Assembly: GCA_964565775.1 (NCBI GenBank) | Contig: CAZMGB010000003.1 | Span: 30,079 to 94,078 of the forward strand | Direction of reading: 5' to 3' | Length of the DNA stretch: 64,000 nucleotides | Source: an uncultured Dehalococcoidia bacterium | GTDB taxonomy: Bacteria > Chloroflexota > Dehalococcoidia > DSTF01 > JALHUB01 | Program-made: the position numbers and the translations under genes | The notes under the pieces: model-generated | Database searches by the model: none | The model's input: the letters and a program-made list of their open reading frames with translations, nothing else | What the model was told of the DNA's origin: nothing | In this document: one piece after another, positions 1 through 64,000 of the stretch | Layout: each line of letters begins with the position of its first letter | Numbering within the stretch: the stretch's first letter is position 1

Positions 1-660
1 CGCAAGGTGAAGAACATCAAGGTACCCCAGCACGTCATCCGGCCCTTCTCCGGAGATGACATCGCCCGACTGTTGGGCAGCTGCCAAGCCTCGAACTTCA
101 AGGGCGGCCGCGACCGCGCCATCATCTTCACTTTGCTGGACACAGGCCTGCGCGTCGGCGAGCTTACAGCCCTCGAACTGGCCGACCTCGACTTTGAAAC
201 CCAGCGCCTTCACGTCCGCCACGGCAAGGGGAACAAGGGACGCGTCGTCCGCTTCGGGGAACAGGCCAAGGAGGCGATTGAGCAGTATCTCCGGGAACAT
301 AGGGGGACGGAGCCCGGGCCCCTCTTCCTGACCTGTCGCCGGCAGCCCCTCTGCACCAACGCCGTCCGCACCATCTTCCGGGACCTGAGCCACAAGGCCG
401 GCGTCGATCACGTGCACCCCCACCGCTTCCGCCACACCTTCGCGACCTGGGCCATCGAGATGCATGCCCGCGAGATAGACGTTCAGTACCTGCTGGGCCA
501 CTCGACCCCCGCCATGGTCCGTCGCTACACTGCCACCTATGACGCCGAGAAGGCGGCCAGGGCGCACGCGATGTTCAGCCCAGCCGACCACCTGGAGGAA
601 CGGCTGGCTGAGAGCCCGGAGACGCCGCCCGCTCTGGCCCGGTATCCGGAAGCCCGTTAG
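1..660 (+). CDS. Tyrosine recombinase / phage-type integrase, C-terminal catalytic domain (5' end outside window)
   Basis: Frame is open from nt 1. Catalytic-domain motifs are present: R..HxxR ('HRFRHTFATW'), 'LLGH', and the Tyr in 'VRRYTATY'. 'RPFSGDDIARLL' is the typical start of the catalytic domain. The N-terminal SAM-like domain is missing, so the gene is cut by the window. Confidence 0.85.
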   Translation, partial: RKVKNIKVPQHVIRPFSGDDIARLLGSCQASNFKGGRDRAIIFTLLDTGLRVGELTALELADLDFETQRLHVRHGKGNKGRVVRFGEQAKEAIEQYLREHRGTEPGPLFLTCRRQPLCTNAVRTIFRDLSHKAGVDHVHPHRFRHTFATWAIEMHAREIDVQYLLGHSTPAMVRRYTATYDAEKAARAHAMFSPADHLEERLAESPETPPALARYPEAR

Positions 661-711
661 AGCCGCGGTCCCCGAATCTAGCGCCCACGTGGGCCGAACC
701 TAACGGCGTGC

Positions 712-756
712 CTTTTAATCCGGGTGTCCTGGGTTCGAGCCCCAGAGGGCCCACCA
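712..756 (+). repeat. 45-nt tRNA 3'-half-like direct repeat, copy 1 (att-like): anticodon-loop-like CUUUUAA, variable loop, T-arm CTGGG-TTCGAGC-CCCAG, acceptor 3' strand AGGGCCC-A-CCA
   Basis: Perfect 45/45 identity with 40648-40692 (read directly). The sequence folds as the 3' half of a tRNA (a Lys-UUU-like loop through the CCA end). The 5' flank here is not tRNA-like. It lies 52 nt downstream of the integrase stop. Confidence 0.8.
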
Positions 757-786
757 AACCAGCCTTTTCGAATCTGATTTCGGGGG

Positions 787-812
787 AGGAGCGCATAGCA
801 AGCGCTCCTTTT
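787..812 (+). terminator. Intrinsic-terminator-like hairpin (8-bp stem AGGAGCGC/GCGCTCCT, 7-nt loop) followed by TTTT
   Basis: Perfect inverted repeat with a downstream T-run on the + strand, after the integrase/att repeat. Confidence 0.45.
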
Positions 813-920
813 CGGCTTTGAAGACGACCGGATTTCTTCGTCGATGCCGAAGGGGCAATACCAGTCCTCCAGTCTCCTTGCCCGGCAGACCGAGACGCCG
901 AAAGGAGGCACACGTCATCA

Positions 921-1310
921 TGGCTGTTCGGAGGATCGGTTGGCGCGAGATGGAGAAGAGCGACATCCCCTTCGGCAAGCTGCGCGACGCCTTCGTCGTC
1001 TACAACAAGACCACCGGCAAGTCCCCCAACACCATCCGCTGGTACGAGGAGCGCCTGGAGCTGTTCGAGCGGTTCGTTGGGCCCAGGGCCACCCTGGCGG
1101 ACGTGGCGGTACCCAACGTCCGCGCTTACATCGCCCACCTTCAGGACCGGAAGACGAGGTACGAGAACAACCACTTCATCCGCAACAAGGAGGGGGCGCT
1201 ATCGAGCTCCTACATTCAGGGGTTCGCACGTGCCCTCCGGGCCTTCGCCACCTGGCTCCACGAGGACGGCTGCACCGACACCAACGTCCTGAAGCCCCTG
1301 AAGCCGCCGT
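921..1310 (+). pseudogene. Integrase N-terminal SAM-like domain fragment (truncated; no catalytic domain follows)
   Basis: 'TIRWYEERLELFERFVG...VRAYIAHLQDRK...YIQGFARALRAFATWLHEDGC' matches the phage-integrase N-terminal SAM-like domain. Similarity ends at '...LKPLKPP', directly abutting the 3' end of the convergent cytochrome gene. The missing continuation would resemble the start of the 1-660 fragment ('KVKNIKVPQ...'). Confidence 0.6.
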
Positions 1311-1320
1311 GCACGGGGGG

Positions 1321-2961
1321 TCAGCCTTCGTCTTTCGGCTCGAGACTTGTCGGAGTTGCCTCCACGGGGCTCTCCTTTATCTCGTCCGGGGGCAGGTTGT
1401 AGTGACAGAAGTCGCAGCCCATCTCCGGGACCAAGTCGTGGCCGAGCCCCCGCGGCTGCTGGTCCCACACGTCCGGGGAGTGGCACTTCAGGCACCCCGA
1501 CTCGCCGATGGCGCCGGTCAGCCTCTCTCCGGTGTCGGCGCTCACCAGCGTGCCGTGACAGCGGAAGCAGCCGGGCTCCTGCCTCATCGGTCCCAGATGG
1601 CCCTCGTTGTTGGGGTAGGTGCGCCAGGTCGTATTCACGTTTGGGTAGATGACCAGCTTGGAGATGCGCTTGAGCTCGCTGATAGCCTGCTCTATTGACT
1701 CTTGCCGCGTCTCCGAGATTTCGGGGTAGTTCCGCCAGTAGAAGTCCTTGAGCTGGTCGAACCAGCCGTCATCCCACTCCTCGGCGAGCACCCTGGCGTC
1801 GGGGTTCGGATCGCGGGCGGACAGGAGGCGAAGAGACTCCCTCTTCAGGTAGGGAAGGCTCTGATCCAGACGTCCAGCGGTCAGCGCCTCATCGATGAGC
1901 TGCTCAGGAGAGGGGATCTCGTGCCCAGCCCGGTTGTGGCAGTCTATACAGTCCATCAGCCGAGCTTCCCTGAGCTCTGCGTCTGGGTCGAGATCCGGGT
2001 TCGTCCATTCGCGCGTCCCCTCCGGCCCTTCTACGCGCACCCAGCCGATGGTCTGGCGCTTTTCGTCCGCAGCGCGATACCAAAGCCGGGCGGCGGTGTG
2101 CCAGTGCACGCCGCGAGGCTCATCGCTCCCAGTCCCGACGCGGAAGGCAAGCGCGCGTATCCGCATAGTGTTCTGCTCATCCGGGAGGTACTCCCGATAG
2201 ACCCGCAGTCGCAGCCCGTAGGTGCGTTCCCGCCAGTGGCAATCCTCGCACGTCTCACGGGCGGGCCGAAGGTCCTCGATGGGGGCTGGAATGGGGCGAG
2301 GATACGTGTCCAACGTCACGGCGAGCACCTGCCTCAGTCCGGAGAGCTTCGACCGAACGTACCAGCTCGCTCCCGGTCCGATGTGGCAGGTGGTACAGGG
2401 CACGCGAGCGTGGGGGGAGAGCTTGTAGGCCGTGTATTCGGGCTCCATGACCCTGTGACAGACGTCGCCACAGAACCCAGGAGAGTCCATGAATTCCACA
2501 GCCCGATAGCCGCTCGCGCCGAGCACTCCCAAGATGACGGCGGTGCTCAGACCGAAGAGGAAGATACCTCGCACGTGCCGGGGGTTGCCCAGGTCGATCT
2601 GGAGTGCCGGCGGAATCCCCTTGCCCCGGCGGGCCGCTGTCGCCCGGCGTCGGGCTTCCCACGCCATGCCAGCCGGAATCAGGAGCAGCCCGGCCACCAG
2701 CATGGCTGGCAGTACAAGGAAGGCCAGAGACCCGACGTACACATTGGGACGCACCTGGAGCACCTGCAGCCCCAGGACAAAGCACAGCGCTCCAAGGCCC
2801 ACGAGGGCCAGAAGCGCTCCCAGGTAGCTGACGGGGTTTCGCGCCAGGCTGCCGATGCCGTTCCGCCCCTCGACGCGGTGGGGACGCCCCTCCTCGGCCG
2901 GCGGCGGCTGGCCGCGGAGCGATCTACGGGGCCAGTATCGTCTTCGACGCATTCTCGACAA
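1321..2961 (-). CDS. Membrane-anchored heptahaem c-type cytochrome (NapC/NirT/NrfH-like N-terminal anchor)
   Basis: Seven CXXCH motifs (CGDVCH, CTTCH, CEDCH, CIDCH, CFRCH, CLKCH, CDFCH). Two to three N-terminal transmembrane helices. Arg-rich N-terminus. Confidence 0.75.
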   Translation of the reverse strand: MSRMRRRRYWPRRSLRGQPPPAEEGRPHRVEGRNGIGSLARNPVSYLGALLALVGLGALCFVLGLQVLQVRPNVYVGSLAFLVLPAMLVAGLLLIPAGMAWEARRRATAARRGKGIPPALQIDLGNPRHVRGIFLFGLSTAVILGVLGASGYRAVEFMDSPGFCGDVCHRVMEPEYTAYKLSPHARVPCTTCHIGPGASWYVRSKLSGLRQVLAVTLDTYPRPIPAPIEDLRPARETCEDCHWRERTYGLRLRVYREYLPDEQNTMRIRALAFRVGTGSDEPRGVHWHTAARLWYRAADEKRQTIGWVRVEGPEGTREWTNPDLDPDAELREARLMDCIDCHNRAGHEIPSPEQLIDEALTAGRLDQSLPYLKRESLRLLSARDPNPDARVLAEEWDDGWFDQLKDFYWRNYPEISETRQESIEQAISELKRISKLVIYPNVNTTWRTYPNNEGHLGPMRQEPGCFRCHGTLVSADTGERLTGAIGESGCLKCHSPDVWDQQPRGLGHDLVPEMGCDFCHYNLPPDEIKESPVEATPTSLEPKDEG

Positions 2962-2975
2962 TGCCTCTCCGCACC

Positions 2976-3212
2976 CTACCGCCGCGTACTTGTCCGCGAA
3001 GGGTGAGGAGCCCCCTTGCTCAGCCGGCGGTACCGGCGAGAAGGACGCCTATGTGCCTGAACCATCTCGCGTCGGTCGGCCTCGAAAGCGCCGTTGGCCT
3101 CGCCCTCTGCTCGCGGCCTGCGGTTGATGATAAACTGAGCGAGCAGGTAGGCGACGACGAAGAGGAACGCGGCGACGGCGATAAGGATGGTCAAGAGGAG
3201 AGCTGTCTGCAT
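2976..3212 (-). CDS. Small membrane protein (one N-terminal TM helix), hypothetical
   Basis: Hydrophobic N-terminus 'LLLTILIAVAAFLFVVAYLLAQFII'. Immediately upstream of the heptahaem cytochrome on the same strand. A GC-bias artefact cannot be excluded. Confidence 0.3.
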   Translation of the reverse strand: MQTALLLTILIAVAAFLFVVAYLLAQFIINRRPRAEGEANGAFEADRREMVQAHRRPSRRYRRLSKGAPHPSRTSTRR

Positions 3213-3252
3213 TATTCAGCACCACTCAGCTCGGCTGCTCTTGGGCGCGCGC

Positions 3253-4155
3253 GTGAGGCGAGCGCTCCTGGCCGCCGGCCTGCTGATGCTCGTGGCGACT
3301 GCAGCGTCGGCGGCTCTGGCGCAAACGCCGCGCTCCCAGGCCCAGGAGACCCCTCGGCTGGCGAGCCTCGAAATCGCCATCTGGCCGGAGTACGACCGTC
3401 CGGAAGTCCTCGTCCTGCTGCGCGGCGAACTGGCCGCTGATGTCCCGCTGCCGACCACGGTGTCCGTCAGCATCCCAGCCTCCTCCGGCGGGCCCTCAGC
3501 GGTGGCTTCCGCAGCCACGGCAGACAGCGGCCTCCTCACCAGAGACTATGAGGTCACCGAGACCGGAGACTCGCTCCTGCTGACGCTCACCACGCCCGAT
3601 CCTCTTTTCCATGTGGAATTCTATGACCTGCTGCCCACTGACACGCCGGACCGGACGTACACATACACGTGGCCCGGAGACCTGGCGACAGATAGTCTGA
3701 CCGTGCAGGTTCAGGAGCCCCTGGGCGCCACCGGCCTTTCGGTGGAGCCGGAACTGGGGCCCGGCACCCTTGAGATCGATGGACTCGTCTACCGCGGCGC
3801 CGATATGGGTGCGTTTGAGGCCGGGCAGACCCTCACGATAACGGTGCGTTACCGCAAGACGGACCCGCGCACGTCGGTCGAGATCCTCGCCGCCGAGGAG
3901 GCAGACTCGGGCGGCGGAGTCCCCTCCTGGCTGCCGCCGGTGAGTATCGCCGTGCTTGCCGTTGTGGCCGTGGCGGCGGTCCTCTACTGGCGCTCCAGGC
4001 GCCAGCCGGTGCCGGCTTCGCAGGAGCCCGCGCGAGGCAGCCGCAGGCCAAGAGGCACGTCCGCCGCGCAGGCCTTCTGCACGCAGTGCGGCCACCGGCT
4101 CGCCGAGAGCGACCGCTTCTGCGCCCGCTGCGGCAACAAGGTACGGGGGGCCTGA
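3253..4155 (+). CDS. Secreted/membrane protein with signal peptide, one TM helix and a C-terminal cytoplasmic zinc ribbon (CTQCGH...CARCGN)
   Basis: Signal-peptide-like 'RRALLAAGLLMLVATAASAALA|QTP' (a GTG start at 3253 is assumed; the ORF track starts at 3187). TM helix 'IAVLAVVAVAAVLYW'. C-terminal CxxC...CxxC. Confidence 0.5.
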   Translation: MRRALLAAGLLMLVATAASAALAQTPRSQAQETPRLASLEIAIWPEYDRPEVLVLLRGELAADVPLPTTVSVSIPASSGGPSAVASAATADSGLLTRDYEVTETGDSLLLTLTTPDPLFHVEFYDLLPTDTPDRTYTYTWPGDLATDSLTVQVQEPLGATGLSVEPELGPGTLEIDGLVYRGADMGAFEAGQTLTITVRYRKTDPRTSVEILAAEEADSGGGVPSWLPPVSIAVLAVVAVAAVLYWRSRRQPVPASQEPARGSRRPRGTSAAQAFCTQCGHRLAESDRFCARCGNKVRGA

Positions 4156-4549
4156 CGCCCGCCCTCTGGGCACGATTCTCCTCCTTGGGATTCTGCCTTC
4201 TTCGAACCGCATCGTCCTCTTTCACTCTGCCGCGCCACGCACAAGCCAGCATCCTGCGATGGGTGCATTTCCCCCTGCGCCGAACGATGCATTCGCCGCC
4301 GACCGGCAGGCGGGGCGTCCCAAGCCGACACGCGTCACCAACTGACCGGCACGCAAATGTATCTTCAGGCCGACCCAGATGCGCCGATCGCAGGATGAAC
4401 ACCCGCCGCCCGCGAAGGGATAGTGTCCACAGTAGAGACTGCCCTCGCCCTCGAAGGAGACAGTCTCGGACGCAGACGAGAATCCTCGAAAGCGATACGG
4501 CACAGAGGTTCCCCGCGACCCGGAGCGGCGTTGAGGCAGGAGTACAGCC

Positions 4550-4918
4550 ATGGCAGCCAAGAGGATCGCCGTCCTGTACAGGAATTCGCTCCTCGCTCAG
4601 GGACTGGAGGCGGCGCTTCGCAAAGCGGACGAGGCGGAAGTGCACGGACTGGATCTGGACGCCCCCGACGCCGTGGACCGTCTGGAGGCCCTGGCGCCTT
4701 TTGCCGTCGTGGTTGACCCGCAGGAACTCCGGGGCGAGTCCTGGGCCGGGCTTCTCGGTCTGTTGCAGAACGGTCCGCTTGTCTGCGTCGTCTCGCTCCG
4801 GCCGGGAGAGGACGCGGTCGACATCCTGCGAAAAGGGCGGGTGGAAGTAGCCAGGGCCCGCGACGTGCTGGGGGCCCTCTTCGGCCTGCGGGAGGGGGAA
4901 GTGGCGGTGGGCGAATAG
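4550..4918 (+). CDS. Stand-alone atypical receiver-like (REC) domain protein
   Basis: About 120 aa with an (alpha/beta)5 receiver-like pattern. 'VVVD' is the putative phospho-acceptor, but the N-terminal acidic pair is replaced ('YRNS'). Paralogue of 22094-22447. Confidence 0.45.
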   Translation: MAAKRIAVLYRNSLLAQGLEAALRKADEAEVHGLDLDAPDAVDRLEALAPFAVVVDPQELRGESWAGLLGLLQNGPLVCVVSLRPGEDAVDILRKGRVEVARARDVLGALFGLREGEVAVGE

Positions 4919-4935
4919 GAGAGGCGAGTGCGCAG

Positions 4936-5178
4936 ATGCCCATGCCCTTTCCCTTCATCCTTTCCTGGTTGATTATCGGGGCCGGCCTGTTTCTAGCGTT
5001 CGAGGCCACCCTCGACCCGCGGCTTCGCGGTTCAGCGGCGGCGGTTCTGGGGCATGCCCTTCCCCTCGGGAGACGGCGCTCCCTGGCGGAGGCTTTCGCC
5101 GCAGGCGTGCTGCTGGCGGTCGGGTTCGTGCTAATGGCGAGCGGCGGCTTCCTGCTGCGAGGCGCCATACCATGGTAG
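4936..5178 (+). CDS. Small membrane protein (2 TM), hypothetical
   Basis: Two hydrophobic helices. Directly precedes the pentahaem cytochrome gene. Confidence 0.35.
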   Translation: MPMPFPFILSWLIIGAGLFLAFEATLDPRLRGSAAAVLGHALPLGRRRSLAEAFAAGVLLAVGFVLMASGGFLLRGAIPW

Positions 5179-5981
5179 ACGTGTCCGGAAGGTGGCTAAG
5201 CCTTCTTCGTGGCCGGGCGATCCCGCCAGTCGTCGGCATCACTGTCGCCGCCGGTGTCCTTCTCGCGGGTGCAGGCCTGCTGGCACTGCTGGCCTTCTGG
5301 TCCGCCTCCCCTGCGGCAGCCCAGGCACCCCCCGAAGTGGCCCAAGATAGCGGAGAGGAAGAGCGAACGGCACAAGATGAGGCGGGAGACTTCAATTCGT
5401 TCTGCTTCATCTGCCACAGCGAGCCCGACTTCGAGACGACGCTGGCCAGCGGCGAGACGCTGCCGCTCTACGTGGATCGAGACGCCTTTGAGGCGTCCAC
5501 CCACGGCAACCTGGAATGCATCGCCTGCCACTCGGACCAGTTCACCATCCCCCACTGGCCACTCGCTGTGGAGGATCGCCGTTCCTTCTCATTGGAGAGG
5601 GTGCGACCCTGCGAGGTCTGTCATGAGGAGGCCACGGAGTCCTACGAGGACAGCATCCACGGGATAACGGTCAGACTGGGACTGAATCGAGCCGCCGCCT
5701 GCGCGGACTGCCACACCAACCACGAGGTGCAGCATCCCGAGGAGTGGTCCAATGAGGAGCGCGCCCAGCGCTGCCAGCAGTGTCACAAGGGTGCCGACGC
5801 CAACTTCGCGAGCGGCTGGCTCGGCCATCGCGAGCCCTCGCCCTCCTGGTTCCCGATAGCCTTCTACGCGGAACGACTCCTCATCATCTTGACCGCCGGC
5901 GCCCTGGGGTTCGGGATCATTCACGTGGAACTGGAACTCATGCGGTGGGCGATCGACAGGTTCTGGAGGAAGAGAAGGTAG
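5172..5981 (+). CDS. Pentahaem c-type cytochrome with N- and C-terminal TM helices (partner of the downstream cytochrome b)
   Basis: Five CXXCH motifs (CFICH, CIACH, CEVCH, CADCH, CQQCH). The C-terminal 'FASGWLGHREPSPSWFPIAFYAERLLIILTAG' is homologous to the C-terminus of the 11196-12434 cytochrome. Confidence 0.8.
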   Translation: MVDVSGRWLSLLRGRAIPPVVGITVAAGVLLAGAGLLALLAFWSASPAAAQAPPEVAQDSGEEERTAQDEAGDFNSFCFICHSEPDFETTLASGETLPLYVDRDAFEASTHGNLECIACHSDQFTIPHWPLAVEDRRSFSLERVRPCEVCHEEATESYEDSIHGITVRLGLNRAAACADCHTNHEVQHPEEWSNEERAQRCQQCHKGADANFASGWLGHREPSPSWFPIAFYAERLLIILTAGALGFGIIHVELELMRWAIDRFWRKRR

Positions 5982-5984
5982 ACG

Positions 5985-6998
5985 ATGTGGCCCCGGTGGC
6001 GGCCAAGACGGGGCAGGCCGGCTCGTAGCGGCTCTGCCAGGACGGCGACGGCAAGGCGCCAGACTGCCGGCGGTGCGCTGAAGCGCACGCCCGCGCGGCG
6101 GAGCGCGGTCGGCGGGGCTCGCGTGGCTACGTCGGCGATGGAGCGGGCCGTACGAGCGCCGGCGCGGCCCGCCGTGCGCGCCGCGCGGCCCAAGGCACCA
6201 CGGCCGGCGCCCGAACCACGGCACATCGTTCGCTTCGACGGCCATCAGCGGCTCCAGCACCTGGTCATGCTCTCCGCGTTCGTTGTCTGCGCCGTCACCG
6301 GCCTGCCTCAGAAGTTCCCCGATGTGGCAGCGAGCCGCTGGTGGGTGGAGTCGCTGGGCGGCATTGACAATGTACGCACGATCCACCACTGGGCCGCGTA
6401 CGTGATGCTGGCAGACTGCGCGTATCACATCTTCTACCTGATGTTCCGCGTCGGCGTACAGGGACGCTTGGATGCCCTCCGCATGATCCCAACGCCGAAA
6501 GACTTCGAGGACGCCGCCAACATGTTCCTCTACTATCTGGGCGCCAGGGAGGACAAACCGAGGTTCGATCGCTTCACATATCTGGAGAAGTTCGATTACT
6601 GGGCAGTGTTCTGGGGGATCGCAATGATCGGCGGCTCCGGGCTGGTACTGTTGTTCCCGGTGACCGCTACCCGCTTCCTGCCCGGGCAATTCCTTCCCAC
6701 GGCACACGCTATCCATAGCGACGAAGCGATGCTGGCTGTCGGCTGGATCGTGATCGCCCATATCTTCTATGTCCACCTATCCCCTCGGTCATTCCCCATC
6801 AACACCTCCATGTTCAGCGGACGGGTGCGCCGCGAGACCTACCGGGAGGAGCACCCCCTCGAGTACGAGCGGCTGGTCGAGAAGCGCCGGCGCGCGGCGC
6901 TAGGTGCGGCAGGCGGCGGCGAGCTCTGCGGTCCGGTCCTGTCAGACGCGGCGCCTCACCCCGAGACCCGCCACGGCACCGGGTCGGCGCTCGGCTGA
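5985..6998 (+). CDS. Dihaem cytochrome b, FdnI/HydC (Ni/Fe-hydrogenase b-type cytochrome) family; putative quinol-oxidising subunit
   Basis: Four TM helices with conserved His residues. 'RFTYLEKFDYWAVFW' and the C-terminal 'FSGRVRRETYREEHPLEY' resemble FdnI 'KYNAGQKMMFW' and 'EGKVSRRWAKKHHPRWY'. Arg-rich N-terminus. The start could be later (for example M at 6136). Confidence 0.8.
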   Translation: MWPRWRPRRGRPARSGSARTATARRQTAGGALKRTPARRSAVGGARVATSAMERAVRAPARPAVRAARPKAPRPAPEPRHIVRFDGHQRLQHLVMLSAFVVCAVTGLPQKFPDVAASRWWVESLGGIDNVRTIHHWAAYVMLADCAYHIFYLMFRVGVQGRLDALRMIPTPKDFEDAANMFLYYLGAREDKPRFDRFTYLEKFDYWAVFWGIAMIGGSGLVLLFPVTATRFLPGQFLPTAHAIHSDEAMLAVGWIVIAHIFYVHLSPRSFPINTSMFSGRVRRETYREEHPLEYERLVEKRRRAALGAAGGGELCGPVLSDAAPHPETRHGTGSALG

Positions 6999-7026
6999 GT
7001 GCGCTGCCGCCGCAAAGGGGACATGG

Positions 7027-7052
7027 AACTGCCCCTCTCCCGAGGGGCAGTT
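7027..7052. terminator. Bidirectional terminator-like hairpin (11-bp perfect stem AACTGCCCCTC/GAGGGGCAGTT, 4-nt loop) between convergent genes
   Basis: Perfect inverted repeat read directly. Located between the + strand cytochrome b stop (6998) and the - strand ORF stop (7099). Confidence 0.4.
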
Positions 7053-7098
7053 GAAGTGATCTCGACGCCCGCGCCGAGTGCGCCTGACGGCCACAAGC

Positions 7099-7383
7099 CT
7101 AGCGAACACCCACCGAACGGACCATCGCCGCCGCAGCCCGCTGCATCCTGCGGGCCGCGAACTGGGCCAGCAACACCGGCACGGCGATGGGCAGGAACAG
7201 CACGTACCCAAGCCCCATGAGGGGCCCGACCACAAGCATGAGAAGTGGGTGGACCCGCACGTGCTCGCCCTCGACCGCGGGCAGAACCCCGCCCTCGTCG
7301 CCGAAGACGACATAGTCACCCGAGTAGAGGTTCCAGTACTTCCCTCCGCGCACCCGCTCTCCAGCGTGATACCGCTTGAACAT
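7099..7383 (-). CDS. Hypothetical small protein with C-terminal TM helix ('MFKRYHAGERVRGGKYWNLYSGDYVVFGDEGG...')
   Basis: ORF with a plausible ATG (MFKRYH). No family recognised. Confidence 0.35.
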   Translation of the reverse strand: MFKRYHAGERVRGGKYWNLYSGDYVVFGDEGGVLPAVEGEHVRVHPLLMLVVGPLMGLGYVLFLPIAVPVLLAQFAARRMQRAAAAMVRSVGVR

Positions 7384-7752
7384 GGCCCGTGATCCTTCTG
7401 CCCTGTTGAGCCTCATTCCCGACTCTAGTCTAGCGCTAGATGCAGCCGTTGCCTATAGGTACTTCGCCCGGGAATGTGAAGGATCAACTACCTGCCCGGA
7501 GGAGGCCGAGAATGGCCGGCAGGCGCCACGGAGGCTCCGTCAAGCCAGCGTCGCCGTGCTCGCGATCAGGGTGGGGAAGGAACTCACAGCCAGAGGCGCG
7601 CCTCAGAGCCTCGCTGGAGGTACCGGGGGAAGGCTTGAGTCAGTTTCGAGGACCTGCGCCCATGGCGCCGACACGATTATCCGCTCGGGGGAAAGAGACA
7701 ATTGCCTCGTAGGCGGAGCGCAAAGCACCCTCCTCGCGCAAGTGGGAGTGTT

Positions 7753-8403
7753 CTACTCTGTCACCTCGACAAGGCCGTGCCGGATGGCGTACTTGACGAG
7801 CTCAGTCCTGTTGTGGATGCCGAGCTTCTCCATCAGGTTGGCTCGGTGGCCCATGACGGTCCTGGCGCTCAGGACGAGGAGCTCAGCGATCTCCTTGTTG
7901 GTGTGTCCCTCCGCGACCAAACGGAGCACCTGCTTCTCTCGGTCAGACAAGGTCTCATACGGGTCCTCAGGGATCTGCTCCTGCGCGAGGTAGCGGTCGA
8001 GCACCGTCCTGGCCACAGTCGGGTAGAGGAAGGACCCGCCCGCGTGCACCGCGCGTATGGCAGACACCAGGTCGGCGGGGTCTCCGTGCTTCAGCATGTA
8101 GCCCGCTGCCCCGGCCTTCAGGATCGGAAAGACGTACTCCCGGTTGTCGTACTGGGTGAGGATGAGGACATTGCACTCCGGGTGCAGCTTTCGGATCTCG
8201 AGGGTGGCCTCCAGGCCTCCCAGGCAGCGCATGGCGATGTCCATGAGAACCACATCCGGCTGCAGTTCCGCTACCTTGTCGATAGCCTCACGGCCGTCCG
8301 CAGCCTCGCCTACCACCTCGATGTCCTCGTAGGCACTGAGGAGGACACGGATGCCCTCCCGGAACATCGTGTGGTCATCGACCAGAAGCACTCTAATAGC
8401 CAT
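7753..8403 (-). CDS. NarL/FixJ-family response regulator (REC + LuxR-type HTH)
   Basis: '[15 protein letters not shown]', 'VVLMDIAM', and a C-terminal 'LSDREKQVLRLVAEGHTNKEIAELLVLSARTV' HTH. Confidence 0.9.
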   Translation of the reverse strand: MAIRVLLVDDHTMFREGIRVLLSAYEDIEVVGEAADGREAIDKVAELQPDVVLMDIAMRCLGGLEATLEIRKLHPECNVLILTQYDNREYVFPILKAGAAGYMLKHGDPADLVSAIRAVHAGGSFLYPTVARTVLDRYLAQEQIPEDPYETLSDREKQVLRLVAEGHTNKEIAELLVLSARTVMGHRANLMEKLGIHNRTELVKYAIRHGLVEVTE

Positions 8404-8404
8404 C

Positions 8405-10309
8405 TTAGGTCTCTCCTTCCGCTTGGATCGGCACCTCAACGCTGATCGTGGTACCGCCGCCTGGCGCCGAATCGATGTTCAGGCTCCCGTCAAGCAGGGC
8501 GATCCGCTCCCGCATGCCCAGAAGCCCAAGACCGCGCGTGCTATCGGCGTTGCGCTCCACGGCCGCCACGTCGAAGCCCTTGCCATCGTCCTCAACCTCG
8601 ACTCGCAGTACGGCGTCCTCAAAGGAGAGGCTGATGGCCGTGTTCTCGGCCTCCGCGTGGCGAGCGACGTTTGTAAGAGCCTCCTGAGTCACTCTGAAGA
8701 CTGCCGTCTCGATCTGGGAAGGCAGGCGCCGCTCCGTGCCCTCCGTCTCCAGGTGGACCCGGGTGCCCACTGGCCCCAGGCGGCTCTCGGCGTACCAGCG
8801 CACTGCTGCCACCAGGCCAAGGTCGTCCAGCACCGACGGCCGGAGGTCGAAGATGAGGCGATGGACGTTGTCGAGAAGGCCGCGAGCCACCGTCTCCAGG
8901 TCGTGTAGCTTGTCCACCAGCCCGGCCTCCGAGGCAGGCACGGCCTGGGAAGCCGTCTTGAGGGAGAGGATGAGGGCGGTGAGGGCCTGGCTGGTCTCAT
9001 CGTGCAACTCACGGGCCATCCGTCGCCGCTCCTCCTCCTGAGCGCCGATGACCTTTCGCAGAAGCTCGCTGCGGAGGGCTTCCTTCTGCTGTAGCTCCTC
9101 GTAGAGGCGCAGGTTCTCCGTGCTTGTCGCCTCCAAACGGTTGCGGGATTCCTCAAGCTCCTTAGTGCGTTCCCGGACCCGCCCCTCCAACTCGCGGTTC
9201 CAGTGGCGGATGCGAGCCAGAGAAGCCCGCAGCCGCAAACGCATGGTATCCAGCGCCTCGCCGAGGCGCCCCACCTCTTCCTCTCCTGAAATCGGGATAG
9301 CCTCACTCAGTCGACCGGCGGCGATCTTCTGAGCGGCGTCGGTGAGCACCCCCACCGGGCGAACCACGCTCTGGGCCAACGCCCAGGCCAGGAGCGGGCC
9401 GACCACCACTATGATCACCCCAATGACGACGAAACGGACGCGGAGGCTCTGCACCGGGCCAAGAATGTCCGTCTTCCCCTCCCAGAGCACCAGGTTCCAG
9501 GGAGCGGTGCGCATGGGGACAAAGGCCATGATCTCCTCTTCCCTCGTACGAGACGCCGGCGGCTCACGGCAGTTGCGGCAACTGCTCACGGTCGCCTCAC
9601 CAGCGTCCACGAGACTGCTGAGCCGGCTCCCCGAGTCCACCCGTGTCAGAAGATCCTCAGGCACGGTGCTGGCGAGGGTGACCCCCTGGGAGTCTATGAT
9701 CTGGATATCGCCGGCAGCCTCTCCGAGGCCGGTGGCCGTGGCCATGCGCTGTAGATCGGAGTTGAGGAGGTCAACGTCGCCGCCAATCACGGCGGCGATG
9801 GAGCCGCTGGCGTCGCGGATGGGAAGTGCCGCCGAGACTACCATGCGGCCGTTCGCCGGGTCCTGGTAGACGTCCGAAACAATGGGCTTGCCGCTGTCCA
9901 GTGCTTCCGTTACGTGAGGCATTGAGGAATACTGGGCGCGCTCCCCTTCAGCCAGCGGCGGCTCCCTCCAGATGAGCACACCGTCGTGGTTCAGCAGATA
10001 GACACCTCCGGTGAACATGGTCGAGAAGTAGGCCTGCTGCAACGCCGCCTTCTCCGGCCCCAGGTCGTCGTCTTCGAGATTCACGTCGGGGAGGAAAGCG
10101 ACTTGTTGTAGCGAGCTAAGGTTCTGCTCGAGGACGTGCTCCGTTTGGGCTGCCAGCGCCTGGGCCAGAGCCAGCCGCCCGTCGAGCTGCCGCTCGGTGC
10201 TGTCCCGCACCGCCAGGTATGCCGACAGGCTGAATGCGGCCAGGGTGACGATCGTGCCCAAGCCAACCAGCGTCAGCATTCGTACTGAGAGACCCTTTCT
10301 GCGCAGCAT
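8405..10309 (-). CDS. Sensor histidine kinase (TM - periplasmic sensor domain with CxxC - TM - HAMP - HisKA_3 - HATPase_c)
   Basis: H-box '[22 protein letters not shown]' (HisKA_3). ATPase motifs '[11 protein letters not shown]'. Two TM segments flank a ~270-aa extracytoplasmic domain that contains 'CRNC'. Start taken at M18 (the ORF-track start at 10360 overlaps the cyt b gene). Confidence 0.85.
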
Positions 10310-10322
10310 CGCTTCCGCACTC

Positions 10323-11186
10323 TCACTTGAGGCCGCGTCTCCCGCCCGCGCGAGGGCCACGCGCCCGGCGCCAGGGCAGGAAGCGACGCCGCTGCTCCGG
10401 CGAAGGCTCGGCCTTAGCAGGTGCAGGCTTTCTCCTTTTCGCAGCGGATCGGAGCCTCGCCAGCTCCAAAGGGTGCTCCTCTTCCATGCGATGGCGCGTG
10501 ATGCGCCCGGTAAAGATGCTCAAGTCCCCCGGGAACTGGCCCGGGCTCAAGAGGACGCTATAGAGATGCCAGGTGGCGATCACCAGCAGGGCCAGCGTCG
10601 CCTCGCCGCCGTGGGCCTCGCGGGCTGCCGCCACCAGCTCCCCTGGGAAGAGCTCCGTGAACACGGTGGGAAACCACAGGATGAGGCCCGTGGCGATCAT
10701 GATGCTGGTGCCGAAGATGACGCCCCAGTACTCGAACTTCTGCCGATACTCATAGCGGTCGAACCTGGGCCGAGCGGGCGCCAGCCCCAACGAGTACCGA
10801 AGCATGGTCAGGGCGTCGAAGAAGTCCTTGACGCTGGGCACCATAGCGGGGCGGAGGCGCCCCCGCAGCGCGGAGAACCCGATCTCGGCAACGTGATAGA
10901 AGGCCTGCCCGATGAGGATCACCGCGAAGACACGGTGGATGAATCGAGCGTTGTCAATGCCGCCCAGTCGATCGATCGTCCACGTCGCCAGAGGCAAGTC
11001 CGGGTATTTCTGCGGCAGGCCGGTAACTACCAGAACTACGAAGCTGGCGAGCAACACAGCGTGCTGAGCCCGCTGACTGACGTTGAAGCGGATGTACCAG
11101 TCTGGCTCGCGCGGCGCAGCGCGGCGCGCCGCCGGTCGCGCGGCCGACCTCGGCCTCCATCGTTCACCCGTCATCGCCGTCCTCAT
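10323..11186 (-). CDS. Dihaem cytochrome b, FdnI/HydC family (paralogue of 5985-6998)
   Basis: Clearly alignable with 5985-6998 ('[10 protein letters not shown]', '[19 protein letters not shown]', '[17 protein letters not shown]'). Confidence 0.8.
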
Positions 11187-11195
11187 GGCAGCCCC

Positions 11196-12434
11196 CTACC
11201 GGTTCCGGGCCAGACGCCACACGTCGAGGGTGATGTGCAATATCAGTCCGCCAATGACCAACGGGATGACGAGCCGGTAGAACCAGCGCACGGCGAAGAC
11301 CATTGGCGTCCGCGACAGGGTGGGTTCATAGTGCGAAAGCCAGGCCGAGGGGAAGTTGGGCCCGGCATCCGGATGGCAGCGCTGGCAGGTAGAAAGCAGA
11401 TTCGCCTTCATAACGGGTGACTGCGAACTCTTCACGCTCACGATGTCATGCACGCCGTGGCAGTCGGTGCAGACGGGCGTGTCCGGCCACACCCGGCTCG
11501 ACTGGCGCTTGTAGAAAGCAAAGGTCTTGCCATGGAAGTCGTCCAGGTAGGTCTTGAGGACGTTGGTGGAGATGCCGTACTTCGACATGCGCTCCTCGTC
11601 ACTGTGGCACTGAGCACAGATGTCCACTGAGCCGAGACGGAAGGCGGGCCTCTCCGGGTTCTCAATCTCATGGACTCCGTGGCAGTCAGTGCACACGGGG
11701 ACGTCCGGGTTGTCTTTGCCCAGAAGAAGGCCGCCGTGGACGCTCTTGGCATATTCGTCGTAGATGGCGCCGTGACAGCTAGCGCACCTCTCCGCTATGC
11801 GCCTTCGGGGCTCGTCCGGCGAGGTGATATCGTGGGACCCGTGGCAGTCGGCGCAGGTCGGAGCCTCCTTTCGTCCCGCCACCAGCACAGCGTAGTGGAC
11901 GCTGTCCAGAGTCTTGGCGTAGTTCTCGAAATGGCAACGGCCGCACACCTGGTAGTAGCCCAGGACATAGTCACGGTGGTTGGCTACCTCGAGCGGCGGG
12001 TGAGGGTAGTGGGTCTGCGCCGGGTGACAGGCGTCGCAGCTCACGCGGCCACCGTGGACCGATTCCTCGAAGGCCTGAATGTCCACGTCGAGGGGAAGCA
12101 CTTCGCCGCTGGCAAATGTGATGCTGAAGCTCCGGTCGCTGTGGCAATCTAGGCACGCGGGCGCGACCTGGGGCTCTCCTCCCCCCTCGTCTGCAGGCGC
12201 TCGGTTCTGAGCAGGCCCGGCGCGAAGGGCTGCGTCGGGCGCGGGCGAGCTGGCAGAGAGCAGTTGCGTCGGACCCTCCGCCTCCGCCGACCCCGAACCC
12301 AGCCACCAGGCTAACCCCCAGCCGAGCATGGCGCAGGCCAGTCCTGCTGCCAGGCCCACCACCCATCGAAGCCACGGTACCGCTCGCGCCGAGGGGTACT
12401 GGCGCCGCGCTCGCATCGTACTACTACCGTTCAC
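11196..12434 (-). CDS. Nonahaem c-type cytochrome with N-terminal anchor and C-terminal TM helix (paralogous, expanded version of 5172-5981)
   Basis: Nine CXXCH motifs. The C-terminal 'FPSAWLSHYEPTLSRTPMVFAVRWFYRLVIPLVIGG' is homologous to the 5172 protein. It sits upstream of cyt b, HK and RR on the same strand with short gaps or overlaps. Confidence 0.8.
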   Translation of the reverse strand: MNGSSTMRARRQYPSARAVPWLRWVVGLAAGLACAMLGWGLAWWLGSGSAEAEGPTQLLSASSPAPDAALRAGPAQNRAPADEGGGEPQVAPACLDCHSDRSFSITFASGEVLPLDVDIQAFEESVHGGRVSCDACHPAQTHYPHPPLEVANHRDYVLGYYQVCGRCHFENYAKTLDSVHYAVLVAGRKEAPTCADCHGSHDITSPDEPRRRIAERCASCHGAIYDEYAKSVHGGLLLGKDNPDVPVCTDCHGVHEIENPERPAFRLGSVDICAQCHSDEERMSKYGISTNVLKTYLDDFHGKTFAFYKRQSSRVWPDTPVCTDCHGVHDIVSVKSSQSPVMKANLLSTCQRCHPDAGPNFPSAWLSHYEPTLSRTPMVFAVRWFYRLVIPLVIGGLILHITLDVWRLARNR

Positions 12435-12698
12435 TTCATTGGCATGCTATCGCGCTCGGGCAGGCGTGGCTATCACCCGGTAGAGCTATTGTGGCTACTC
12501 CCTTTCACATCGCGATGTAGGCCGTTTGGCCCGTCCCCAAAGCTCGCGGAGACGGCAGACACTTCGCCGGCGGCGCCTCAGGTGCACCAGACTCTGCATC
12601 CTTCAGGTGGCCAAATGCATCTGTCGGGGAATAGGCACCGCTGGAGCGTTCCCACTACGATCGATGTCGACGGCAGCCTAGAAATGAAAGGGGTGCAT
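12435..12698. promoter_or_regulatory. Divergent intergenic/promoter region between the cytochrome operon (- strand) and the TPR gene (+ strand)
   Basis: 264-nt non-coding gap between divergent gene starts. A Shine-Dalgarno 'AAAGGGG' lies 7 nt before the ATG at 12699. No promoter consensus could be verified by eye. Confidence 0.3.
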
Positions 12699-13628
12699 AT
12701 GGCGCGAAGCCGCCTCACAGCAATTCTCGAAAGATGGCTGAGCCGTGGCATTCCGCTGGCAGCAGGGCTTGCGATAGTGCTGGGCCTGGCTGCGGCTATC
12801 GTCCTCGTCCAGGACCAGTTCTTCTCCTCTTCCCCCTCCGACTTGGAACGCAACGAGCAGGAGCTACGAGAGGCCATTCTCAAGAGTCCCGACGACCCTG
12901 ACCTTCGCGTGTCGCTGGCCAACGTGTACCTGCAAGAGCAAAAGTACGACGAGGCCATAGCCCAGTACAGCGGCGTGCTGGAGGTCGATGAGAATCGGCA
13001 AGACGCCCTGATGGGCCTGGGTGTGGCGTATCGGGAGACGGGCGACAGCGAGCAGGCCGTCACGGCGTTCACCAAGTTCGTCGAGTTGAACAAGGACAGC
13101 CCGTATGCCGACGTCGACCGCCGGCTGGAGGCCGTTCACTTCTACCTGGGCGAGATCTATTTGGAGCGCAATGAGCCGGACAAGGCGGTGGAGGAGCTGG
13201 AGGCGGCCCTGGCCATTGAGCCTGCCGATGCTGACGCCCTCTACCTCCTGGGCAACGGTCTTCGCGCTCAAGAGGACTACGAAGGGGCGATCGACGCTTA
13301 CGGCCTGGCTACGAGCTTCGTGCCCGACTTCAAGGAAGCGTACGAAGGCATGGCCGCGGCCGCCGATAAGCAGGGCGACTCGCTGACGGCCACCTACGCC
13401 CGCGCCATGGCGCGTCTCTCCTCCGGTGACGTGGACACCGCTGTGCAAGAGCTGGAGGAGGTCGTCGAACAGTCGCCCGACATTGCCGGCGCTTACTTCG
13501 GCCTCGGCTACGGGTACGAGCAACTGGGCCAGACAGACAAAGCCGTAGCCGCGTACCAGAAGTCAGTGGACACCGATCCCCGCCAATACGCGGCCCAAAG
13601 CGCCCTCGCGCGCCTAGGCGCCGAGTAG
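12699..13628 (+). CDS. TPR-repeat protein with N-terminal membrane anchor
   Basis: N-terminal TM 'IPLAAGLAIVLGLAAAIVLV' followed by about seven TPR-like repeats (recurring A..Y...L pattern). The ORF track starts at 12444 but lacks an SD; 12699 is preferred. Confidence 0.7.
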   Translation: MARSRLTAILERWLSRGIPLAAGLAIVLGLAAAIVLVQDQFFSSSPSDLERNEQELREAILKSPDDPDLRVSLANVYLQEQKYDEAIAQYSGVLEVDENRQDALMGLGVAYRETGDSEQAVTAFTKFVELNKDSPYADVDRRLEAVHFYLGEIYLERNEPDKAVEELEAALAIEPADADALYLLGNGLRAQEDYEGAIDAYGLATSFVPDFKEAYEGMAAAADKQGDSLTATYARAMARLSSGDVDTAVQELEEVVEQSPDIAGAYFGLGYGYEQLGQTDKAVAAYQKSVDTDPRQYAAQSALARLGAE

Positions 13629-13636
13629 AAGATCCC

Positions 13637-14686
13637 ATGGCTACCGCCAAGCGCTGGAAGCGCATCGACAGCACCGCCTGGCCCAGCAGACGTGGTCTGC
13701 GGCGTCGCAAGAGGGAACGACGCGGCCTCCTCCTAAGAGGCCTGCTCCTTCTCGTCATCCTCATCTTCGGCGGCTGGGCTGCCTGGTACCTGCTGGGGCA
13801 AGTCGGCGAGAAGATCCAGGTGCTGGGTATCACCGCTGGCGCTGAGGGGCCCAGCTACCGGTCGTCAATACCGGATGTCGGACGGCCACTGGCCGTTGCC
13901 ACCAGCCCCGATGGGCGCCTCGTCTACGCAGGCGAGAGCGGCGGCCGCTACGCAGTCCGCATCTTTGACAGGCAGGGCACGGAGGTGGGGAACATCGGCG
14001 CGCCCGATTCGGCTCGGGGCTGGGTTGCCGTGGACATAGCTGTGGCGAGAACCGGCGAGGTGTACGTGGTAGACGGCGTGGGTGGCGGCATCTACATCTT
14101 CTCCCCGGAGGGCGAGTTCCTACGCACCCTGCCGCCGCCAGAAGGCGTAGAGATGTGGGCACCTTCAGCCCTGGCCTTCGATGACACGGGCAACCTGTAC
14201 GTGACCGAGCGGTTCGAGCTCGCTTCGGAGAGCCGACACCGCGTGCTGGTCTTTGGCCCGGATGGCGAGCTGCTCCGGCAGTTTGGTGAGAAAGGCACTG
14301 GCCCTGGCAAGCTCAACTACCCCAGCGGCATCGCTGTAGACGAGCAAGGCCGGGTGTACGTCACCAACATGACGGGTGGCGTGGATGTGTTCACGTCAGA
14401 GGGCCAGTACATCACCCGCTTCGGAGTGGCGCAAGGGGAAGAAGGAGTAGGAGTTGCCCGCGGGCTCGCCCTGGACCAGGAGGGGCGGCTCTACGTGGTG
14501 GACGTCACGGGCCAGCAAGTGAAAGTGTACGACACCACCAGCGATGAGTTTCCGGCCCTCTACTCATTCGGCTCGTTCGGCCTGGAGGGGGGTGAGTTCC
14601 GCTTCCCGGCAGGCGTCGCAGTGGACGCCAGCGGTCGTATCTACGTGGCCGACAGGGAGAACTACCGGGTACAGATATGGTCCTAG
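13637..14686 (+). CDS. NHL-repeat beta-propeller protein, membrane-anchored
   Basis: N-terminal TM, then six repeats of the 'P.G.AVD..G.(V/L)YV.D..N.R.(V/I)...' NHL pattern. Confidence 0.75.
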   Translation: MATAKRWKRIDSTAWPSRRGLRRRKRERRGLLLRGLLLLVILIFGGWAAWYLLGQVGEKIQVLGITAGAEGPSYRSSIPDVGRPLAVATSPDGRLVYAGESGGRYAVRIFDRQGTEVGNIGAPDSARGWVAVDIAVARTGEVYVVDGVGGGIYIFSPEGEFLRTLPPPEGVEMWAPSALAFDDTGNLYVTERFELASESRHRVLVFGPDGELLRQFGEKGTGPGKLNYPSGIAVDEQGRVYVTNMTGGVDVFTSEGQYITRFGVAQGEEGVGVARGLALDQEGRLYVVDVTGQQVKVYDTTSDEFPALYSFGSFGLEGGEFRFPAGVAVDASGRIYVADRENYRVQIWS

Positions 14687-14799
14687 CCAACGGGCTACCA
14701 GCCTTTGGCGGCCATCCTTGTGTTGACCGTACCGTGCGCAAGTCAGGCGCTTACCGGTTGTCAGAGGGCGCTGATCCTCGAATAGAAAGGAGGTGATAC

Positions 14800-16002
14800 A
14801 TGAGAGTAAGCAAGAAAGCAGGGAAATGGTGTGTTGTTCTCGGCCTGGCGATCGGGCTGGTGTCCGCTGCGGCGTTTGGGGCCGTACCCACGGCCTCGGC
14901 TAACGGTGGCCCCCATGGGGGCTACCTCCCCGACACAGACGCGTGTGCCGGGTGTCACAGGGCACATACCGCCGCCGCCGACTTGCTCTTGAAGGAGGGG
15001 ACCACTTCGGACCTCTGCTTCTCGTGTCACGACACCTCGATGGCGACCACCGACGTTCGGGACGGCGTCATCTACGGTACTACTACCCTTCTCTCCGGTG
15101 GCGGCTTCGCCTACGCCCCCGATCCGAACTGGAATGCGGGCACCAACTCCTGGGACTGGAGCACTTCCAACACCGGAGTCGCCACCCACGGCGTCGGCGC
15201 CAGCGGAACTGCTTGGGGCGGGGCCAGTTCAGGCACGGGAGTCACCGGTGTCCTGGAGTGCACGAGTTGCCACAATCCGCATGGGAGCACCAACTGGCGC
15301 ATCCTGCGGGACAACAACAACGGCTACCCTTACGACCCGGCGAAGCACCGCTGGATCCCGGACAACACGGAGCTACTGGACTGGGTTGGCGAGCAGGTTG
15401 TGGCCGTGCCCGATGACACGGGCGCGAAGAACTACACCCGCCAGGACATCGGACCCTACACCGGGCTCGTCACCTTCGGGGCCGGCGGTGAACCGGCTAC
15501 CACGCTGGGCATGAGCGCGTTCTGCGCCACCTGCCACAAGCAGTACCTGACGAAGAGCGGATCCTACGAGTACCCGTCCACCGACGCGGATCACTACGTG
15601 TACCCGGGCACTCAGGATGCCAACGACGGCAACGGCGACGTGGCAAGGTACCGGCACGCGATGCTGCACAACCACGGCTCCCCGGCGAGCTACAGCCCGC
15701 TGCGCAGGGGCGCGGTCGGCACCATCGCCACCGGAGAGGGCGGTGGCGCGCCCACCACCTGTACCGACGGCTTGGACAATGAAAGCGACGGGAAGATCGA
15801 CCTCGCTGACAGTGACTGTGTCGTCGACTACGGCGCTACACCGACGTACACAGCCATGACGTGCCTGACGTGCCACTTTGCGCACGGCAGTGCTGCCGCG
15901 GCCTCAGGGTACGCTGCAAGCGTGGACCCCACGAACGACAACGCCCTCCTCTACTACGACAACCGTGGCGTGTGCAGGGCCTGCCACCAGAAGGACAAAT
16001 AG
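14800..16002 (+). CDS. Secreted hexahaem c-type cytochrome with Asp-rich Cys-bounded loop
   Basis: Strong SD 'AAAGGAGGTG' 7 nt upstream. Signal peptide. Six CXXCH motifs (CAGCH, CFSCH, CTSCH, CATCH, CLTCH, CRACH). 'CTDGLDNESDGKIDLADSDC' is a Ca-binding-like loop. Confidence 0.85.
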   Translation: MRVSKKAGKWCVVLGLAIGLVSAAAFGAVPTASANGGPHGGYLPDTDACAGCHRAHTAAADLLLKEGTTSDLCFSCHDTSMATTDVRDGVIYGTTTLLSGGGFAYAPDPNWNAGTNSWDWSTSNTGVATHGVGASGTAWGGASSGTGVTGVLECTSCHNPHGSTNWRILRDNNNGYPYDPAKHRWIPDNTELLDWVGEQVVAVPDDTGAKNYTRQDIGPYTGLVTFGAGGEPATTLGMSAFCATCHKQYLTKSGSYEYPSTDADHYVYPGTQDANDGNGDVARYRHAMLHNHGSPASYSPLRRGAVGTIATGEGGGAPTTCTDGLDNESDGKIDLADSDCVVDYGATPTYTAMTCLTCHFAHGSAAAASGYAASVDPTNDNALLYYDNRGVCRACHQKDK

Positions 16003-16019
16003 GCCTGCACCAGGAAGGT

Positions 16020-16050
16020 GGCCGGCTGGGGCTAGCGTGCCCCGCCGGCC
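16020..16050 (+). terminator. GC-rich hairpin (11-bp stem with one bulge) downstream of the hexahaem cytochrome gene
   Basis: GGCCGGC-T-GGGG / CCCC-GCCGGCC inverted repeat. No U-run follows. Confidence 0.3.
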
Positions 16051-16087
16051 GCCCGGCCTTCCCCTTCCGGTAACGGAGCACTAGGCG

Positions 16088-17641
16088 ATGAGGCAGTACA
16101 GGCGGGTAGACAAGACCAGGCCCGCCAGCGGGATGCCTCATGCCGCCCGGAGCGTCTCCCGCTTGTGGACGGACCGCCGCACTCTGCCCCGGGCCTGGCT
16201 GCTGGTTTCTGTCCTCGTCGGCCTGGTGCTCGCCGAAGCGACCGTGTGGGGGTGGTTCACCCTCCGTCCCGAACTCGGCCCCTCCGTCATGACCGACGAG
16301 AACTGCAGTCGCAAGGGCTGCCACCAGCGGGCCGCGGACGACGCCGCCATCTACGTGGCCGTAGACGGCAAGGAGATCCTGCCGAACCAGCCCGTCTCGG
16401 TAACAGCAGGCGACCTCTTCGAAGTTGACTTCCATTTCACCGGGATGGTGGGTGACCCAGACCGGTTCAGCCGGGTGGGGATGGAGATCGTTGTGCCGGA
16501 TGACCCGCCCTGGAGAGTAGCGGCCGGCACTCTCGCGCACCCAGAAGAGTGGTCCTCGTCTGGAATAGGCGGCAGCCTCTGGAGCCCGGCTTGGGATCGC
16601 GCCGCCAACGGCGATGGCCCAACCGTCGCCGAGTGGGTGCAGTCGCCGGACCGAGCCAACGCGTACTACCTGAGCTGGGCGGCGGCCGTCGCTGCTGCGC
16701 CCGTCGGCCAGGAGTTCATCCTCAGCAACACGGTGGCCGACCAGGGCACCGACGGCAACGGAGACCCCGACGGCATCGCGGGACACGCCGGCGCCGACGC
16801 CCTAATCGCCGTCCCTCTGGATGCCGAGCCCGGGCTCTTCCACGTCGAGGTCTCGGGCGTCGGGCACACACTGGGACGGAAGCGGGCCAGAGTCTCGGCC
16901 ACCATAGCCATCTCCGTGACGCGGCCGCTGGCCACCGGGCCTTCGGTCACCACAAGGCCCGTCTCGGGCGTCGAGGTCTATCAGGAGAACTGCACGGGCT
17001 GCCACGGCGCCACACCCAACGCCGGCCTTCTGCAGAGTCTGCCCGCGGACGAAGCGGCAATCGCTCAGGCGATCCGCGAGGGCAACGACACCATGCCGCC
17101 ATACGCCTCCTCGGCGGGTGGCCCGTTGAGCGAGGAGGAGATACAGGCGGCGGTTCAGTACCTGCTGAACCAGGCCGAGCTGGCTGAGGTTCCAGGTGCC
17201 AGGCCCATTCCGCACGATGTCGCCGCAGCTTCTGACTGTCTGGCCTGTCACAGCGGCGAGCGGAAGCCCCCAAGCCACGAGACGTACGACGCCGAACAAT
17301 GCCTGAGCTGCCACACTCAGGGACCCGAGTGGATGAAGGGTCCGCCCATCGTCCACAGCCTGGAGAAACACCAGGATTGCCTGCGCTGTCACGTCGCCGG
17401 GGCGCCGATCGGCGTGCCGGCCACACACGCAGGGCGGACGAACCAGGACTGCTTGATCTGCCACGTGCCTGGCCCTGAGATACCTCCCATCCCCCATCCC
17501 CTTCCACCGGAGCCCATCTGTCTGTTCTGCCACGGGCCGGAGGGTAAGGCGCCGCTGCCCCCAAGCCATGAAGGTCGAGGCGAGGACGTCTGTCTCACGG
17601 CCTGCCACAGCCCGGGTGGCGACTCTCAGTCCGAGCCTTGA
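16088..17641 (+). CDS. Membrane-anchored multihaem c-type cytochrome containing a class-I (mono-haem 'CTGCHG...MPPY') domain plus a cytochrome-c3-like C-terminal region
   Basis: Six canonical CXXCH motifs, plus 'CSRKGCH' (CX4CH) and 'CLTACH' (CX3CH). N-terminal TM 'AWLLVSVLVGLVLA'. A start at M16 (16133) is possible. Confidence 0.8.
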   Translation: MRQYRRVDKTRPASGMPHAARSVSRLWTDRRTLPRAWLLVSVLVGLVLAEATVWGWFTLRPELGPSVMTDENCSRKGCHQRAADDAAIYVAVDGKEILPNQPVSVTAGDLFEVDFHFTGMVGDPDRFSRVGMEIVVPDDPPWRVAAGTLAHPEEWSSSGIGGSLWSPAWDRAANGDGPTVAEWVQSPDRANAYYLSWAAAVAAAPVGQEFILSNTVADQGTDGNGDPDGIAGHAGADALIAVPLDAEPGLFHVEVSGVGHTLGRKRARVSATIAISVTRPLATGPSVTTRPVSGVEVYQENCTGCHGATPNAGLLQSLPADEAAIAQAIREGNDTMPPYASSAGGPLSEEEIQAAVQYLLNQAELAEVPGARPIPHDVAAASDCLACHSGERKPPSHETYDAEQCLSCHTQGPEWMKGPPIVHSLEKHQDCLRCHVAGAPIGVPATHAGRTNQDCLICHVPGPEIPPIPHPLPPEPICLFCHGPEGKAPLPPSHEGRGEDVCLTACHSPGGDSQSEP

Positions 17642-17762
17642 TCCCGCGGGAGCCGGGGCAGCACCGAATCGCCCGAAGGGGCGCGCTCCCTGAACCCAAA
17701 GTAGCCTTCCCGATACACCTTCCGGGCGTTGTCGCGGCACTCGCCGTCTGCGTAGGGTAGTA

Positions 17763-20700
17763 GTGCGGGGATCTTCCTGCTTGCAAGTGAAAGCGAAGTG
17801 GTTGCATCTACTGGGAGCAGCGGCCGCCCTGGCCGCCGCTGCCCGCGTCTCGCGAGCAGCGCGCGTGTCAGTTGCTGCGCGAAGCGAGCCTCGGCCGACG
17901 ACGAAGGACGCGCCAGCCACGCCCCCTGCGGCGGAGCAACGGCGGAGAGGCCGGTTGCTGCTTCTGGGGCTGGCTCTAGCTCTCGGCCTTACACTCGTCC
18001 TCTCCCCAGTCCTCGCCAACGTTGTCCCTTCGAGCCTACCGGCGCTCCGGCGCGTGGCCGGGCAGCCGGAGTCTGCCCAGGTTGACGGGTCGGAGAGCCC
18101 CCACGGTCCTTTCGACGCCAGCACCGACAAGTGCGCGGCGTGTCACGCCAGCCACACTGCCACAGAGGCGGGACTCCTGACGGGTCGCAACGACGAGGAA
18201 TCTCAGAACCAGATCTGCACCCGCTGTCACGGCCCTGGAGGTGGGGCCGTGCAGGTTTCTACACACTCGAACAAGGGCTATGACGGAGCCACGGAGGCCC
18301 CCTTCTATCAGCTATGTACCGACTGCCACGACCCTCACTCCACGCCCAACGATGAATCGGGCGACAGCGTCAACGACCACCTGATCCTCTCCTCCATCGG
18401 CTCTTTCACGGTGCGCCTGGACGCCCAGTCCGGCGAGGACTCCTATGACGACGGGTTCGACGACGGCGAGCAGGACAGCGTTTGCGTCGCCTGTCACACC
18501 ACCACCAACCACAACACCAACACCAGCACTGAGCTCAGGGGCCAGGGTCACAACCCCGTCGGCACCGACTGCATCTCGTGCCATCCTCACGGCGAGGACC
18601 CGTCGACGCCGAGCGGCTTCATGCCCATCGGAGGAGACTGCCTCGGCTGCCACAGCTCGGCCCAGGGCGACCGCCGCCAGATCGTGGACGACCAGCAGAA
18701 CGGCCAGGGAAACGGCGGCGATTTCGTCCGGGCGTCGCACCACGTGCAGTCGGCGACGGGCACAGTGACCGCGACGGACTGTCTGGTCTGCCACGACATC
18801 TCGCAGCACCAGGGCGGCGATGTCCGCCTGAAGGACCCCGACAGCCCGGAGAGTATCATCGTCTACACCGATGGCGCCTCGCTGGAGAACTTCTGCGTCA
18901 ATTGCCACGACGCCGATGGGGCAGCGCAGGACACGACTCCCTTCAGCGACGGTGTGACGGTGCCCAACGTCAAAGGCCTGTCAGGGAGTACGTGGGCGGA
19001 TTCGGCGCACAAGACCGATGCCGAGAACCCACTGACCTGCTTCGGGGACGGGACGACGGGCTGCCACAGCAACGGCCACGGCTCGAACCTCCGCGCGCTG
19101 CTGGCACCCTACGACGGCTCTCCCGGGGAGGGCAACACCAACGAAGACGAAGGGTTCTGTTACTCCTGCCACGACAGCGACGGGCCCGCCTCCAGCGACG
19201 TTCAGAGTGACTTCGCCAGGCTGTCTCACCACATCGTCGACGGCACGAACGGCACGCAGCTAGAGTGCACCAACTGCCACAACCCTCATACCGCCACGAC
19301 CGCCTCACCGCTCGCCGACCCTGACGCTCCTGCGACGGTGTGGACCGGCGACGAACGTGACTTCTGCCTCCGCTGCCACGATGGTGATCCGCCCTCAACG
19401 GTGGTGTTCCCGGAGAGCGCCGCCGGTACAGGCTGGGACAAGAGCGCCATCGTCGGCACGACTCATGACAGCAGCCTGGGCGGTGTCTGCACCTCCTGCC
19501 ACCAGACGCACGGCGCTGACAACCAGTCACTGCTGATGGGGCAGTACAGCCGGCGCGGCAGCAATTGCGCCGATTGCCATAACCCGCATGGGCAGGATCC
19601 TTCCTACGATCCATCGGAGTACACAGCCTGTTGGCAGTGTCACGATCAGAACCTCGTCGTGCAACAGCCGAACGCCTTTGGCAACAACCACGATGAGCAC
19701 GTCGCAGGCGCCAACACGCCCTGCATCACCTGCCACGATGTCCACGCCCCCTACGACGCCGGAGAGAGCGGCCTCATCGACTTCGGCTGGGCAGACGAGA
19801 ACCGAATCGGCTTCAACTTGTCCTGGGACGGGAACAGCTATGACCTCAGCTCATCCTTCGTCGATAGCGGGGAGAACAAGGGCGAGTGCTACCTGAGCTG
19901 TCACAGCGAGGAGCACGTGCCCGAGGCGTACGAGGGTGTGGAAGTCGACACGACGTTCGGTGGAGCCAGCGCATCCCTACTGGCTCCATCCGTAACGCCT
20001 ACGGCGTCCCTTACGCCCAGCCCGGCAGTCGAAGCCAGTCCGACCCCCACCTCCGTCTTCCCGCCCACGCCGACACCGACACCCACGCCCACGCCGACGG
20101 CGTCGCCCACAGCCACCCTTTCGCCTACGCCATCAGCGACGCCTACTGCCACTCACACCCCTACGCCGACAGCGACAGCGTCGCCCACAGCTCTCGCCAC
20201 GCCGACGGCCTCGCCGTTGCCGGTGCCGGCTCCCGGTCCCGGCCTCCGCCTCGACGGAGACCAGGATCTCTCCGTCCTCGGCGGCGCGCCGGGCGATGGC
20301 GCAGGCTATGCCCTGGCCAGGGGCGATGTCAACGGAGACGGCAGGGGCGATCTGATCATCGGGGCCCGCGACGCCGATGCCGGAGCAAGGATCGACGCCG
20401 GCAAGACCTACGTTATCTTCGGCGCCACCGATCTCCCGCCGACGCTGGATCTATCGGGAGATTCGGTGGGGCTCACCGTCACCGGCCGGGGCGCCGGGGG
20501 CCGCTCCGGAACATCGTTGGCGGCGGCCGACCTGAACGGAGACGGTATCGACGACCTGATAATCGGTGCGCCGGGCGCCGATGCGAACGGCGCGGCGTAC
20601 GGCGGACGAGGCGAAACCTACGTCATCTATGGCGGCGACGATCTGCCCTCGACCATCGACCTCGCGTCCGACTCCGCCGACGTCACCATCTCCGACGGCG

Positions 20701-21932
20701 CTCCGCACGACCTCCTGGGCCATGCCCTGGCGACCGGCGACCTCAACGGCGACGGCCTGGATGACCTGATCGTCGGCGCGCCCTACGCCGACGCCCTGGG
20801 CCGCGGCGGCATCGGCGCGACCTACGTCGTCTTCGGCGCCGACGACCTGCCTTCGCTCGTCGACCTGAGCTCCGCGGCGGACTTCACGCTCTACGGTGAC
20901 GACCCGTACGACCACTCGGGCAGCGCCGTCGCCTCCGCTGACCTCAACGCGGACGGGGTCGACGACCTGATAGTGGGCGCGCCCGCCGCAACAACGTTCG
21001 CTGGCGACGAGGCCGGTGACACGTACGTCCTCTACGGCAACCCCGCCCTGTCGGGCACCTTCGACCTCAGTGGGCGCGCCGCCGACGCGACCATCGCCGG
21101 ACACACCGCCCGCGGGCGCTCCGGCCACGCGCTGGCCGCCGGTGATGTCAACGCCGATGGGCGGGCGGATCTCGTGATCGGAGTGCCTGATGGGGGCGCT
21201 CCGAAGAGGTCCGGCGCCGGGGAAGTCTACATCTTCTACAACGGCAGCCTGCCTCAGGGCAGCCAAGTGAGCGTGAGCGCCGCGAACCTAGCAGTCATGG
21301 GTGACAACACGACTGATCGGGCGGGCTACGCGCTGGCCATCGGCGACGTCAGCGGAGACGGCGTCAGCGACCTCGTTGTGGGGGCACCGGCCGCCGGCGA
21401 GACTTACGTGTTGCGCGGCCGCCCTGACCTTCCCACAGTCCTCGACCTACGCTCTACACCAGCCGATCTGACGGTCTTCGGCGGCCAGAGCGGCGACCGC
21501 TCGGGGTCCGCCCTGGTTGCGGGCGACATCAACGGCGACGGGGCGGGAGACCTTATCATCGGGGCTCCCGGCGCCGACCCGGACGGCCGCGTCGACGCCG
21601 GCGCCGTTCACGCGGTGTATGGCCACGGGGGGGCGGCGCCGGCACCGACGCCTCTGGCGACGGCCACACCCACGCCTCTGGCGACGGCCACACCCACGCC
21701 TGCGCCATCCGCCACCCCAAGCAGCACCCCTTCGCCGACGGACACACCCACGCCTGAGCCAACGATCACACCCACGCTTGCACCGACGAACACATACACG
21801 CCGACGCCGACTGTCACATCGACGCCCACGCCATCCATCACCCCAAGAAGCACCCCTTCGCCGACAGCGAGTCCCTCACCCCCACCGACGGACACGCCAA
21901 TGCCTCCGCCCGTGCCGCCGCCGAGCCCTTAG
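17763..21932 (+). CDS. Giant (1389 aa) cell-surface multihaem cytochrome c fused to a seven-repeat FG-GAP beta-propeller through Pro/Thr-rich linkers
   Basis: N-terminal signal/anchor. About 15 CXXCH motifs plus CX3CH ('CYLSCH'). A PT-rich linker at roughly 19975-20230. Seven FG-GAP repeats ('GDVNGDGRGDLIIGA', 'ADLNGDGIDDLIIGAPGAD', and so on). A C-terminal ~95-aa PT/S-rich tail. Start uncertain (GTG at 17763 or 17787). Confidence 0.85.
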   Translation: MRGSSCLQVKAKWLHLLGAAAALAAAARVSRAARVSVAARSEPRPTTKDAPATPPAAEQRRRGRLLLLGLALALGLTLVLSPVLANVVPSSLPALRRVAGQPESAQVDGSESPHGPFDASTDKCAACHASHTATEAGLLTGRNDEESQNQICTRCHGPGGGAVQVSTHSNKGYDGATEAPFYQLCTDCHDPHSTPNDESGDSVNDHLILSSIGSFTVRLDAQSGEDSYDDGFDDGEQDSVCVACHTTTNHNTNTSTELRGQGHNPVGTDCISCHPHGEDPSTPSGFMPIGGDCLGCHSSAQGDRRQIVDDQQNGQGNGGDFVRASHHVQSATGTVTATDCLVCHDISQHQGGDVRLKDPDSPESIIVYTDGASLENFCVNCHDADGAAQDTTPFSDGVTVPNVKGLSGSTWADSAHKTDAENPLTCFGDGTTGCHSNGHGSNLRALLAPYDGSPGEGNTNEDEGFCYSCHDSDGPASSDVQSDFARLSHHIVDGTNGTQLECTNCHNPHTATTASPLADPDAPATVWTGDERDFCLRCHDGDPPSTVVFPESAAGTGWDKSAIVGTTHDSSLGGVCTSCHQTHGADNQSLLMGQYSRRGSNCADCHNPHGQDPSYDPSEYTACWQCHDQNLVVQQPNAFGNNHDEHVAGANTPCITCHDVHAPYDAGESGLIDFGWADENRIGFNLSWDGNSYDLSSSFVDSGENKGECYLSCHSEEHVPEAYEGVEVDTTFGGASASLLAPSVTPTASLTPSPAVEASPTPTSVFPPTPTPTPTPTPTASPTATLSPTPSATPTATHTPTPTATASPTALATPTASPLPVPAPGPGLRLDGDQDLSVLGGAPGDGAGYALARGDVNGDGRGDLIIGARDADAGARIDAGKTYVIFGATDLPPTLDLSGDSVGLTVTGRGAGGRSGTSLAAADLNGDGIDDLIIGAPGADANGAAYGGRGETYVIYGGDDLPSTIDLASDSADVTISDGAPHDLLGHALATGDLNGDGLDDLIVGAPYADALGRGGIGATYVVFGADDLPSLVDLSSAADFTLYGDDPYDHSGSAVASADLNADGVDDLIVGAPAATTFAGDEAGDTYVLYGNPALSGTFDLSGRAADATIAGHTARGRSGHALAAGDVNADGRADLVIGVPDGGAPKRSGAGEVYIFYNGSLPQGSQVSVSAANLAVMGDNTTDRAGYALAIGDVSGDGVSDLVVGAPAAGETYVLRGRPDLPTVLDLRSTPADLTVFGGQSGDRSGSALVAGDINGDGAGDLIIGAPGADPDGRVDAGAVHAVYGHGGAAPAPTPLATATPTPLATATPTPAPSATPSSTPSPTDTPTPEPTITPTLAPTNTYTPTPTVTSTPTPSITPRSTPSPTASPSPPPTDTPMPPPVPPPSP
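20030..20230 (+). repeat. Low-complexity ACGCC/ACNCC-rich DNA encoding the first Pro/Thr linker
   Basis: Read directly: iterated 'acgcc(g/c)ac' units encoding TPTPTPTPTPTASPTAT... Confidence 0.6.
21648..21695 (+). repeat. Perfect 24-nt tandem duplication (acgcctctggcgacggccacaccc x2) within the C-terminal PT tail
   Basis: Read directly. It encodes TPLATATP twice. Confidence 0.8.
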
Positions 21933-22093
21933 CTTGACACACCGTGACGCCGACCGCCGCCGTCCCTGGTTAGCGCCGTACCCCGGCTTACCCCTATTGG
22001 GTGTTCCGGCGTCGGCCAGTCCAACGCATGGGCAGCAGGAGACGCGCGCCGGGCCGGACCGCCCGCGGGCACCCTGCCTGGCGGCAACAGGAG

Positions 22094-22447
22094 CTAGGAG
22101 GGGGAGGCGCTCCCAACGACGGCTGTGAGAAGATCGTCGGAATCGTTGATGGGCACCAGATGCTTGCTGTAGATGCTGACCGTGTCTTCGCTGGGGTGAA
22201 TGAGAATGATCGACAGGTTGGAGCATTCCTCGAGAAGCCGCCAGAGGGCGTTCCGCCCGCCCTGCTCGACGCTGGCCGGCTCGATGAGCACGGCGGCGGG
22301 TTCGCAGCGGCGCAGGCGCTCCCAGGCATCGGGCTCCCCAAGGTCAATGCCAATTACGTCGATGGAGGGCGAATCGCGGAGGAGCGCCTCGAGCCCTTGG
22401 GCCATCAACGAGCTTCCGCGCAGCACCACGACCCTCCGGCGGCTCAT
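22094..22447 (-). CDS. Stand-alone atypical receiver-like (REC) domain protein, paralogue of 4550-4918
   Basis: 'RRVVVLRGSSLMAQGLEALLR' parallels 'KRIAVLYRNSLLAQGLEAALR'. The putative phospho-acceptor position is Glu ('AAVLIEP'). Confidence 0.45.
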   Translation of the reverse strand: MSRRRVVVLRGSSLMAQGLEALLRDSPSIDVIGIDLGEPDAWERLRRCEPAAVLIEPASVEQGGRNALWRLLEECSNLSIILIHPSEDTVSIYSKHLVPINDSDDLLTAVVGSASPS

Positions 22448-22640
22448 GGACGGGCTCCCTCCCTGTCTCCTTTCGCCCGCTGACGTATCCGGGACGAGGC
22501 TAGCACGAGCGCGAGGCCGACACATGCTTCGGCCGAGTCATTTGTTTGAGCTGTTGGATGCAACGGAGCCTGCATCCCGGCACGAACTCGCACCGACGCC
22601 CCCGGAGACCACGGCGCCCTCAGTGCTACCGGCGGGCGCC

Positions 22641-23309
22641 TCAGGTTTGACCGGGAGGGGAAAGGGTGGCGAGACCGGTGCGCACAGCATAGGCCGCAGC
22701 CTGAGCCCGGTTCTGCATCTGAAGCTTCTCCAGGATGTTGTGGAGGTGACGCTTGACTGTGCTCTCAGCGATGCTCAGGGAGAGGCCGATCTCCCGGTTG
22801 CTGCACCCTTCCACTACTAGCTGCAAGACTTCCTTCTCGCGTTCGGTGATGCCGCCCTGCTGAGCCGCCCCTCCCGACCGAGACAGGCGGGCGAATTCTT
22901 GTAGCACCCGCGTTGCCATGTAAGGGGTGAGAGCCGCCTCCCCGCTGAGAACGCCCCGCAGCTTCTCGAAGAGACGCGAGGCCTTCAGGTTCTTGAGGAG
23001 GTAGCCATCAGCCCCGGCCTTTATCGCCTCGAACAGGTCGTCATCAGTCTCAGAGACCGTCAGGATGATGATCCTTGTCTCCGGAAGCGCCTCCTTGATG
23101 CGGCGGGTGGCCTCCAGGCCATTCATGCGCGGCATGTTGATGTCCATAAGGATGAGGTCAGGGCGGTAGGACATGGCGAGGTCCACAGCCTGCTGGCCAT
23201 CGCCGGCTTCGGCCACGACCCGCACGTCATCCTGGGCGGCGAGAAGCTGCGCGACGCCCTCGCGGAACAACACCTGGTCGTCAGCCAGAATCACTCTCGC
23301 TGCTGGCAT
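22641..23309 (-). CDS. NarL/FixJ-family response regulator
   Basis: 'RVILADDQVLFREG', 'LILMDINMP', LuxR HTH 'ITEREKEVLQLVVEGCSNREIG'. Confidence 0.9.
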   Translation of the reverse strand: MPAARVILADDQVLFREGVAQLLAAQDDVRVVAEAGDGQQAVDLAMSYRPDLILMDINMPRMNGLEATRRIKEALPETRIIILTVSETDDDLFEAIKAGADGYLLKNLKASRLFEKLRGVLSGEAALTPYMATRVLQEFARLSRSGGAAQQGGITEREKEVLQLVVEGCSNREIGLSLSIAESTVKRHLHNILEKLQMQNRAQAAAYAVRTGLATLSPPGQT

Positions 23310-25428
23310 TACTCACTCCTCCTTTGCCGCTGCTGGGTATACGCGCGGCGACAGTGGTCCCTGCTCCCGGCGCGGTCTCGATCTCCAGTTCGCCGCCGAT
23401 GCTCTCGACGCGCTCCCGCATGGTCTGAAGGCCGAAGTGCGACCCGCGCTCAGCCAGCGCCTCGTGCAGGTCGAAACCGCGGCCGTCGTCCCATACGGAG
23501 GCGAGCATGTGGCCGTCGACGACCTCCAGGCGTACCAGAGCCCGCCCGGCGCTGGCATGCTTGCGCACGTTGGCCAGCGCCTCCTGGACTATGCGGATGA
23601 GCTGGATCTCCGCCGCCGCCGATATGGGGCCAGGAGCCCCGTCTCCCACCAGTATCTCTGCCTGGATGCCAGTCTCCGCCCTGAACTTCGCCACGTACTC
23701 GACTAGCCCCTGGAGTAGCCCTTGCTCCGCGAAGGCCCTGCTTCGCAGCTCAAGGATGGAAGCACGGACGTCGCCGTAGCCGCTTTCGGCGGCTTCCTCG
23801 ATCTTGTCGAGCTGGCTTCGCAGTCCCGCGAGGTCGCCCCGAGCCAGGAGCTCGGCGGCAAGGCCGACCTTGAGCCCCAGGAAACCCAACACCTGGGCGA
23901 GACTGTCGTGCATCTCCCTGGCGATACGGTCCCGCTCCTCGAGGACGGCCAAACGCTGGGACTCCGCGTAGAGGCGGGCGTTCTCGAGTACCAAAGAGGT
24001 AGCGCTGGCGAGCCGCGAGAGGATCGGGCGGGCCTCCGCCGGAAAAGCTCGCCGGCCGCGGCTGCCCACGAGCAGCAGCCCCTCCCGCCGGCCTCCCGCC
24101 ATCAGGGGCGCCGCCAGGAGCATCCGCAACCGGTCCTGCGCCATGGCGGCGGCGAGCTCGGGCGCCAGCGCCTGGGCTGCCCGCCAGCCCAACTGGGCAG
24201 GCTCGTCCCCGCCTGCGAGACCGCCCCCCACCTCCACAGCGGCCGGAGCGAGACGCAAAGCGGCCAGGCTCTTCATCCCGTCTCCACTGGCCGCCCGCGT
24301 GACCAACTCTTCCATCGGCTCGTCGCGCAGCAAGAGCGCCGCCACGTCGGCCCTGAGGAGCCCCCGCGCGCGCTCCACCACCGTGGACAACACCTCGTCC
24401 AGGGCTGTGAGGGCCGAGACATCAGAAGTGATCTTGTAGAAGGCTTCCAGCTCATCGGTGCGCTCCTCCACCACTCTCTCCAGGCGCTGGTTCCAGCGCT
24501 GGGCCTGTCGGTGAGCCCGAGTCCGCGCCCGAAGCGCCTCCTCTTGCGCTTGCAGGCGCTCGGCCGTCGCTCGACGGAGCTGCCGGTCGCGCTCCAACTC
24601 GAATACGTTCAGGATGCGTACGACGAAGAACGAGACCGCCGCCGCCGAAAGAGCCCAGAGGATCTGGGGCGGAATGGCGGTCCAGGTAGTGAAGGTAGCA
24701 TAGTTGAGGACGGAGGCCGGGGGATAGGGCACGGGCGCCACTACGATCGCGGCGACCACCGCCGTCAGCAGGAAGGCCCCCGCTGCCCAGATCGTTTGCC
24801 GGGCGATGTGAGGCATGTTGAGAGCGCGGAAGCCGGAAGCCTGCGTCGCAAGGCCGGCCGCCGCGATGACCGAGCCAGGCAGGAAGAGGAGGTAGCGCGA
24901 CCAGACACCGGCGCTGGTGAGCCACTCCTTGCTGGCGACTACGTATGATGCCGAGGCCTCCCAATGGCAACCCAGGCACGGGCCGGTGGCCGGGAGGCTT
25001 GCGTCGCTGATGGAGGCGTAGAGGCCGCGCACCTGCGGGACGGCGAAGCTCGCCACCCAGATCCCCATCAGACCCACAGGCACCCAGCGGACCCAGCGCG
25101 CCTCCACCGAGCTTCCTTGCAGAAGGCTCACGCCGAACTGGAGGAGAAAGAGGGCCGAGAGGGAGGAGAGGGCAAACGCCAGAACTCTTGCTCCCATGCT
25201 GCCCTCGACGCTCACCCCGTCGGTCGCGACCAGGAGGAACATTACCACCCACTGGGCCGCACCCTGCAACAAGCCGAACGCCGCGAGGTAGCGAAGGCTG
25301 AGGGCAAGCCTGGTGCTGGAGCGTCGCGCCTCCAACGCCACGGCCAGCCCCATGGCGAAAAAGATCAGGCCGCAGACGAAGAAGAGCGCTATCGTGTTGG
25401 TTTGGCTGAGAGTCATTCCGCTCGGCAC
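23281..25428 (-). CDS. Membrane sensor histidine kinase (multi-TM N-terminal domain with CXXCH haem-c motif, GAF, HisKA_3, HATPase_c)
   Basis: Seven to eight predicted TM helices. 'PATGPCLGCHWEAS' lies in a loop at nt ~24964-24978. A GAF-like region. H-box 'ERDRIAREMHDSLAQVLGFL'. 'GRGFD...GLQTMRER'. Confidence 0.85.
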   Translation of the reverse strand: MPSGMTLSQTNTIALFFVCGLIFFAMGLAVALEARRSSTRLALSLRYLAAFGLLQGAAQWVVMFLLVATDGVSVEGSMGARVLAFALSSLSALFLLQFGVSLLQGSSVEARWVRWVPVGLMGIWVASFAVPQVRGLYASISDASLPATGPCLGCHWEASASYVVASKEWLTSAGVWSRYLLFLPGSVIAAAGLATQASGFRALNMPHIARQTIWAAGAFLLTAVVAAIVVAPVPYPPASVLNYATFTTWTAIPPQILWALSAAAVSFFVVRILNVFELERDRQLRRATAERLQAQEEALRARTRAHRQAQRWNQRLERVVEERTDELEAFYKITSDVSALTALDEVLSTVVERARGLLRADVAALLLRDEPMEELVTRAASGDGMKSLAALRLAPAAVEVGGGLAGGDEPAQLGWRAAQALAPELAAAMAQDRLRMLLAAPLMAGGRREGLLLVGSRGRRAFPAEARPILSRLASATSLVLENARLYAESQRLAVLEERDRIAREMHDSLAQVLGFLGLKVGLAAELLARGDLAGLRSQLDKIEEAAESGYGDVRASILELRSRAFAEQGLLQGLVEYVAKFRAETGIQAEILVGDGAPGPISAAAEIQLIRIVQEALANVRKHASAGRALVRLEVVDGHMLASVWDDGRGFDLHEALAERGSHFGLQTMRERVESIGGELEIETAPGAGTTVAARIPSSGKGGVSNASSESDSG

Positions 25429-25611
25429 CCCCGCCTTCGCGACCGCTCAGGGGGACGCGGTATCCACCTTCCGCATCTCCATCCGAAGGAGTAGGCGAGG
25501 CTACACACACTTTAGGGGGTCGCGCCCGCGATGGGCGTCGCCCAAAGCCGGTATATGTCGAAGTAAAGGCTGTATCTTGGCGTAGGGTGCTGCCGGCGGA
25601 GGACGAAGGCG

Positions 25612-26271
25612 CTAGGGGTTCAGGTCTATGAGGCCGCTGCGGATGGCGTACTTCACCAGATCGGCGCGCTTGTGCAGGTCCAGCTTGCGCATGAGGCGCG
25701 TGCGGTGGACCTCGACGGTATTGATGCTGATGACCAGACGCTCGGCGATGTCCCGGTTGGAGTGGCCGGCGGCGATCAGCGAAAGCACCTCCCGCTCACG
25801 CGGGGTGAGGCCGTTATAGCTCTGCCGCTCCTCACCCGAGCGGGCCCGCCGCAGGTAGTCGTTGAGGAGCTTTCGGGCCACCGACGGATAGAAATAGGCA
25901 TCGCCGCGACTGGCAGCGCGGATGGCTGTGAAGAGCTCTGAGGGGGCAGCCTCCTTCAACACATAGCCCGAAGCCTCAGCCCCGAGGATCTCGAAGAAGT
26001 ACTCCGGCCTGTCATGGGCGGTGAGGGCCAGCACCTGCACCTCCGGATGTTCGGCGCGGATGCTGCGGGCAACTTCGACACCACCGATTCCGGGCAGCCC
26101 AATGTCCAGCAACACCACATCCGGCGCGAGGGTGGAAACGAGCTCAAGGGCCTCCTCGCCCGTAGACGCCTCCCCCACCACGTCCATGTCTGGCTGTGAT
26201 GCCATGAGAGCCCGGATGCCGGCCCGGAACATCTTATGGTCATCGACCAGGAGGACACGGATGGGCGTCAT
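25612..26271 (-). CDS. NarL/FixJ-family response regulator
   Basis: '[15 protein letters not shown]', 'VVLLDIGLP', LuxR HTH '[22 protein letters not shown]'. Confidence 0.9.
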
Positions 26272-28025
26272 CTCGCCTCAGTCCCATTCTGGAAAGGAAG
26301 CTCTATGTGTAGGCGTGTCCCCTGTTCGGGCCCCGACTGTACATCCATCGTTCCACCGAAGAGGGAGGCGCGTTCCCGCATTCCCAGCAGTCCCAGGCCG
26401 ACCTCGCCCGAGCGCCGACGCCTTAGGCGCGCGATGTCGAAGCCGACGCCATCATCCTCTACATCGGCAATTACGCGCTCGTCCTCCTCCCACAGCCGGA
26501 TGCTCATCGTCTCTGCCCCGGCATGACGAACGGTGTTGTTAACCGCCTCCTGAACGATGCGGAACAGGGCCGTCTCCATCTCCTGGGGCAGGCGGCGCCT
26601 CAGGCCGGTGGCGTCCCAGCGCAGAGTCACGCCGGCCTCCTCAAGGCGTTCGGCTGTGAACGACCGCAGAGCAGGAACAAGGCCCAGGTCATCGAGGGCG
26701 CTGGGCCGCAGGCCGAGCACCGCCTTGCGCACCTCGCTGATGGCCCCGATCATGAGGTTTCGAACCTCGGCTATCTGCTTCCGGGTCTTCGCCCCCGCCC
26801 GAAGCCCCTCCTCAATGGCCCCCAACTGTACAAGGACAGCGGAGAGCGACTGTATGGCTTCATCGTGCAGCTCTCGGGCGATGCGCTTGCGCTCCTCTTC
26901 CTCGGCGGAGATGACTTTGGCCAGCAGCTCGCCGCGCAGGCGCTCCTTCCGCTGCAGCTCCTCGTACAGGAGGGCATTCTCCAGCGCCACGCCGAGCTGG
27001 TTTCCCACGGCACCGAGGAACTCAACCTCCTCCGCGCCAGGGCGCAACCCGGGAGGAAAGGCCAGGACCAGGGCGCCCACGGTGCGGGACTTGGCCGCCA
27101 GAGGCACGCTCACCAGCCACGGCCCACCACCGTCCGCCTCGCCGGTACGGGGGCCGGGTGGAGGGGGCAAACGCTGAGAGACGGGGCGCCGGCTCTGAAT
27201 CGCCTGTTTGGCGATCTCTAGCCTCTCGCCGGCACCATCGGATAGATCGCCCTGGCTCACGCGCAGCGTCGGCTCCTGCCCTGCCGCATCGGCCACGAAG
27301 ACGGCGGCGCCCCTGACGTTGGTCACCTCCAGCAGTGTCGACAGCACGTCGACGAGCATGACATCCGGGTCGAGGGACTGGGACGCCTTCTCGCCGGTGG
27401 AGATCATGATGCGCAGGCCGCGGCTCTGCTCCAGGGCCTCTGCCTCACGCCGTGCCCGCTGGGTGACCTCGCGCCGCTGCTCCGCCGCGAGGTACGCCCC
27501 GAGAAGCCCTACCAGCAAGAAGACAACACCACGCAGAGCCAGCTCGCCTATCTCCAAGACTCCCCCGCCCAGCCACAAGGCTCCGACGTAGCTCAAGAGG
27601 GCTAGACCGATGGTAGAGAGGACGGCCCACAGGGCCAGCGCGGCGGCAGCGAAGAGGACTACGGGCACGTACGTCAAATAGAGTTCAGGGGGTTCGGACT
27701 TGGCCAGTAGCACGACCGCCGAGTTGAAAAGGAGCAGAAGGCCCGTCCAGCCGTAGAACGGCCAGGCGTTGGCAGCGCCTCCCACGGCGCGTCGCCAGGC
27801 CGGCGAGTAGGTGAGAAGGTTGGCCGCCGCAGCCACAGCGAGAAGCCCGGCCAGCCCGCCGAGGTGCAGCGGTCCGTCGTCTCGATGGTCCAGGACGATC
27901 ACCAGGAGCAGCGCGGCAATGGTGATCCAAGCGATGCTGCTGGCCACCGTCGCCAGCCGCAGCCGAAAGGCAGCGTGCAAAGACCGCTCTACGGGCACAA
28001 CGTCATGAGCCAAGACCGTGTCCAT
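26268..28025 (-). CDS. Membrane sensor histidine kinase (multi-TM N-terminus, GAF, HisKA_3, HATPase_c)
   Basis: About six TM helices. A GAF-like domain. H-box '[22 protein letters not shown]'. '[16 protein letters not shown]'. 4-nt overlap with the downstream RR. Confidence 0.85.
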
Positions 28026-28430
28026 TCCGCGGCAGGCCGCACAACATGGCCGGGCACTGCCCCGCGAATCCGAGCGTCACGGGCGCAAGGCCAGGGTGAG
28101 TCCCGCCCTGGATACGCAGAAGCATACAAGAAAGGGTGAATGCCCGTCCAACGCGACATGCAACCAGGATACACCCTCGCCAGTCCACTTGTCGGCCCCT
28201 TCGGACGCTACAGATAAGACACTAGAGAAGGATACTGCCTCCCCTTCCTAGAATAGTCTCTTTGGGTGATAGTCCTTCGATGCACGCGTTCGTATCTTGA
28301 TTGTGACAGACCGATCACGTGGATTGGGCATCTGCCGTCATGGCCCCGCCTCCGATTACCTGACCCGTCCAGTGCCGATGGCCTTCGCCCCGAGCCCTGG
28401 ACATACCATTCACCTAGGAGGGCAGCAGCC
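28026..28430 (+). promoter_or_regulatory. Upstream non-coding region of the ccm operon (lower GC; SD AGGAGG before ccmE)
   Basis: 405-nt gap. 'AGGAGGGCAGCAGCCATGG' is the ribosome-binding site at 28414-28433. Confidence 0.3.
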
Positions 28431-28892
28431 ATGGAATCGTACAGGGTAAGGGCGGAGGAGGCGCCGCCCGCGTCACGCCCTCGCCGTCCACTCTTCATGC
28501 GGGGTCGATTCCTCATCGCCGGGCTGGTTCTTGCGGGCGCCCTCGGATACCTCATCTATGCGGGGGTGCAGAGCGCATCCATGTACTACTTGAGTGTCAG
28601 CGAGCTGACAACCCGAGGCGAAGCAGCCTACACAGAGGATGTCCGCCTGAGCGGGACTGTCATGGAAGGCTCTGTCCTCCAGGACTCCTCCAGTATGATT
28701 GTCGACTTCGTGGTGACGGACGGCCAGAGCTCCTTGCCCGTCCGGTACGAGGGCGTTCTCCCTGACGCCTTCAAGCCGGGCTCCGACGTAGTGGTGGAGG
28801 GGCGGCTCCTGCCCTCCGGGACCTTTCGCGCCTCCACGCTGTTGGCCAAGTGTCCCAGCAAGTACGAGCCAGCCAAGCCAGAGACGAGCTAG
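28431..28892 (+). CDS. ccmE: Cytochrome c maturation haem chaperone CcmE, CXXXY variant
   Basis: N-terminal TM, OB-fold region 'VDFVVTDGQSSLPVRYEGVLPDAFKPGSDVVVEGRL'. 'LAKCPSKYEP' stands in place of the canonical 'LAKHDENYTP' (Cys codon at 28851). Confidence 0.85.
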   Translation: MESYRVRAEEAPPASRPRRPLFMRGRFLIAGLVLAGALGYLIYAGVQSASMYYLSVSELTTRGEAAYTEDVRLSGTVMEGSVLQDSSSMIVDFVVTDGQSSLPVRYEGVLPDAFKPGSDVVVEGRLLPSGTFRASTLLAKCPSKYEPAKPETS

Positions 28893-28910
28893 AGAGGACG
28901 CGCGACCGGA

Positions 28911-30905
28911 GTGGCTGACATCGGGCACGCGGCTCTGCTGGTCGGGCTGATCATGGCCGCCTATGCGGCGGTCAGCTCCCTCGTGGCGGCCCGCTCTGGC
29001 AACGGGGAGTTGTGGCAGAGCGCCCGCAACGGCGCGTTCGCGGCGTTTGCGCTCACGAGCCTGGCTTCCGGGGCGCTCCTGTACGCCCTCTTCACCCACG
29101 ACTTCAGCATCCGATACGTTGCCGAATACTCCAGCTCAAACCTGGCCCCGATATACATCCTTTCCGCATGGTGGGCCGGTCTTGAGGGCTCCCTGCTGCT
29201 CTGGTGCTGGCTGCTGGCGGTGTTTACAGCGCTGGTGCTGCTCCAGACGCAGCGGCAGAACGTTCGACTGGCTCCCTACATCACCGCAACCATGACAGGG
29301 CTCCTAGCCTTCTTCCTGGGCCTCGTGATATTCACCGCCAACCCATTCGAACGGCTTCCCCAGCCCGCCGCCGAAGGCCTGGGCCTGAACCCGCTGCTCG
29401 AAAACCCGGGCATGATCATCCACCCGCCGGCGCTCTACCTCGGGTTCGTAGGCTTCAGCGTCCCCTTCGCCTTCGCCGTAGCCGCGTTGGTCACCGGACG
29501 CGTCGATGACCAGTGGATCCGCTCGAGTCGCCGCTGGACGCTCGTGGCGTGGCTCTTTCTCGGGCTGGGGAACCTGCTCGGCGCGCAGTGGGCATACGTG
29601 GAGCTGGGCTGGGGAGGCTTCTGGGGCTGGGACCCCGTGGAGAACGCCTCCTTCATGCCCTGGCTCACCGGCACGGCATTCCTGCACTCAATCATGATCC
29701 AGCAACGACGGGGAATGCTGAAGGTCTGGAACATGCTCCTCATCATCGCCACCTTCAGCCTCTGTCTGTTCGGGACCATGGTGACCCGAAGCGGCCTCCT
29801 CTCGTCGGTGCACGCGTTCTCGGGCTCCGCCATGGGGCCTCTGCTCATCTTCCTCATCGCCGTGGTGGCACTGGGCTCTCTATGGCTTCTCTGGAAGAGG
29901 CTGCCCTTGCTGCGAAGCGAGGAGCACCTCGACTCGTTCGTCTCCCGCGAGGCCTCCTTCCTTTTCAACAACGTGCTCCTTGTGGGCGCGGCCTTCGCCA
30001 TCTTCTGGGGGACGATCTTCCCCCTGCTTTCTGAGGTGGTGCAGGGAACGCGAAGCACGGTCGGGCCTTCCTTCTTCGAGCAGGTCACGGGGCCGATCTT
30101 CCTGGCGATACTCGTGCTCCTGGGAGTGTGCCCCCGGCTCGGCTGGCGGAAAGCCTCCGCGAGGAATCTGCTTGGCAGCCTTGTCGTGCCGGTAGCGGCC
30201 GGCCTCACGGTCGCTGTCCTGCTGTACGCTCGAGGCCTGCGACCGCTGCACGCGGTGATAGCGTTCGGCGTCTTCGTGTTCGCTGGCACGGTCATCCTCG
30301 CCGAGCTGTACCGGACGCTGCGGCCCCGGCAGGCGACGGGCCCGACGCACTGGCTCTCCACCCTTCCCAGGCTCTTCGCCGCGAATCGGTCTCGCTTCAC
30401 GGCCTTCATTGCCCACGCCGGAGTACTGCTTCTGGCCATGGGTATCCTGGCTTCCATCACATACAGCGAGAGCGTCGAGGCGACGCTGGCGCCGGGGGAG
30501 AGCGCGCGCATCCAGGAGTACGAGCTGACCTTCTTGGGGCTGAGCCAGTCCAACGCGCCCGACCAGACGGTCGTCTCCGCTGAGCTTGCGGTTCAGGACA
30601 ACGGGAAGCCCTCCGGCACCATGACAGCGGAGAAGAACTTCCACCGGACCTACCAGAACCCGGTGACCGAAGTAGGAATCCGTAGCACCCCCATCGAGGA
30701 CCTCTATGTCGTGCTCGGTAACTTGAACGAGGACGGCTCAGCGAGCTTCCGCTTCATCGTCAATCCGCTCGTGATGTGGCTGTGGATCGGTGGCGGAATC
30801 ATCATTGCCGGCACGGCGATCGCCCTCTGGCCCGATCGATACGCGGAGCGGGCCTTCCGCTGGCGCCCAAGAGAGACAGCGGAAATGGAGCTTGGTCGTG
30901 TCTAG
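28911..30905 (+). CDS. ccmF: Cytochrome c-type biogenesis protein CcmF (haem lyase)
   Basis: Multi-TM protein with the WWD domain 'WGGFWGWDPVENASFMPWL'. 664 aa. GTG start. Confidence 0.9.
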   Translation: MADIGHAALLVGLIMAAYAAVSSLVAARSGNGELWQSARNGAFAAFALTSLASGALLYALFTHDFSIRYVAEYSSSNLAPIYILSAWWAGLEGSLLLWCWLLAVFTALVLLQTQRQNVRLAPYITATMTGLLAFFLGLVIFTANPFERLPQPAAEGLGLNPLLENPGMIIHPPALYLGFVGFSVPFAFAVAALVTGRVDDQWIRSSRRWTLVAWLFLGLGNLLGAQWAYVELGWGGFWGWDPVENASFMPWLTGTAFLHSIMIQQRRGMLKVWNMLLIIATFSLCLFGTMVTRSGLLSSVHAFSGSAMGPLLIFLIAVVALGSLWLLWKRLPLLRSEEHLDSFVSREASFLFNNVLLVGAAFAIFWGTIFPLLSEVVQGTRSTVGPSFFEQVTGPIFLAILVLLGVCPRLGWRKASARNLLGSLVVPVAAGLTVAVLLYARGLRPLHAVIAFGVFVFAGTVILAELYRTLRPRQATGPTHWLSTLPRLFAANRSRFTAFIAHAGVLLLAMGILASITYSESVEATLAPGESARIQEYELTFLGLSQSNAPDQTVVSAELAVQDNGKPSGTMTAEKNFHRTYQNPVTEVGIRSTPIEDLYVVLGNLNEDGSASFRFIVNPLVMWLWIGGGIIIAGTAIALWPDRYAERAFRWRPRETAEMELGRV

Positions 30906-31395
30906 ATGGCTGATCGCTCCGCTCGTCCTGGCGCTCCTGTTCGCCCTCGCCCAGCCGGAGACCCCGGTGGCGTACGGCGCGGACCCGACCGATGTGGAGG
31001 CGATAACCTCGGAACTGGTTTGCCCCTGCTCCACCAACCTGTCGGTGGCCGCCTGCCAGAAGTCCATCGAGTGCCCCCTCGCGGCCAAGATGGAGAGCCT
31101 AGCCGACGAGCTCGCCACGTCGGGGATGAGCACCAGAGACGCATTGGACTACTTCGTGGAGATATACGGCGACTCGATCCTCGTATCACCGAGAAAGGAG
31201 GGCTTCGCTCTCTCCGCCTGGGCGGTGCCTTTCATCGGTGTGGGCCTCGGCATCGCCGCCATCTCCTGGCTGTCCTGGAAATGGACCCGCCAGCGACGCG
31301 GCGCGGTCCCCGCGACGTCACAAGGCGACACCGGCGAGCCCGACCTGGCGGCCTACCGCAAGCGCGTGGAGCGAGACCTGGAGCAGCTCGGATGA
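30898..31395 (+). CDS. CcmH/CycL-like cytochrome c biogenesis protein (thiol-redox motif variant LVCPC...C)
   Basis: Signal peptide. 'ELVCPCSTNLSVAACQKSIECP' stands in place of LRCxxC. C-terminal TM anchor. In the canonical position after ccmF. The GTG start overlaps the ccmF stop. Confidence 0.5.
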   Translation: MSRWLIAPLVLALLFALAQPETPVAYGADPTDVEAITSELVCPCSTNLSVAACQKSIECPLAAKMESLADELATSGMSTRDALDYFVEIYGDSILVSPRKEGFALSAWAVPFIGVGLGIAAISWLSWKWTRQRRGAVPATSQGDTGEPDLAAYRKRVERDLEQLG

Positions 31396-31405
31396 GAGGC
31401 AACAG

Positions 31406-31798
31406 ATGGATTCGGTAGCAGCGTTCTTTCTAATGATCGTGGCGTTCGTCGCCATAGGCTACCCCCTGCTGCGACCCGACCACAGCCGCGCCCTGCCCGT
31501 CGATCAGGAAGGGCCGCCGGACGACCTGGAACGTGAGCGCGATGCCGCCTACCGCGCAATTAAGGAGCTGGAGACCGAGCACCGCCTCGGCCACCTCTCG
31601 ACGGAAGACTATGAGGAGCTGCGCGGGCAGTACGTAGAACGGGCCGCCCGCATCCTCAAGCGTCTGGACGCCTCCAGGGCGGCACCGGCCCGCCGCGCCC
31701 GCGCGAAAGCGCCGACCTGCCCGGAGTGCGGGACACGGGGGCATCGACGCGACCGCTTCTGCGGCGCCTGCGGCCACGTGTTGAGGGTAGCGTCATGA
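31406..31798 (+). CDS. Small membrane protein with N-terminal TM helix and C-terminal zinc ribbon (CPECG...CGACG)
   Basis: 'FFLMIVAFVAIGYPLL' TM helix. Two CxxC pairs at the C-terminus. Embedded in the ccm operon. Same architecture class as 3253-4155. Confidence 0.5.
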   Translation: MDSVAAFFLMIVAFVAIGYPLLRPDHSRALPVDQEGPPDDLERERDAAYRAIKELETEHRLGHLSTEDYEELRGQYVERAARILKRLDASRAAPARRARAKAPTCPECGTRGHRRDRFCGACGHVLRVAS

Positions 31799-32850
31799 AG
31801 CGTTGGCTACCGGCGATTGGAGCACTGCTGCTACTCATGCTCGCGCAGGTGCCGGGGGCGGCCGCCGAGGACGGGGAGACGGGCAGCATCGCGGGCCGCG
31901 TGCTCGACGGCACACAGGGGGGAACCCCGGTCGCCGGCCAGGACGTGGTGCTCCAGGGGGTGCGCCACAGCGACGAGGCGACCATCCTTCCCGTGCAGGT
32001 TACGCAGACCGACCCCCAAGGTAACTTCCGTTTCGACGGACTGCCGGTTTCGGAGGAGAACTCATTCCTGGTCTTCGTGACGTACGACAACGTCGAGTAC
32101 GGAAGCAAAGACGTCAAGCTCACCGCGGAAGAGCCCTCGGCGGACCTCGAGATGGAGGTATACGGATCCACGACCGCCGACGACCAGATCCGCGTGTCCC
32201 TGGACCACATCGTGATCGAGGCCGACGCCCAGGCCCAGGTGCTTAGCGTCCTCGAGGTGTTCCAAGTGCTGAACGAGGGCGACCGCGCCTATGTCGGCGA
32301 GAGCGACAACACCGACAGTTCCCCTACCCTCCAGTTGTCTCTACCGGAGGGCGCCACGCAGGTGAGCGTGATAAGCGGGGTGACGTCTCAGAACCTGGTG
32401 CCATCAGCGGCAGGCCTAGCCGACACCACGCCCGTAGTACCGGGAGAGAAGGAGGTCGCCCTGGGCTATGAGCTCCCATACGCTGAGTCCGAGCTGCTCC
32501 TGCAGAAGACTCTCTACTACCCGACGGACAGGCTTGCGATCCTGGTCCAGGACGCTGGCTTCACCATCGACAGCCCGGCGCTCTCGGCGCCCCAACCCAC
32601 GGACATGGGCGAGGAACGCTACCTCCTTCTGACCGGCGAGTCGCTGGCGGCGGGCCAGAGCATCGAAGTGTCGCTCAGTGACCTGCCCACCGCAAGCTCG
32701 AGCGGGGGTCGGCCCGACGTTCTCTGGCCGCTCATGGGCGCAGGCCTGGCGGTGGCCCTCGGCATGGCGGTGCTCTACCCTCGCCTGCGCCGACGCCTGC
32801 GACGGCCGGAGAGCGACGAGCAGCACTGGGCATCGGGGGACCAGCCGTGA
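31795..32850 (+). CDS. Secreted protein with CarboxypepD_reg-like N-terminal domain and C-terminal TM anchor, hypothetical
   Basis: Signal peptide 'MKRWLPAIGALLLLMLAQVPGAAA'. 'GSIAGRVLDGTQGGTPVAGQDVVLQG...TDPQGNFRFDGLP'. C-terminal 'LWPLMGAGLAVALGMAVLY'. ATGA overlap with the upstream gene. Confidence 0.55.
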   Translation: MKRWLPAIGALLLLMLAQVPGAAAEDGETGSIAGRVLDGTQGGTPVAGQDVVLQGVRHSDEATILPVQVTQTDPQGNFRFDGLPVSEENSFLVFVTYDNVEYGSKDVKLTAEEPSADLEMEVYGSTTADDQIRVSLDHIVIEADAQAQVLSVLEVFQVLNEGDRAYVGESDNTDSSPTLQLSLPEGATQVSVISGVTSQNLVPSAAGLADTTPVVPGEKEVALGYELPYAESELLLQKTLYYPTDRLAILVQDAGFTIDSPALSAPQPTDMGEERYLLLTGESLAAGQSIEVSLSDLPTASSSGGRPDVLWPLMGAGLAVALGMAVLYPRLRRRLRRPESDEQHWASGDQP

Positions 32851-33626
32851 GCGGGCCGACGACCGGCCGCGTTCGAAGCGGGGCAGCGCTGGGGCCGGCG
32901 CCGGGACTCCCGGCCGCGGCGGCGATTGAGGTAGACCGCTTGCACAAGACGTTCGGCCACCTGGCCGTCCTGCGGGGCCTGGACCTGCGAGTTCGGTCGG
33001 GCGAGCGCCTTCTCCTGGTAGGCCCCAACGGCTCGGGGAAGACGACGCTCCTCAAGATCCTGGCGACACTGATCCGCCCCAGCGGTGGTCGCGTCCGTGT
33101 TTGCGGCTTTGACGTCCGCCGGGACGCGGCCGCCGTTCGCCGCTGCGTGGGCGTCCTTTCCCACCAGACCTACCTCTACGGGGAGCTCACTGCCCTCGAG
33201 AACCTGAGCTTCTACAGAGACATGTACGGTATATCGAACGGACATCAGCGGCTCCCAGACCTACTTCGTCAGGTTGGACTGGAGCGGCGGGCGCACGTCC
33301 AGGTGCGGACACTCTCCCGAGGCATGCAGCAGCGGCTGGCCCTGGCGCGGGCGCTGCTCCACCGGCCGCCGGTTCTCCTCCTGGACGAACCGGACACCGG
33401 ACTCGACCAGAAGGCCGCTGCTATGCTCGGCGACCTGCTCTCGGCGGTAGCCGCCGAGGGCCGCACGACGGTACTCACCAGCCACAACCTGGAGCGGGGC
33501 CTGGCCCTGGCCGACCGGGTCGCTGTGTTGGCAGGCGGCCGCATCACGTTCGAGGCCGCGAAGGAAGAGCTCCATGCTGGAGACCTGGAGAAGGTTTACC
33601 ATCGCCTTGCCCGTGCCGCGGGCTGA
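32847..33626 (+). CDS. ccmA: Haem exporter ATP-binding protein CcmA (ABC ATPase)
   Basis: Walker A 'GPNGSGKTT'. ABC signature 'LSRGMQQRLALARAL'. Walker B 'LLLDEP'. Confidence 0.85.
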   Translation: MSGPTTGRVRSGAALGPAPGLPAAAAIEVDRLHKTFGHLAVLRGLDLRVRSGERLLLVGPNGSGKTTLLKILATLIRPSGGRVRVCGFDVRRDAAAVRRCVGVLSHQTYLYGELTALENLSFYRDMYGISNGHQRLPDLLRQVGLERRAHVQVRTLSRGMQQRLALARALLHRPPVLLLDEPDTGLDQKAAAMLGDLLSAVAAEGRTTVLTSHNLERGLALADRVAVLAGGRITFEAAKEELHAGDLEKVYHRLARAAG

Positions 33627-34317
33627 CCCGGCGCTGGTCGCGTACCTACGCCAGATAGCGGCGCTGGCCGCCAAGGACATCCGGTCCGAGCTGAGAAGCC
33701 GCCAGGTCGTCGGCACGACCGTGGTCTTCGCTTTGATGATCCTAGTCATCTTCAACTTCGCCTTCGACCTCGAGCGCTCGCAGATGGACAGGCTGGCCCC
33801 GCCCATGCTCTGGGTCGCCGTCACGCTGGCCGCCGTCCTCGGGCTGAACCACGTCTTTGGCAAAGAGAAGGAACAGGCGTCGCTGGAGGGCATCCTCCTG
33901 TGCCCGGCAGACCGCGGCGCGATCTACTTCGGCAAGCTGCTGGGGGCCCTTACCTTCACCACGGCCATGGAGGCAGCGGTCCTGCCCATCTTCGTAGTCT
34001 TCACCGACCAATCGATGTTCTCGGTAGGGCCGTTGCTGGCGCTTCTGCTGGGAACCGTGGGCTTTCTTGCCGTGGGCACTCTCTTCGCCGCCGTCAGCAG
34101 CAATGCGAGGACCCGCGAGATCCTCCTGCCCATCCTGCTCTTCCCCATCGCGACGCCGATCCTGGTGGCAGGGGTCGAGGTGACAGGCATGGGTCTGAGA
34201 GGAGAACCGTTCAGCGAGTTGGCCGGCTGGTTGGGGCTGCTGGCCGCCTTCGACCTCGTGTTCCTGGTTCTCTGCCCCATGCTGTTTGAGTACGTCGTGG
34301 AGGAGATGAGCCCCTGA
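33574..34317 (+). CDS. ccmB: Haem exporter protein CcmB (ABC permease); start uncertain (33574 or GTG 33613)
   Basis: Six TM helices. Position and size match CcmB. Overlaps the ccmA 3' end. Confidence 0.75.
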   Translation: MLETWRRFTIALPVPRADPALVAYLRQIAALAAKDIRSELRSRQVVGTTVVFALMILVIFNFAFDLERSQMDRLAPPMLWVAVTLAAVLGLNHVFGKEKEQASLEGILLCPADRGAIYFGKLLGALTFTTAMEAAVLPIFVVFTDQSMFSVGPLLALLLGTVGFLAVGTLFAAVSSNARTREILLPILLFPIATPILVAGVEVTGMGLRGEPFSELAGWLGLLAAFDLVFLVLCPMLFEYVVEEMSP

Positions 34318-34336
34318 GCGGCCCTGGCTAGGAGGG

Positions 34337-35077
34337 ATGTCGAGTATGATTTCATCGCATGCAACGAGCGTCCGCAGCCATGCGACGCTTGAGCGCGTTC
34401 AGCCCTGGCTTCTGGCGGCGTCATGCCTGTCCATCCTCGTGGCGCTCTATGCCGCTTTCGTCTACGCCCCTGAGGAAGCCACGATGGGACAAGTGCAGCG
34501 CATCTTCTACTTTCACGTGCCGGCCGCGTGGGTCGCTTTCCTGGCGTACTTCGGGGTCTTCGTCGCCGGGATTGGCTATCTGAAGACACGGCGGATGGGG
34601 TGGGACATCGTGGCCCGCTCCTCCGCCGAGATCGGCGTGCTTTTCACCACGCTCGCCCTGATCACGGGCTCTCTCTGGGCCAAGCCTGTCTGGGGCACTT
34701 GGTGGACGTGGGACCCGCGCCTCACCACCACGCTGGTGCTCTGGCTGATCTACGTGTCCTATCTCCTCCTGCGAAGCGCGCTCCCGGAGCCGGAGCGGCG
34801 TGCGGCCTTCGCCTCTGTGGTCGGCATCGTCGGATTCGTCGACGTGCCGATCGTATTCGGCTCGATACGGTGGTGGCGCACGATCCACCCCGTTGTCATG
34901 GACACCGGCGGCTTCGACCTGGCGCGTCCGATGCTCGTGGCGCTACTCGTGGCCCTGTCAGCATTCACCATCCTGTACCTGGCTCTCCTCTCGGTTCGCA
35001 TATCCCTGGAGCGCAGCAAGGAGGACCTGGAGCGGCTGAGGTACAAGGTGGGTCTCTACGAAGAAGAGGGGGTGTGA
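34337..35077 (+). CDS. ccmC: Haem exporter protein CcmC
   Basis: WWD motif 'WGTWWTWDPRLT'. 'YFHVPAAW'. Multi-TM. Confidence 0.85.
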   Translation: MSSMISSHATSVRSHATLERVQPWLLAASCLSILVALYAAFVYAPEEATMGQVQRIFYFHVPAAWVAFLAYFGVFVAGIGYLKTRRMGWDIVARSSAEIGVLFTTLALITGSLWAKPVWGTWWTWDPRLTTTLVLWLIYVSYLLLRSALPEPERRAAFASVVGIVGFVDVPIVFGSIRWWRTIHPVVMDTGGFDLARPMLVALLVALSAFTILYLALLSVRISLERSKEDLERLRYKVGLYEEEGV

Positions 35078-35079
35078 GG

Positions 35080-35328
35080 ATGGACAGCATTTGGTATCTG
35101 ACTCTGGCGTACGCCGTCATCTGGGTGGGCCTGTTCGCCTACCTGCTCAACCTAGCTCGGGAAGGACGGAGCATCCGCCAACAGATGGACCTACTGCGAG
35201 ACCTCGTCGATGGGAGCGGCATCGCATCCGAGATGGAGCTTCCAGCGGCGGAGACGTGGGAACAACAGCCGGAACCGACGACGACTGCCGCAAGACTCGG
35301 CGACGGCTGGCCGGCTCTGGAGCGCTGA
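35080..35328 (+). CDS. ccmD: Haem exporter protein CcmD (small single-TM)
   Basis: 'MDSIWYLTLAYAVIWVGLFAYLL'. 82 aa. Sits between ccmC and ccmG. Confidence 0.6.
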   Translation: MDSIWYLTLAYAVIWVGLFAYLLNLAREGRSIRQQMDLLRDLVDGSGIASEMELPAAETWEQQPEPTTTAARLGDGWPALER

Positions 35329-35329
35329 C

Positions 35330-35947
35330 GTGTCCGGGCCCAAAACCGACATCTCTGCCGACATGGCCGCCCGCCCCATGGGCGACGACGGCCTGGATAC
35401 GACTGAAGGGCAAGGCGGACTTCGGAGCTCGCTGAGATACGTGCCATTGGCCTTCGTGGGGCTCGTTGTGGTGGCGCTGCTTGCCCTTCTCCTCTACGGG
35501 GTCTTCGCGGGCGGCGGCGACGACACTCTCGCCGTGAGGAAGCGCCCTGCGCCTGATTTCGTGCTGTCCCTTTTCGACGGCCGGGAGATCAGCCTCGCCG
35601 ATTTCGCCGGCAAGGTGGTGGTCCTCAACTTCTGGGCCTCGTGGTGCGACCCCTGCGAAGCGGAGGCCCCGGTACTGGAGGACGGCTGGCAGGCGTACGC
35701 CGACCAGGGCGTCGCGGTCATCGGCGTGGACACGGACGATACAGACGAGGACGCCCGCGCCTTTATTGAGCGACATAACTTGACCTATTACAACGGCCCC
35801 GAGTCAGGCAACCTCTCGGTCAAGTACGGCGTGCTGGGACTGCCGGAGACCTACTTCATCGATCAGGAGGGGATGATCGTGCGGCGCTGGGTGGGCGAAA
35901 TCAGCGACGAGCAACTTGCGTCATTCGTGAAGGAGCTGCTCCCCTGA
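35330..35947 (+). CDS. ccmG: Thiol:disulfide oxidoreductase CcmG/DsbE/ResA (TlpA family thioredoxin)
   Basis: 'LNFWASWCDPCEAEAP' (WCxxC). TM anchor. The GTG start directly follows the ccmD stop. Confidence 0.85.
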   Translation: MSGPKTDISADMAARPMGDDGLDTTEGQGGLRSSLRYVPLAFVGLVVVALLALLLYGVFAGGGDDTLAVRKRPAPDFVLSLFDGREISLADFAGKVVVLNFWASWCDPCEAEAPVLEDGWQAYADQGVAVIGVDTDDTDEDARAFIERHNLTYYNGPESGNLSVKYGVLGLPETYFIDQEGMIVRRWVGEISDEQLASFVKELLP

Positions 35948-36018
35948 GCCCGGCAGTCGACGCACCGGGATGGGGGCTGGCCTTCGGGGCGGGGCTGATC
36001 TCCTCGCTGAGTCCCTGT

Positions 36019-36669
36019 GTGCTGCCGCTGATTCCCGTCTATATGGCCTACATCTCGGGCGTTTCGCTTCAGGGGGCGGGCCAGTCGAGTGGCCTCCGCA
36101 ACACTTTGGATGCCCTAAGCGCTACCCTGCTCTTCACGCTTGGCTTCACCTTTGTCTTCGTTGCTCTGGGCACCTCGGCTTCTCTCCTGGGAGGCGTCCT
36201 GGACGAGCACCGGCGTCTGCTCTACCAGATCTCCGGCGGCGTGATGGTGGTCATGGGGATTCTGATGGCGGGGCTGCTGCGGGTGCCCCTTCTCAAACGC
36301 GAGTACCGGCCGGCATTCAACGCGGCCTCCCTGGGCTCGACCGGCCCGGTGCTCTTTGGCATGGCCTTCGCACTGGGGTGGACGCCCTGCGTGGGCCCTG
36401 TGCTGGCCTCAGTTCTCTTCTACGCCGGTACCTCTGAGACCGCCGGCCAGGGAGGTCTCCTGCTCTTCGTCTACTCGCTCGGGTTCGCGCTGCCGCTGGT
36501 CATCGGCGGCGTGGCATGGGCGCACGGGCTGCGACTATCATCGTGGCTCCAGCGCTGCTACGGCAAGCTCACCCTGGCGGGCGGCATCCTCCTCATGGTG
36601 GTCGGCGCCCTCTTCATTGCGGACCAGTGGTACCGGGTGAACGTCTGGACGGACAAGCTGCTGGGTTAG
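36019..36669 (+). CDS. ccdA: Cytochrome c biogenesis transmembrane thiol-disulfide transporter CcdA/DsbD-core (N-terminus unresolved)
   Basis: 'LSPCVLPLIPVY' and 'GWTPCVGPVL' conserved Cys pairs. The in-frame upstream sequence continues as '...GWGLAFGAGLISSLSPC' without a canonical start; see finding. Confidence 0.8.
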   Translation: MLPLIPVYMAYISGVSLQGAGQSSGLRNTLDALSATLLFTLGFTFVFVALGTSASLLGGVLDEHRRLLYQISGGVMVVMGILMAGLLRVPLLKREYRPAFNAASLGSTGPVLFGMAFALGWTPCVGPVLASVLFYAGTSETAGQGGLLLFVYSLGFALPLVIGGVAWAHGLRLSSWLQRCYGKLTLAGGILLMVVGALFIADQWYRVNVWTDKLLG

Positions 36670-37178
36670 GCCGAGTGCTGGGAGCGCGGCCCAAGCGTGA
36701 GCCGGAAGGTGCAGGAGTTGGAGCCGGTCGCGACTGACTCCACTATCTCGATTGTCACCGGCCCGCCGTGGAACTGCTCCACCAGACTCCGCGTCCACTC
36801 CGCGGAGCAGGCGCACATCTTCGCGTCCAGATCGATGATTTTGCGTCGCACAAGCGGGCACATGCACTGGCCTTCGCGCTCCTCGCGCCACATGATTTCG
36901 TCCCCCGTCCGGGAGATCTCGATACGCTCCGGCCCGGCGCGGCGAAACCACTCGAGCATCCCATCCAGGTCGAGGTCGGTCGGCATGTTGGACACGCGCA
37001 GGAAGCGGGCGCGGCAGGCCGAAGCCATCTCCCCTGTCAGGGCGTTCAGGGATGACTCGTCAAGCGCGAAGATGCCACGAAAGAGTCCCCGGACAATATC
37101 GTCCTGGTGGGATCGGAGCAGTTCCTCAACGAACTCCTGCGATCTGTCGGCGCTCATGAGATGGTGGTCCTGCTTCAA
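36666..37178 (-). CDS. Hypothetical Cys-rich cytoplasmic protein (CMCP...CACS...C)
   Basis: 170-aa ORF with no TM helices and several Cys clusters. Function unknown. Confidence 0.4.
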   Translation of the reverse strand: MKQDHHLMSADRSQEFVEELLRSHQDDIVRGLFRGIFALDESSLNALTGEMASACRARFLRVSNMPTDLDLDGMLEWFRRAGPERIEISRTGDEIMWREEREGQCMCPLVRRKIIDLDAKMCACSAEWTRSLVEQFHGGPVTIEIVESVATGSNSCTFRLTLGPRSQHSA

Positions 37179-37180
37179 TT

Positions 37181-37192
37181 CTACATCTGTAG
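37181..37192. promoter_or_regulatory. Palindrome CTACA-TC-TGTAG at the start of the - strand gene 36666-37178 (operator-like)
   Basis: Read directly. Related 'ATCTGTAG' motifs recur at 37374-37386. Confidence 0.2.
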
Positions 37193-37637
37193 ACTACCAT
37201 GTGTCGTCAGCGACTTCCGGAGTTGCGGGGTGGCAATACCCCATCCGCATCTGGAACGCCGGCTGGCTGAACCGCCCACACGAGTTCTCCCTGGCCAGGC
37301 GTCGGATCAGATGTTGTCCTCTCCGGCGACGCGCTCGCCCCGGGGCCCGGGCTGCAGGGCGCGAGTATTCCATCTGTATCTGTAGGGTAGCCGCTGGGCT
37401 GATTCGGCCGGCCTCCGGTCTGGAGCGTGACCCTTTGGGGCCCACGAATTCGATCAGTATGGCTGTGATCCGTGCCGATCGAGTTCCTAGACCCGACAAG
37501 TGAGGCTCGCGAGGACGCCGTCTGCGCTCATCCAGTTAGATTCGGATTAGATTCCTGGCCCCCATAGGCGGGTTGGACGCGGGGGCGAATAGATGATAAA
37601 CTGAATCCAGTTACTCCACAGTACCGGGGGAGGGATC

Positions 37638-37973
37638 ATGGCCTACAAGGATCCGGCGGAACCGTTCACCAGGCTCAGCGCGGCTGAAGTGAGGCAGATG
37701 ATGGTGAACGGCGATGTCCAACTGATTGACGTGGGCGAGGCCAAGGAATATGGGCTGAAACACCTGCCGGGTGCCGTCCACATCCCCGTGGGCAAGGTCT
37801 ACGCCCGCCGCGATGAGCTGAGCGAGGACCGGGACATCGTTTTTGTCTGCCCCATTGGACAGCGCAGCGCCCTGGCCTGTGAGATGGCAGCGGCGGCGGG
37901 CCTCACGCGGCTCTACAACATGGAGGGTGGTATTGAGGCCTGGATCAAAGAAGGCTATCCCGTTGAGGAGTAG
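37638..37973 (+). CDS. Single-domain rhodanese-like sulfurtransferase
   Basis: SD 'GGGGGAGGG'. Active-site loop 'VCPIGQRS' (Cys-X4-Arg). About 110 aa. Confidence 0.8.
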   Translation: MAYKDPAEPFTRLSAAEVRQMMVNGDVQLIDVGEAKEYGLKHLPGAVHIPVGKVYARRDELSEDRDIVFVCPIGQRSALACEMAAAAGLTRLYNMEGGIEAWIKEGYPVEE

Positions 37974-38313
37974 AGCCGTTGCCGCTTTGGCCGTGCTCGA
38001 CGCCTGCTGGCCGCCGCGGCCTTCGCGCGGACCGAGCATGCCACTCGGTGGCTATGTTCGGGTGAGGCAACGTCTGCCAGACCGGCGGTCTCGTATGAGA
38101 CCTGCCGAGGATAGGGAGGCCAGACTGGAAAGCGGGACTCCCCCGACCGGGCTTCGAGGCCCTCCAGCCGGAACGGTGCCCACCTCGGACCGCCAGGTCA
38201 AAAGGGGAATTCCGGCTGGAGGGCGAGCTCGGGCTTCGCCGTCGGTCGCGGGCAACTGGGAACCGGGAGAGCGACATCAGCCAGCCTCGTTAGAAGGGAG
38301 GGGGTCTTAGCCG

Positions 38314-39240
<927 letters not shown>

Positions 39241-39549
39241 GGTAGTGTGCTGACATCCAGGGGGCCGGGCGCGGAGAGAGACCCGACGAGAAGTGTAGGT
39301 CACTTCCGTTGCGTGAGCGGCCAGGGCGCGGAACCGCGGTTGCGCTCGGCCCCTTCTTCGTTGGGGCGGGCGGGCCTCCCCAGCCCGGAGTCGTTCGCCT
39401 GGCATGAAGTCAAGGGCAGGAAAGATGTATCCTAGAGGGACATGACTATGCCTGCCGGGTAACCCCCTCGATACCCTGTCTTCGCTATCGTGTGGGGGAC
39501 AGGGACAGCCTGTCTATTCCTTTCGGCCACAAGATAAGGAGGCGCAAAC

Positions 39550-39921
39550 GTGTTCAAAGGTTGGCCGCCCTGCGACATCTGTGGCAAGCCTGTTGGCGAA
39601 AGGGATGGGACTCTCTCCGTCTGCTATCGCCGCATCGCCGCCTTCGACACGGCCCTCATGGAGTGGGAAAAGGAGCACCCTCACAAACTCGTCGACATGG
39701 GTTATCCTACCTTCCCCAATTCCGTTCCCTGGTTCTGGGGCCACAAGACCTGCTCCCCCGAAGCCTGCGATGGCAGCTGCAACTTCTGGATCGACGCCGT
39801 GACCCTGAACAGCGAGGGCAAAGTCCTCAACATGACCCTCCGCCTCCTGGAGAAGCCCTGGTTCCCAAACACCAATTGGGAACACGCCGTTCGCCGCCTA
39901 TATGACCTACCCCACGCCTAG
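39550..39921 (+). CDS. Hypothetical Cys-rich small protein
   Basis: SD 'AAGGAGG' 8 nt before the GTG. 'PPCDICGKPV...CYRR...CSPEACDGSCNFW'. No family recognised. Confidence 0.45.
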   Translation: MFKGWPPCDICGKPVGERDGTLSVCYRRIAAFDTALMEWEKEHPHKLVDMGYPTFPNSVPWFWGHKTCSPEACDGSCNFWIDAVTLNSEGKVLNMTLRLLEKPWFPNTNWEHAVRRLYDLPHA

Positions 39922-40533
39922 GAAGAATGCGACCGACCAAACGGGGCGGTTCTGAGATAGAGGAAGGCGCAGCAGAGCGATATTCCCTGTCCCTCAACGG
40001 AGCTGTGGGGTGCCAATACTCCATCCGTATCTGGGCACTTCGAACTGACCTTGTGCCTGGTACAAGAGCACAGGCCACGGATCCCTGAGCGGTGGCATCC
40101 GACCCTCTGTGTGATAGGCAGAAGTTCCCCGGTCCCCTTGCAGACCGCTCTGCGGCCAAGATAGAATCCCCTCGTCAGCCGATGGGCAGGGCGACTAGCG
40201 GATTCGCCCATATCCCAGGGTCTCTGGGTTGCCTCAGCACACTTCGGCAGGCAAGTTCATGGTCGATTGTTGTCGAAGGGACCCACAAGCCCTTGGCCGA
40301 GCCGCTAGGCAGACGATTCAAGAGGACAGGAGGCCCGAAAAGTCGCACCGCTTGAATCGACTCGCCGGGGAAGAGATCGCTGAATACAAAACAGGAGTCT
40401 GCCGCGGGATTTCTGCCCTGTTGAATGGGGTTCAAGAGGATGCGCGAAGACCCCTTCTCTTGGTTCTAGCGTGCCTGACGCATCGGCAGGCTCGTACGAG
40501 CAGCCAGTATGGCCCCGAATCCGGCACTCCGGC

Positions 40534-40692
40534 GGGCCCTCAAACCAGGGCGCCGGAGTCGGCTGGAAATCGGTCGGTTTCCGGCGGTCAAGACAGCGGA
40601 ATTCGAATCTGCGTTAGAGGCAGAAGGCTCGACCTCAAAACCCAGGACTTTTAATCCGGGTGTCCTGGGTTCGAGCCCCAGAGGGCCCACCA
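40534..40692 (+). ncRNA. tRNA-like structured element: perfect 7-nt complement (GGGCCCT) to the 3' acceptor strand lies 149 nt upstream of a canonical T-arm/acceptor/CCA terminus; not a canonical tRNA or recognisable tmRNA
   Basis: The 3' 45 nt fold as anticodon loop (CUUUUAA, Lys-UUU-like) through T-arm, AGGGCCC-A-CCA. The 5' region lacks a D-arm and has nested hairpins (GGCTCGA/TCGAGCC; CCCAGGA/TCCTGGG). A further 600 nt upstream (39922-40533) is ORF-poor and hairpin-rich. Confidence 0.35.
40648..40692 (+). repeat. 45-nt tRNA 3'-half-like direct repeat, copy 2 (identical to 712-756)
   Basis: 45/45 identity. Identity begins exactly at the first nucleotide of the anticodon-loop-like CUUUUAA and ends at CCA. 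Confidence 0.8.
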
Positions 40693-40827
40693 CCCCCAGA
40701 ATCGCCCCGAACCCGTAAGCAGCGACCCCTCCGGCACGCCTCAGACCGCCCCAAACGCGGGATGTGGATCCGGGCCTCTCGGACCGGCTCTCGACCGCGG
40801 TCTCTGTGGACGACAGGCAGCCTTGGC

Positions 40828-41481
40828 CTACTTCACGACGCCCACCGGCAGAACCTGGCGACCCCAGGTCTCGTTCACGACGATCGCGAAGGACGCGTAG
40901 AGCGCCGTGCCGGCGCAGATCATCCCTTCCCAGCCGGCGATCTTCTCCCAGGTCTCGTCGTGCGCGCCGATGGCCAGCAGGAAGAACAGAATGGTCAGGG
41001 TTGCGAAGACGGCCTGCACCGCCCTCGAGACCTTCAGCGCGCCCACCGTCATGTAGGCGGTGAAGATACCCCAGGCGACCAGGAAGAGTGACGCGCCTTC
41101 CGGCGTCACCCCCTCTATGGTCCCGGTGTTCTCAAGGATCTTGGTCAGCGCCAGGAACATCCAGAAGGCGCCAAAGGAGCTGAAGGCGGTGAAGCCGAAG
41201 GTGTTGTTCTTCTTCGCTTCCCACATGCCGGCTGCGAACTGGGCCATGCCACCAAAGAAGATGCCCAGCGGCCAGACCAGGCCCTCGCTTGTCTTGTCGA
41301 CCACTCCCGCGTTGAACGCGTTCAGTACCAGGGTGGTGAGTCCGAAAGCAGCCAGGCCAAGAGGAGCGGGATTACAGATGCGCTCCGCGATTTCCACAAC
41401 CCCTGCTTTCTCCTTGAGGGCAGCCACCTCCTTCTTGAGCTTCTCCAGGGCTTCGCCAAAGTCTTCCTGAGCATCCGCCAC
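40828..41481 (-). CDS. satP: GPR1/FUN34/YaaH family succinate-acetate/proton symporter
   Basis: Family signature 'NPAPLGLAAFGLTTLVLNAFNAG'. Six TM helices. Confidence 0.85.
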   Translation of the reverse strand: MADAQEDFGEALEKLKKEVAALKEKAGVVEIAERICNPAPLGLAAFGLTTLVLNAFNAGVVDKTSEGLVWPLGIFFGGMAQFAAGMWEAKKNNTFGFTAFSSFGAFWMFLALTKILENTGTIEGVTPEGASLFLVAWGIFTAYMTVGALKVSRAVQAVFATLTILFFLLAIGAHDETWEKIAGWEGMICAGTALYASFAIVVNETWGRQVLPVGVVK

Positions 41482-41737
41482 GACCCGACCACCTCCTTTT
41501 CTGCTTTTCTCCAGCTAGGAGGGCGATCCCGGCAGGCGCCGCTGGGCCTGATGGCCCGGCAGCTCACCGCGTCAACGCTCTAGGTCCAGATACGGACGGA
41601 TTCCTATCACCGCAAGCCCACCAAAGCACGTCCCTCGGATTTGCCGCTTCAGCCCCTCGTAGGCGGCCTTCACGTAATGCACGGAGGGCCGCACTGCAAC
41701 GTCGTCACGCCGCCGATGGGCATCTCACAAGCTGACA

Positions 41738-43309
41738 TCATTCACTCGGCCCCTCGCTCCGAGCGCGCTCCCGCTGAATGAGTTCGCGCCGCAGGATCTC
41801 CCCCATGGCTGACTTGGGTATCTCCCAGACGAACTCCACCTCCCTGATCCGCTTGTGGGGCGCCACCCGGTCTTCGACGAACTGCATGATGTCGCTCTTG
41901 GTGGCGCGCTGGCCTGGCCGGGCGACGACGAACGCCTTGGGGACCTGCCCTGCGTTGGGGTCGCTCTTGGGAATAACGGCAGCGTCCATGACGAAGGGAT
42001 GCTGACGAAGGACAGCCTCTAACTCGGCCGGGGCGACCTCAAAGCCTTTGTAGTTTATGGCATCCTTCTTGCGGTCCAGCACATAGACGTATCCGTCCTC
42101 GTCAAAGCTACAGATATCACCCGTCCGCAACCAGCCATCCTCAGTGAGAGCATCGGCGGTGGCCTCAGGCTGGTTCCAGTAGCCCAGCATCACCTGGGGC
42201 CCCTGGATCAGCAGTTCGCCGATCTCGCCGGTGGACAGCTCTCTGCCCGTCTCCGTGCTCACCACCTTCTCGTTGGTGTCGCTGACAGGCGGACCCACAG
42301 AGTCCAGCTTCGGACGATCCAAGGGATTCAGGTTGGTGGTAGGGCTGGTCTCCGTGAGGCCGTATCCCTGGATCACCGGGCACGAGAAGAGGCGCTGGGC
42401 CGCTTCGGCGGTGCGCGGCAACAGTCTGGCGGCGCCGGAGATGATGAAGCGCAGGGAGGAAGTGTCGTACTTCTGGCCTTGCTCCGCCAGGTCGGTGAGG
42501 CTGCGCAGGGCGGGCGGCACGACAAACAAGTCGGTGACGCTGTACTTATGGATCAGGTAGAGAACCAGGTGGGGGTCGAAGTTGGGGATGATGACCTGAG
42601 CCGAGGCATTGGCAAGGCCCACGTTCATCACCGGAATGAGCCCAAAGATCTGGTAGAAGGGGAGGAAGTCCAGGCTGACCGCGCCCGGCTGCGCCAGACC
42701 GGAGGCGAGGTTCTGACTAACGTTGCAGCAGACGTTGTGGTGCGTGAGCATGACCCCCTTGGGCAGACCGGTGGTGCCGCTGGAGTAGGGAAGAAAAGCC
42801 AGGTCCTTTTCCGGATCGATCGCCACGGGTTCAGCGTACCCGGCCGCGTTCGCCGCCTTGTCCCAGATGTCGCCGATGGGAAAGGCGCTCCGAAGTCCCG
42901 GCAATTCGTCCCTCACCATGCCCACCAGGGGGCAATTCTCAGGCGCGCAGAACACAGCGACGGCACCGCAATCGCCGAGCTGGTGGAGCAACTCCTGCTC
43001 TTTGAGCCTTGGGTTCACGGTAGTGACCACGCCGCCGGCCAGGAGGATGCTATGCACGGCCACGACGTACTCCGGGCAGCTATCAGCGAAGATAGCCACT
43101 ACGTCGCCTTTGCGTACGCCGACCTCGTCCTGGAGCACTCGGGCCATGCGACGGGCGGCATCCCAGATCTCCCCGAAGCTGTAGAACCGCTCGTCGGGGC
43201 CGATGAGAGCCGTCTTGTCCGGTTGTTGCTCAGCGCCCTCTCTGAGGCAGTCAGTGAGCGGCCGCTTGGGATAGGGCGCCTGGCTGGGCCATGGGCTGCT
43301 GATCGTCAT
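41738..43309 (-). CDS. AMP-dependent acyl-CoA synthetase/ligase (long-chain fatty acid or aromatic acid CoA ligase family)
   Basis: 'LPYSSGTTGLPKGVMLTHHNV' AMP-binding motif. 'GYGLTETS'. 'GWLRTGDI'. Confidence 0.85.
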   Translation of the reverse strand: MTISSPWPSQAPYPKRPLTDCLREGAEQQPDKTALIGPDERFYSFGEIWDAARRMARVLQDEVGVRKGDVVAIFADSCPEYVVAVHSILLAGGVVTTVNPRLKEQELLHQLGDCGAVAVFCAPENCPLVGMVRDELPGLRSAFPIGDIWDKAANAAGYAEPVAIDPEKDLAFLPYSSGTTGLPKGVMLTHHNVCCNVSQNLASGLAQPGAVSLDFLPFYQIFGLIPVMNVGLANASAQVIIPNFDPHLVLYLIHKYSVTDLFVVPPALRSLTDLAEQGQKYDTSSLRFIISGAARLLPRTAEAAQRLFSCPVIQGYGLTETSPTTNLNPLDRPKLDSVGPPVSDTNEKVVSTETGRELSTGEIGELLIQGPQVMLGYWNQPEATADALTEDGWLRTGDICSFDEDGYVYVLDRKKDAINYKGFEVAPAELEAVLRQHPFVMDAAVIPKSDPNAGQVPKAFVVARPGQRATKSDIMQFVEDRVAPHKRIREVEFVWEIPKSAMGEILRRELIQRERARSEGPSE

Positions 43310-43352
43310 CTCACACCTCCCTGAGCTTGGTCCCGCTCACTGCGGGTGGTAG

Positions 43353-45272
43353 CTAGACCTCCGTCCGGAGCGCCTCGTAGGCAGCCTTCACTTCCTCCAC
43401 AGAAGCCCCGTCCTCCAAAGTCGTCACGTCGCCGATGACCGCGTCGGTAGCCACCGCCTTGAGCAGTCGCCGCATGATCTTTCCACTGCGGGTCTTGGGC
43501 AGCTTCTTGACGAAGAACACCCTCTCCGGAGCGGCAATCGGCCCCACGGTCTTGCGGATGTGGTTATTGAGTTCCTTCTCCAGCTCGGGCGAAGGATCAT
43601 ACCCCTCTCGGAGAATGGCGAAGATGACGATCGCTTCGCCCTTCACCGGGTCAGGCTTGCTGACGGCCGCTGCCTCCGCCACCGGAGGGAAGTCCACAGC
43701 GGCGTTCTCCAGCTCAAGCGTTCCCAGGCGGTGTCCGGCAACCTTAATCACCTCGTCTGCGCGGCCGAGGAGCCAGAAATAGCCATCCTCGTCCTGCACA
43801 GCGTAGTCGCCGGTGAGGTAGTTGCCCGGAAAACGACTCCAGTATACCTGCGCGTACCTCTCGGGGTCGTTGTACAGGGTCATCAGCATGCCGGGCCACG
43901 GCTTTCTAAGGATCAGAAGCCCTCGCTCACCGGCGGCCGCAGGCTCGCCATTCTCGTTCACTACCTCCGGGTCGATGCCAGGCAGGGGCAGGCTGGCGGA
44001 ACCGGGCTTCAGAGGTGGGAGCTCGATGGCCGGGGCCTGGGAGATCATCATGCCGCCGGTCTCCGTCTGCCACCAGGTGTCCACGATGGGGCAGCGCTCA
44101 GCGCCGATGTACTTGAAGTACCACAGCCACGCCTCGGGGTTGATGGGCTCTCCCACCGTCCCCAACAGGTCCAGGCTGCTCAGGTCGTACTTGGCCGGCC
44201 ACTCCTCGCCGGCCTGCATGAACATGCGAATGGCAGTGGGCGAGGTGTAGAGGATGTTGACCCGATAGGTCTGGATGATATCCCACCAGCGGCCCAGGTC
44301 CGGATAGTTGGGCGCGCCCTCGTACATGACGCTGGTGGCGCCGAAAGCCAGGGGAGCGTACACGATGTAGCTATGGCCGGTGACCCAGCCGATGTCCGCC
44401 GTGCACCAATACACTGTATCTTCCTTGGCATCGAACACCCACCTGAACGTCGAATGCGCATACACCATGTAGCCGCCCGTACTGTGGACGACACCCTTGG
44501 GCTTCCCGGTGGTCCCTGATGTGTAGAGGACGTACAGGGGATGGCTGGCCTCCACCGGTTCCGGGTCCACGCGGTCCGACGCTTCGGTGAGCAAGTGGTG
44601 ATACCAGAAATCCCTGCCCGGCTTCATATCCACCTCCAGGCCAAGCCGGTTAATCACCACCGCTTTCTCGATGGTCGGCGAGAGGTCCATCGCCTCGTCC
44701 GCTGTCCGCTTGAGCGGCACGGGAGAGCCCCGACGGTAGCCGCCGTTGGCGGTGACCAGAAGCTTAGCCTGCACGTCGTTGATCCGGTCGGCCAGGGCCT
44801 CGCCACTAAAGCCAGAGAAGACGACGGTGAAGGTGGCGCCGATGCGGCTGCAGGCCAGCATGAAGATGGGCAGCTCTGGGATCATCGGCAGATAGAGCGC
44901 TACCCTATCGCCTTTGGCCACGCCCAGGTTCTTCAACACCGACGCGCAGCGGTTGACCTCTCGATAGAGGGTGGCATAGCTCAGGACGCGGGTGTCGCCG
45001 GGTTCCCCCTCCCAGTAAAGGGCGACCTTGTTCTTCCTCCCGTTCTCGATGTGGCGGTCCACGCAGAGATAGCAGGCGTTCAGCATTCCGCCCTCGAACC
45101 ACTTGGCGAAGGGCGGCGACCAGTCCAGCACCTTGTCCCAGGTGTGGAACCAGTCCAGCTTGCGAGCCTCGTCCCCCCAAAAGCCCTCCGGATCACTCAG
45201 CGACCTATCATGTACCTCAGAATACCTCCTGCGAGGCCAGTACTTGTTTTCGCCGACGCTAGGGCTGGTCAT
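43353..45272 (-). CDS. acs: Acetyl-CoA synthetase (AMP-forming)
   Basis: 'YTSGTTGKPKGVVHSTGGYMVYA'. 'WWQTETGG'. 'KTRSGKIMRRLLK'. 639 aa. Confidence 0.9.
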   Translation of the reverse strand: MTSPSVGENKYWPRRRYSEVHDRSLSDPEGFWGDEARKLDWFHTWDKVLDWSPPFAKWFEGGMLNACYLCVDRHIENGRKNKVALYWEGEPGDTRVLSYATLYREVNRCASVLKNLGVAKGDRVALYLPMIPELPIFMLACSRIGATFTVVFSGFSGEALADRINDVQAKLLVTANGGYRRGSPVPLKRTADEAMDLSPTIEKAVVINRLGLEVDMKPGRDFWYHHLLTEASDRVDPEPVEASHPLYVLYTSGTTGKPKGVVHSTGGYMVYAHSTFRWVFDAKEDTVYWCTADIGWVTGHSYIVYAPLAFGATSVMYEGAPNYPDLGRWWDIIQTYRVNILYTSPTAIRMFMQAGEEWPAKYDLSSLDLLGTVGEPINPEAWLWYFKYIGAERCPIVDTWWQTETGGMMISQAPAIELPPLKPGSASLPLPGIDPEVVNENGEPAAAGERGLLILRKPWPGMLMTLYNDPERYAQVYWSRFPGNYLTGDYAVQDEDGYFWLLGRADEVIKVAGHRLGTLELENAAVDFPPVAEAAAVSKPDPVKGEAIVIFAILREGYDPSPELEKELNNHIRKTVGPIAAPERVFFVKKLPKTRSGKIMRRLLKAVATDAVIGDVTTLEDGASVEEVKAAYEALRTEV

Positions 45273-45815
45273 GCCAGTTCACCTCCCGAACGTTCACTCC
45301 ATACTCTGAGCGTACCACATATGAGCAGGTCCCGGCACAGCGCTGGGGCCCCCTCGGTGGGGTCGAAGAAGTTGCCCAGATAGGTGCCTGGAGACCCATA
45401 TCGCCGTATCGCCTCCTCTCGCCTGAGGGTGGAGAGGGCTACTCAGGCGGGTGCGCCCCGTCAAGGCATCAGCCGAGCAGCTTCGCGACGCCATCGTCGT
45501 CTTCGACCACAAGCACCCTTGGAGACACCCCTCCAGTCTTGCGCCGCATCCGACGGGTTCATCCTAGAGGTTACTTGTGCAGGCGGCGTCAACTTCGGCG
45601 CCCCAGTCGTCAAGGCTGCGTGGGTGTGCTGAGGAGACGCGAAGTCCGCGTAGCCTCGGGCATTGAGTGACTCGGCGAAGCGGCCGCGGGAAGACATCTC
45701 GAACTACCGTCATCGGGGCAGGCAACGGCCCGAAGTCAGGGCCGACCAGGTCCCAGCCTTTTCATCCGGCTGTCCTCGGATCCGCTCTCGAGCGCGGTCT
45801 CCGCGGGAGTCGATT

Positions 45816-47078
45816 CTAGCGCATTCTCCACTCAGTCCCGCTCCGCTTGTCCTCAAGGACAATCCCCAGCCCAGATAGCCCGTCGCGGATCTCGTCCGCC
45901 AACGACCAATTCTGATCAGCACGCGCCCGCGAGCGTAGAGCGATGAGCAAATCCACGAAGGGCGCGATGCTCGCCTCCGTCGCGGAAGGCGAAGGGGCCA
46001 GTTCGTTGCTCCAGGCGATCAGAAACTGGCGCAGGCTGGCTTGGGCCTGGAGAATCAGGCTCTCCTCCGCGCCGGCCTCTTGCGCTTGATCCAGAACCTG
46101 CGCTAGACGGTAGATATCGTCAGCCACTCCAGCCAGGCCCGAGTGCCTGGCGCCTCCGGCAGAAACCTGTTCCACGGTCCTGGCGACTTCCTGGAGCAGG
46201 GACTCACGTGCCACGGCTCGAGCCCTCTCACCCTCATCGGAGGCCCCGGTGGGCGTCACGCCACCTTCGACAACGACCTGGTCCCGCAAGCGGTCGAGGC
46301 TGAAAGAGGTACCCGCCTTGAAGCTCATCTCATGACGCCGCCGGCGGACCGTCACCTGGCCAGCACCCATCACGCGGCACTCATCGCTGGCAAGGTCCAG
46401 GATACACGCGGTGTACTCGTCCACGCCCAGCACAAGCGTAGAATCGGGCAGAAGCTGCTCCAACACCTCGAAGCGAGGCTGGCCCATGAAGCAGTATCGC
46501 GTGTCGAAGGTGCCGCCCTCCGCATTGTTCCAGTGGCTGACGATGGCCAGGTCCAGGCCGTAGGGCCCCATGAGATTCAGCCCTTCCACCCAATGGGGCT
46601 CTTCACCGACTTTGTAGATCTCATACACGGGCAAGGCATATCTGCCGACCGCAATCGCTGCCGCGCTGGCCAAGACCAGGTGCGCCCCCTGGCCGACCCG
46701 CCTCGCCACCAGGTCGAACACGGGAGTCTGCCGCCAGTTGCGGACCGCGTACGTTGGACTCCCCGGACCCGCAAAGATGTAATTAGCGCGCGCCAGCTTT
46801 CTGAGGGCATTCTCCATTTCGCGGTCAGTGGCCCCTTTGGCTGACCTGAAGGAGGCAACGGAGCAGGGAATGCCCATGTATTCGGTAACATAGGCGCACG
46901 CCCTCCCGGAGATCTCGTCGGCGTTGAGCTCGAATCCCGCGGGCGTGTCCAGGAACACTGCTGTCACAGGTTCCTCGATCCTGGACGTCACCCAGCGGTG
47001 CACCCTGCTCATGGCCCTCGTCATCTCACCTGAGCCCATGAGTGTGACCGTTCCCGGCGAGTCAGGACGCGCTACCAT
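45816..47078 (-). CDS. Cyanophycinase-like (peptidase S51 fold) domain fused to a CysRS-C-terminal-like helical domain
   Basis: 'YIFAGPGSPTYAVRN...GAHLVLASAAAIAVG' aligns with the cyanophycinase 'IFIGGGNTFRLL...GAVYIGTSAGAM'. The C-terminal 'LADEIRDGLSGLGIVLEDKRSGTEWRMR' resembles the CysRS C-terminus. Confidence 0.45.
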   Translation of the reverse strand: MVARPDSPGTVTLMGSGEMTRAMSRVHRWVTSRIEEPVTAVFLDTPAGFELNADEISGRACAYVTEYMGIPCSVASFRSAKGATDREMENALRKLARANYIFAGPGSPTYAVRNWRQTPVFDLVARRVGQGAHLVLASAAAIAVGRYALPVYEIYKVGEEPHWVEGLNLMGPYGLDLAIVSHWNNAEGGTFDTRYCFMGQPRFEVLEQLLPDSTLVLGVDEYTACILDLASDECRVMGAGQVTVRRRRHEMSFKAGTSFSLDRLRDQVVVEGGVTPTGASDEGERARAVARESLLQEVARTVEQVSAGGARHSGLAGVADDIYRLAQVLDQAQEAGAEESLILQAQASLRQFLIAWSNELAPSPSATEASIAPFVDLLIALRSRARADQNWSLADEIRDGLSGLGIVLEDKRSGTEWRMR

Positions 47079-47216
47079 GACTCCCTCTCGACGACGCCAA
47101 GAGCTACTCTGCCCGGAACTCCGAACGGAAGCTCGCGCTGCACGCGATCGCGCATTACGGTCTGCCCCTCATAATCCTCGAAAACGTCGTCGTAGCGACC
47201 GCGCGCCGGGGCAGCA

Positions 47217-49523
47217 TTATGCCGCCAAACCCCTCTCCCCAGGCAGGGACGGCAACTGCTCCTCCTCGCCCACAGTGGCCGGCCGGCGGAAACGTAGCTT
47301 GGCCGCCAGATCGAGCAGCACCAGCAGTCCGCCCAGGCCGAAGGCCACGTCGCCGGGCATCCGCAGCCACTGGAATACCGTCCAGTCATCGTAGAAGGCG
47401 AGGCTGCGCGAGTACCAGAAGCCGTGCTCGATACCGGAGGCGAGCTGAGCGAAGCCTATAGGCAGGATGTTCAGCGCCAGCCACAGCACTATGGCCCCAT
47501 GGAAGCAACCCAGCGCCCATTGAGGTACGCGGTCGCTCCATCGCTCGGTCGGCACCATGCCTCGCACCGAAAAGTACAGCAGGCCGATAGCGAGCAGCCC
47601 GAATGTGCCCATCATGCTGGCGTGGCCGTGCGCCAGAGTGAGGAACTGCCCATGCTCGAAGTAGCTCATGATAGGCGGGTTGATGATGCCACCCAGCACA
47701 CCAGCGCCCAGCACGTTCCAGACGGCCGCGCCCGTGAAGTACATGAAGGCCGTACGCTGCGGGAAATCCCGCCCCGCCGCCCGCACGGCCCGGTACTCAC
47801 GCCAGGCTCCCACCATCATTACCCCCAGGGGGATAACCTCCAGGAAGGAGAACATGCTTCCCAAGGCGATCCACACGGCCGGCTCGCCCACCCAGTAGTA
47901 GTGGTGACCGGTGCCGAGGATGCCGGAGCCAAAGATGAGGATCACCTCGAAGTAGACAGTGCGCTCAACGAACCGGCGCGAGAGCAACCCCATGCTCAGC
48001 ACGGCATAGCCGATGACGGCCACGGTGAAGAACTCAAACATGTTCTCCACCCAAAGGTGAACCACCCACCAGCGCCAGAAGTCGGTGAGGGTCACGCTCG
48101 CCATGATGCGATTCAACGGCAGCATGCCGAAGACGTACACGAGGCCAATGGCGGCACCGCTGTAGAGCAGCAGATGCTCCAGGCTGCCCCAAGTCCGTCT
48201 GGCGCGCAGGCCTGGCCAGAAGGCGCGGAGGAGAATGGCCGCCCAGATGAGCAAGCCCAGAAAAAGAGCTATCTGGAAGGCCCGGCCGAGCTGGATGTAC
48301 TCCAACCCCTGGTTTCCGATCCAGAACCAACTCCCACGCATGTTGCTCTTGACCCCAAACCAGAGCCCGATGGACGCGCCCACGACCACCACGACCACCG
48401 CCGCCCACAGCACGTTCGCCAGGAGGCGCTGGTGGTGCGGCTCACGGCGGCCGACGATGGGAGCGAGAAAGAGGCCAGCCCCCAGCCAGGCCGCAGCAAG
48501 CCAGGCGATAGCCAGTTGGATGTGCCAGGCCTTGAGGACGTTGAACGGGAGTACGTTCTTGAGATCGAAACCGAAGAAGCTGCCGCGGTCGGCGTAGTAG
48601 TGCGCGATGAGCATACCGGCCAGGGCCTGAAGCAGGAGCAGGACCGGCACCAGCAAGAACCACTTGGCGGTCGATGTCTGGCTCGGGGTGAGCGGTGTTT
48701 CCGCTGGCACGGCCGCAGCTTCCACCGCCTCGGCCGGTGGGGCGATGAAGCGGCGGTAGAACAAGTAGACGGCAGCGCTCATGGCCACCAGCCCGGCCAC
48801 TGAACCCCAGGTCCACCAGTACATGCCCCGGGTTGGTTCATTGCCCACTGAGGCATCGTGGGGCCAGTTGTTGGTGTAGGAGAAGCCCTCGCCGGGGCGC
48901 TGTGCCGCGCTGGTCCACGCGACCCAGCCAAAGAAGGCGGCAAGCTGATCGGCCTCCGCGGCACTGCGGACAGTGTCCGCAGGAAGGCCCAGCTCCTCGT
49001 CGCCCTCAATAAACAGGGTGTGGTAGTAGCTTCGTAGCTCCCGGTGCGCCGCCGCCTGGCCGCTCGTCATGGTTAAGACGCCACCGGAGTAGCGGTTCGT
49101 CTTCAGCTCGTCGATTACCTGCCGGTCGACGGCGGCGCGCCGGGTAGCGCCCAGGGCGTCGTATGACGAGCCGAAACGCTGCTCCGCATAGAAGCCCCGC
49201 ATCAACTGGCCCTCGCGGTGGAGGTAGTCGGCGCCCCAGTCCGGGCCGAAATAGGCACCGTTACCGTACAGCGAGCCGAAGTCCATGAGGTCGGTGCGCT
49301 GGAAGACGCCCTTGCCATCGACAACGTCGTCCTTCGTGTAGAGCACGTCCCCGCTCGGGCTGACCACCTGGTCAGGGATAGGTGGGCGCTCTCGGTGCAC
49401 CATCACCGTCCCATAGATGAGGACGGCCACGGCGGCGGCCAGCGTGACGATCAGGCCCCAGCGCAGGAATCGGTCAATTCGAGCTTCCAGACCCTGGTAT
49501 GAACGTCCTGTCTGAGCGCTCAT
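47217..49523 (-). CDS. norZ: Quinol-dependent nitric oxide reductase (qNOR, NorZ; haem-copper oxidase superfamily with N-terminal periplasmic extension)
   Basis: 768 aa. One TM plus a ~200-aa periplasmic domain, then a 12-TM core with conserved His ('GHHYYW', 'HLWVENMFE', 'LAHGHASMMG'). Confidence 0.85.
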   Translation of the reverse strand: MSAQTGRSYQGLEARIDRFLRWGLIVTLAAAVAVLIYGTVMVHRERPPIPDQVVSPSGDVLYTKDDVVDGKGVFQRTDLMDFGSLYGNGAYFGPDWGADYLHREGQLMRGFYAEQRFGSSYDALGATRRAAVDRQVIDELKTNRYSGGVLTMTSGQAAAHRELRSYYHTLFIEGDEELGLPADTVRSAAEADQLAAFFGWVAWTSAAQRPGEGFSYTNNWPHDASVGNEPTRGMYWWTWGSVAGLVAMSAAVYLFYRRFIAPPAEAVEAAAVPAETPLTPSQTSTAKWFLLVPVLLLLQALAGMLIAHYYADRGSFFGFDLKNVLPFNVLKAWHIQLAIAWLAAAWLGAGLFLAPIVGRREPHHQRLLANVLWAAVVVVVVGASIGLWFGVKSNMRGSWFWIGNQGLEYIQLGRAFQIALFLGLLIWAAILLRAFWPGLRARRTWGSLEHLLLYSGAAIGLVYVFGMLPLNRIMASVTLTDFWRWWVVHLWVENMFEFFTVAVIGYAVLSMGLLSRRFVERTVYFEVILIFGSGILGTGHHYYWVGEPAVWIALGSMFSFLEVIPLGVMMVGAWREYRAVRAAGRDFPQRTAFMYFTGAAVWNVLGAGVLGGIINPPIMSYFEHGQFLTLAHGHASMMGTFGLLAIGLLYFSVRGMVPTERWSDRVPQWALGCFHGAIVLWLALNILPIGFAQLASGIEHGFWYSRSLAFYDDWTVFQWLRMPGDVAFGLGGLLVLLDLAAKLRFRRPATVGEEEQLPSLPGERGLAA

Positions 49524-49887
49524 GAGCCATCACGCTCCTTCCGTCGACTCACTTGCCGTATACAATGGCCTCCATCACTGGCCCATCCCACGCGCTTCTA
49601 GCGAACGCAGTCCCCGCCGGTTTGTATGAACGCTACTCTGCCTTCGCGATGAACGCAACCATCTCTCCGTCTAGGCGTGGCTCCTCGTCATCCGGCGGAG
49701 TGTGCCAAAGGCAGCGGTCTCCTAATGCAAGCGGACGACCCCGAGGCGGCACCCCGACCCTCGAGGGACTGCGGCTGGCGTCTCGGCCGATGAGGAACGC
49801 ACCTAGGGGTAATTGTCAAGTAGCGCTGAGCGTCAAGAGGCGGCTGAGAACGGCAGCTCGCGAGCGCAACCGGCTGAGGACTGTGAC

Positions 49888-52770
49888 CTAGCGCGACGTG
49901 CCGGAAAGCAGAGCAACCGGGAAGCGGCTGAACACGTCGCCCACGCGAATCAACTTCCCTCGAGCATCTGGGACGGCCTCTATGGCCTCGCCGGTGAGAA
50001 CGTGCGACCAGTGCATGGGAGCGCCCTCGGGAAGGCTGAGAGCAGTCCCCAACCAGATCCTGCGCCCCGCAGGCGATCTCTTTCGAGCGGAAAGCCTGGC
50101 CAGGAACCTGGGTACCGCCACGATTGCCCACACCTTCCCTCTTCGCCGCGCCCACGCTACGACGTGCTCCTTCCTTGGGCCGGAACAGAACAAGGGGAGA
50201 TAGTCCCCCTTCAGGAAGAGTCCGGCGTGAGCCCGGCGGAAGCCCAGGGCTATCGCCATGACGTAGAGCTTCACCCGGCCGTCCCGCCAGTGGGAGAGGA
50301 GCTCCTGAGCGAGAGGCACACCTTCGTCCGTTTCCCGCCGTCTCAGTACCTCGAGGAGGTCCATACGTTTGGCAAAGTCCACGGGCCGTCGGTTGTCTGG
50401 ATCAACGAGGCTGAGGTCCCACAGCTCGGTGCCCTGGTAGAAGTCGGGTACCCCCGGTGAGGTGAGCTTCAGAAGGACCTGGGCGAGTGAGTTCATCGCA
50501 CCATGATAGGCAACCTTCTCTTGAAACCGCAGGAAATCGGTAGGGAACCTGCTCTCGGCGAAAGCGTCCAGGATCGAGTCAACGAACTCCGCAAGAGCCC
50601 GTTCGTAGCTAGCGTCGGGCTGTATCCAGCTCGTGTGGTCTTTGGCTTCGCGGGCCGCCTTGACCACATAGGCCTTGACGCGCTCCTTGAACGCAGGTGT
50701 GTCCTCATCGTCCAAGGGCCAGGCGCCTATCAGGGTCTGGTAGAGGAGGAGCTCTTCGTTTGCGTCCGGCACCAGGCGACCGTCGACCGGCCGCTTCTTC
50801 TTCCGGTTCCACCGACTCCAGCGACTCAGGCACCTCGCCCACTCCTCCGGAAGCTCCGAAAGCACGTCGATCCTGGCCCGAACGTCCTCTCCCCGCTTCG
50901 TATCATGCGTCGACGTGGCGTTCAGAGTGTGCGGCCAGCAAGCGAGCCTGGCCTGATTCAGGCGGTGAAATGCCTCAACGGCGTGCGGGACGCCCGCTCC
51001 CTCCGGATCGCCGCCGACTTCGTTGAGGGAGAGCAGGCGGTTGTACACGTAGAGCGCGGTGTCTTCGACCCCCTTGGCCATGACCGGGCCGGTGAACTGC
51101 TGCCAACGCATGACGAACCGGAGCCATTCGTGCCTTTCATCCGGTGACAGCTCCCGTGGGAGATCGAGGAGGAAGACGCGTCGGAGGAACTCGAACAGCA
51201 GTGCGGCCGAAGAGCGATACCGGCGCCGGGCTTCCGCAATGGCGCGCTCGATGTACATCCGGTCCTGCGCACCCACTTCGAAGCCACGGACGTAGATCCG
51301 ATATACGGGCAGGCAAGCCGTGACCTCTACAAGAGCCTCGACGAGTTCCGTCGACACGAGGCCGCGCGCATCCTGAGCCTGCGCAGCCAGCCGGCCCAAC
51401 TCCCGGCCCAGGGTCGCCACCTCGCCCGCGAAGAGCTCCTCCATGACCTGCTTCTTGCGCGCGTAGCGGACATCGGCGAAGCTTCCCTCGGCACCCGTGA
51501 ACCGAGCGTAGATGCCGTCCAGGGCCTTGAGGCCTTCAGGATCGATAAAGAGAGCGTTCACAGCGTTGAGGAAGTCATAGCTGGTCGTGCCGGCCGCCGG
51601 CCACTCTCCAGGCAAAGACTCATCGCTCGCCAGGATCTTCTCGACGACCACATAGAAGGCCGACCCCTTGCGCTTCCTTCCCTCATCGCCGGACGGGACC
51701 CGGCTTCGAAGCTGTCGAAGGTAGCCCAGCGGATCGTACAGCCCGTCCACGTGGTCAATCCTCAGACCGCTGATCTTCCGTTCCTTCGCCAGCCCGAGGA
51801 TCAGCGCATGGGTCGCTGCGAACACCTCCGGGTCCTCAAGCCGAAGACACACGAGGTCGCTGATGTCGAAGAAGCGTCTGTAGTTGATTCGAGCCATCGC
51901 CTCGCGCCAGAAGGCCAGGTGGTACGGCTGGTCGGCCAGAAGGCGGTCCAGCAGGCCAAAGCTGCCGGCGTCTTCCTTCGTGCCGTTGAAGACCCTAATG
52001 TTCTCATCGAGGAACTCTCGCACTTCAGGATGGGTGTTGTAGAGGCGCCATAGCTTCCGTTTGATGGTCTCCCGGTTTCGCCGTCTTTCCCCTTTCCGTG
52101 CCGGGTCTGTGGTCGTACGGTCGGGCAACCGCCTGATCGAGTCGATTGAACGCGCAAACCGCCGGAAGGCTGAGCTGTCCCCGCCGAGGACATCGCGCAA
52201 CGTCTCCAATCGGTACGCGAGCAGAGCGCAGCACGACTTCGGGTCCAGGGGCAGCCTCAGGTCGTGATAGCGGACGAAGAAGCCATGCTGGTCGAACGCG
52301 AGGGCAAACTCTTGCTCCAGGAGGGCCTGGTTGTAGGGTCGGCCGAGGACTGGTAGGAGGACCTTGTTCTCCAGGGCTCCGCCACCGGCCGGGTGCCAAT
52401 CGATGTCGAAGTAGGAAGCGTATTGGGAACTGGGCCCGTTTTCGAGCACGTCCCTCCACCAGGGATTCTCCGGGCTCGCGGCCATGTGGTTGGGTACGAT
52501 GTCGAGGAGGAGCCCCATCCCGTGGCGTTCGAGCTCTCGAACGAGCGACTCGAATTCTTCCGCGGTGCCCAGCTCAGGGTTGAGGCGCGTCGGGTCGGTT
52601 ACATCGTATCCGTGGGTGCTGCCCCGCCGTGCCTGGAGGAGAGGGGAGGCGTAGAGGTCGCTGATGCCGAGCTCGCGGAGATAGGGCACGAGTCTCCGAG
52701 CGTCATCGAACCGAAAGCTGCGGTTGAACTGAATACGGTAGGTGGCTACGGCGACCCGAGGGACGGTCAT
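49888..52770 (-). CDS. treY: Malto-oligosyltrehalose synthase
   Basis: N-terminus 'ATYRIQFNRSFRFDDARRLVPYLRELGISDLYASPLL'. 'LDIVPNHMA'. 960 aa. Confidence 0.8.
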   Translation of the reverse strand: MTVPRVAVATYRIQFNRSFRFDDARRLVPYLRELGISDLYASPLLQARRGSTHGYDVTDPTRLNPELGTAEEFESLVRELERHGMGLLLDIVPNHMAASPENPWWRDVLENGPSSQYASYFDIDWHPAGGGALENKVLLPVLGRPYNQALLEQEFALAFDQHGFFVRYHDLRLPLDPKSCCALLAYRLETLRDVLGGDSSAFRRFARSIDSIRRLPDRTTTDPARKGERRRNRETIKRKLWRLYNTHPEVREFLDENIRVFNGTKEDAGSFGLLDRLLADQPYHLAFWREAMARINYRRFFDISDLVCLRLEDPEVFAATHALILGLAKERKISGLRIDHVDGLYDPLGYLRQLRSRVPSGDEGRKRKGSAFYVVVEKILASDESLPGEWPAAGTTSYDFLNAVNALFIDPEGLKALDGIYARFTGAEGSFADVRYARKKQVMEELFAGEVATLGRELGRLAAQAQDARGLVSTELVEALVEVTACLPVYRIYVRGFEVGAQDRMYIERAIAEARRRYRSSAALLFEFLRRVFLLDLPRELSPDERHEWLRFVMRWQQFTGPVMAKGVEDTALYVYNRLLSLNEVGGDPEGAGVPHAVEAFHRLNQARLACWPHTLNATSTHDTKRGEDVRARIDVLSELPEEWARCLSRWSRWNRKKKRPVDGRLVPDANEELLLYQTLIGAWPLDDEDTPAFKERVKAYVVKAAREAKDHTSWIQPDASYERALAEFVDSILDAFAESRFPTDFLRFQEKVAYHGAMNSLAQVLLKLTSPGVPDFYQGTELWDLSLVDPDNRRPVDFAKRMDLLEVLRRRETDEGVPLAQELLSHWRDGRVKLYVMAIALGFRRAHAGLFLKGDYLPLFCSGPRKEHVVAWARRRGKVWAIVAVPRFLARLSARKRSPAGRRIWLGTALSLPEGAPMHWSHVLTGEAIEAVPDARGKLIRVGDVFSRFPVALLSGTSR

Positions 52771-55197
52771 CTACTCGACGCGGACCGACAGCTGATCGCC
52801 CAGGGCCACGAAGCGCCCGGCCCAGTCTCGCGCGATCTCATCTCCCTCATCGGCCCTGGCACGCGACTCGGGATAAGCGCTGTGCAGCACCTCGTAGTAG
52901 GCATTCTGGGCTTTCCAGAGGTCTACCTCGAATGGCAGGGTATGCGCCAGGCCAACCGCCCCTTCCAGCGTTTCGAGCGCGATAGGATCGCCAGGCTGCG
53001 CGCGGAACCTCTCGGCCAGCCGCCCGATGGTCTGATTGATCGTGTATGCGATCCCCTGCACGTCCAGCTCGAGGCCCCAGGTGGCCGTCTCCTCGAAGAG
53101 GCTGCGAACACGGTCCAGATCGGGGGTCTCCAACTGGAAGGCGCGGCGAACGTCTGCGTTCATCATCGCCTCCGCGGCCGAGCAGAGCTCCCTGGGAATG
53201 GGAACCCTTATATCGGCGAGGAAGTGCATGAGCGGGGCGTGATGCTCGTACGTCTGGCGATAGGCGGCCTCGGCCTCAGCCAGCGTCGACGCCAGTATCA
53301 TGTTTATGACCCTACGCTGCTCGTCCCGGAAGAGCGACTTCAGGGAGTAGGTAAGCTCCAGGAAGTGTTTGTCCAGGAGACGGATGACCTCGGGCAGGTC
53401 TCCTCGGGAGAAGGCGTCTGTGACTTCATCGACCATCGTCTGGTAAGCCCTCTGCCCGCGGAACGCGCGCACACCCCCGTTCAGGTTGTGGTCGCCGAAG
53501 TGGAGGACGCCAAAGCTCAGGAGCGCCGATTCCCTCGTGATCTCTGAGGTGACGCGGACGCGTCCGACAACCAGTCTCGTTTCGCCCACCTCTACCTTGC
53601 GGTAATCGTCGCGATTCACGGTGTAGCAGTGGATGTTTGTGCTTTCACCGTAAGGTTCAAACAGAGAGCTTACGGCGTAGTGAGCCACTACCTGCGAGAG
53701 GTCGACCTTTGTCGGCTTGACGGATCTCTCGTAGATGCGCCGACCATCCCTGTACCAGGCGATGTTGCTCTTCGCCATCTGGAGCCTCTCGAGGAAATCC
53801 GACTCGGTATCATCGTTCCACAGCTCCTCCGCCAGCTGGATGGCGCGTCCCGCGTACTGGATGACCTGCACCGCCTCGATACCTGACAGCTCGTCGAAGA
53901 ACCAGCCGCAGCTAGCGTACATGAGCATGGCGTGGTGCTGGAGCTCAAGGAGCTTGAGCACCGTGATCTCCTCGGCTTCGTCTAGCGGCCGAGCGCTGTG
54001 CTCGGCGAGAAACCGGCTTACGTTCTCCGGCGAGCGGTCCAGAATGACGTTGACATAGTCGTCACGGGCCGCCCAAGGCTCCCTCAGTAGCTCGCGCCCT
54101 GTCTCCTCGTAGCGCGATGCCAGCGAGTCCCGCAGCCAGTCCAGAGCCTCTCGCAAGGGGGCCCGCCAGGCCTGGTTCCACTCCGAGTGCCCACCCGTGT
54201 TGCATCCGCAGTCGCTGCGCCAGCGCTCGACGCCGTGAGCGCAGCTCCATGAGCTGTTCTCAACGATCACCACTTCGTGGACGGGCGGAGAGCTCTCAAG
54301 GTACTGTCCGTAGTTGGTCAGGCGCGCCAGGTTGTTGGACTCGATGTAATCGAGCGCGAAGGCCAATGCCATGTCGCCATGCGGGCGGTGGTGTCCGTAG
54401 GTCTCGCCATCGGTGGCGATGTTGACGAGCTGGGGCCAGCTACGCTCATCTGAGAACGCGGCGGCAAGCCGGTTCGCAAACTGCTCTCCCCTGGTGAGCA
54501 GCTCCTCGAAGGCAACAGCCCGGGCGATGGGGTCGTCGTAGAAGAACAGGCTCATCCGCCGGCCGGACGGAAGGCGGCACATGTAGGCCCGCGTGGGGTC
54601 GATGCGCCCGTCGCTCAGGTCCCGCCAGCCACGACGGCCGATCCTGCGCACTCTGCTCGCTTGATGAGGCGCAAGAATCGTGAACTGGATCCCCAGCTCG
54701 GCCATGATATCCAGCGTCTCCAGGTCCACGGCCGTCTCTGGAAGCCACATGCCCTCCGGCGAACGACCAAAGCGATGCTCGAAGTCGCGGATGCCCCAAA
54801 GAACCTGAGTATACTTGTCGCGGCGATTCGCGAGAGGCATGATCATGTGGTTGTATGCCTGGGCCAGCGCCGAGCCGTGCCCCCCGAATCTCTCCTGGCT
54901 CATCCGGTCGGCTGCCAGGACTGCCTCGTAGACGTCCGGCGCCTTCTCCTGCAGCCAGAGGAGGAGCGTCGGGCCGAAGTTGAAGCTCATCCTGGCATAG
55001 TTGTTCACAATCTTCACGATCCGGCCCTCGCCGTCGAGAATGCGAGAGGCCGTGTTGGGCGCATAGCACTCGGTCGTGACCCGCTCGTTCCAGTCGTGGT
55101 ACGGATACGCCGAGTCCTGGAGCTCGATGGTCCGAAGCCAGGGGTTCTCGCGCGGCGGCTGGTAGAAGTGCCCGTGGATGCAGACGTACCGCTCCAT
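52771..55197 (-). CDS. Glycoside hydrolase family 57 protein (alpha-glucan active; C-terminal DUF3536-like region)
   Basis: 'YVCIHGHFYQPPRENPW' GH57 N-terminal signature. The start codon overlaps the treZ stop (TGATG). Confidence 0.7.
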   Translation of the reverse strand: MERYVCIHGHFYQPPRENPWLRTIELQDSAYPYHDWNERVTTECYAPNTASRILDGEGRIVKIVNNYARMSFNFGPTLLLWLQEKAPDVYEAVLAADRMSQERFGGHGSALAQAYNHMIMPLANRRDKYTQVLWGIRDFEHRFGRSPEGMWLPETAVDLETLDIMAELGIQFTILAPHQASRVRRIGRRGWRDLSDGRIDPTRAYMCRLPSGRRMSLFFYDDPIARAVAFEELLTRGEQFANRLAAAFSDERSWPQLVNIATDGETYGHHRPHGDMALAFALDYIESNNLARLTNYGQYLESSPPVHEVVIVENSSWSCAHGVERWRSDCGCNTGGHSEWNQAWRAPLREALDWLRDSLASRYEETGRELLREPWAARDDYVNVILDRSPENVSRFLAEHSARPLDEAEEITVLKLLELQHHAMLMYASCGWFFDELSGIEAVQVIQYAGRAIQLAEELWNDDTESDFLERLQMAKSNIAWYRDGRRIYERSVKPTKVDLSQVVAHYAVSSLFEPYGESTNIHCYTVNRDDYRKVEVGETRLVVGRVRVTSEITRESALLSFGVLHFGDHNLNGGVRAFRGQRAYQTMVDEVTDAFSRGDLPEVIRLLDKHFLELTYSLKSLFRDEQRRVINMILASTLAEAEAAYRQTYEHHAPLMHFLADIRVPIPRELCSAAEAMMNADVRRAFQLETPDLDRVRSLFEETATWGLELDVQGIAYTINQTIGRLAERFRAQPGDPIALETLEGAVGLAHTLPFEVDLWKAQNAYYEVLHSAYPESRARADEGDEIARDWAGRFVALGDQLSVRVE

Positions 55198-57050
55198 CAG
55201 GGCCGGCCCTCCTTCACGAAAAGAGCAAGAGCCGTGGGGCTCAGGATAAGGGTCGCGTCGCCTTCCGTCCGCAGCGTCGCGGAGACCGAGCTTCCGCCTC
55301 CACGCCATTGCTCATCCGCCGAGTCGAGCTGTTTGCGCCAGCGACCGCGGGGTATGGGCAGGTTCACGGTGTTCGGAGCCTTGCTGAAGTTGAGGACGGC
55401 AAAGGTATCGCTGCTTCCGCTCCAGCGCCGAACGAACAGGACCCGCTCATCCTCGTAACCCACAACTTCCATCTCCTTCTTGTTCATGGACGCCAGGGCG
55501 GGAAGCGCCTTACGCAGCCGCATCACCTCTTGGTAGAACCTATGGAGTGCTCTGTGGTTACCATGGCGCCGCAGGTTGTGGTCGAGCTTGCAGCGCAGGA
55601 ACGTCGCCTCGTCCTGCGGGTCGGGCGGCTCCCCTCGCCAGGCGAAAGCCGCGAACTCCTCCCGCCGCCCCTGTCGCACCGCCTCCACCAACCCGGGATC
55701 CGAGTGGCTGATGAAATAGAGGAGGGGCGCCGTCTCTCCGTACTCCTCTCCCATGAAGAGCAGAGGGATGAAAGGTGAGAGCATCACAGCGCCGGCCGCC
55801 AGCTTGAGCTCTTCGAAAGAGACGAGCTGGCTGAGCCGCTCACCCAGCATGCGGTTGCCCACCTGATCGTGGTTCTGCGCGAAGACGACGAACCTCTCGG
55901 CAGGCACGTCGCGTGAGGAGGCACCGTGCCGTCGCTGGCGATAGGGAGAGTACTGGCCAGAGTATACGAAACCTTCTCTGTAGGCCTTGGCTAGATCCTC
56001 GACACGGCCGAAATCCTCATAATATCCTACCGTCTCGCCAGTTAGCAGGACGTGCAGGGCGTGGTGGAAATCGTCGTTCCACTGGGCGTCCGCGCCATAG
56101 CCACCCTCCTTGCGTGACCGAATGAGGCGGGGATCGCTGAGGGTGCTCTCGGGTATGCAGTAGACGCGCCGGTTGAGCCGCTCAGCCTCGACGTGAACCG
56201 CCTCGGCCAGCTCCTCAATGAACAGCCGGGCCGAGTGGTCGACTATTGCGTGGACCGCATCCAGTCGAAGGGCGTCGATGTGGAACTCCGACACCCAGCA
56301 GCTCGCGTTGTCTATGAAGAAGCGGCGGACCTCGTCGCTGTGGGGCCCGTCGAAGTTGAGCGCCGAGCCCCAGGGCGTCTTGTACCGGTCAGTGAAATAG
56401 GGGCCGAACTCGGCCAGGCAGTTCCCCTCCGGTCCGAGGTGGTTGTACACGACATCAAGGACAACGGCGAGGGCACGCTCGTGGCAGGAGTTCACCAGCC
56501 GTCTCAGACCTGTCGGGCCCCCATACGAGTTCTGGACCGCGAAGGGGCATGCTCCATCGTAGCCCCAGTTGCGCGTCCCCGGGAACTGGGCGACGGGCAT
56601 CAGCTCTATCGCCGTGATGCCCAGATCCTTGAGCTCGTCTAGGTGCGGGATTATCGCTTCGAATGTGCCCGCCGGGGTGAAGAGACCGACGTGCAGCTCG
56701 TAGATAATGTAGTCGCTGAGGGGCAGCCCAGTCCAGGCGCCATCCGCCCAGTCGAAGTGCGGGTCCACCACCTGCGAAGGACCGTGGACGCCCTGCGGCT
56801 GCGATCGAGAGGCGGGATCCGGGCGTTCGGCCTCCTCGTCGAGTCGACAGAGATAGAGGCTTCCGGAATCGATCTTATCGACGACTGCCTGATAGTACCC
56901 CCGCTCCTTCCGCTCCATCGGCACAAGTCGCTCCCGAGGCGTCAGGACGTGCAAGTCAACCCGTTCGGCCAGCGGAGCCCAGACACAGACGCGGCACCGG
57001 CCGTCCCCTAAGTAGGTCGCGCCAAGACGGGCGTCCCGGCCCTGCACCAC
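55197..57050 (-). CDS. treZ: Malto-oligosyltrehalose trehalohydrolase (GH13, N-terminal CBM48)
   Basis: 'LGATYLGDGRCRVCVWAP' CBM48 start. GH13 core 'LDVVYNH', 'GFRLDAVHAI'. Confidence 0.85.
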   Translation of the reverse strand: MVQGRDARLGATYLGDGRCRVCVWAPLAERVDLHVLTPRERLVPMERKERGYYQAVVDKIDSGSLYLCRLDEEAERPDPASRSQPQGVHGPSQVVDPHFDWADGAWTGLPLSDYIIYELHVGLFTPAGTFEAIIPHLDELKDLGITAIELMPVAQFPGTRNWGYDGACPFAVQNSYGGPTGLRRLVNSCHERALAVVLDVVYNHLGPEGNCLAEFGPYFTDRYKTPWGSALNFDGPHSDEVRRFFIDNASCWVSEFHIDALRLDAVHAIVDHSARLFIEELAEAVHVEAERLNRRVYCIPESTLSDPRLIRSRKEGGYGADAQWNDDFHHALHVLLTGETVGYYEDFGRVEDLAKAYREGFVYSGQYSPYRQRRHGASSRDVPAERFVVFAQNHDQVGNRMLGERLSQLVSFEELKLAAGAVMLSPFIPLLFMGEEYGETAPLLYFISHSDPGLVEAVRQGRREEFAAFAWRGEPPDPQDEATFLRCKLDHNLRRHGNHRALHRFYQEVMRLRKALPALASMNKKEMEVVGYEDERVLFVRRWSGSSDTFAVLNFSKAPNTVNLPIPRGRWRKQLDSADEQWRGGGSSVSATLRTEGDATLILSPTALALFVKEGRP

Positions 57051-57052
57051 GG

Positions 57053-59029
57053 CTACTGCCCCGCGCTCTTGAAGAAGACGGCGGCCAGGGGCGGGAGGGT
57101 AAGGTTGATGGAGTGTGGCCGGCCGTGGAATCGAATCGGCGCCGCCTCCACGCTGCCGAGGTTGCCCTCGCCGCTGCCCCAGTACTCCTTGGCGTCGCTG
57201 TTGAGAAGCTCTATCCAGAACCCCCCGCGCGGGACGCCGACCCGGTGGTTGTAGCGGGCGACAGGCGTGAAGTTGCAGACAGCAAGCACGATGTCATCGT
57301 CTGACTTTCCTTTTCGGATGAAGCTGATGGCGCTGTTATCGGCGTCACTGGCGTCGACCCATTCGAAGCCCGCCGGGTCGCAGTCGAGCTCATGGAGTGC
57401 GGGCTCGCTCCTGTAGAGCCGGTTCAGGTCCTCCACCCACGTCTGGAGGCACGCATGCCGGTCGAAACCGGCCAGGTGCCAGTCCAGGCTCTCGTCGTGG
57501 TGCCACTCGCGCCACTGGCCGAACTCTCCGCCCATGAAGAGCAGCTTCTTCCCCGGCTGGGCGTACATGTACCCAAGCAGGAGCCTGAGGTTGGCGAACT
57601 TCTGCCAGTCGTCTCCGGGCATCTTGGCGAGAAGTGCGCCCTTGCCGTGTACCACCTCGTCATGGGAGAGCGGAAGGGCGAAGTTCTCGTTGAAGGCATA
57701 GATCATGCGGAACGTGAGCTCGTTGTGATGATACCTTCGGTGTATGGGGTCCTTGGTGATGTACTCAAGCGTATCGTGCATCCAGCCCATGTCCCACTTG
57801 AGGCCGAAGCCCAGACCCCCCACGTAGGTCGGCCGCGAGACCATGGGCCAGGCTGTCGACTCCTCGGCGATGGTCTGGACATCGGGATGGGCCATGTAGA
57901 CCTCCTCGTTGAGACGCCGGAGGAACGCGACGGCCTCCAGGTTTTCGTTTCCTCCGTACTGGTTGGGCATCCACTCTCCTTTCTTGCGAGAGTAGTCCAG
58001 GTAGAGCATGGAGGCCACTGCATCCACGCGCAGCCCGTCGACGTGGTACTTGTCCAGCCAGAAGAGGGCGCTGCTGAGGAGAAAGCTCCGGACCTCGTGG
58101 CGGCCGTAGTTGAAGATGAAGCTGTCCCAGTCCGGGTGGAAGCCTTTCTGAGGGTAGCCGTGCTCGTACAGGTGCGTACCGTCGAAGAAGCCCAGCCCGA
58201 ACTCGTCCGTCGGGAAGTGCGAAGGCACCCAGTCCAGGATCACGCCGATACCGTTCTGGTGGAGGCAGTCGACCAGGTGCATGAAGTCCTGCGGAGTCCC
58301 ATAGCGGCTCGTCGGAGCAAAATAGCCGGTGGTCTGGTAGCCCCAGGAGCCGTAGAACGGGTGCTCCATGACGGGGAGGAACTCCACGTGAGTGAAGCCC
58401 AGGCGCTTGACGTACTCGGCCAGCCTGGGGGCCAGCTCTCGGTAGCTGAGGGAGCGGTCTCCGTCCTCAGACACCCGCATCCAGGAGCCGAGATGCACTT
58501 CGTAGATGGCGATGGGTGAGTCGAGCGCGTTGCGGGCACGCCGGCTCTCGAGCCAGTCTTTGTCCCCCCACTCGTAGTCCAGGTCCCATACGATCGACGC
58601 CGTCTTGGGGGGCGTCTCACTGTGGAACGCCAGAGGGTCGGCCTTGTCTACCCGGTAGCCCCTGTGCCTCGACACAACGCGATACTTGTAGATGGCCGGG
58701 CTCTTCACGCCGGGGACGAAACCCTCCCAGATGCCCGACTGGCCGCGTTGACCGAGGGGATGGCTGGACTTGTTCCAGCCATTGAAGTCCCCCATGACGA
58801 AGACCTGCTCGGCGTTCGGCGCCCACACGGCGAAGTATGTCCCTGCCTTCCTGTCGACGGTCAAGAGGTGGGCGCCCAGCTTGTCGTACAGCCGGAGGTG
58901 GCTTCCCTCGTTGAACAGGTAGAGGTCATCGTCGGCCAGGAGCGTGACATCATACCAGACCGCGTGTCTTCGTGCCTCAGCCTTGGCGGGTCGAGCTGGT
59001 CTTCTGCTTCCCTTCTTCGGGGTCGTCAT
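57053..59029 (-). CDS. glgB: 1,4-alpha-glucan branching enzyme
   Basis: '[21 protein letters not shown]', 'ILDWVPSHF', '[12 protein letters not shown]'. 658 aa. Confidence 0.9.
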
Positions 59030-61158
59030 CGGCCCCTCCTTCCCTTCCTCACACGGTCGACCTCACGGAGGGCCCCCAGTACTGCGGGCATCTCGCGGAC
59101 TGCATCGAGACTGTAGCGCGCCTTGCGTTGCCAGTTCGGGTGCTCATTCCGGGTTCCTGGTACGTTCTGAGGTTGCGTCTCCAGCCACAGGTCTTCCAAG
59201 TTTACCAGAACGACCCGGGCCGGGCTGGCGCTCAGGAATGCGAGTACAGCCCTCATCACAGACTCGACATCTGCGGACGCATCTCCTACCAGCCCCTTGC
59301 ATTTCAGGAAACGTAGGAGGGCTCTCCGTTGCTGTCGGCGGGTTTGCCGCTCCGACCGAGCGCCGGCCTCATCCAGCACCCCCAGCCGCAGCCTGTCTTC
59401 GATGTCCAGGTCCCGCCAGAAAGCCGCGAACGGAGCCATGTCGTGCGTGTTGAGACTGGCGATGGAGTCTGCGGGCACAGCTCGAAGTGCCCTAGCCCTG
59501 TCCGAGGCCAGCTCGTAGTGCACCACATACATACGCTGGATGTCGTGGCGGGCCATGGCGCGATTCACGTAGGTGGGCACCGTCCCGAGGTTCTCCCCAA
59601 CGATCCGTGCTCTGTGTCGGTGGGACTCGAGACTCAAGATAGCATAGAGCTCCTCCGCCGGATAATGGACGTAGACCCCCTCCCCAGCGTCGAGCCCTTG
59701 CGGGATCCAGAAGAGGCGGTGCAGACCCATCACGTGGTCGATGCGGAGGATACGCGCGTGGCGCAGGTGATGCCGGATGTAGGCGATCACGTAGCGATAG
59801 CCCTGTTCCCTGACTCTCTCCGGGTGTAACGGTGGAAAGCCCCAGTCCTGTCCCTTGGTGAAGACAGTGTCCGGCGGCGCACCCCCCCGCGCCTCTGTGG
59901 CAAAGACTTCGCGGTGGCGCCACGCGTCGTACCCGTGCGGGTGAACGCCGAGCGGGAGGTCGAGATACATCAACTGGCCGACCTGATCGGCTTTCTCTGA
60001 CAGCCGCCTAATCTGCCCGCTCGCCACCCACTGCGCGTAAAGGTGATAGCGCTCCGCCTCCTCGTCGTAGTCCGCAGGGCTCAACTCCCCGTCCCGAAGC
60101 GGCTTCGGCCACACGGGCCAGGGGGCGCGCTGTCGCTCGCAGGCGGCTCGAAAGCGCGCGTAGTCCTCCGCCTCGGGATTTGCCTCGACGAACTCGCGGA
60201 GAGCCGTACGACGTTCAGACCCGCCGGCATGGAAGCAGCGCGCGAGCTCCTCGAGTACCTGCCGTTTCAGCGCCATCTGCCGGCGGTAGTCGACACGACC
60301 CGAGGAGCGAAATGCGTCGAGCTGCGCCTCGACGTGAGCCGAAGCGAGAAGCGATCTTGCCGCCTGGCACTGTGCCAGCTCCGGCACTCGGGTCACGTCC
60401 ACGTAGAACTCGTTCCAGAACAGACGGCTCACCGGGGCGTAGGGGCTGGGGTTGAAGGGCTCCTCGATGAAGGAGGCGAGCATGGGAAGTGTCGCCACCA
60501 CCGTCCCTCCCAGGCCGGCGACCCAGTCCATGAGCGATTCCAGGTCAGAGAAATCGCCGGCCCCCCAGCTCCGTTTGGAGTGCAGAGCATAAAGGGGAAG
60601 GAATGCGCCCCAGACCCGGCTCGCTGGCCCGTCAGGCGCCACATATGCACGTGTCGGCGCGCTGAAGATGATCGTCTCGAAGTGGCAACGCTCGAGCCGC
60701 AGACCGAGTCGGTGATACCCAAACGGCAAGCCGGGTAGGGCGATGCTCTTGGCCACGTAGCGGACGCCCTCGACTTCGTCGGCAGCAACGGTGGGCAAAG
60801 CGGAGAGCTCCAGATGCCACCGGCGCTCTTCCCCTTGCTCAAGGCTCAGCGCACAAGCGAGGGAGCCAGCCGCCTGCTCCGCCGGGAGAGACAGCTTGAC
60901 CTCGGCGGGGCGGCCGTCCCAGGCGACGATCACCGGCTCGACGCCCCGCCGCCAGAGAGCCTGCCGGCGCTCCCTTACGGCCGCCGGGATATCCCGAGGC
61001 GTCTCCACCGGCGCACCCAGCGCCATCAGCGCACGTAGCAGACTCTCGCGCGACGCCTCCCTCCGGCGATGGTTCACGTCGTAGTAGGCCGTCTGGACGC
61101 CGTAGAGACTGGCGAGGCGACGAATCGACTGTCCAGGAGCGGTCGCCGCAGAGGTCAT
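59026..61158 (-). CDS. malQ: 4-alpha-glucanotransferase (amylomaltase, GH77, long form)
   Basis: '[17 protein letters not shown]'. '[16 protein letters not shown]'. 4-nt overlaps with neighbouring genes. Confidence 0.85.
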
Positions 61159-64000
61159 GCGCCCATCTCCAGTAGCTGGAGAATCCCCTGGACGGGAACC
61201 CGTAGCCAGTTGGGACGGTTGTTCAGTTCGTAGCCGAGCTCGTAGACGGCCTTTTCCAGCAGGAAGGCATCCAGCAATGCCTGCAGGTCATCGCGATTTC
61301 GCGGCAAGAACCCGGCCTCGCCCGCTACCTCGAGGTACCGCTTGAGGAATACGGCGCTGACCCACACGTGCCAGAGCCGCGCCCACGACTCGAGCGACGG
61401 GCGCTCCTCCGCGGCGACCAGGCCACCCTGCTCCTGCCGGAAGAGCGCCGCGTATGCCGCGTAGTGGAACGAGCGAAGCATACCCGCCACGTCCCGCAGG
61501 GGCGATCGCTTGAGCCGACGCTCGCTGAGCGCGCGAGCCGGTTCGCCCTCGAAGTCGATAATGACGAAATCCTTGCCCGTGCAGAGGACCTGCCCCAGGT
61601 GGTAGTCGCCGTGGCAGCGGATGCGCTTGGCCGCAACTGGATGCTCGAGCACGCGCCGGAACCGACCAAGAATCTCCGCCTCCAGGTCAAGCACTCGCGC
61701 TGCCTCGTCCCTTGCAGGCGCCGAAAGCTCCTTCAGCCGGCCTCGCAGGAGCTGGAAGCTCTGGGCCGTGAGCTTACGCATCGACTGATACAGGGACCGG
61801 CGATAGAAGTCGGAGAACGGCTCGGCTCGGAAATCCGGGTTGTCCGGGTCCTGGGCGAGCGCCACATGAAGCTCGGCTGTGCGCTGGCCCAGCAGCTTCG
61901 CCGACTCCAAGTAGGGGCCAATGAGGTCAGCGGCCTCCGCCGGTATCTCTTCCTCAGCCATCAGCAGGAGCGGCTTGTCAGGAACGGGAACCCCTTCCTC
62001 CTCCACCCGCCGCGAGAGGACTTGCTCAAAGTAGCGTGCTACCTCGTCCAGTGTGTACTGCCAGGCGTCCCCTTCGTTGGCAATGAGACCCTGGAGGACG
62101 CCGAGGGTAACAGGCTCAGCGCGCCCCCTTCGATACTCCAGAGCGCCCGCCACCGGCGGTACGTGGGCGAAAGCCGTCTTCTCAGTAAGGAAGCGACCGA
62201 TCTCCAGGTCTGGGTTGGCTCCGGTCTCCGGGCGCCTGAAGAGCTTGAGAATCAGCCGGTCCCCGTAGAGCACCGACGTGTTGCTCTGCTCAGCTTTCAG
62301 GACCGACGGTTGCAGATTTCCCTCGGCCGGGCCGCGGAGCTGCCGGAAGGCCGCGGTCGGCCAGGCGACGAGCTCGCCCGCCGCTCCCTTGAAGTTCCGC
62401 CGGCGGCCGATGGATTGAAGGAGCAGTTCGCAGAATCGACCGTCCCACAGGGCATCGTAGAGAACGCCGCCGCTGCCACCTTCGACCTCGATGCGGACTA
62501 TCGCGGTCTGGGGAATGTCGCTCAGGATCTCCTGAGCGCGATCTTCCGGTGCGAAGGAGAGGGGCAGGACGTAGGTCTCCGGCTCGCCCTCCATGTACTC
62601 GACCCTCACCAGGGCAACATACGATCGCGTCGACTCCCGATTGGCGGACATAGGAACAATGTCGGTTATCGTCGCCGACTGTATCCTGCGCGCCTTGCCG
62701 CCGAACCAGCGGCACGTCCGCAGGTAGGTGGGAAGCGTTGCTTCGAGCCCGGCCTTTGCCCTGCCGCTGAGAACAGCCTCCCAGGTTCCCCTCACTTTTA
62801 TGACGGGCAGTTGCCCCTCCAGCCCGGCGAGTGTCACGGCCTCCGCGCGCTGCTGTTCCAGGGAGAACCAGTAGAATGCGTGGGGCCCCAGCGTGAGGAA
62901 GTACGGTGTCTCGCCGATAGGGGGCAACTCGGTGCGGCCGAACATCTCGACCGGCACCAGCCCTTCGAACTGGGACAGGTCCAGCTCCACACCCTGGACG
63001 AAGCGCGAGAGATTGGCCACGACCAGTATGCACTCGCCGTCGTAGCGGCGGAGGAAGGCCAGAACCTTGCGGCTCTCCGGGTGAAGGAACTCCAGGCTGC
63101 CCCGTCCGAACGCCTTGTGCCGTGTGCGAAGGGCGATGAGACGCTTCGTCCACCACAGAAGCGAGTGGAGGTTGCCCTGCTGAGACTCCGCGTTGACGGT
63201 CTCATAGTGGTACTCAGGGTCGATGATCACGGGCAGATAGAGCTGCTGCGGGTTCGCGCGGGAAAACCCCGCATTCCGGTCGGCGCTCCACTGCATGGGG
63301 GTGCGGACGCCGTTGCGGTCGCCCTGGTATACGTTGTCGCCCATCCCGATCTCGTCCCCGTAGTAGATGACTGGCGTGCCCGGAAGCGAGAAGAGGAGGC
63401 CGTTCATCAACTCGATCCGTCGCCGGTGATTGCCGAGCAAAGGGGCGAGCCGGCGTCGAATGCCGAGGTTGATGCGCGCCTGTGTGTCCTGCGCGTAGGC
63501 GCGGTACATGTAGTCCCTGTCCTCGTCCGTGACCATCTCAAGCGTGAGCTCGTCGTGGTTGCGCAGGAAGAGCGCCCACTGGCAGTTGTCCGGGATAGCG
63601 GGGGTCTGCGTCAGGATCTCGAGAACGGGGAAGCGATCCTCCATGCGGATCGCCATGAACAAGCGCGGCATGAGCGGGAAGTGGAAGGCCATCTGACAGG
63701 CGTCGCCGTCACTGAAATAGGCGACGGCGTCCTCCGGCCACTGATTAGCTTCCGCAAGGAACATCCGGTTCGTGAATCGCTGGTCTACGTGACTTCGCAG
63801 CCGGCGGAGGAACTCGTAGGTCTCGGGAAGGTTCTCGCAGCTCGTCCCCTCCCGTTCGTAGAGGTAAGGGACGGCGTCAAGGCGGACGCCGTCGACGCCC
63901 AGCCTGAGCCAGAAGTCAACCACCCTGAGAACGGCCCGCTCGACGGCCGGATGGTCGTAGTTGAGGTCCGGCTGGTGGGTGTAGAAGCGGTGCCAGTAGT
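61155..64000 (-). CDS. treS: Trehalose synthase fused to maltokinase (TreS-Mak/Pep2), N-terminus beyond window end
   Basis: 'GVDGVRLDAVPYLYEREGTSCENLPETYEFL' (TreS). The C-terminal half carries a kinase motif 'IRCHGDYHLGQVLCTGKDFVIIDFEGEP' (maltokinase). The reading frame continues open upstream of the GTG at 63923 to the window end. Confidence 0.85.
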   Translation of the reverse strand, partial: YWHRFYTHQPDLNYDHPAVERAVLRVVDFWLRLGVDGVRLDAVPYLYEREGTSCENLPETYEFLRRLRSHVDQRFTNRMFLAEANQWPEDAVAYFSDGDACQMAFHFPLMPRLFMAIRMEDRFPVLEILTQTPAIPDNCQWALFLRNHDELTLEMVTDEDRDYMYRAYAQDTQARINLGIRRRLAPLLGNHRRRIELMNGLLFSLPGTPVIYYGDEIGMGDNVYQGDRNGVRTPMQWSADRNAGFSRANPQQLYLPVIIDPEYHYETVNAESQQGNLHSLLWWTKRLIALRTRHKAFGRGSLEFLHPESRKVLAFLRRYDGECILVVANLSRFVQGVELDLSQFEGLVPVEMFGRTELPPIGETPYFLTLGPHAFYWFSLEQQRAEAVTLAGLEGQLPVIKVRGTWEAVLSGRAKAGLEATLPTYLRTCRWFGGKARRIQSATITDIVPMSANRESTRSYVALVRVEYMEGEPETYVLPLSFAPEDRAQEILSDIPQTAIVRIEVEGGSGGVLYDALWDGRFCELLLQSIGRRRNFKGAAGELVAWPTAAFRQLRGPAEGNLQPSVLKAEQSNTSVLYGDRLILKLFRRPETGANPDLEIGRFLTEKTAFAHVPPVAGALEYRRGRAEPVTLGVLQGLIANEGDAWQYTLDEVARYFEQVLSRRVEEEGVPVPDKPLLLMAEEEIPAEAADLIGPYLESAKLLGQRTAELHVALAQDPDNPDFRAEPFSDFYRRSLYQSMRKLTAQSFQLLRGRLKELSAPARDEAARVLDLEAEILGRFRRVLEHPVAAKRIRCHGDYHLGQVLCTGKDFVIIDFEGEPARALSERRLKRSPLRDVAGMLRSFHYAAYAALFRQEQGGLVAAEERPSLESWARLWHVWVSAVFLKRYLEVAGEAGFLPRNRDDLQALLDAFLLEKAVYELGYELNNRPNWLRVPVQGILQLLEMGA

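Follow-up and report, generated by a model that had tools for sequence, protein, structure and literature searches.

Gene content and layout of the locus

Two gene modules, each composed of a multihaem cytochrome c and a dihaem cytochrome b, lie on either side of a two-component system in the window (the whole stretch of 64,000 nucleotides that was analysed, from an uncultured Dehalococcoidia bacterium). The genes and features of this region are listed below; HK and RR denote the histidine kinase and the response regulator.

4550..4918, plus strand: 122-aa ORF of unassigned function, with which the apparent module-1 operon opens
4936..5178, plus strand: small hydrophobic ORF of 80 aa, overlapping the c1 start by 7 nt
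5172..5981, plus strand: c1, pentahaem cytochrome c of 269 aa with 5 CXXCH motifs (Pfam Cytochrome_C7 and Paired_CXXCH_1)
5985..6998, plus strand: b1, FdnI/HydC-type dihaem cytochrome b, 337-aa ORF (Ni_hydr_CYTB), paralogue of b2
7099..7416, minus strand: 105-aa ORF (94-aa gene call) 3' of the regulator, of uncertain operon membership
7753..8403, minus strand: NarL/FixJ-type response regulator (RR), 216 aa (Response_reg and GerE)
8405..10309, minus strand: sensor histidine kinase (HK), 634 aa, with TM, periplasmic dCache_1, TM, HAMP, HisKA_3 and HATPase_c (Pfam)
9566..9580, minus strand: CRNCR at HK aa 244-248, a degenerate CXXCH haem-c motif (from translation and alignment)
10323..11186, minus strand: b2, FdnI-fold dihaem cytochrome b of 287 aa with four TM helices (Ni_hydr_CYTB)
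11196..12434, minus strand: c2, nonahaem cytochrome c, 412-aa ORF with 9 CXXCH motifs (Cytochrom_c3_2, Cytochrome_C7 and Paired_CXXCH_1)
12441..12529, minus strand: conserved non-coding block 5' of c2 (candidate promoter/operator), containing GAAAGGGAGTAGCCACAATAGC at 12485-12506

The four ORFs of the two modules lie where the initial annotation had placed them, and its counts of haem-binding motifs in c1 and c2 were confirmed. The start of b1 is ambiguous (5985 or the ATG at 6138, with the conserved core beginning at about 6213), and the 243-aa NCBI call would drop a conserved haem-ligand His; candidate starts of c2 are 12434, 12416 and 12329. Pfam searches of the three small ORFs gave zero matches, for the 122-aa ORF even at E<=0.1. 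The 122-aa gene has an equivalent upstream of the module-1 homologue in locus L002, where the 80-aa ORF has a counterpart of 83 aa and a 98-aa gene occupies the place of the ORF at 7099..7416; the latter is also a gene call in L001. Neighbouring genes at 1-22 kb encode an NrfH-like cytochrome, three more multihaem cytochromes, and NHL and TPR proteins, and no Fe-S, molybdopterin or NiFe subunit was found among the genes examined in this interval. A complete Ccm system is located at 28-37 kb of the window, which also encodes Acs, a YaaH-family protein (acetate activation/uptake), and a quinol-type NO reductase. The setting is best read as an extracellular-electron-transfer island.

Cytochrome subunits and the relationship between the modules

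The b subunits have the FdnI fold and the FdnI haem ligands. Both matched Ni_hydr_CYTB in Pfam (b1 with 52.8 bits against a cut-off of 30.1, b2 with 60.7 bits), all four haem-ligand His of E. coli FdnI were matched in an alignment with b2, and the ligands H42, H84, H192, and H207 are invariant across 59 b homologues. The sole significant PDB match of the AF2 model of b2 (pLDDT 86) was 1kqf_C (FdnI), with E=1e-7 and a TM score of 0.80. Conservation of the 'KFDYW' and 'HPLE' regions, proposed initially, was borne out by the family columns K150 F151 E152 Y153 W154 and E237 H238 .. E241, which are invariant or nearly so. In c1, hydrophobic segments were located at 23-41 (N-terminal signal/anchor) and 227-245 (C-terminal helix); c2 likewise has hydrophobic segments at both ends. 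Pairwise alignment showed that c1 equals c2 less one internal four-haem unit. The c2 tail (NFPxAWLSHYEPS...IPF..GGL...LWR..NR) is nearly invariant between phyla, as expected if the helix packs against b, and its C-terminal helix is conserved on a par with b itself.

The initial annotation had described the two modules as an inverted duplication. Homology between them extends past the CXXCH motifs in the pairwise alignments and lies far above chance: b1 and b2 are paralogous (42% identity over 255 aa, E=6e-64), as are c1 and c2 (35% over 211 aa, E=4e-31), and the claimed conservation of the C-terminal TM segment of c1 and c2 was also recovered (C-terminal part including the TM helix, 28%, E=6e-16). 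At the DNA level the modules share short remnants only (the best match, 34 nt at 79%, covers the LGGIDN motif), and the 'duplication' is therefore ancient paralogy. The homologous gene pairs do flank the two-component system in mirror-image orientation, from which it might be supposed that module 1 arose from module 2 by inverted segmental duplication of recent date, or through an artefact of assembly, the copy being redundant or decaying. This is barely credible, given protein identities as low as those above and a DNA inverted repeat no longer than 34 nt, and it is contradicted by the tree and by conservation: b1 clusters with the second modules of other Chloroflexota, outside the b2 clade (neighbour-joining), and both an independent assembly and a relative at 68% identity keep the full arrangement with intact ORFs. 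Of 80 loci, 21 contain a second c-b pair that is more divergent, placed in tandem or inverted, and the tandem placement of both types in other lineages likewise speaks against an inverted duplication event. On the sequence evidence, the two modules are old, anciently diverged paralogues, and recent inverted duplication is excluded as their origin.

The c2-b2-HK-RR cassette and its sensor

On the minus strand, the TAG of c2 is followed after 9 nt by the ATG of b2, the TGA of b2 after 13 nt by the ATG of HK (10309), and the TAA of HK after 1 nt by the ATG of RR (8403). The HisKA_3 kinase and NarL regulator directly adjoin module 2 as first described, except that the b2-HK gap is 13 nt and not 14 nt. 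No terminator-like sites were found on the minus strand. The gene order c-b-HK-RR is likewise present in L002 and L004. Downstream sequence of 4.5 kb or more was available for 57 species-representative loci, and in 40 of them a homologous dCache-HAMP-HisKA_3 kinase and NarL regulator lie 3' of the b2-type gene. These 40 span at least eight phylum-level lineages; in 8 of the 17 loci where the kinase is not downstream, it is encoded on the same strand, about 3.5 kb upstream. A homologous sensor was found anywhere in the locus in 54 of 80 loci, and every homologous locus found is metagenome-assembled. RR homologues at 52-67% identity hold the same position in other phyla, and the pairwise divergences of b2 and RR are correlated (r=0.86, Mantel p=0.001). 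Co-transcription of module 2 with its sensor, as had been suggested, is backed by the tight gaps and, strongly if indirectly, by the gene order conserved in relatives, so that c2-b2-HK-RR is well supported as a single predicted operon. Judged by gene order and divergence, the four genes of the cassette are inherited together in many phyla.

Comparison of the block at 12441..12529 with the orthologous intergenic region of L002 revealed 22/22 identical bases amid diverged DNA, and the block may act as a promoter/operator, for which it is a candidate only. No second copy was found within the window, including before module 1 or the cytochrome genes, and the regions 5' of c2-type genes in 53 loci yielded no shared operator-like motif; any assignment of regulator targets is therefore a guess. 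The two-component system probably autoregulates its own operon.

The kinase has TM segments at 11-29 and 293-311. Foldseek of the sensor model (AF2, aa 1-320, pLDDT 92.9) retrieved the dCache ligand-binding domains of PctA, Mlp37, and KinD with E about 1e-12. At the position of HK aa 244-248, 96 of the 150 best family representatives have CXXCH, and both the alignment and the AF2 model place the motif in the membrane-proximal Cache module. In the window kinase both cysteines are retained and both histidines are gone (CRNCR); the four closest kinase sequences, also His-less, retain CXXCR. Among kinases directly 3' of b2, CXXCH was present in 34/41, against 3/11 of those about 3.5 kb upstream, a contrast that tracks phylogeny (Dehalococcoidia-type loci) and is therefore not independent evidence. 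The sensor family also occurs without cytochrome b nearby, in L086 with multihaem cytochromes and elsewhere without any cytochromes.

Cache sensors with covalent haem c are known as sCache_heme (DUF3365/Tll0287, PF11845; GSU0582, GSU0935), a family reportedly rare in Chloroflexota. The homologues resemble it in that a short helix precedes their CXXCH, which lies in the strand 3-4 insertion of a Cache module. Unlike sCache_heme, they have a PctA-like double Cache (dCache_1) whose membrane-proximal module bears the motif, and the window kinase itself is without the motif histidine. The window kinase did not match PF11845 in Pfam, and the kinase-family profile did not match 5B82, 3B42, or 3B47. 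The sensor domain of the kinase is dCache_1, distinct from the published sCache_heme family.

Comparison with known systems and proposed function

The initial annotation had regarded a multihaem c protein as an unusual partner for an FdnI/HydC-type b. That view fails because the architecture is known from Geobacter, where CbcL combines a HydC/FdnI-like dihaem b and a 9-haem c domain in one fusion protein (PMC6295460, PMC9129911) and CbcBA consists of a dihaem b and, separately, a 7-haem c anchored by a C-terminal TM segment (bioRxiv 10.1101/2021.04.15.440034); the latter source notes 'many uncharacterized gene clusters' of such kind in Geobacter genomes. CbcL (GSU0274, G. sulfurreducens), with its MtrH/MtoC homologues, is an inner-membrane quinol oxidoreductase for low-potential extracellular acceptors. 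It shares with module 2 a periplasmic c part with nine haems and a HydC/FdnI-like dihaem b, with b1 and b2 the loop motif P-x-F-[DE]-R-x-x-Y-x-x-K-F-[DE]-[YF]-W, and with both modules the adjoining multihaem cytochrome genes. CbcL is a single polypeptide with six TM helices, whereas here the genes are separate and c has one C-terminal TM helix and b four; cbcL is reportedly constitutive and without a dedicated sensor, whereas module 2 has HK-RR. A 2018 survey did not find CbcL homologues in Chloroflexi. Against a CbcL fragment (about 45 residues obtained by OCR of a supplementary figure, not the full-length protein), b1 gave 46% identity over 48 aa (E=1e-8) and the b2-family profile an hhalign probability of 95% (E=3e-8), and BLAST of b2 alone with this fragment gave no match.

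CbcBA (GSU0593-0594), of which both proteins are required for function, resembles the modules in that separate genes encode the dihaem b and the multihaem c, the latter with a TM anchor at its C-terminus. Its expression is controlled by the adjacent response regulator BccR (GSU0598), and module 2 likewise adjoins a regulator; CbcBA-homologous clusters lie near their own regulators in several phyla. By its published description, CbcB resembles thiosulfate reductase, has three conserved His (CbcA providing the fourth) and shows no sequence homology to CbcL, whereas b1 and b2 themselves hold four FdnI-type His. CbcBA also differs in its seven haems, against 9 in c2 and 5 in c1, and in its divergently transcribed sigma-54 regulator, in place of which module 2 has a HisKA_3/NarL pair within the operon. 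E. coli FdnI (formate dehydrogenase-N gamma, PDB 1KQF) has the same Pfam family, four TM helices, four haem ligands, and fold, but its partners are FdnH, an Fe-S subunit, and FdnG, a molybdoenzyme, rather than a multihaem cytochrome c; identity to FdnI is about 18%, and the b family adds an invariant His98 and a longer TM2-TM3 loop.

It is likely that the modules are CbcL/CbcBA-like and that module 2 shares one operon with a periplasm-sensing two-component system that here would read its cue without haem. We infer for each module a complex in which a four-helix dihaem b would sit in the membrane and a multihaem c on its outer face, held by the C-terminal TM helix. Each would most likely connect the menaquinone pool by electron transfer with multihaem cytochromes outside the cytoplasm, its partners including the large cytochromes whose genes lie a few kb off and which the Ccm system of the window would mature. 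The two-component system would most likely read an extracytoplasmic redox or ligand cue via the periplasm-facing dCache domain and tune its own operon, and probably also the second module and neighbouring cytochrome genes. The membrane-proximal Cache module of the sensor would carry a c-type haem in most relatives; in the lineage of the window both histidines were lost and the CXXC pair was kept, and the cue would therefore be read without haem.

Other functions were also considered. The b genes might be what JGI names for their homologues say, 'formate dehydrogenase subunit gamma', anchoring a distant formate dehydrogenase or NiFe hydrogenase and unrelated to the upstream cytochromes. Formate dehydrogenase gamma and FdnI models are indeed their best NCBIfam matches, but the scores of 35-43 bits are far under the equivalog cut-offs of 115-341, and synteny contradicts the idea, which is very improbable: wherever a locus includes sequence 5' of b, a c1/c2-related multihaem c gene ends within about 150 nt on the same strand, no FdnG/H or hydrogenase gene adjoins b in the gene calls of L001, L002, L004, and L087, and the C-terminal helix of c2 is conserved as b is. 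That the modules work as quinone reductases, passing electrons from extracytoplasmic cytochromes into the menaquinone pool and so building proton-motive force rather than spending it, is possible though on the unlikely side. FdnI, whose ligand set and fold b keeps, reduces menaquinone on the cytoplasmic side (1KQF structure). The electrons would come from Fe(II), electrodes, or a syntrophic partner, and CbcL/MtoC/MtrH homologues are reported from Fe(III) reducers and Fe(II) oxidisers alike, with no feature of the sequence indicating direction (PMC6295460). The window is, however, without sign of a lithotrophic electron donor pathway, and its Acs, YaaH-family protein, and NO reductase fit organotrophic respiration, although not decisively.

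Module 2 might instead serve as the input device of the kinase and not mainly as a bulk respiratory enzyme, a role that is rather unlikely. c2 would then bind, or swap electrons with, the membrane-proximal Cache module (haem c in most homologues, CXXC here), and the kinase would signal the redox poise of both the quinone pool and the extracellular electron-transfer chain, leaving respiration to module 1. Apo-TorC, which binds the sensor domain of TorS, is a precedent. It is the b2-type and not the variable second module that is fixed beside the kinase, the translational-coupling-like gaps suggest matched expression, the motif lies near the membrane that anchors c2, and retention of CXXC in all four His-less close relatives points to a redox-active or structural role. 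By gene numbering, the Geobacter haem-c signal proteins GSU0599 and GSU0591 also lie beside bccR and cbcBA. The greater frequency of CXXCH in kinases directly 3' of b2 would agree as well, but it follows phylogeny as stated above; a sensor would not need as much as nine haems plus a fully conserved dihaem b that has quinone-side ligands, and members of the sensor family are found where there are multihaem cytochromes without a b, or no cytochromes.

The enzyme type itself is thus already known from Geobacter, and the CbcL/CbcBA-like reading remains the favoured one. New here is the predicted haem-c motif, CXXCH, within the dCache_1 membrane-proximal module of most homologous kinases, and the conserved tie between a cytochrome bc module and this sensor appears to be undescribed so far.

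Composition and affinities of the two cytochrome modules

The initial annotation had described two modules, each of a multihaem cytochrome c and a cytochrome b resembling FdnI (the gamma subunit of E. coli formate dehydrogenase-N), around a two-component system, and the four cytochrome reading frames were found in the ORF list exactly where it had placed them. The genes are listed below; the Pfam domains of kinase and regulator all scored above cut-offs.

5172-5981, plus strand: c1, 269 aa, five CXXCH motifs, N-terminal hydrophobic segment and C-terminal transmembrane helix (module 1)
5985-6998, plus strand: b1, 337-aa ORF, Pfam Ni_hydr_CYTB (module 1)
7753-8403, minus strand: response regulator, 216 aa, Response_reg-GerE
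8405-10309, minus strand: sensor kinase, 634 aa, TM, dCache_1, TM, HAMP, HisKA_3, HATPase_c
10323-11186, minus strand: b2, 287 aa, Pfam Ni_hydr_CYTB, four predicted TM helices (module 2)
11196-12434, minus strand: c2, 412-aa ORF, nine CXXCH motifs, N-terminal hydrophobic segment and C-terminal transmembrane helix (module 2)

Both c subunits fell into multihaem families (Cytochrome_C7 and Paired_CXXCH_1, and for c2 also Cytochrom_c3_2), and b1 and b2 matched Ni_hydr_CYTB (PF01292) with 52.8 and 60.7 bits, respectively, against a curated cut-off of 30.1. The b1 gene call at NCBI comprises 243 aa, starting at Met95 of the 5985-6998 (+) ORF, and is probably too short, because the conserved RF...H segment carrying the TM1 haem ligand would go missing.

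When b2 was aligned to FdnI of E. coli (1KQF chain C; E=8e-8), its residues H42, H84, H192, and H207 fell opposite the FdnI haem ligands H18, H57, H155, and H169; all four are invariant in 59 homologues. By alignment, b2 carries the FdnI-type set of four histidines for two b haems, and haem binding is predicted; TM helices were predicted at residues 36-54, 86-104, 154-172, and 196-214. The AlphaFold2 model of b2 (pLDDT 86.3) indicates an FdnI-like fold, with 1kqf_C as its sole significant PDB match (E=1e-7, TM-score 0.80, rmsd 3.7 A). Besides the four FdnI-type ligands, His238 (about 10473-10475, minus strand) is invariant in the b family, and His98 (about 10893-10895, minus strand), which lies in TM2 14 residues past the haem ligand His84, is nearly invariant (at least 90%). 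His98 may belong to a quinone site or be an extra ligand.

The reading of these proteins as membrane anchors of a formate dehydrogenase or hydrogenase was rejected on the basis of their scores against the NCBIfam formate dehydrogenase-N gamma equivalogs (TIGR01583, NF007924, and NF007558; 35-43 bits against cut-offs of 115-341) and of the upstream multihaem c gene, which in every locus with upstream sequence is related to c1 or c2, lies on the same strand, and ends at most about 150 nt from b. No gene for an Fe-S, molybdopterin, or NiFe subunit was found among the genes examined at 1-22 kb of the window, and no Fe-S or molybdopterin gene was found beside b in the loci whose gene calls were inspected. 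Homologues of b bear the public name 'formate dehydrogenase subunit gamma', which the genomic context contradicts; this label and 'hypothetical protein' mislead metabolic reconstruction.

Partners of the c2 type nearly always carry 9 or 11 haems. Their C-terminal tail (NFPxAWLSHYEPS...IPF..GGL...LWR..NR) is almost constant from Chloroflexota to Acidobacteriota, as would be expected if this helix packs onto b. CbcA had suggested that a histidine of this helix might be a fifth haem ligand; as a general rule this was rejected, since the tail histidine is missing from several homologues (such as those at loci L008, L010, L012, L018, and L070).

A multihaem partner had been regarded as unusual for a cytochrome b of the FdnI/HydC type; this premise does not hold, since the same architecture already exists in two Geobacter quinol oxidoreductases, CbcL and CbcBA. 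In CbcL, a c domain with nine haems is fused to a dihaem b of the HydC/FdnI type with six helices (PMC6295460; PMC9129911). CbcBA comprises a separate dihaem b and a seven-haem c with a C-terminal anchor. Its expression is induced by BccR, a regulator encoded next to it, and the authors of that study mention many similar uncharacterised clusters of b plus multihaem c (bioRxiv 10.1101/2021.04.15.440034).

CbcL is a single fused polypeptide, whereas c and b are separate ORFs in the window; the 120 best b homologues span 219-300 aa and are therefore unfused. The CbcL query, used with caution, consisted of about 150 residues recovered by OCR, in garbled form, from a supplementary alignment. Against this OCR-derived query, b1 matched the fragment of the TM2-TM3 loop with 46% identity over 48 aa (E=1e-8), and the b2-family profile was aligned over 44 columns with an hhalign probability of 95%; b2 alone gave no BLAST match to the OCR fragments. 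Judged by its sequence features, module 2 looks like an unfused CbcL, with nine haems and one anchor helix in c2 and four helices in b2. The likeness to CbcBA is one of architecture only, namely a dihaem b and, as a separate protein, a multihaem c with a TM anchor at its C-terminus. CbcB has three of the four histidines, the fourth lying in the C-terminal helix of CbcA, and shows no homology to CbcL (bioRxiv 10.1101/2021.04.15.440034), whereas b1 and b2 hold all four ligands themselves and were therefore not filed under CbcBA. Enzymes of this type were known before; what is new is their split, CbcL-like version in Chloroflexota, the association with a HisKA_3/NarL system of their own in a widely conserved cassette, and a dCache sensor with a haem-c motif and a natural His-less variant.

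Paralogy and age of the modules

The two modules had been interpreted as paralogues that arose by inverted duplication. Pairwise alignment confirmed paralogy of both subunits well beyond the CXXCH motifs, with 42% identity over 255 residues between b1 and b2 (E=6e-64) and 35% identity over the first 211 residues between c1 and c2 (E=4e-31). The C-terminal part of c1 was also aligned to the final four haems of c2 and its tail (E=6e-16), so that c1 corresponds to c2 minus one internal tetrahaem unit. The 'KFDYW' and 'HPLE' regions pointed out earlier were found to be invariant or nearly invariant columns of the b family (KF[DE]YW and EEHPLE).

The paralogy stood, but a recent inverted duplication was rejected. 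At the DNA level the sole remnant of similarity between modules 1 and 2 is a 34-nt, 79% match over LGGIDN codons. In a neighbour-joining tree of 87 b sequences the kinase-adjacent b2-type proteins formed one clade, and b1 of the window fell outside it, grouped with the second modules of four other loci (L002, L006, L013, and L017). The modules are therefore ancient paralogues that have been maintained next to each other. In 21 of the best 80 loci (among 518) the cassette is joined by another c-b pair of greater divergence, either in tandem upstream (c1-b1-c2-b2-...-HK-RR, HK and RR being kinase and regulator; for example L006, L008, L013/L087, L061, and L081) or inverted downstream, as in the window (L020, L033, L035, L062, and L073).

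A conserved cassette with its own sensor

The kinase and regulator constitute a HisKA_3/NarL-family two-component system; no NCBIfam equivalog was reached, the best being MctS (159 bits, cut-off 700) and MctR (190 bits, cut-off 300). Along the minus strand, the c2 stop is separated by 9 nt from the b2 start (the c-b gap of module 1 is 3 nt), the b2 stop by 13 nt from the kinase start, and the kinase stop by 1 nt from the regulator start. A consensus scan of positions 4000-13000, uninformative at 65% G+C, returned no promoter-like site; three terminator-like sites were found there, all on the plus strand and below the shuffle mean, a result equally uninformative at this G+C content, and the lack of any on the minus strand is weak evidence.

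The relative L002 (b2 68% identical) keeps the whole arrangement, including the inverted module 1 and two small ORFs before it, together with zinc-ribbon, TPR, NHL, and cytochrome genes, and L004, from a Chloroflexi MAG (55% identity), keeps the order c-b-HK-RR. A b2-alignment scan with one genome per species yielded 518 loci, of which the best 80 were kept; their record titles place them in Chloroflexota, Acidobacteriota, Myxococcota (Anaeromyxobacteraceae), Thermodesulfobacteriota, Binataceae, Methylomirabilota, Dadabacteria, Tectomicrobia, Planctomycetota, and unclassified 'delta proteobacteria'. In 40 of the 57 loci with at least 4.5 kb of downstream sequence, homologues of the kinase core and the regulator followed on the same strand, with the kinase directly adjacent in 27 and after an inserted gene pair in 13. 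With this conservation and the tight spacing, the proposed operon of module 2 with the two-component genes holds.

Regulators of other loci were 52-67% identical to that of the window, and pairwise divergence of b2 correlated with that of the regulator (r=0.86, Mantel p=0.001, 56 loci). The cassette is a single orthologous unit, and unrelated regulators were not recruited repeatedly. Among the best 80 of the 518 loci, a kinase with a homologous sensor domain was present at any position in 54, in 11 of these about 3.5 kb upstream; most loci lacking such a sensor are short contigs.

The inserted pair, both genes of which are absent from the window, encodes a BlaR1-like membrane metallopeptidase of about 340 aa (Peptidase_M56/M48, HExxH) and a single-TM protein of about 186 aa with no Pfam match. 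It was seen at L020:8832-10461, L035, L040, L041, L042, L048, L087:4817-5845, and others, and no BlaI-type repressor was seen near it.

The sensor of the window kinase was assigned to dCache_1 (PF02743; 60.2 bits against a cut-off of 45). In the AlphaFold2 model of residues 1-320 (pLDDT 92.9), two alpha/beta modules, membrane-distal (84-192) and membrane-proximal (201-278), are set on a long stalk helix, and Foldseek matched this model only to dCache ligand-binding domains (PctA, Mlp37, KinD, and Tlp3; E about 1e-12). Domain match and model indicate a double-Cache domain between the two TM helices.

A sensor-domain alignment of the cassette kinases revealed a conserved insertion in the proximal module, SDHxxxLAxLIxxxxxxVGT-C-H-x-C-H, which is a binding motif for c-type haem, with a histidine ahead of it that may be a distal ligand. 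CXXCH is present at this position in most cassette kinases, and in two kinases the entire insertion, about 29 residues long, is missing. When 1.84 billion representatives were searched exhaustively, the sensor family numbered 368 members at E<=1e-10, and CXXCH occupied the equivalent position in 96 of the 150 best.

In the window kinase the motif is degenerate:

9566-9580, minus strand: DSG...SS-C-R-N-C-R in the translated kinase

Both histidines, including that of 'SDH', have been lost and both cysteines retained, and the three closest relatives (64-79% identity) also have CXXCR, as CRDCR in L002 and the kinase homologue P0121 and CDDCR in the homologue P0122. System I (Ccm) maturation, which is encoded in the window, requires the histidine of the CXXCH motif, and for this reason the window kinase probably binds no haem. 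The kept cysteine pair suggests a retained, selected non-haem role, possibly thiol-based. What such sensors detect could be approached by comparing the His-less CXXCR variant with the homologues that have the haem motif.

The known haem-c Cache family, sCache_heme (DUF3365/Tll0287), has a strictly conserved CXXCH, whereas the window kinase has CRNCR. Neither this kinase nor a CXXCH-bearing homologue matched PF11845 (sCache_heme), and the sensor profile did not match the solved sCache_heme structures 5B82, 3B42, and 3B47. According to the 2026 preprint that defines it, sCache_heme is rare in Chloroflexota and was the first case of a covalently bound cofactor in a Cache domain; no description of a haem-c dCache was found in the literature searched.

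Cytochrome island and proposed role

Both modules lie inside a cytochrome island, to which a ccm cluster directly adjoins. The neighbouring features are as follows:

7-660 and 818-1402, plus strand: tyrosine-recombinase pieces, a catalytic Phage_integrase domain followed by a separate N-terminal SAM-like domain
1321-2961, minus strand: NapC/NirT/NrfH-like membrane cytochrome, 546 aa, six CXXCH and one CX3CH, large extra C-terminal domain
12444-13628: TPR protein
13637-14686: NHL-repeat protein
14800-16002 and 16088-17641: two six-haem cytochromes
17763-21932, plus strand: multihaem cytochrome, 1389 aa, 15 CXXCH and one CX3CH
23281-25428, minus strand: HisKA_3-GAF kinase, polytopic N-terminal membrane domain, single CXXCH (GPCLGCHW) in a loop
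25612-26271: NarL regulator, beside the preceding kinase
26268-28025: further HisKA_3-GAF kinase
28266-36669, plus strand: complete System I ccm cluster (CcmE, CcmF, CcmH, CcmA, CcmB, CcmC, thioredoxin-like, DsbD/CcdA-like membrane protein)
47217-49523, minus strand: quinol-type nitric oxide reductase, NorB with fused cytochrome c-like domain

With the NrfH-like protein the island would possess two types of quinol dehydrogenase. The multihaem cytochromes measure 400, 517, and 1389 aa, and the largest, in which long runs of FG-GAP/VCBS-like 'GDxNGDGxxDL' repeats and Pro/Thr-rich linkers were recognized by eye, is a candidate cell-surface cytochrome. The TPR-NHL-cytochrome order is kept in L002, and NHL and cytochrome genes recur in L086, from another MAG, where a related kinase lies beside three cytochromes and an NHL protein, with no cytochrome b. 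The kinase at 23281-25428 may, from its motif, be another haem-c sensor. The NorB gene is noteworthy because sensors of sCache_heme, the other haem-c Cache family, have been reported to sense NO. Acetyl-CoA synthetase and glycogen genes are also present in the window. The second recombinase piece overlaps the end of the NrfH-like gene, and the two pieces may be mobile-element remnants at the island border.

The preferred reading, which starts from the module composition, the FdnI-type ligands and modelled fold, the anchor helix, the gene spacing, the cross-phylum cassette, and the periplasmic dCache sensor, most homologues of which have a haem motif, is that c and b would form a complex connecting cytochromes outside the cytoplasm with the menaquinone pool. 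The two-component system would read an extracytoplasmic redox or ligand cue and control its own operon, and perhaps also module 1 and the cytochrome genes. By analogy with ImcH, CbcL, and CbcBA, each of the two modules might be suited to its own potential range or set of conditions. Which way the electrons flow is not readable from sequence (PMC6295460). A shared operator was sought upstream of 53 c2-type genes, both as 8-mers and as perfect 6-nt inverted repeats spaced 0-10 nt apart; nothing exceeded shuffled controls. The sole block upstream of c2 conserved with the nearest relative, L002, lies at 12441-12529, and the 22-nt block within it that the window shares with L002 had no second copy in the window (3 mismatches) and was found across loci in the closest relatives only; it therefore does not point to a regulon.

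As the main rival, module 2 itself could be the input device of the kinase, which is judged unlikely. It would fit the observation that, of the two modules, the invariant one is linked to the kinase, and that the haem motif occurs in 34 of 41 adjacent kinases versus 3 of 11 distant ones; this contrast, however, tracks phylogeny. Worked out in full, and just as doubtful, this rival would be a hard-wired redox sensor, in which the nonahaem c2, connected by b2 with the quinone pool, hands electrons on to a covalent haem in the proximal module of the dCache domain, or here acts on a CXXC thiol/disulfide pair that took the place of the haem, so that the cell directly gauges the back-pressure of extracellular electron transfer and switches between bc modules. 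If this were true, the kinases, a candidate 'dCache_heme' family of several hundred 50%-identity clusters, would be a second, independently evolved class of haem-c Cache sensors, distinct from sCache_heme.

On the preferred reading, of a quinone-linked complex with its own regulatory system, the cassette bears on what is, to our knowledge, the least understood step of extracellular electron transfer, that of the bc-type quinol oxidoreductases; we know of only one Geobacter operon for which the choice among several such enzymes has been described. A split CbcL-like module with its own periplasm-sensing two-component system in at least eight phylum-level lineages provides a concrete, testable pairing of enzyme and sensor, and the cassette is a portable genomic marker for such respiration in uncultured Chloroflexota, Acidobacteriota, and others.

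Follow-up and report, generated by a model that had tools for sequence, protein, structure and literature searches.

A multihaem cytochrome joined to an FG-GAP beta-propeller by Pro/Thr-rich linkers: a candidate cell-surface electron conduit in an uncultured Dehalococcoidia bacterium

One gene in the window (the whole stretch of 64,000 nucleotides analysed here, from an uncultured Dehalococcoidia bacterium) encodes a multihaem cytochrome c domain followed by a Pro/Thr-rich (PT) linker, an FG-GAP beta-propeller and a PT-rich tail. From its sequence and genomic surroundings, we consider it moderately probable that the product is exported and conducts electrons at the cell surface as part of an extracellular electron-transfer (EET) pathway. 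The following features have been distinguished in the gene, with the support for each in brackets:

17763..21932, + strand: whole gene, predicted exported multihaem cytochrome - PT linker - FG-GAP propeller - PT tail, 1389 aa
17763..17948, + strand: Arg/Ala-rich N-terminal extension, aa 1-62 (motif conservation)
17949..18017, + strand: hydrophobic helix, aa 63-85, after RRRGR (compared by inspection with homolog N-termini)
18090..19967, + strand: multihaem cytochrome c domain, aa 110-735, 17 predicted haem sites (Paired_CXXCH_1, Cytochrom_c3_2 and Cytochrome_C7 matches)
19038..19067, + strand: atypical CX7CH, CFGDGTTGCH, aa 426-435, C426-X7-C434-H435 (homolog alignment; kept in ortholog P0241)
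19122..19748, + strand: MtrA-like stretch, aa 454-662 (seven successive CXXCH in register with seven of MtrA)
19566..19580, + strand: clade-specific extra haem site CADCH, aa 602-606 (homolog alignment)
19887..19904, + strand: CX3CH site CYLSCH, aa 709-714, in a C-terminal beta-rich subdomain (CX3CH kept in 40 of 60 homologs)
19983..20240, + strand: PT-rich linker 1, aa 741-826, 86 aa (86% P/T/S/A)
20241..21638, + strand: seven-bladed FG-GAP (integrin-alpha-type) beta-propeller, aa 827-1292 (Pfam, model, Foldseek)
21639..21929, + strand: PT-rich C-terminal tail, aa 1293-1389, 97 aa (86% P/T/S/A)

The fusion gene is genuine and not an assembly chimera. It is a single unbroken frame with a GTG start (the start codon is uncertain, GTG at 17763 versus TTG at 17955 in the Logan call), and GC3 is 0.70-0.84 across all five gene segments, with no internal stop or frame change. 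Window positions 15522-25641, the entire gene included, recur with 0 mismatches in 10,120 nt in a Logan assembly of run SRR14802573 (L008), the two assemblies probably sharing source reads. The same fusion is present in P0241, a syntenic ortholog of 1595 aa from another organism, which aligns in a single stretch to residues 2-1189 of the window protein (64% identity overall, 73% in the cytochrome and 56% in the propeller) and has at its C-terminus a cohesin domain (E=3e-7) together with two TM-like segments. A further relative, L006, also has cytochrome, PT and FG-GAP parts in one frame, retaining the propeller and apparently lacking a counterpart of aa 292-731 (12 haem sites). A merger of a cytochrome-PT gene with a PT-FG-GAP gene, through PT-coding repeats or a frameshift, might be suspected from the repetitive PT-coding DNA, from the PT tails with which the nearest unfused homologs end, and from the metagenome-assembled contig from which the window was drawn. 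The single frame with uniform codon statistics, the 10.1 kb of identical sequence from a second assembler, the fusions in P0241 and L006, and the finding that only short imperfect repeats are common to both PT linkers make such an artefact hardly credible, and we regard it as effectively refuted. The domain order within one gene that had been claimed originally is thus borne out by the uninterrupted frame and by the relatives, and the FG-GAP region is not a separate frameshifted gene.

In the cytochrome domain, Paired_CXXCH_1 matches with 93.7 bits (Pfam, cut-off 20.6), and 15 CXXCH motifs at aa 124-654 and one CX3CH are found, every Cys except one lying inside haem motifs. Shuffles of aa 100-740 contain a mean of 0.11 CXXCH (maximum 3); together with the Pfam matches and the conservation among homologs, this shows that the motifs are not a low-complexity artefact. 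The original prediction counted these motifs correctly, but its total of 16 overlooked the CX7CH site, and 17 is the probable number. Since the homologs carry CX2CH (23 of 60), CX7CH (15 of 60) or CX8CH (20 of 60) at aa 426-435, the position most likely binds a 17th haem. Conservation extends to at least 58 of 60 homologs at 15 of the 17 sites; CADCH at aa 602-606 is missing in 59 of 60 and found in P0241. Among 23 non-motif His in the domain, 14 are at least 70% conserved, and by this alignment the conserved residues are sufficient for bis-His ligation of all haems. No CXXCK was found in the protein, no match to the Nrf or HAO families exceeded the curated cut-off, NapC/NirT matched below threshold only, and the DmsE/MtrA family HMM TIGR03508 scored 57.5 bits, far below its cut-off of 192. 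The model of the haem domain, built without haems, has a moderate pLDDT of 74 and gave no PDB match in Foldseek.

The lengths of the PT linker and tail, originally put at about 85 and 95 aa, were measured as 86 and 97 aa. The seven integrin-alpha-type FG-GAP/Ca repeats that had also been proposed are supported by Pfam (E=1e-55, seven stretches), by an AF2 model with seven blades of four strands (pLDDT 94, pTM 0.94), and by Foldseek matches to integrin alpha propellers (E about 1e-19, TM 0.64-0.72). Seven D-x-[NS]-x-D-G-x-x-D loops with a spacing of 60-70 aa provide one Ca-loop motif per blade (shuffle mean 0.05), and a redox cofactor motif is absent from the propeller. Its nearest free-standing relatives are secreted bacterial FG-GAP proteins (45-52% identity), whose precomputed Pfam lists include dockerin (PF00404), PF18962, TSP_3 (PF02412) or PF00353. 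We know of no bacterial FG-GAP propeller of this type whose ligand has been established.

The gene lies in an island where 6 multihaem cytochromes and 2 cytochrome b genes occur together with ccm genes, a setting with which the proposed EET role is compatible:

5172..6998, + strand: 5-haem c7-like cytochrome and cytochrome b561/Ni_hydr_CYTB membrane protein, candidate quinol-oxidising module
10323..12434, - strand: second cytochrome b (Ni_hydr_CYTB) and 9-haem cytochrome pair
12444..13628, + strand: membrane-anchored TPR protein, operon partner (CcmH/CycH-type TPR match, 50.6 bits against a cut-off of 42)
13637..14686, + strand: N-terminally anchored NHL-repeat beta-propeller, operon partner
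14800..16002, + strand: secreted 6-haem cytochrome, operon partner (weak MtrA similarity)
16088..17641, + strand: membrane-anchored cytochrome, 517 aa, 8 haem motifs, operon partner (class I, cbb3/c6-type, domain)
22641..25428, - strand: convergent LuxR-type response regulator and GAF/HisKA_3 histidine kinase (neighbours kept in loci L005 and L007)
28911..36669, + strand: cytochrome c maturation genes, System I (CcmF, CcmB, CcmC-like, thioredoxin-fold, DsbD/CcdA-like)

Neighbouring cytochromes are weakly similar to MtrC and OcwA as well as to MtrA: the 517-aa protein, which has a counterpart in ortholog locus L007, contains a weak MtrC domain II-like stretch, and the 9-haem cytochrome is weakly like Thermincola OcwA (6i5b, E=1.6e-4). 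The 6-haem cytochrome is homologous to the multihaem cytochrome encoded upstream of the unfused family member P0002 (30% identity, E=8e-23). The TPR protein is possibly an apocytochrome chaperone, and the ABC ATPase adjoining CcmB is probably CcmA. Because the regulator pair adjoins the gene in L005 and L007 too, it is a candidate for its regulation. No beta-barrel or porin family was matched when the island genes were scanned with Pfam. The operon order TPR-NHL-cytochrome-cytochrome is conserved among unrelated metagenomes, and NHL and TPR proteins recurrently adjoin EET cytochromes (10.1101/2022.05.06.490989). The window also encodes a quinol-type NO reductase (47217-49523); its GlgB has named matches in Dehalococcoidia/Chloroflexota (78-80%), from which a probable Chloroflexota lineage, and with it the kind of envelope, is deduced, and one of its proteins clusters with Gemmatimonadales at no less than 90%.

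According to the mechanism that we propose, the apoprotein would be exported by Sec through the N-terminal hydrophobic helix, and 17 c-type haems would be attached by Ccm System I, encoded 7-14 kb downstream, possibly with help from the TPR protein at the atypical CX3CH and CX7CH sites. The haem domain would then form an elongated, mostly bis-His, MtrA-like wire. MtrA measures about 8 nm for ten haems, and scaling from it gives a predicted length of roughly 12-14 nm. Electrons could be supplied by the membrane modules of the island (the cytochrome b and multihaem cytochrome pairs and a NapC/NirT-like multihaem cytochrome) and relayed to the wire by two cytochromes of its operon, the anchored 8-haem and the soluble 6-haem protein. 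The propeller would serve as a Ca-dependent binding head on an extended PT stalk, which is probably O-glycosylated, securing the wire at its free end to a solid target. In the preferred geometry, the wire would lie near the membrane, held by the N-terminal helix or by anchored NHL/cytochrome partners, and the distal propeller would bind an envelope glycan, the S-layer or an external surface. Members of this cytochrome family recurrently carry fused binding modules without a redox function (NHL propeller, CBM6/35, Laminin_G_3, Ig-like and cohesin), the last four of which support an extracellular location. Domain composition, homology, synteny and fold matches are demonstrated by the present analysis; localisation, haem occupancy, the direction of electron flow and the ligand of the propeller are inferred, as is the terminal-reductase or contact role suggested originally.

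The N-terminus bears directly on this geometry. Since a KWLxxLGxAAALA motif of the extension is conserved in frame upstream of the called start of the ortholog, aa 1-62 are probably translated, and they would probably be cytoplasmic. After the Arg-rich stretch follows a hydrophobic helix of 21-23 residues, which could act as a Sec signal peptide, with possible cleavage at VLA|NV, or stay uncleaved as a signal-anchor. The helix originally predicted to be an N-terminal anchor is present but may be removed as a signal peptide, its -3/-1 pattern V-L-A|N matching, on inspection, the A-x-A-type sites of homologs. Since the helix is possibly cleavable, either end may retain the protein at the cell.

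The main rival to the preferred geometry is the reverse orientation, in which the protein loses its signal peptide and is anchored through its C-terminal region (propeller and PT tail, in the ortholog also cohesin and TM helices), with the distal 17-haem domain acting as a terminal contact reductase on the PT stalk. We judge it rather unlikely. Homolog N-termini do combine short n-regions with A-x-A-type sites (VTA|GE, AKA|GE, ALA|DI), the cohesin and TM-like segments of P0241 suggest C-terminal anchoring, and in the closest unfused homologs the PT tail is the sole possible retention element. However, neither the window protein nor L005 has a C-terminal TM helix, sortase motif or cohesin, the 62-aa Arg-rich extension and its helix are like the uncleaved signal-anchors of the NHL and 517-aa cytochrome neighbours, and an 86-aa non-conductive stalk would isolate the wire from membrane donors unless other cytochromes bridge the gap. 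Somewhat less probable is a reversed electron flow, namely uptake from Fe(II), reduced minerals, humics or a partner cell into the respiratory chain, e.g. to denitrification steps; this is compatible with the electron-conduit explanation and not exclusive of it. Multihaem wires such as MtrCAB are reversible in principle, and the NO reductase gene and the class I, typically high-potential, domain of the 517-aa cytochrome would fit, while a Cyc2 or MtoA-type marker was not found in the window and nothing in the sequence fixes the direction.

It seems very improbable that the haem domain is itself catalytic (a multihaem reductase or oxidase of the nitrite, sulfite or hydroxylamine type) and that the propeller helps to bind the substrate, as it does in cd1 nitrite reductase or hydrazine synthase. 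Enzymes combining a cytochrome and a propeller do exist. In some genomes an FG-GAP gene lies between homologs of hydrazine synthase subunits (PMC12758564). Against such an enzyme stand the lack of CXXCK, the absence of Nrf or HAO matches above cut-off and the conserved His sufficient for bis-His ligation at all haems; moreover, an 86-aa disordered linker parts the propeller from the haems, unlike a shared active site, and the closest homologs are entirely without a propeller. Slightly less credible still is an OmcS/OmcE-like filament built by the haem domain, i.e. a fibre decorated with propellers. We retain the conduit with a membrane-proximal wire as the preferred reading.

The closest comparison is with unfused family members (e.g. 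P0001, 891 aa; P0002, 778 aa) from groundwater and other metagenomes, which lie in a TPR-NHL-cytochrome-cytochrome operon. They share with the window protein 50% identity across the entire haem domain, a signal sequence, CX3CH as the last site, every haem site but the clade-specific one (aa 602-606), a C-terminal PT-rich tail and upstream TPR, NHL and about 500-aa multihaem cytochrome genes. They have no propeller, and the PT tail is the protein end, whereas the window propeller is embedded in the PT region; the window locus further has the extra 517-aa cytochrome gene between both multihaem cytochrome genes. The MtrA/DmsE decahaem wire of Shewanella MtrCAB (PDB 6R2Q chain A) has 10 haems against 17, and has neither the atypical CX3CH and CX7CH sites nor fused linkers and propeller. 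The integrin alpha head and bacterial FG-GAP proteins share seven blades and Ca-binding hairpin loops with the window propeller (sequence E 1e-17 to integrin alpha5). Unlike integrin, the window protein has no thigh/calf legs, beta-subunit or cytoplasmic tail, its propeller is fused at the N-terminus to a cytochrome, and all seven blades carry a Ca loop, whereas in integrins such loops are known on the last three or four blades only.

OcwA, an EET cytochrome of the Gram-positive Thermincola (PDB 6I5B), carries 9 haems and, to our knowledge, neither an adhesion module nor a PT linker; no similarity to it is detectable in the giant protein itself. The wall-spanning model for Thermincola is a chain of multihaem cytochromes from the membrane across the wall to the surface (PMC6703420), a concept in common with the conduit proposed here. 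ANME archaea have multihaem cytochromes fused to S-layer, peptidase-M6-like or pectin-lyase-like domains, and a role in electron transfer across a non-membrane outer layer, and perhaps in partner recognition, has been proposed for their MHC-A/B/C (PMC9012536). An S-layer (DUF1608) domain and a C-terminal TM helix are both absent from the window protein, and PT stalks are not mentioned in the ANME description (PMC9012536). As in the window island, dedicated Ccm genes lie near the ANME cytochromes (PMC9012536), and both are large multihaem cytochromes with non-haem surface or binding domains; the ANME proteins are archaeal, carry other accessory domains and resemble the window protein in concept. 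A literature search found no publication describing a multihaem cytochrome-FG-GAP fusion, as the original prediction had supposed, but the architecture is not unique, with P0241 and L006 sharing the fusion and the ANME proteins a precedent for the theme. It is a rare variant within the known theme of cytochrome and binding-module fusions, and not a new type of system.

The giant gene (window 17763-21932, +) is one open reading frame of 1389 codons. Its GC3 is 0.70-0.84 in all segments and its Pro/Thr codon usage is alike along the whole length; the public gene call begins at TTG, aa 65. The cytochrome, the Pro/Thr-rich (PT) linkers and the FG-GAP repeats of the original prediction were all found at the coordinates it gave, and the PT linker and PT tail, claimed at about 85 and 95 residues, correspond to aa 741-826 and aa 1293-1389, each consisting of P/T/S/A to 86%. 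A hydrophobic N-terminal helix after RRRGR is the predicted export signal. A scan of window 12-22.6 kb for promoters and terminators gave no signal exceeding shuffled sequence.

About 16 haem sites had been predicted, and 15 CXXCH motifs plus one CX3CH motif (CYLSCH, aa 709-714) were indeed found; the prediction overlooked C426-X7-C434-H435, a probable 17th haem site judged from its sequence. This motif, CFGDGTTGCH (aa 426-435, window 19038-19067), is matched by CX2CH in 23, by CX7CH in 15 and by CX8CH in 20 of the 60 homologs in the haem-domain alignment, where the consensus of the CX7CH/CX8CH position is C-x-G-D-G-x-x-x-G-C-H. Since a Gly/Asp-rich loop thus expands a standard haem site (CX2CH to CX7/8CH), we count 17 predicted haems. 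The CX7CH/CX8CH form is a putative undescribed haem-attachment motif and may be tied to the CcmH/CycH-like TPR gene of the operon; a literature search on CX7CH and CX8CH found no publication using either term. The swap, conserved at one haem position, offers a lead on the specificity of cytochrome c maturation.

In the same alignment, 15 of the 17 haem sites are kept in at least 58 of the 60 homologs and the CX3CH site in 40, while CADCH (aa 602-606) is unique to the giant protein and its 1595-aa ortholog P0241. Haem-type motifs hold 34 of the 35 cysteines, and shuffling of aa 100-740 gave a mean of 0.11 CXXCH (maximum 3). These shuffles and the conservation of the sites among homologs rule out low complexity as the source of the haem motifs, one of the two outcomes named as fatal to the original prediction. 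Of the 23 non-motif histidines in the haem domain, 14 show at least 70% conservation, and the full number is sufficient for bis-His ligation of all haems. PF09699 (Paired_CXXCH_1) matches four stretches of the protein with 93.7 bits (threshold 20.6) and TIGR01905 matches with 72.1 bits (threshold 25.2). By its motifs, these profile matches, the export signal and the maturation genes, the giant protein is assigned to the multihaem c-type cytochromes with Paired_CXXCH_1 (PF09699/TIGR01905).

Seven FG-GAP/calcium-binding repeats had been claimed, and PF01839 (FG-GAP) finds seven stretches between the two PT segments (E=1e-55, 185 bits), with the loop D-x-[NS]-x-D-G-x-x-D, predicted to bind calcium, in 7/7 blades at a period of 60-70 residues. 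AlphaFold2 modelling of this region with a 50-sequence alignment gave a closed all-beta structure of seven four-stranded blades (pLDDT 94, pTM 0.94), and the best PDB matches, by Foldseek with the model (E about 1e-19, TM 0.64-0.72) and by sequence (E=1e-17), are to integrin alpha heads. The repeats, the loop motifs and the modelled seven-bladed fold thus indicate a propeller of the FG-GAP/integrin-alpha type. Precomputed Pfam lists for the closest free-standing FG-GAP relatives include dockerin (PF00404), PF18962, TSP_3 (PF02412) or PF00353, and this company is consistent with binding of proteins or glycans outside the cell. Lacking a redox motif and set apart from the haems by a linker, the propeller would be a binding module outside the electron path.

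The continuity of the fusion was examined in other assemblies. The Logan assembly of SRR14802573 contains a contig, L008, identical to window 15522-25641 (0 mismatches in 10,120 nt) and covering the whole giant gene; the Logan and NCBI assemblies probably draw on the same reads. Among 1.84 billion representatives, searched exhaustively with HMMER, the ortholog P0241 was recovered. It aligns with 64% identity in a single stretch over query residues 2-1189 (73% in the haem domain and 56% in the propeller) and has 17/17 haem sites and seven FG-GAP repeats, with one PT linker before and another after the repeats. Its gene (L007:2556-7343, Logan SRR14802573) has neighbours as in the window, namely a 521-aa cytochrome on the upstream side and, on the downstream side, paired response-regulator and kinase genes and CcmE. 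Two further loci from two other runs, L005 and L006, show 82% DNA identity over the downstream regulators, and L006 runs from a cytochrome fragment through a PT linker and propeller to a PT tail in a single frame. The same fusion, sought in related genomes as had been proposed, is therefore found in P0241 and in L006. The second assembly, P0241 and L006 exclude the other fatal outcome, that the FG-GAP region is a separate frameshifted or misassembled gene, and an artefact is an unlikely explanation of the giant protein.

The two loci from SRR14802573, L007 and L008, are orthologous (64% identity between the giant proteins) and represent two distinct organisms in one run; looking up the sample accessions yielded no environmental source. 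P0241 has about 290 extra C-terminal residues with a cohesin domain (Pfam E=3e-7) as well as two TM-like segments; the cohesin hints, from its sequence, at cohesin-dockerin assembly of surface cytochromes. Downstream of P0241 lie a rhodanese gene and a 123-aa gene, and by length and rhodanese domain only, these match window ORFs 16-18 kb away (111-aa rhodanese, 37638-37973; 123-aa ORF, 39550-39921). In L006 (L006:1-2262, Logan SRR10519414), the equivalent of aa 248-291 (88% DNA identity) passes straight into the PT linker and propeller, so that the equivalent of aa 292-731 with 12 haem sites is skipped on this one 2.3-kb contig. Repeat collapse is an unlikely cause, because the two flanking window regions (18502-18627 and 19950 onward) have no 8-mers in common, and an in-frame deletion of natural origin is the more likely reason for the gap.

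Beyond these loci, no FG-GAP was found in the best 120 cytochrome-domain homologs and no cytochrome domain in the best 120 propeller homologs. The 536 retrieved proteins and 88 loci, JGI metagenomes included, contained no further fusion, and a scan of the 88 loci for ORFs with at least three CXXCH and at least three calcium loops returned only L008 (the window) and L007. A pattern scan of JGI metagenomes, dominated by the generic pattern DLNGDGID, gave FG-GAP only in 80/80 loci, and that of species-representative genome contigs gave only a partial Nitrospirae match with 32% identity, so that neither the source genome nor a close relative is among the species representatives covered by these patterns. 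P0098 and P0110 were considered as further fusions, having CXXCH and motifs like the calcium loop, and were rejected because the motifs belong to thrombospondin type 3 repeats rather than to FG-GAP. The fusion is rare and restricted to a small clade.

The giant gene is the last of a co-directional set, in which it follows these four genes:

Genes of the co-directional set upstream of the giant gene (window coordinates, strand, product)
12444-13628, +, TPR protein with a CcmH/CycH-type TPR match above threshold
13637-14686, +, NHL propeller, N-terminally anchored
14800-16002, +, secreted 6-haem cytochrome
16088-17641, +, anchored cytochrome, 8 haem motifs plus class I domain

The order TPR, NHL, multihaem cytochrome (MHC) and large MHC is conserved around the unfused haem-domain homologs P0002 (778 aa, groundwater metagenome) and P0001 (891 aa), with synteny in L002 and L004, and the 14800-16002 cytochrome has 30% identity (E=8e-23) to the upstream MHC of the P0002 locus. 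This conserved order, the orthologous haem domain and the homologous upstream MHC place the locus, as judged from sequence, in a TPR-NHL-MHC-MHC operon family. NHL and NrfG-like TPR proteins have been seen previously beside cytochromes of extracellular electron transfer (EET) (10.1101/2022.05.06.490989). Neighbouring cytochromes are weakly similar to MtrA, to MtrC domain II and to Thermincola OcwA. Within the 6-haem cytochrome, aa 319-341 give a sub-threshold match (E=6.7e-6, 25.7 bits against 41) to the 'acidic double-disulfide repeat' NF033662, CTDGLDNESDGKIDLADSDC, and this insert is missing from the aligned homolog in L002.

Upstream of the operon there are two pairs of cytochrome b (Ni_hydr_CYTB) with a multihaem protein and one NapC/NirT-like cytochrome, which in sequence resemble quinol-oxidising entry modules. 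The pairs are located at 5172-6998 (+; 5 haems) and 10323-12434 (-; 9 haems), both MHCs have N-/C-terminal TM segments, and we take these split pairs to resemble the CbcL-type quinol:cytochrome modules of Geobacter. The island also contains three LuxR/HisKA_3 two-component pairs and, at 28.9-36.7 kb, a System I maturation set (CcmF, CcmB, CcmC-like, thioredoxin-fold and DsbD-like), whose ABC ATPase is probably CcmA. Two small paralogous proteins without a Pfam match (22094-22525, -, and 4550-4918, +; 37% identity, E=5e-21) may be an uncharacterised regulatory partner; the former adjoins a LuxR/HisKA_3 pair and the latter lies inside the cytochrome island, several genes from the nearest pair. 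L005 has a 136-aa gene in the position equivalent to 22094-22525, matched by position only.

The cytochrome island has a phage-integrase-family gene (7-660, +) at its left edge, and the uniform GC over the window gives no indication that the island is mobile. A quinol-type nitric oxide reductase (47217-49523, -), a NorB to which a cytochrome c-like domain is fused, is encoded 25 kb away from the cytochrome operon and may bear on what the electron chain feeds or is fed by. The best named matches of GlgB are Dehalococcoidia and Chloroflexota MAGs (78-80% identity), making the organism, as judged by this one protein, probably a Chloroflexota; acetyl-CoA synthetase (43353-45272, -) falls in a cluster of at least 90% identity with sequences named Gemmatimonadales, which could reflect horizontal transfer, mis-binning in public records or an erroneous taxon for the window. 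Large cytochromes are common in Chloroflexota genomes and uncharacterised (10.1101/2021.08.23.457424), and Ardenticatena is reported to carry out EET (PMC5808234).

The haem-domain family has at least 236 detectable members, named ones belonging to Planctomycetota/Phycisphaerae, Anaerolineae, Bacteroidales, Gemmatimonadota, Latescibacterota and others. The closest unfused members, P0001 and P0002, are 50% identical to the haem domain (32-53% over the 60-sequence alignment) and have a signal sequence and haem sites as in the giant protein. Both end in a PT-rich tail of 100-250 residues with no additional domain, so that the giant protein resembles this architecture with a propeller cassette inserted in the PT region; a C-terminal PT-rich tail occurs in 6 of the best 120 homologs listed. 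In P0003-P0008, P0251 and P0320 the wire is elongated by a tandemly duplicated module of 4-5 haems, and fusions to non-redox modules in the family include an N-terminal NHL propeller (P0331), CBM6/35 (P0271), Laminin_G_3 with its lectin fold (P0096), Ig-like (P0046) and cohesin (P0241) domains. The family evolves by exchanging binding modules and haem cassettes, and module swapping is the rule. The window encodes the NHL partner upstream as a gene of its own, but in P0331 it lies within the cytochrome polypeptide, which supports a physical NHL-cytochrome interaction.

In the proposed role, the giant protein would be the largest and, by its predicted localisation, the outermost element of an EET chain, its 17 predicted haems being largely bis-His and in an MtrA-like arrangement, with candidate donors encoded upstream in the island. 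MtrA holds ten haems over about 8 nm; in proportion, the haem wire would be about 12-14 nm long, and the PT segment of 86 residues could, at full extension, contribute up to about 25 nm more. For its orientation, we tentatively prefer a geometry in which the N-terminal helix is retained in the membrane, the wire runs outward and the propeller forms the distal head. A 62-residue Arg-rich extension precedes the helix and is conserved in frame in P0241, and the helix is similar to the signal-anchors found in its NHL and 517-aa neighbours.

It is somewhat doubtful that the signal is instead cleaved, with C-terminal modules anchoring the protein and the cytochrome displayed distally; V-L-A|N in the giant protein and A-x-A-type sites in homologs look cleavable, and P0241, with its cohesin and TM segments, suggests C-terminal anchoring. 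Two other functions are each unlikely, namely a filament subunit and a catalytic enzyme; CXXCK is absent from the giant protein and families of nitrite and hydroxylamine reductases gave no match above cut-off, the sole related match being a sub-threshold one to NapC/NirT. With the propeller as the outward head, as preferred here, a more speculative and rather improbable proposal is that it acts as a calcium-dependent receptor docking the wire on a specific outside partner such as a mineral-associated polymer or another cell's surface, an 'electro-adhesin' whose integrin-like contact module gates or targets direct electron exchange, and that CX7CH/CX8CH is an unnamed haem-attachment motif matured with the aid of the CcmH-like TPR protein.

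How electrons cross the envelope and make productive contact with solids is poorly understood in bacteria without an outer-membrane conduit of the Shewanella or Geobacter type. The locus is a compact testable candidate, with a complete island in which quinol-oxidising modules and intermediate cytochromes are joined by maturation genes, regulators and a stalked binding head on the largest cytochrome, and the giant protein is a candidate for both envelope crossing and contact in a monoderm-type EET system. The unfused homologs, the cohesin/TM ortholog, the short-haem variant and the NHL, CBM and Laminin_G fusions provide a natural experiment on the roles of the modules. The fusion protein overturns no current concept.

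Among known systems, MtrA/DmsE (TIGR03508) is matched only partially (57.5 bits against a cut-off of 192.2), whereas the haem domain, in a model built without haems, has the elongated MtrA-like fold; a Pfam search of the operon, the island and the homolog loci found no gene for a beta-barrel partner of the MtrB/DmsF type. OmcA/MtrC (TIGR03507) gave no HMM match in the giant protein, nor did a PDB sequence search match MtrC or OmcA. Unlike integrin alpha proper, the protein lacks thigh and calf domains, a C-terminal TM helix and a cytoplasmic tail, and no beta-subunit-like gene was found near the giant gene. Unlike ANME MHC-A/B, it has no S-layer (DUF1608) domain found by Pfam and no C-terminal TM anchor, while P0241 has two TM-like segments. 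Nevertheless, the idea of joining a non-redox surface module to a giant cytochrome has its nearest precedent in ANME MHC-A/B/C (PMC9012536). The architecture had been claimed as undescribed, and the literature searched contained no publication on FG-GAP fused to a multihaem cytochrome; a preprint on peat MHCs and a Carboxydothermus paper contributed nothing about fusions. The fusion principle, the cytochrome family and the logic of the gene island are already established or abundant in databases; what is new is the module combination with its PT-stalk layout, which has not been described and is limited to a small clade. The closest relatives of the giant protein are uncharacterised unfused family members, and its closest characterised analogues are MtrA for the haem part and the integrin alpha propeller for the head.

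Follow-up and report, generated by a model that had tools for sequence, protein, structure and literature searches.

Analysis of a 64,000-nucleotide stretch of DNA from an uncultured Dehalococcoidia bacterium, here called the window, revealed a membrane-bound sensor histidine kinase, which probably senses redox state or a gas through a covalently bound haem and regulates respiratory cytochromes accordingly. With moderate confidence, this seven-helix kinase with its acquired CXXCH loop can be read as a haem-c redox sensor that tunes the neighbouring cytochrome genes. We infer the attachment of the haem and the nature of its signal, and, from synteny alone, the regulon of the kinase and its regulator.

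Domain architecture and topology of the kinase

The kinase ORF was located at 23281–25428 on the complementary strand, with GTG as the start codon. A misplaced start is unlikely, as the alignment with P0012, the closest relative with 82% identity, already begins at residue 5 of the window kinase. Pfam analysis of the translation bore out the 715-amino-acids-long HisKA_3 kinase described in an earlier note made from the letters of the sequence, together with the GAF-like domain and kinase core that the note had placed C-terminal to the membrane domain. The domains were arranged as 7TM, coiled coil, GAF, HisKA_3, and HATPase_c. The N-terminal 7TM sensor domain (1–275 AA; 24604–25428) has its N-terminus outside and its C-terminus inside, and is followed by the GAF domain (343–483 AA; 23980–24402), the HisKA_3 dimerisation and phospho-acceptor domain (498–564 AA; 23737–23937; PF07730, E 8.9e-15), and the HATPase_c catalytic domain (607–699 AA; 23332–23610; PF02518, E 5e-14). 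The H-box histidine, His507, was nearly invariant in alignment A1, in which the N and G boxes were also conserved. The GAF domain was absent from most relatives of the kinase and present in P0012.

A cognate NarL/LuxR-type response regulator consisting of REC and GerE domains (Response_reg, 1e-30; GerE, 7e-18) was encoded at 22641–23309 on the same strand, and its ORF overlapped the stop of the 7TM kinase. The locus holds the components of a HisKA_3/NarL-type two-component system, namely HisKA_3 with its histidine, HATPase_c, and an adjacent REC and GerE regulator.

The membrane domain could not be assigned to any described sensor family. Residues 1–300 had no Pfam match, including Cache, PAS, and DUF3365, even at E ≤ 5, and the N-terminal domain had neither an NCBIfam match nor a PDB sequence match. 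None of the Pfam and NCBIfam profiles for MASE, 7TMR-DISM, HisKA_7TM, 5TMR-LYT, and similar membrane sensors matched it. NCBIfam matches to NarQ, UhpB, and LiaS were produced by the kinase core only, and none reached the family cut-off.

Hydropathy and AlphaFold2 both revealed seven TM helices, so that of the seven to eight helices suggested earlier, seven were confirmed and an eighth was not. The AlphaFold model was a seven-helix bundle with a pLDDT of 88.6, and its superposition on 7TM receptors suggests a GPCR-like fold. The TM4–TM5 loop is predicted to face the outside of the cytoplasm, because three TM helices lie between it and the cytoplasmic kinase core. The positive-inside rule agreed with this helix parity, as across the clade of motif-bearing relatives the predicted inside loops contained 0.14–0.24 K+R per residue vs 0.02–0.09 in the outside loops, and the AlphaFold model placed the loop on the same side. 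A cytoplasmic position, which the earlier note had named as fatal to haem attachment, was thus contradicted by all three. The insertion that carries the motif within this loop was modelled at low confidence (pLDDT 53–64).

The CXXCH motif and its conservation

The motif CLGCH (C151, C154, and H155; 151–155 AA), a candidate covalent haem-c attachment site, was found at 24964–24978 on the complementary strand, exactly where it had been reported, in the inter-helix loop now identified as that between TM4 and TM5. It is the sole CXXCH of the kinase, which contains three cysteines in total (C19, C151, and C154), two of them in the motif, and no CXXCH was present in any of the 36 other non-cytochrome proteins of the window. 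By analytic expectation, approximately 0.001 CXXCH would occur per 715 AA with the composition of the non-cytochrome proteins of the window, and approximately 1e-4 with that of the kinase itself.

Relatives were gathered by an exhaustive profile search and a genome scan (clade-only alignment A3); word-indexed protein searches gave 11–17 matches each. All relatives came from metagenome-assembled genomes (MAGs), and those closest to the window kinase were Chloroflexota MAGs. The 7TM scaffold family consisted of 2,711 cluster representatives. A clade-specific insertion (approximately 131–170 AA; 24919–25038, complementary strand) was present in the extracytoplasmic TM4–TM5 loop of 43 of 239 family sequences; it was 25–35 AA long and missing as a block from approximately 190 other members. 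The 43 non-redundant relatives with the motif in this loop belonged to Chloroflexota, Armatimonadota, and unclassified MAGs, and two further database matches, P0177 and P0178, had a CXXCH at the same place. Strict monophyly of the motif-bearing sequences was not recovered in a crude numpy neighbour-joining tree, which split them into three groups, each made up of motif-bearing sequences only (31, 10, and 2).

The two cysteines and the histidine were invariant in all 42 relatives that could be aligned column for column. The earlier note had let the haem proposal depend on the conservation of these residues in homologues, and they were retained throughout. A chance occurrence or a functionless neutral relic was rejected because the motif is conserved across relatives. 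Such an origin would be barely credible, given an expected count of 1e-3 to 1e-4 per protein and an invariant motif on scaffolds with identities down to approximately 42%, within an insertion that otherwise varied freely in sequence and length among clade members. Across the 239 family domains (74,818 residues), 47 CXXCH were found, every one of them in either of two loops predicted to lie outside. The second of these loops is that between TM2 and TM3, where four Dehalococcoidia-type relatives carried a separate NCFxCH insertion; one of the four adjoined CcmB.

The site combines a CXXCH, predicted extracytoplasmic exposure, a Ccm system in the genome, and conserved Cys, Cys, and His, as expected for c-type haem. 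The same residues could in principle function without haem, as an extracytoplasmic thiol/disulfide switch or a Cys2His metal site, since CXXC motifs are able to form redox-active disulfides or to bind Cu, Zn, or Fe, and genes for a thioredoxin-like protein and CcdA are located nearby. This explanation appears quite improbable, however, because the histidine directly after the second cysteine, invariant in 42 of 42 sequences, is the haem-c signature and would be superfluous for a disulfide switch, and because the independent second insertion also contains CXXCH rather than CXXC. Furthermore, almost all loci of adequate length encoded c-type cytochromes, so that a maturation system acting on exported CXXCH should be present as well.

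The clade alignment offered M63, H132, and Y243 as candidates for the distal axial ligand of the haem and showed no invariant distal ligand. H132 was present in 28 of 42 clade members, whereas the window kinase has Gln there; M63 was conserved at 90% within the clade, yet also at 49% outside it. The window kinase may be atypical, because H55 and E59, both found family-wide, are replaced by Gln. An insertion with no invariant distal ligand, in a protein that lacks H132, would suit a haem c that senses not redox state but NO, CO, or O2, bound at an open or displaceable distal site, although M63 could provide His/Met ligation. The sCache_heme domains fused to signalling modules do act as NO sensors (PMC12889525). 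Gas sensing nevertheless seems unlikely in view of the gene content described below.

Genomic neighbourhood and the proposed signal

Several genes for electron transfer and signalling surround the kinase operon in the window. After the regulator, a conserved small ORF with no family match (orf143; 22094–22525, complementary strand) could be recognized, homologues of which occupied the equivalent position in loci L002, L003, L005, L013, and L022. Convergent with the kinase operon, a 1,389-amino-acids-long cytochrome with 15 CXXCH motifs and FG-GAP repeats was encoded at 17763–21932 on the forward strand. Upstream, a second two-component pair (25612–28025, complementary strand) consisted of a TM-GAF-HisKA_3 kinase (26268–28025) and a LuxR-type regulator (25612–26271), as assigned by Pfam. 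The tandem arrangement with such a TM-GAF-HisKA_3 pair was also seen in L004, L019, L020, and L023, and a kinase and regulator pair upstream in L005, L011, L014, L016, and L025.

Beyond this pair, the forward strand contained a Ccm System I operon (28266–36669) that was transcribed divergently from the kinase operon. The earlier note had described a full Ccm system, and CcmE, CcmF, CcmH, orf374, CcmA, CcmB, CcmC, a thioredoxin-like protein, and CcdA were indeed found, with CcmD as the one component that could not be identified.

A nine-CXXCH multihaem cytochrome (11196–12434) and a putative dihaem, FdnI/HydC-type cytochrome b (10323–11186) were encoded together at 10323–12434 on the complementary strand. 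The cytochrome b contained a Ni_hydr_CYTB domain, and the NCBIfam matches for this module were all below the cut-off. The pair represents the module that adjoins CXXCH kinases in other genomes. Next to it, a dCache-HAMP-HisKA_3 kinase (HK1; 8405–10360) and a LuxR-type regulator (7753–8439) occupied 7753–10360 of the same strand. As previously remarked, neither of the other two kinases of the window had a CXXCH, and HK1 had only a CxxC, which reads CRNCR at 261–265 AA in the periplasmic domain; orthologues of HK1 have CXXCH at this position. A second pair, a five-CXXCH cytochrome (5172–5981) with a cytochrome b (5985–6998), was found at 5172–6998 on the forward strand.

Comparison with other genomes demonstrated that this association is recurrent. 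Of the 16 clade loci that reached 12 kb or more, 15 carried a multihaem cytochrome, and at least 18 loci, belonging to two phyla, shared the order of kinase, regulator, multihaem cytochrome, and cytochrome b. The 7TM kinase was followed by the REC and GerE regulator in all syntenic loci listed. Synteny of the 7TM kinase also extended to Ccm genes and to HK1. Within the 10-member subclade of the window kinase itself, the multihaem cytochrome and cytochrome b pair was not always adjacent (L004, L005).

These neighbours bear on the signal that the kinase may receive. A quinol-type NO reductase encoded at 47217–49523 would fit gas sensing, but it is located 22 kb away, past unrelated genes, and the conserved neighbours of the clade were multihaem cytochromes, cytochrome b, and Ccm genes rather than genes for NO detoxification. 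It can also be proposed that the kinase loop is a maturation substrate, whose apo or holo state would report haem supply and Ccm capacity against cytochrome production and so regulate the ccm and cytochrome genes. The divergent orientation of the kinase and ccm operons in the window is in agreement with this proposal, as are the Ccm genes that adjoin family members in L020, L023, L024, L075, and L081 and the ccm-linked orf374 that comes after the kinase operon in L005. We would give it little credence, since most clade loci had no Ccm genes within 10 kb, a persisting pool of apo-protein would be required, and we know of no precedent for such a kinase.

In the favoured reading as a redox sensor, a seven-helix sensor domain would have gained a short CXXCH insertion between TM4 and TM5, at the outer surface of the membrane. 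C151 and C154 would receive haem c from the adjacent Ccm System I, H155 would serve as its proximal ligand, and the haem would pack onto the helix bundle from outside. System I requires little more than an exported CXXCH. In sCache_heme, working haem-c sensors result from the insertion of a CXXCH fragment in a sensor scaffold (PMC12889525). The oxidation state of the haem would depend on the extracytoplasmic cytochrome pool or on the ambient potential, and a change in it may then reposition TM4 and TM5. From there the signal would travel along TM7 and the coiled coil, reach the HisKA_3 core by way of the GAF domain, and alter phosphorylation of the adjacent NarL/LuxR-type regulator. This regulator may tune the module resembling a quinol oxidoreductase, formed by the multihaem cytochrome and cytochrome b, as well as other multihaem cytochromes and possibly ccm.

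Comparison with known systems

A standing question is how redox potential is sensed by mineral- and electrode-respiring bacteria, which thereby select among their membrane quinol oxidoreductases. Such a sensor could be a kinase with an outer-face haem c that, in two phyla, is encoded next to quinol-oxidoreductase modules. The present analysis also defines a sensor family, missed by domain databases, with at least 2,700 sequence clusters. Tentatively, we would extend the proposal to a large family of GPCR-like seven-helix HisKA_3 sensors dedicated to monitoring extracytoplasmic electron transfer, in which haem c may have been gained at least twice, in different loops, to give a direct potentiometric sensor. 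In Chloroflexota and Armatimonadota, such a sensor would set the expression of multihaem cytochromes and Cbc-like quinol oxidoreductases.

A HisKA_3 and HATPase_c core joined to a multi-helix membrane sensor domain is also found in UhpB (MASE1), DesK, and ComP, whose membrane domains, however, showed no similarity to that of the window kinase. HrrS and ChrS of Corynebacterium presumably signal to NarL/LuxR-type regulators, as the window kinase would. Compared by description, both are likewise polytopic membrane kinases, and their membrane domain interacts with haem, but they have six TM helices, bind free haem as a non-covalent ligand, and contain no CXXCH (PMC5812335).

In Geobacter, CbcL and CbcBA with BccR place a dihaem cytochrome b and a multihaem cytochrome c beside dedicated regulators, and their expression tracks redox potential, with cbcBA induced as the potential falls; the paper names no sensor, and BccR is a sigma-54-dependent regulator, unlike the NarL/LuxR-type regulator of the window (10.1101/2021.04.15.440034). 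The cytochrome b and multihaem pair of the window resembles CbcB and CbcA in architecture alone.

Among the closest parallels are the Geobacter proteins GSU0582 and GSU0935 and the sCache_heme/DUF3365/Tll0287 domains, in which an extracytoplasmic sensor with one CXXCH haem-c site feeds kinases or chemoreceptors (PMC12889525, PMC3831638). In sCache_heme-type sensors, as in the window kinase, the motif arrived as a short insertion in an existing sensor scaffold. Membership of the window kinase in sCache_heme, which is rare or absent in Chloroflexota (PMC12889525), was rejected because the kinase has no Cache fold. GSU0582, GSU0935, and sCache_heme are soluble Cache/PAS-like folds between two TM helices, whereas the window motif is located in a loop of a seven-helix membrane bundle, and a full-text literature search found no published description of a haem-c loop in a multi-helix kinase. 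Judged from its sequence, the window kinase would be a variation on the already known theme of haem-c sensors; if so, it would represent a further independent case of sensor evolution through insertion of a minimal haem-binding fragment.

Membrane topology of the 7TM kinase and its CXXCH loop

The 7TM kinase, a 715-aa sensor kinase encoded on the minus strand (23281–25428), contained the sequence CLGCH at residues 151–155 (nt 24964–24978), in agreement with the earlier note, which had proposed haem c in its membrane domain. The protein has three cysteines only, two of which belong to CLGCH. Pfam analysis confirmed that a GAF domain (343–483 aa) and a kinase core of HisKA_3 (498–564 aa) and HATPase_c (607–699 aa) follow the membrane domain. 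Residues 1–300 had no Pfam match even at E ≤ 5, NCBIfam matched only the kinase core and always under family cut-offs, and a profile of the N-terminal domain gave no meaningful match among PDB sequences. CXXCH was expected approximately 0.001 times in 715 aa by composition (approximately 1e-4 by the kinase's own composition), and 0 of the 36 other non-cytochrome proteins of the window carried one, the other kinases included, as had been described. A chance origin was excluded; the CXXCH finding is real and non-random.

Hydropathy analysis revealed seven helices (11–32, 47–69, 82–104, 116–133, 179–199, 213–233, and 256–274), and AlphaFold2, run on a 102-sequence alignment, produced a confident seven-helix bundle (mean pLDDT 88.6, pTM 0.88) with a long cytoplasmic helix continuing from TM7. 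The previous estimate of seven to eight helices could thus be narrowed to seven. Since the kinase core must be cytoplasmic and three helices lie in between, the loop at 134–178, between TM4 and TM5, is predicted outside. Across the clade, namely the family members with a CXXCH insertion in this loop, K+R per residue was 0.24, 0.24, and 0.14 in the three predicted inside loops and 0.02–0.09 in the N-terminus and three outside loops. Helix parity and K+R density therefore argue against a cytoplasmic motif. The insertion was modelled poorly (pLDDT 53–64), which would be unsurprising if the loop folds around an absent cofactor, with other causes possible.

Conservation of the motif within the 7TM family

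The first database search revealed five relatives with 51–98% identity, all keeping C-x-x-C-H, and a separate group at 31–34% identity without it. A genome scan using one genome per species yielded 230 relatives, and 80 of their loci were fetched; CXXCH occurred at the same place in 23 of the 26 closest relatives, and these carriers belonged to Chloroflexota, Armatimonadota (including Fervidifonticultor and Nitrosymbiomonas), and unclassified MAGs. An exhaustive profile search (E ≤ 1e-3) recovered 2,711 cluster representatives, the loop motif being present in 16 of the best 150. The pooled set consisted of 239 non-redundant domains, 43 with CXXCH in the TM4–TM5 loop. C151, C154, and H155 were invariant in all 42 clade members aligned column for column, at scaffold identities to the window protein down to approximately 42%, and two later matches (P0177 and P0178) also carry the motif. 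The haem-c interpretation thus survives both tests set by the earlier note, topology and conservation.

The motif lies inside a 25–35 aa insertion, which is missing as a block in the other approximately 190 family members. Only the two cysteines and the histidine are fixed in it, while length and sequence vary widely, as would be expected for a haem-c site rather than for a structural element. These residues are less likely to form a thiol or metal site without haem.

The sensor domain (24604–25428, minus strand; loci L001–L080) belongs to a large family for which neither Pfam nor NCBIfam has a model. H55, E59, W60, R178, Y179, and N242 are near-invariant in the family; the window protein, unusually, has Gln at both H55 and E59. 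Of the 42 clade members, 28 have His132, which belongs to a P-H motif where TM4 ends on the outer side; the window protein has Gln there. Two residues near the outer face are enriched in the clade, M63 (90% vs 49% elsewhere) and Y243 (98% vs 29%); either could serve as distal ligand, or else the haem could be five-coordinate.

Four relatives (P0056, P0093, P0107, and L030 from a Dehalococcoidia MAG, 4633–6282) have no TM4–TM5 insertion and contain a separate insertion of approximately 30 aa with N-C-F-x-C-H in the TM2–TM3 loop, also predicted outside. These four cluster separately in the NJ tree, and the P0093 gene directly follows a CcmB gene. In locus L081 (10001–12206), the gene of this small Dehalococcoidia-type subgroup comes after CcmB and seems to be split into parts of 332 and 375 aa. 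Every one of the 47 CXXCH motifs among 74,818 residues of the family falls in a predicted outside loop. The occurrence of CXXCH insertions in two separate outside loops of the same scaffold argues for selection favouring haem on this face.

Gene neighbourhood and the second kinase

The 7TM kinase belongs to a minus-strand run of TM-GAF kinase, regulator, 7TM kinase, regulator, and orf143 (22094–22525). The latter had no family match; by eye it resembles a receiver-like domain with Glu replacing the phospho-acceptor Asp, and it recurs at the same position in five loci (L002, L003, L005, L013, and L022). Divergent from this run is a Ccm System I cluster (28266–36669, plus strand) in the unusual order CcmE, F, H, orf374, A, B, C, thioredoxin-like protein, and CcdA. 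The Ccm system, previously called full, was present except that no CcmD could be recognised in the cluster. In the CcmE ORF, approximately 100 additional N-terminal residues precede the CcmE domain. The 374-aa orf374 (31726–32850, plus strand) contains a weak CarboxypepD_reg-like domain, under the Pfam cut-off, and its homologues are found with ccm genes or with the kinase operon in L005, L020, L023, and L024. A sensor of maturation state is a less likely reading of the kinase.

Convergent with the kinase run is a gene (17763–21932, plus strand) for a 1,389-aa protein. Its 15 CXXCH motifs, seven FG-GAP repeats, and long linkers rich in Pro and Thr suggest a multihaem cytochrome at the cell surface. 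Further left are two pairs of multihaem cytochrome and FdnI/HydC-type cytochrome b, more multihaem cytochromes, and the second kinase (dCache-HAMP-HisKA_3; 8405–10360, minus strand) with its regulator. A phage-integrase-family gene (7–660, plus strand) is located at the left edge of the approximately 37-kb region of cytochrome, Ccm, and kinase genes, which may be a mobile island; right of 38 kb are genes for a cysteine synthase-like protein, acetyl-CoA synthetase, NO reductase, and enzymes of glycogen/trehalose metabolism.

At least 18 loci, spread over two phyla, shared the gene order 7TM-CXXCH kinase, LuxR-type regulator, sometimes orf143, a cytochrome with 7–11 CXXCH motifs, and cytochrome b, often followed by a second kinase and regulator; in L020 and L023, ccmC, ccmE, ccmF, and an orf374 homologue lie upstream. 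Cytochromes with four or more CXXCH motifs were found within the fetched locus in 15 of 16 clade loci (only loci of at least 12 kb counted) and in 18 of 30 loci of motif-less members, so the whole family seems tied to cytochrome clusters.

The second kinase had been described as having only CxxC, and it reads S-C-R-N-C-R (C-R-N-C-R at nt 9566–9580, minus strand). Its orthologues contain T-C-H-x-C-H within the Cache domain, those in syntenic L002, L003, L013, and L022 reading C-H-x-C-H where the window has C-R-N-C-R, and smaller Armatimonadota counterparts contain E-C-x-x-C-H. By this comparison, the window copy resembles a haem-c site that has degenerated, Arg having taken the place of His, and its relatives resemble dCache haem-c sensors. 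In other genomes, the two kinases on either side of the cytochrome module are thus both candidates for carrying haem c.

Candidate signal and relation to known systems

Sequence, predicted topology, and synteny support reading the 7TM kinase as a putative haem-c sensor. The exported loop would receive haem c from Ccm. The state of the haem would reach the kinase via the helix bundle and be passed on to the LuxR-type regulator, and this regulator would control the neighbouring cytochrome genes. Redox state is the favoured signal, given that linkage to electron-transfer modules is conserved. The main alternative is a gas-sensing haem, which would find a parallel in NO-binding sCache_heme receptors (PMC12889525). 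A quinol-type nitric oxide reductase (47217–49523, minus strand; NorB with a fused cytochrome c-like domain), relevant to an NO sensor, is not adjacent to the kinase.

Our literature search for a polytopic kinase with a haem-c loop found no description. HrrS and ChrS bind haem as a non-covalent ligand in a domain of six helices (PMC5812335), whereas the 7TM kinase has seven helices and a CXXCH loop. The window's cytochrome b and multihaem module resembles Geobacter CbcBA and CbcL in architecture; the expression of CbcBA tracks redox potential by way of the regulator BccR (10.1101/2021.04.15.440034). Cache/PAS-like periplasmic domains already include established haem-c sensors (PMC12889525, PMC3831638), and sCache_heme is described as rare or absent in the phyla concerned (PMC12889525). 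The 7TM kinase lacks a Cache fold, and its membership in sCache_heme was rejected on that ground. That preprint called the insertion of a fragment into a sensor scaffold the first such example (PMC12889525); the same principle would apply here, but in an unrelated, membrane-embedded scaffold.
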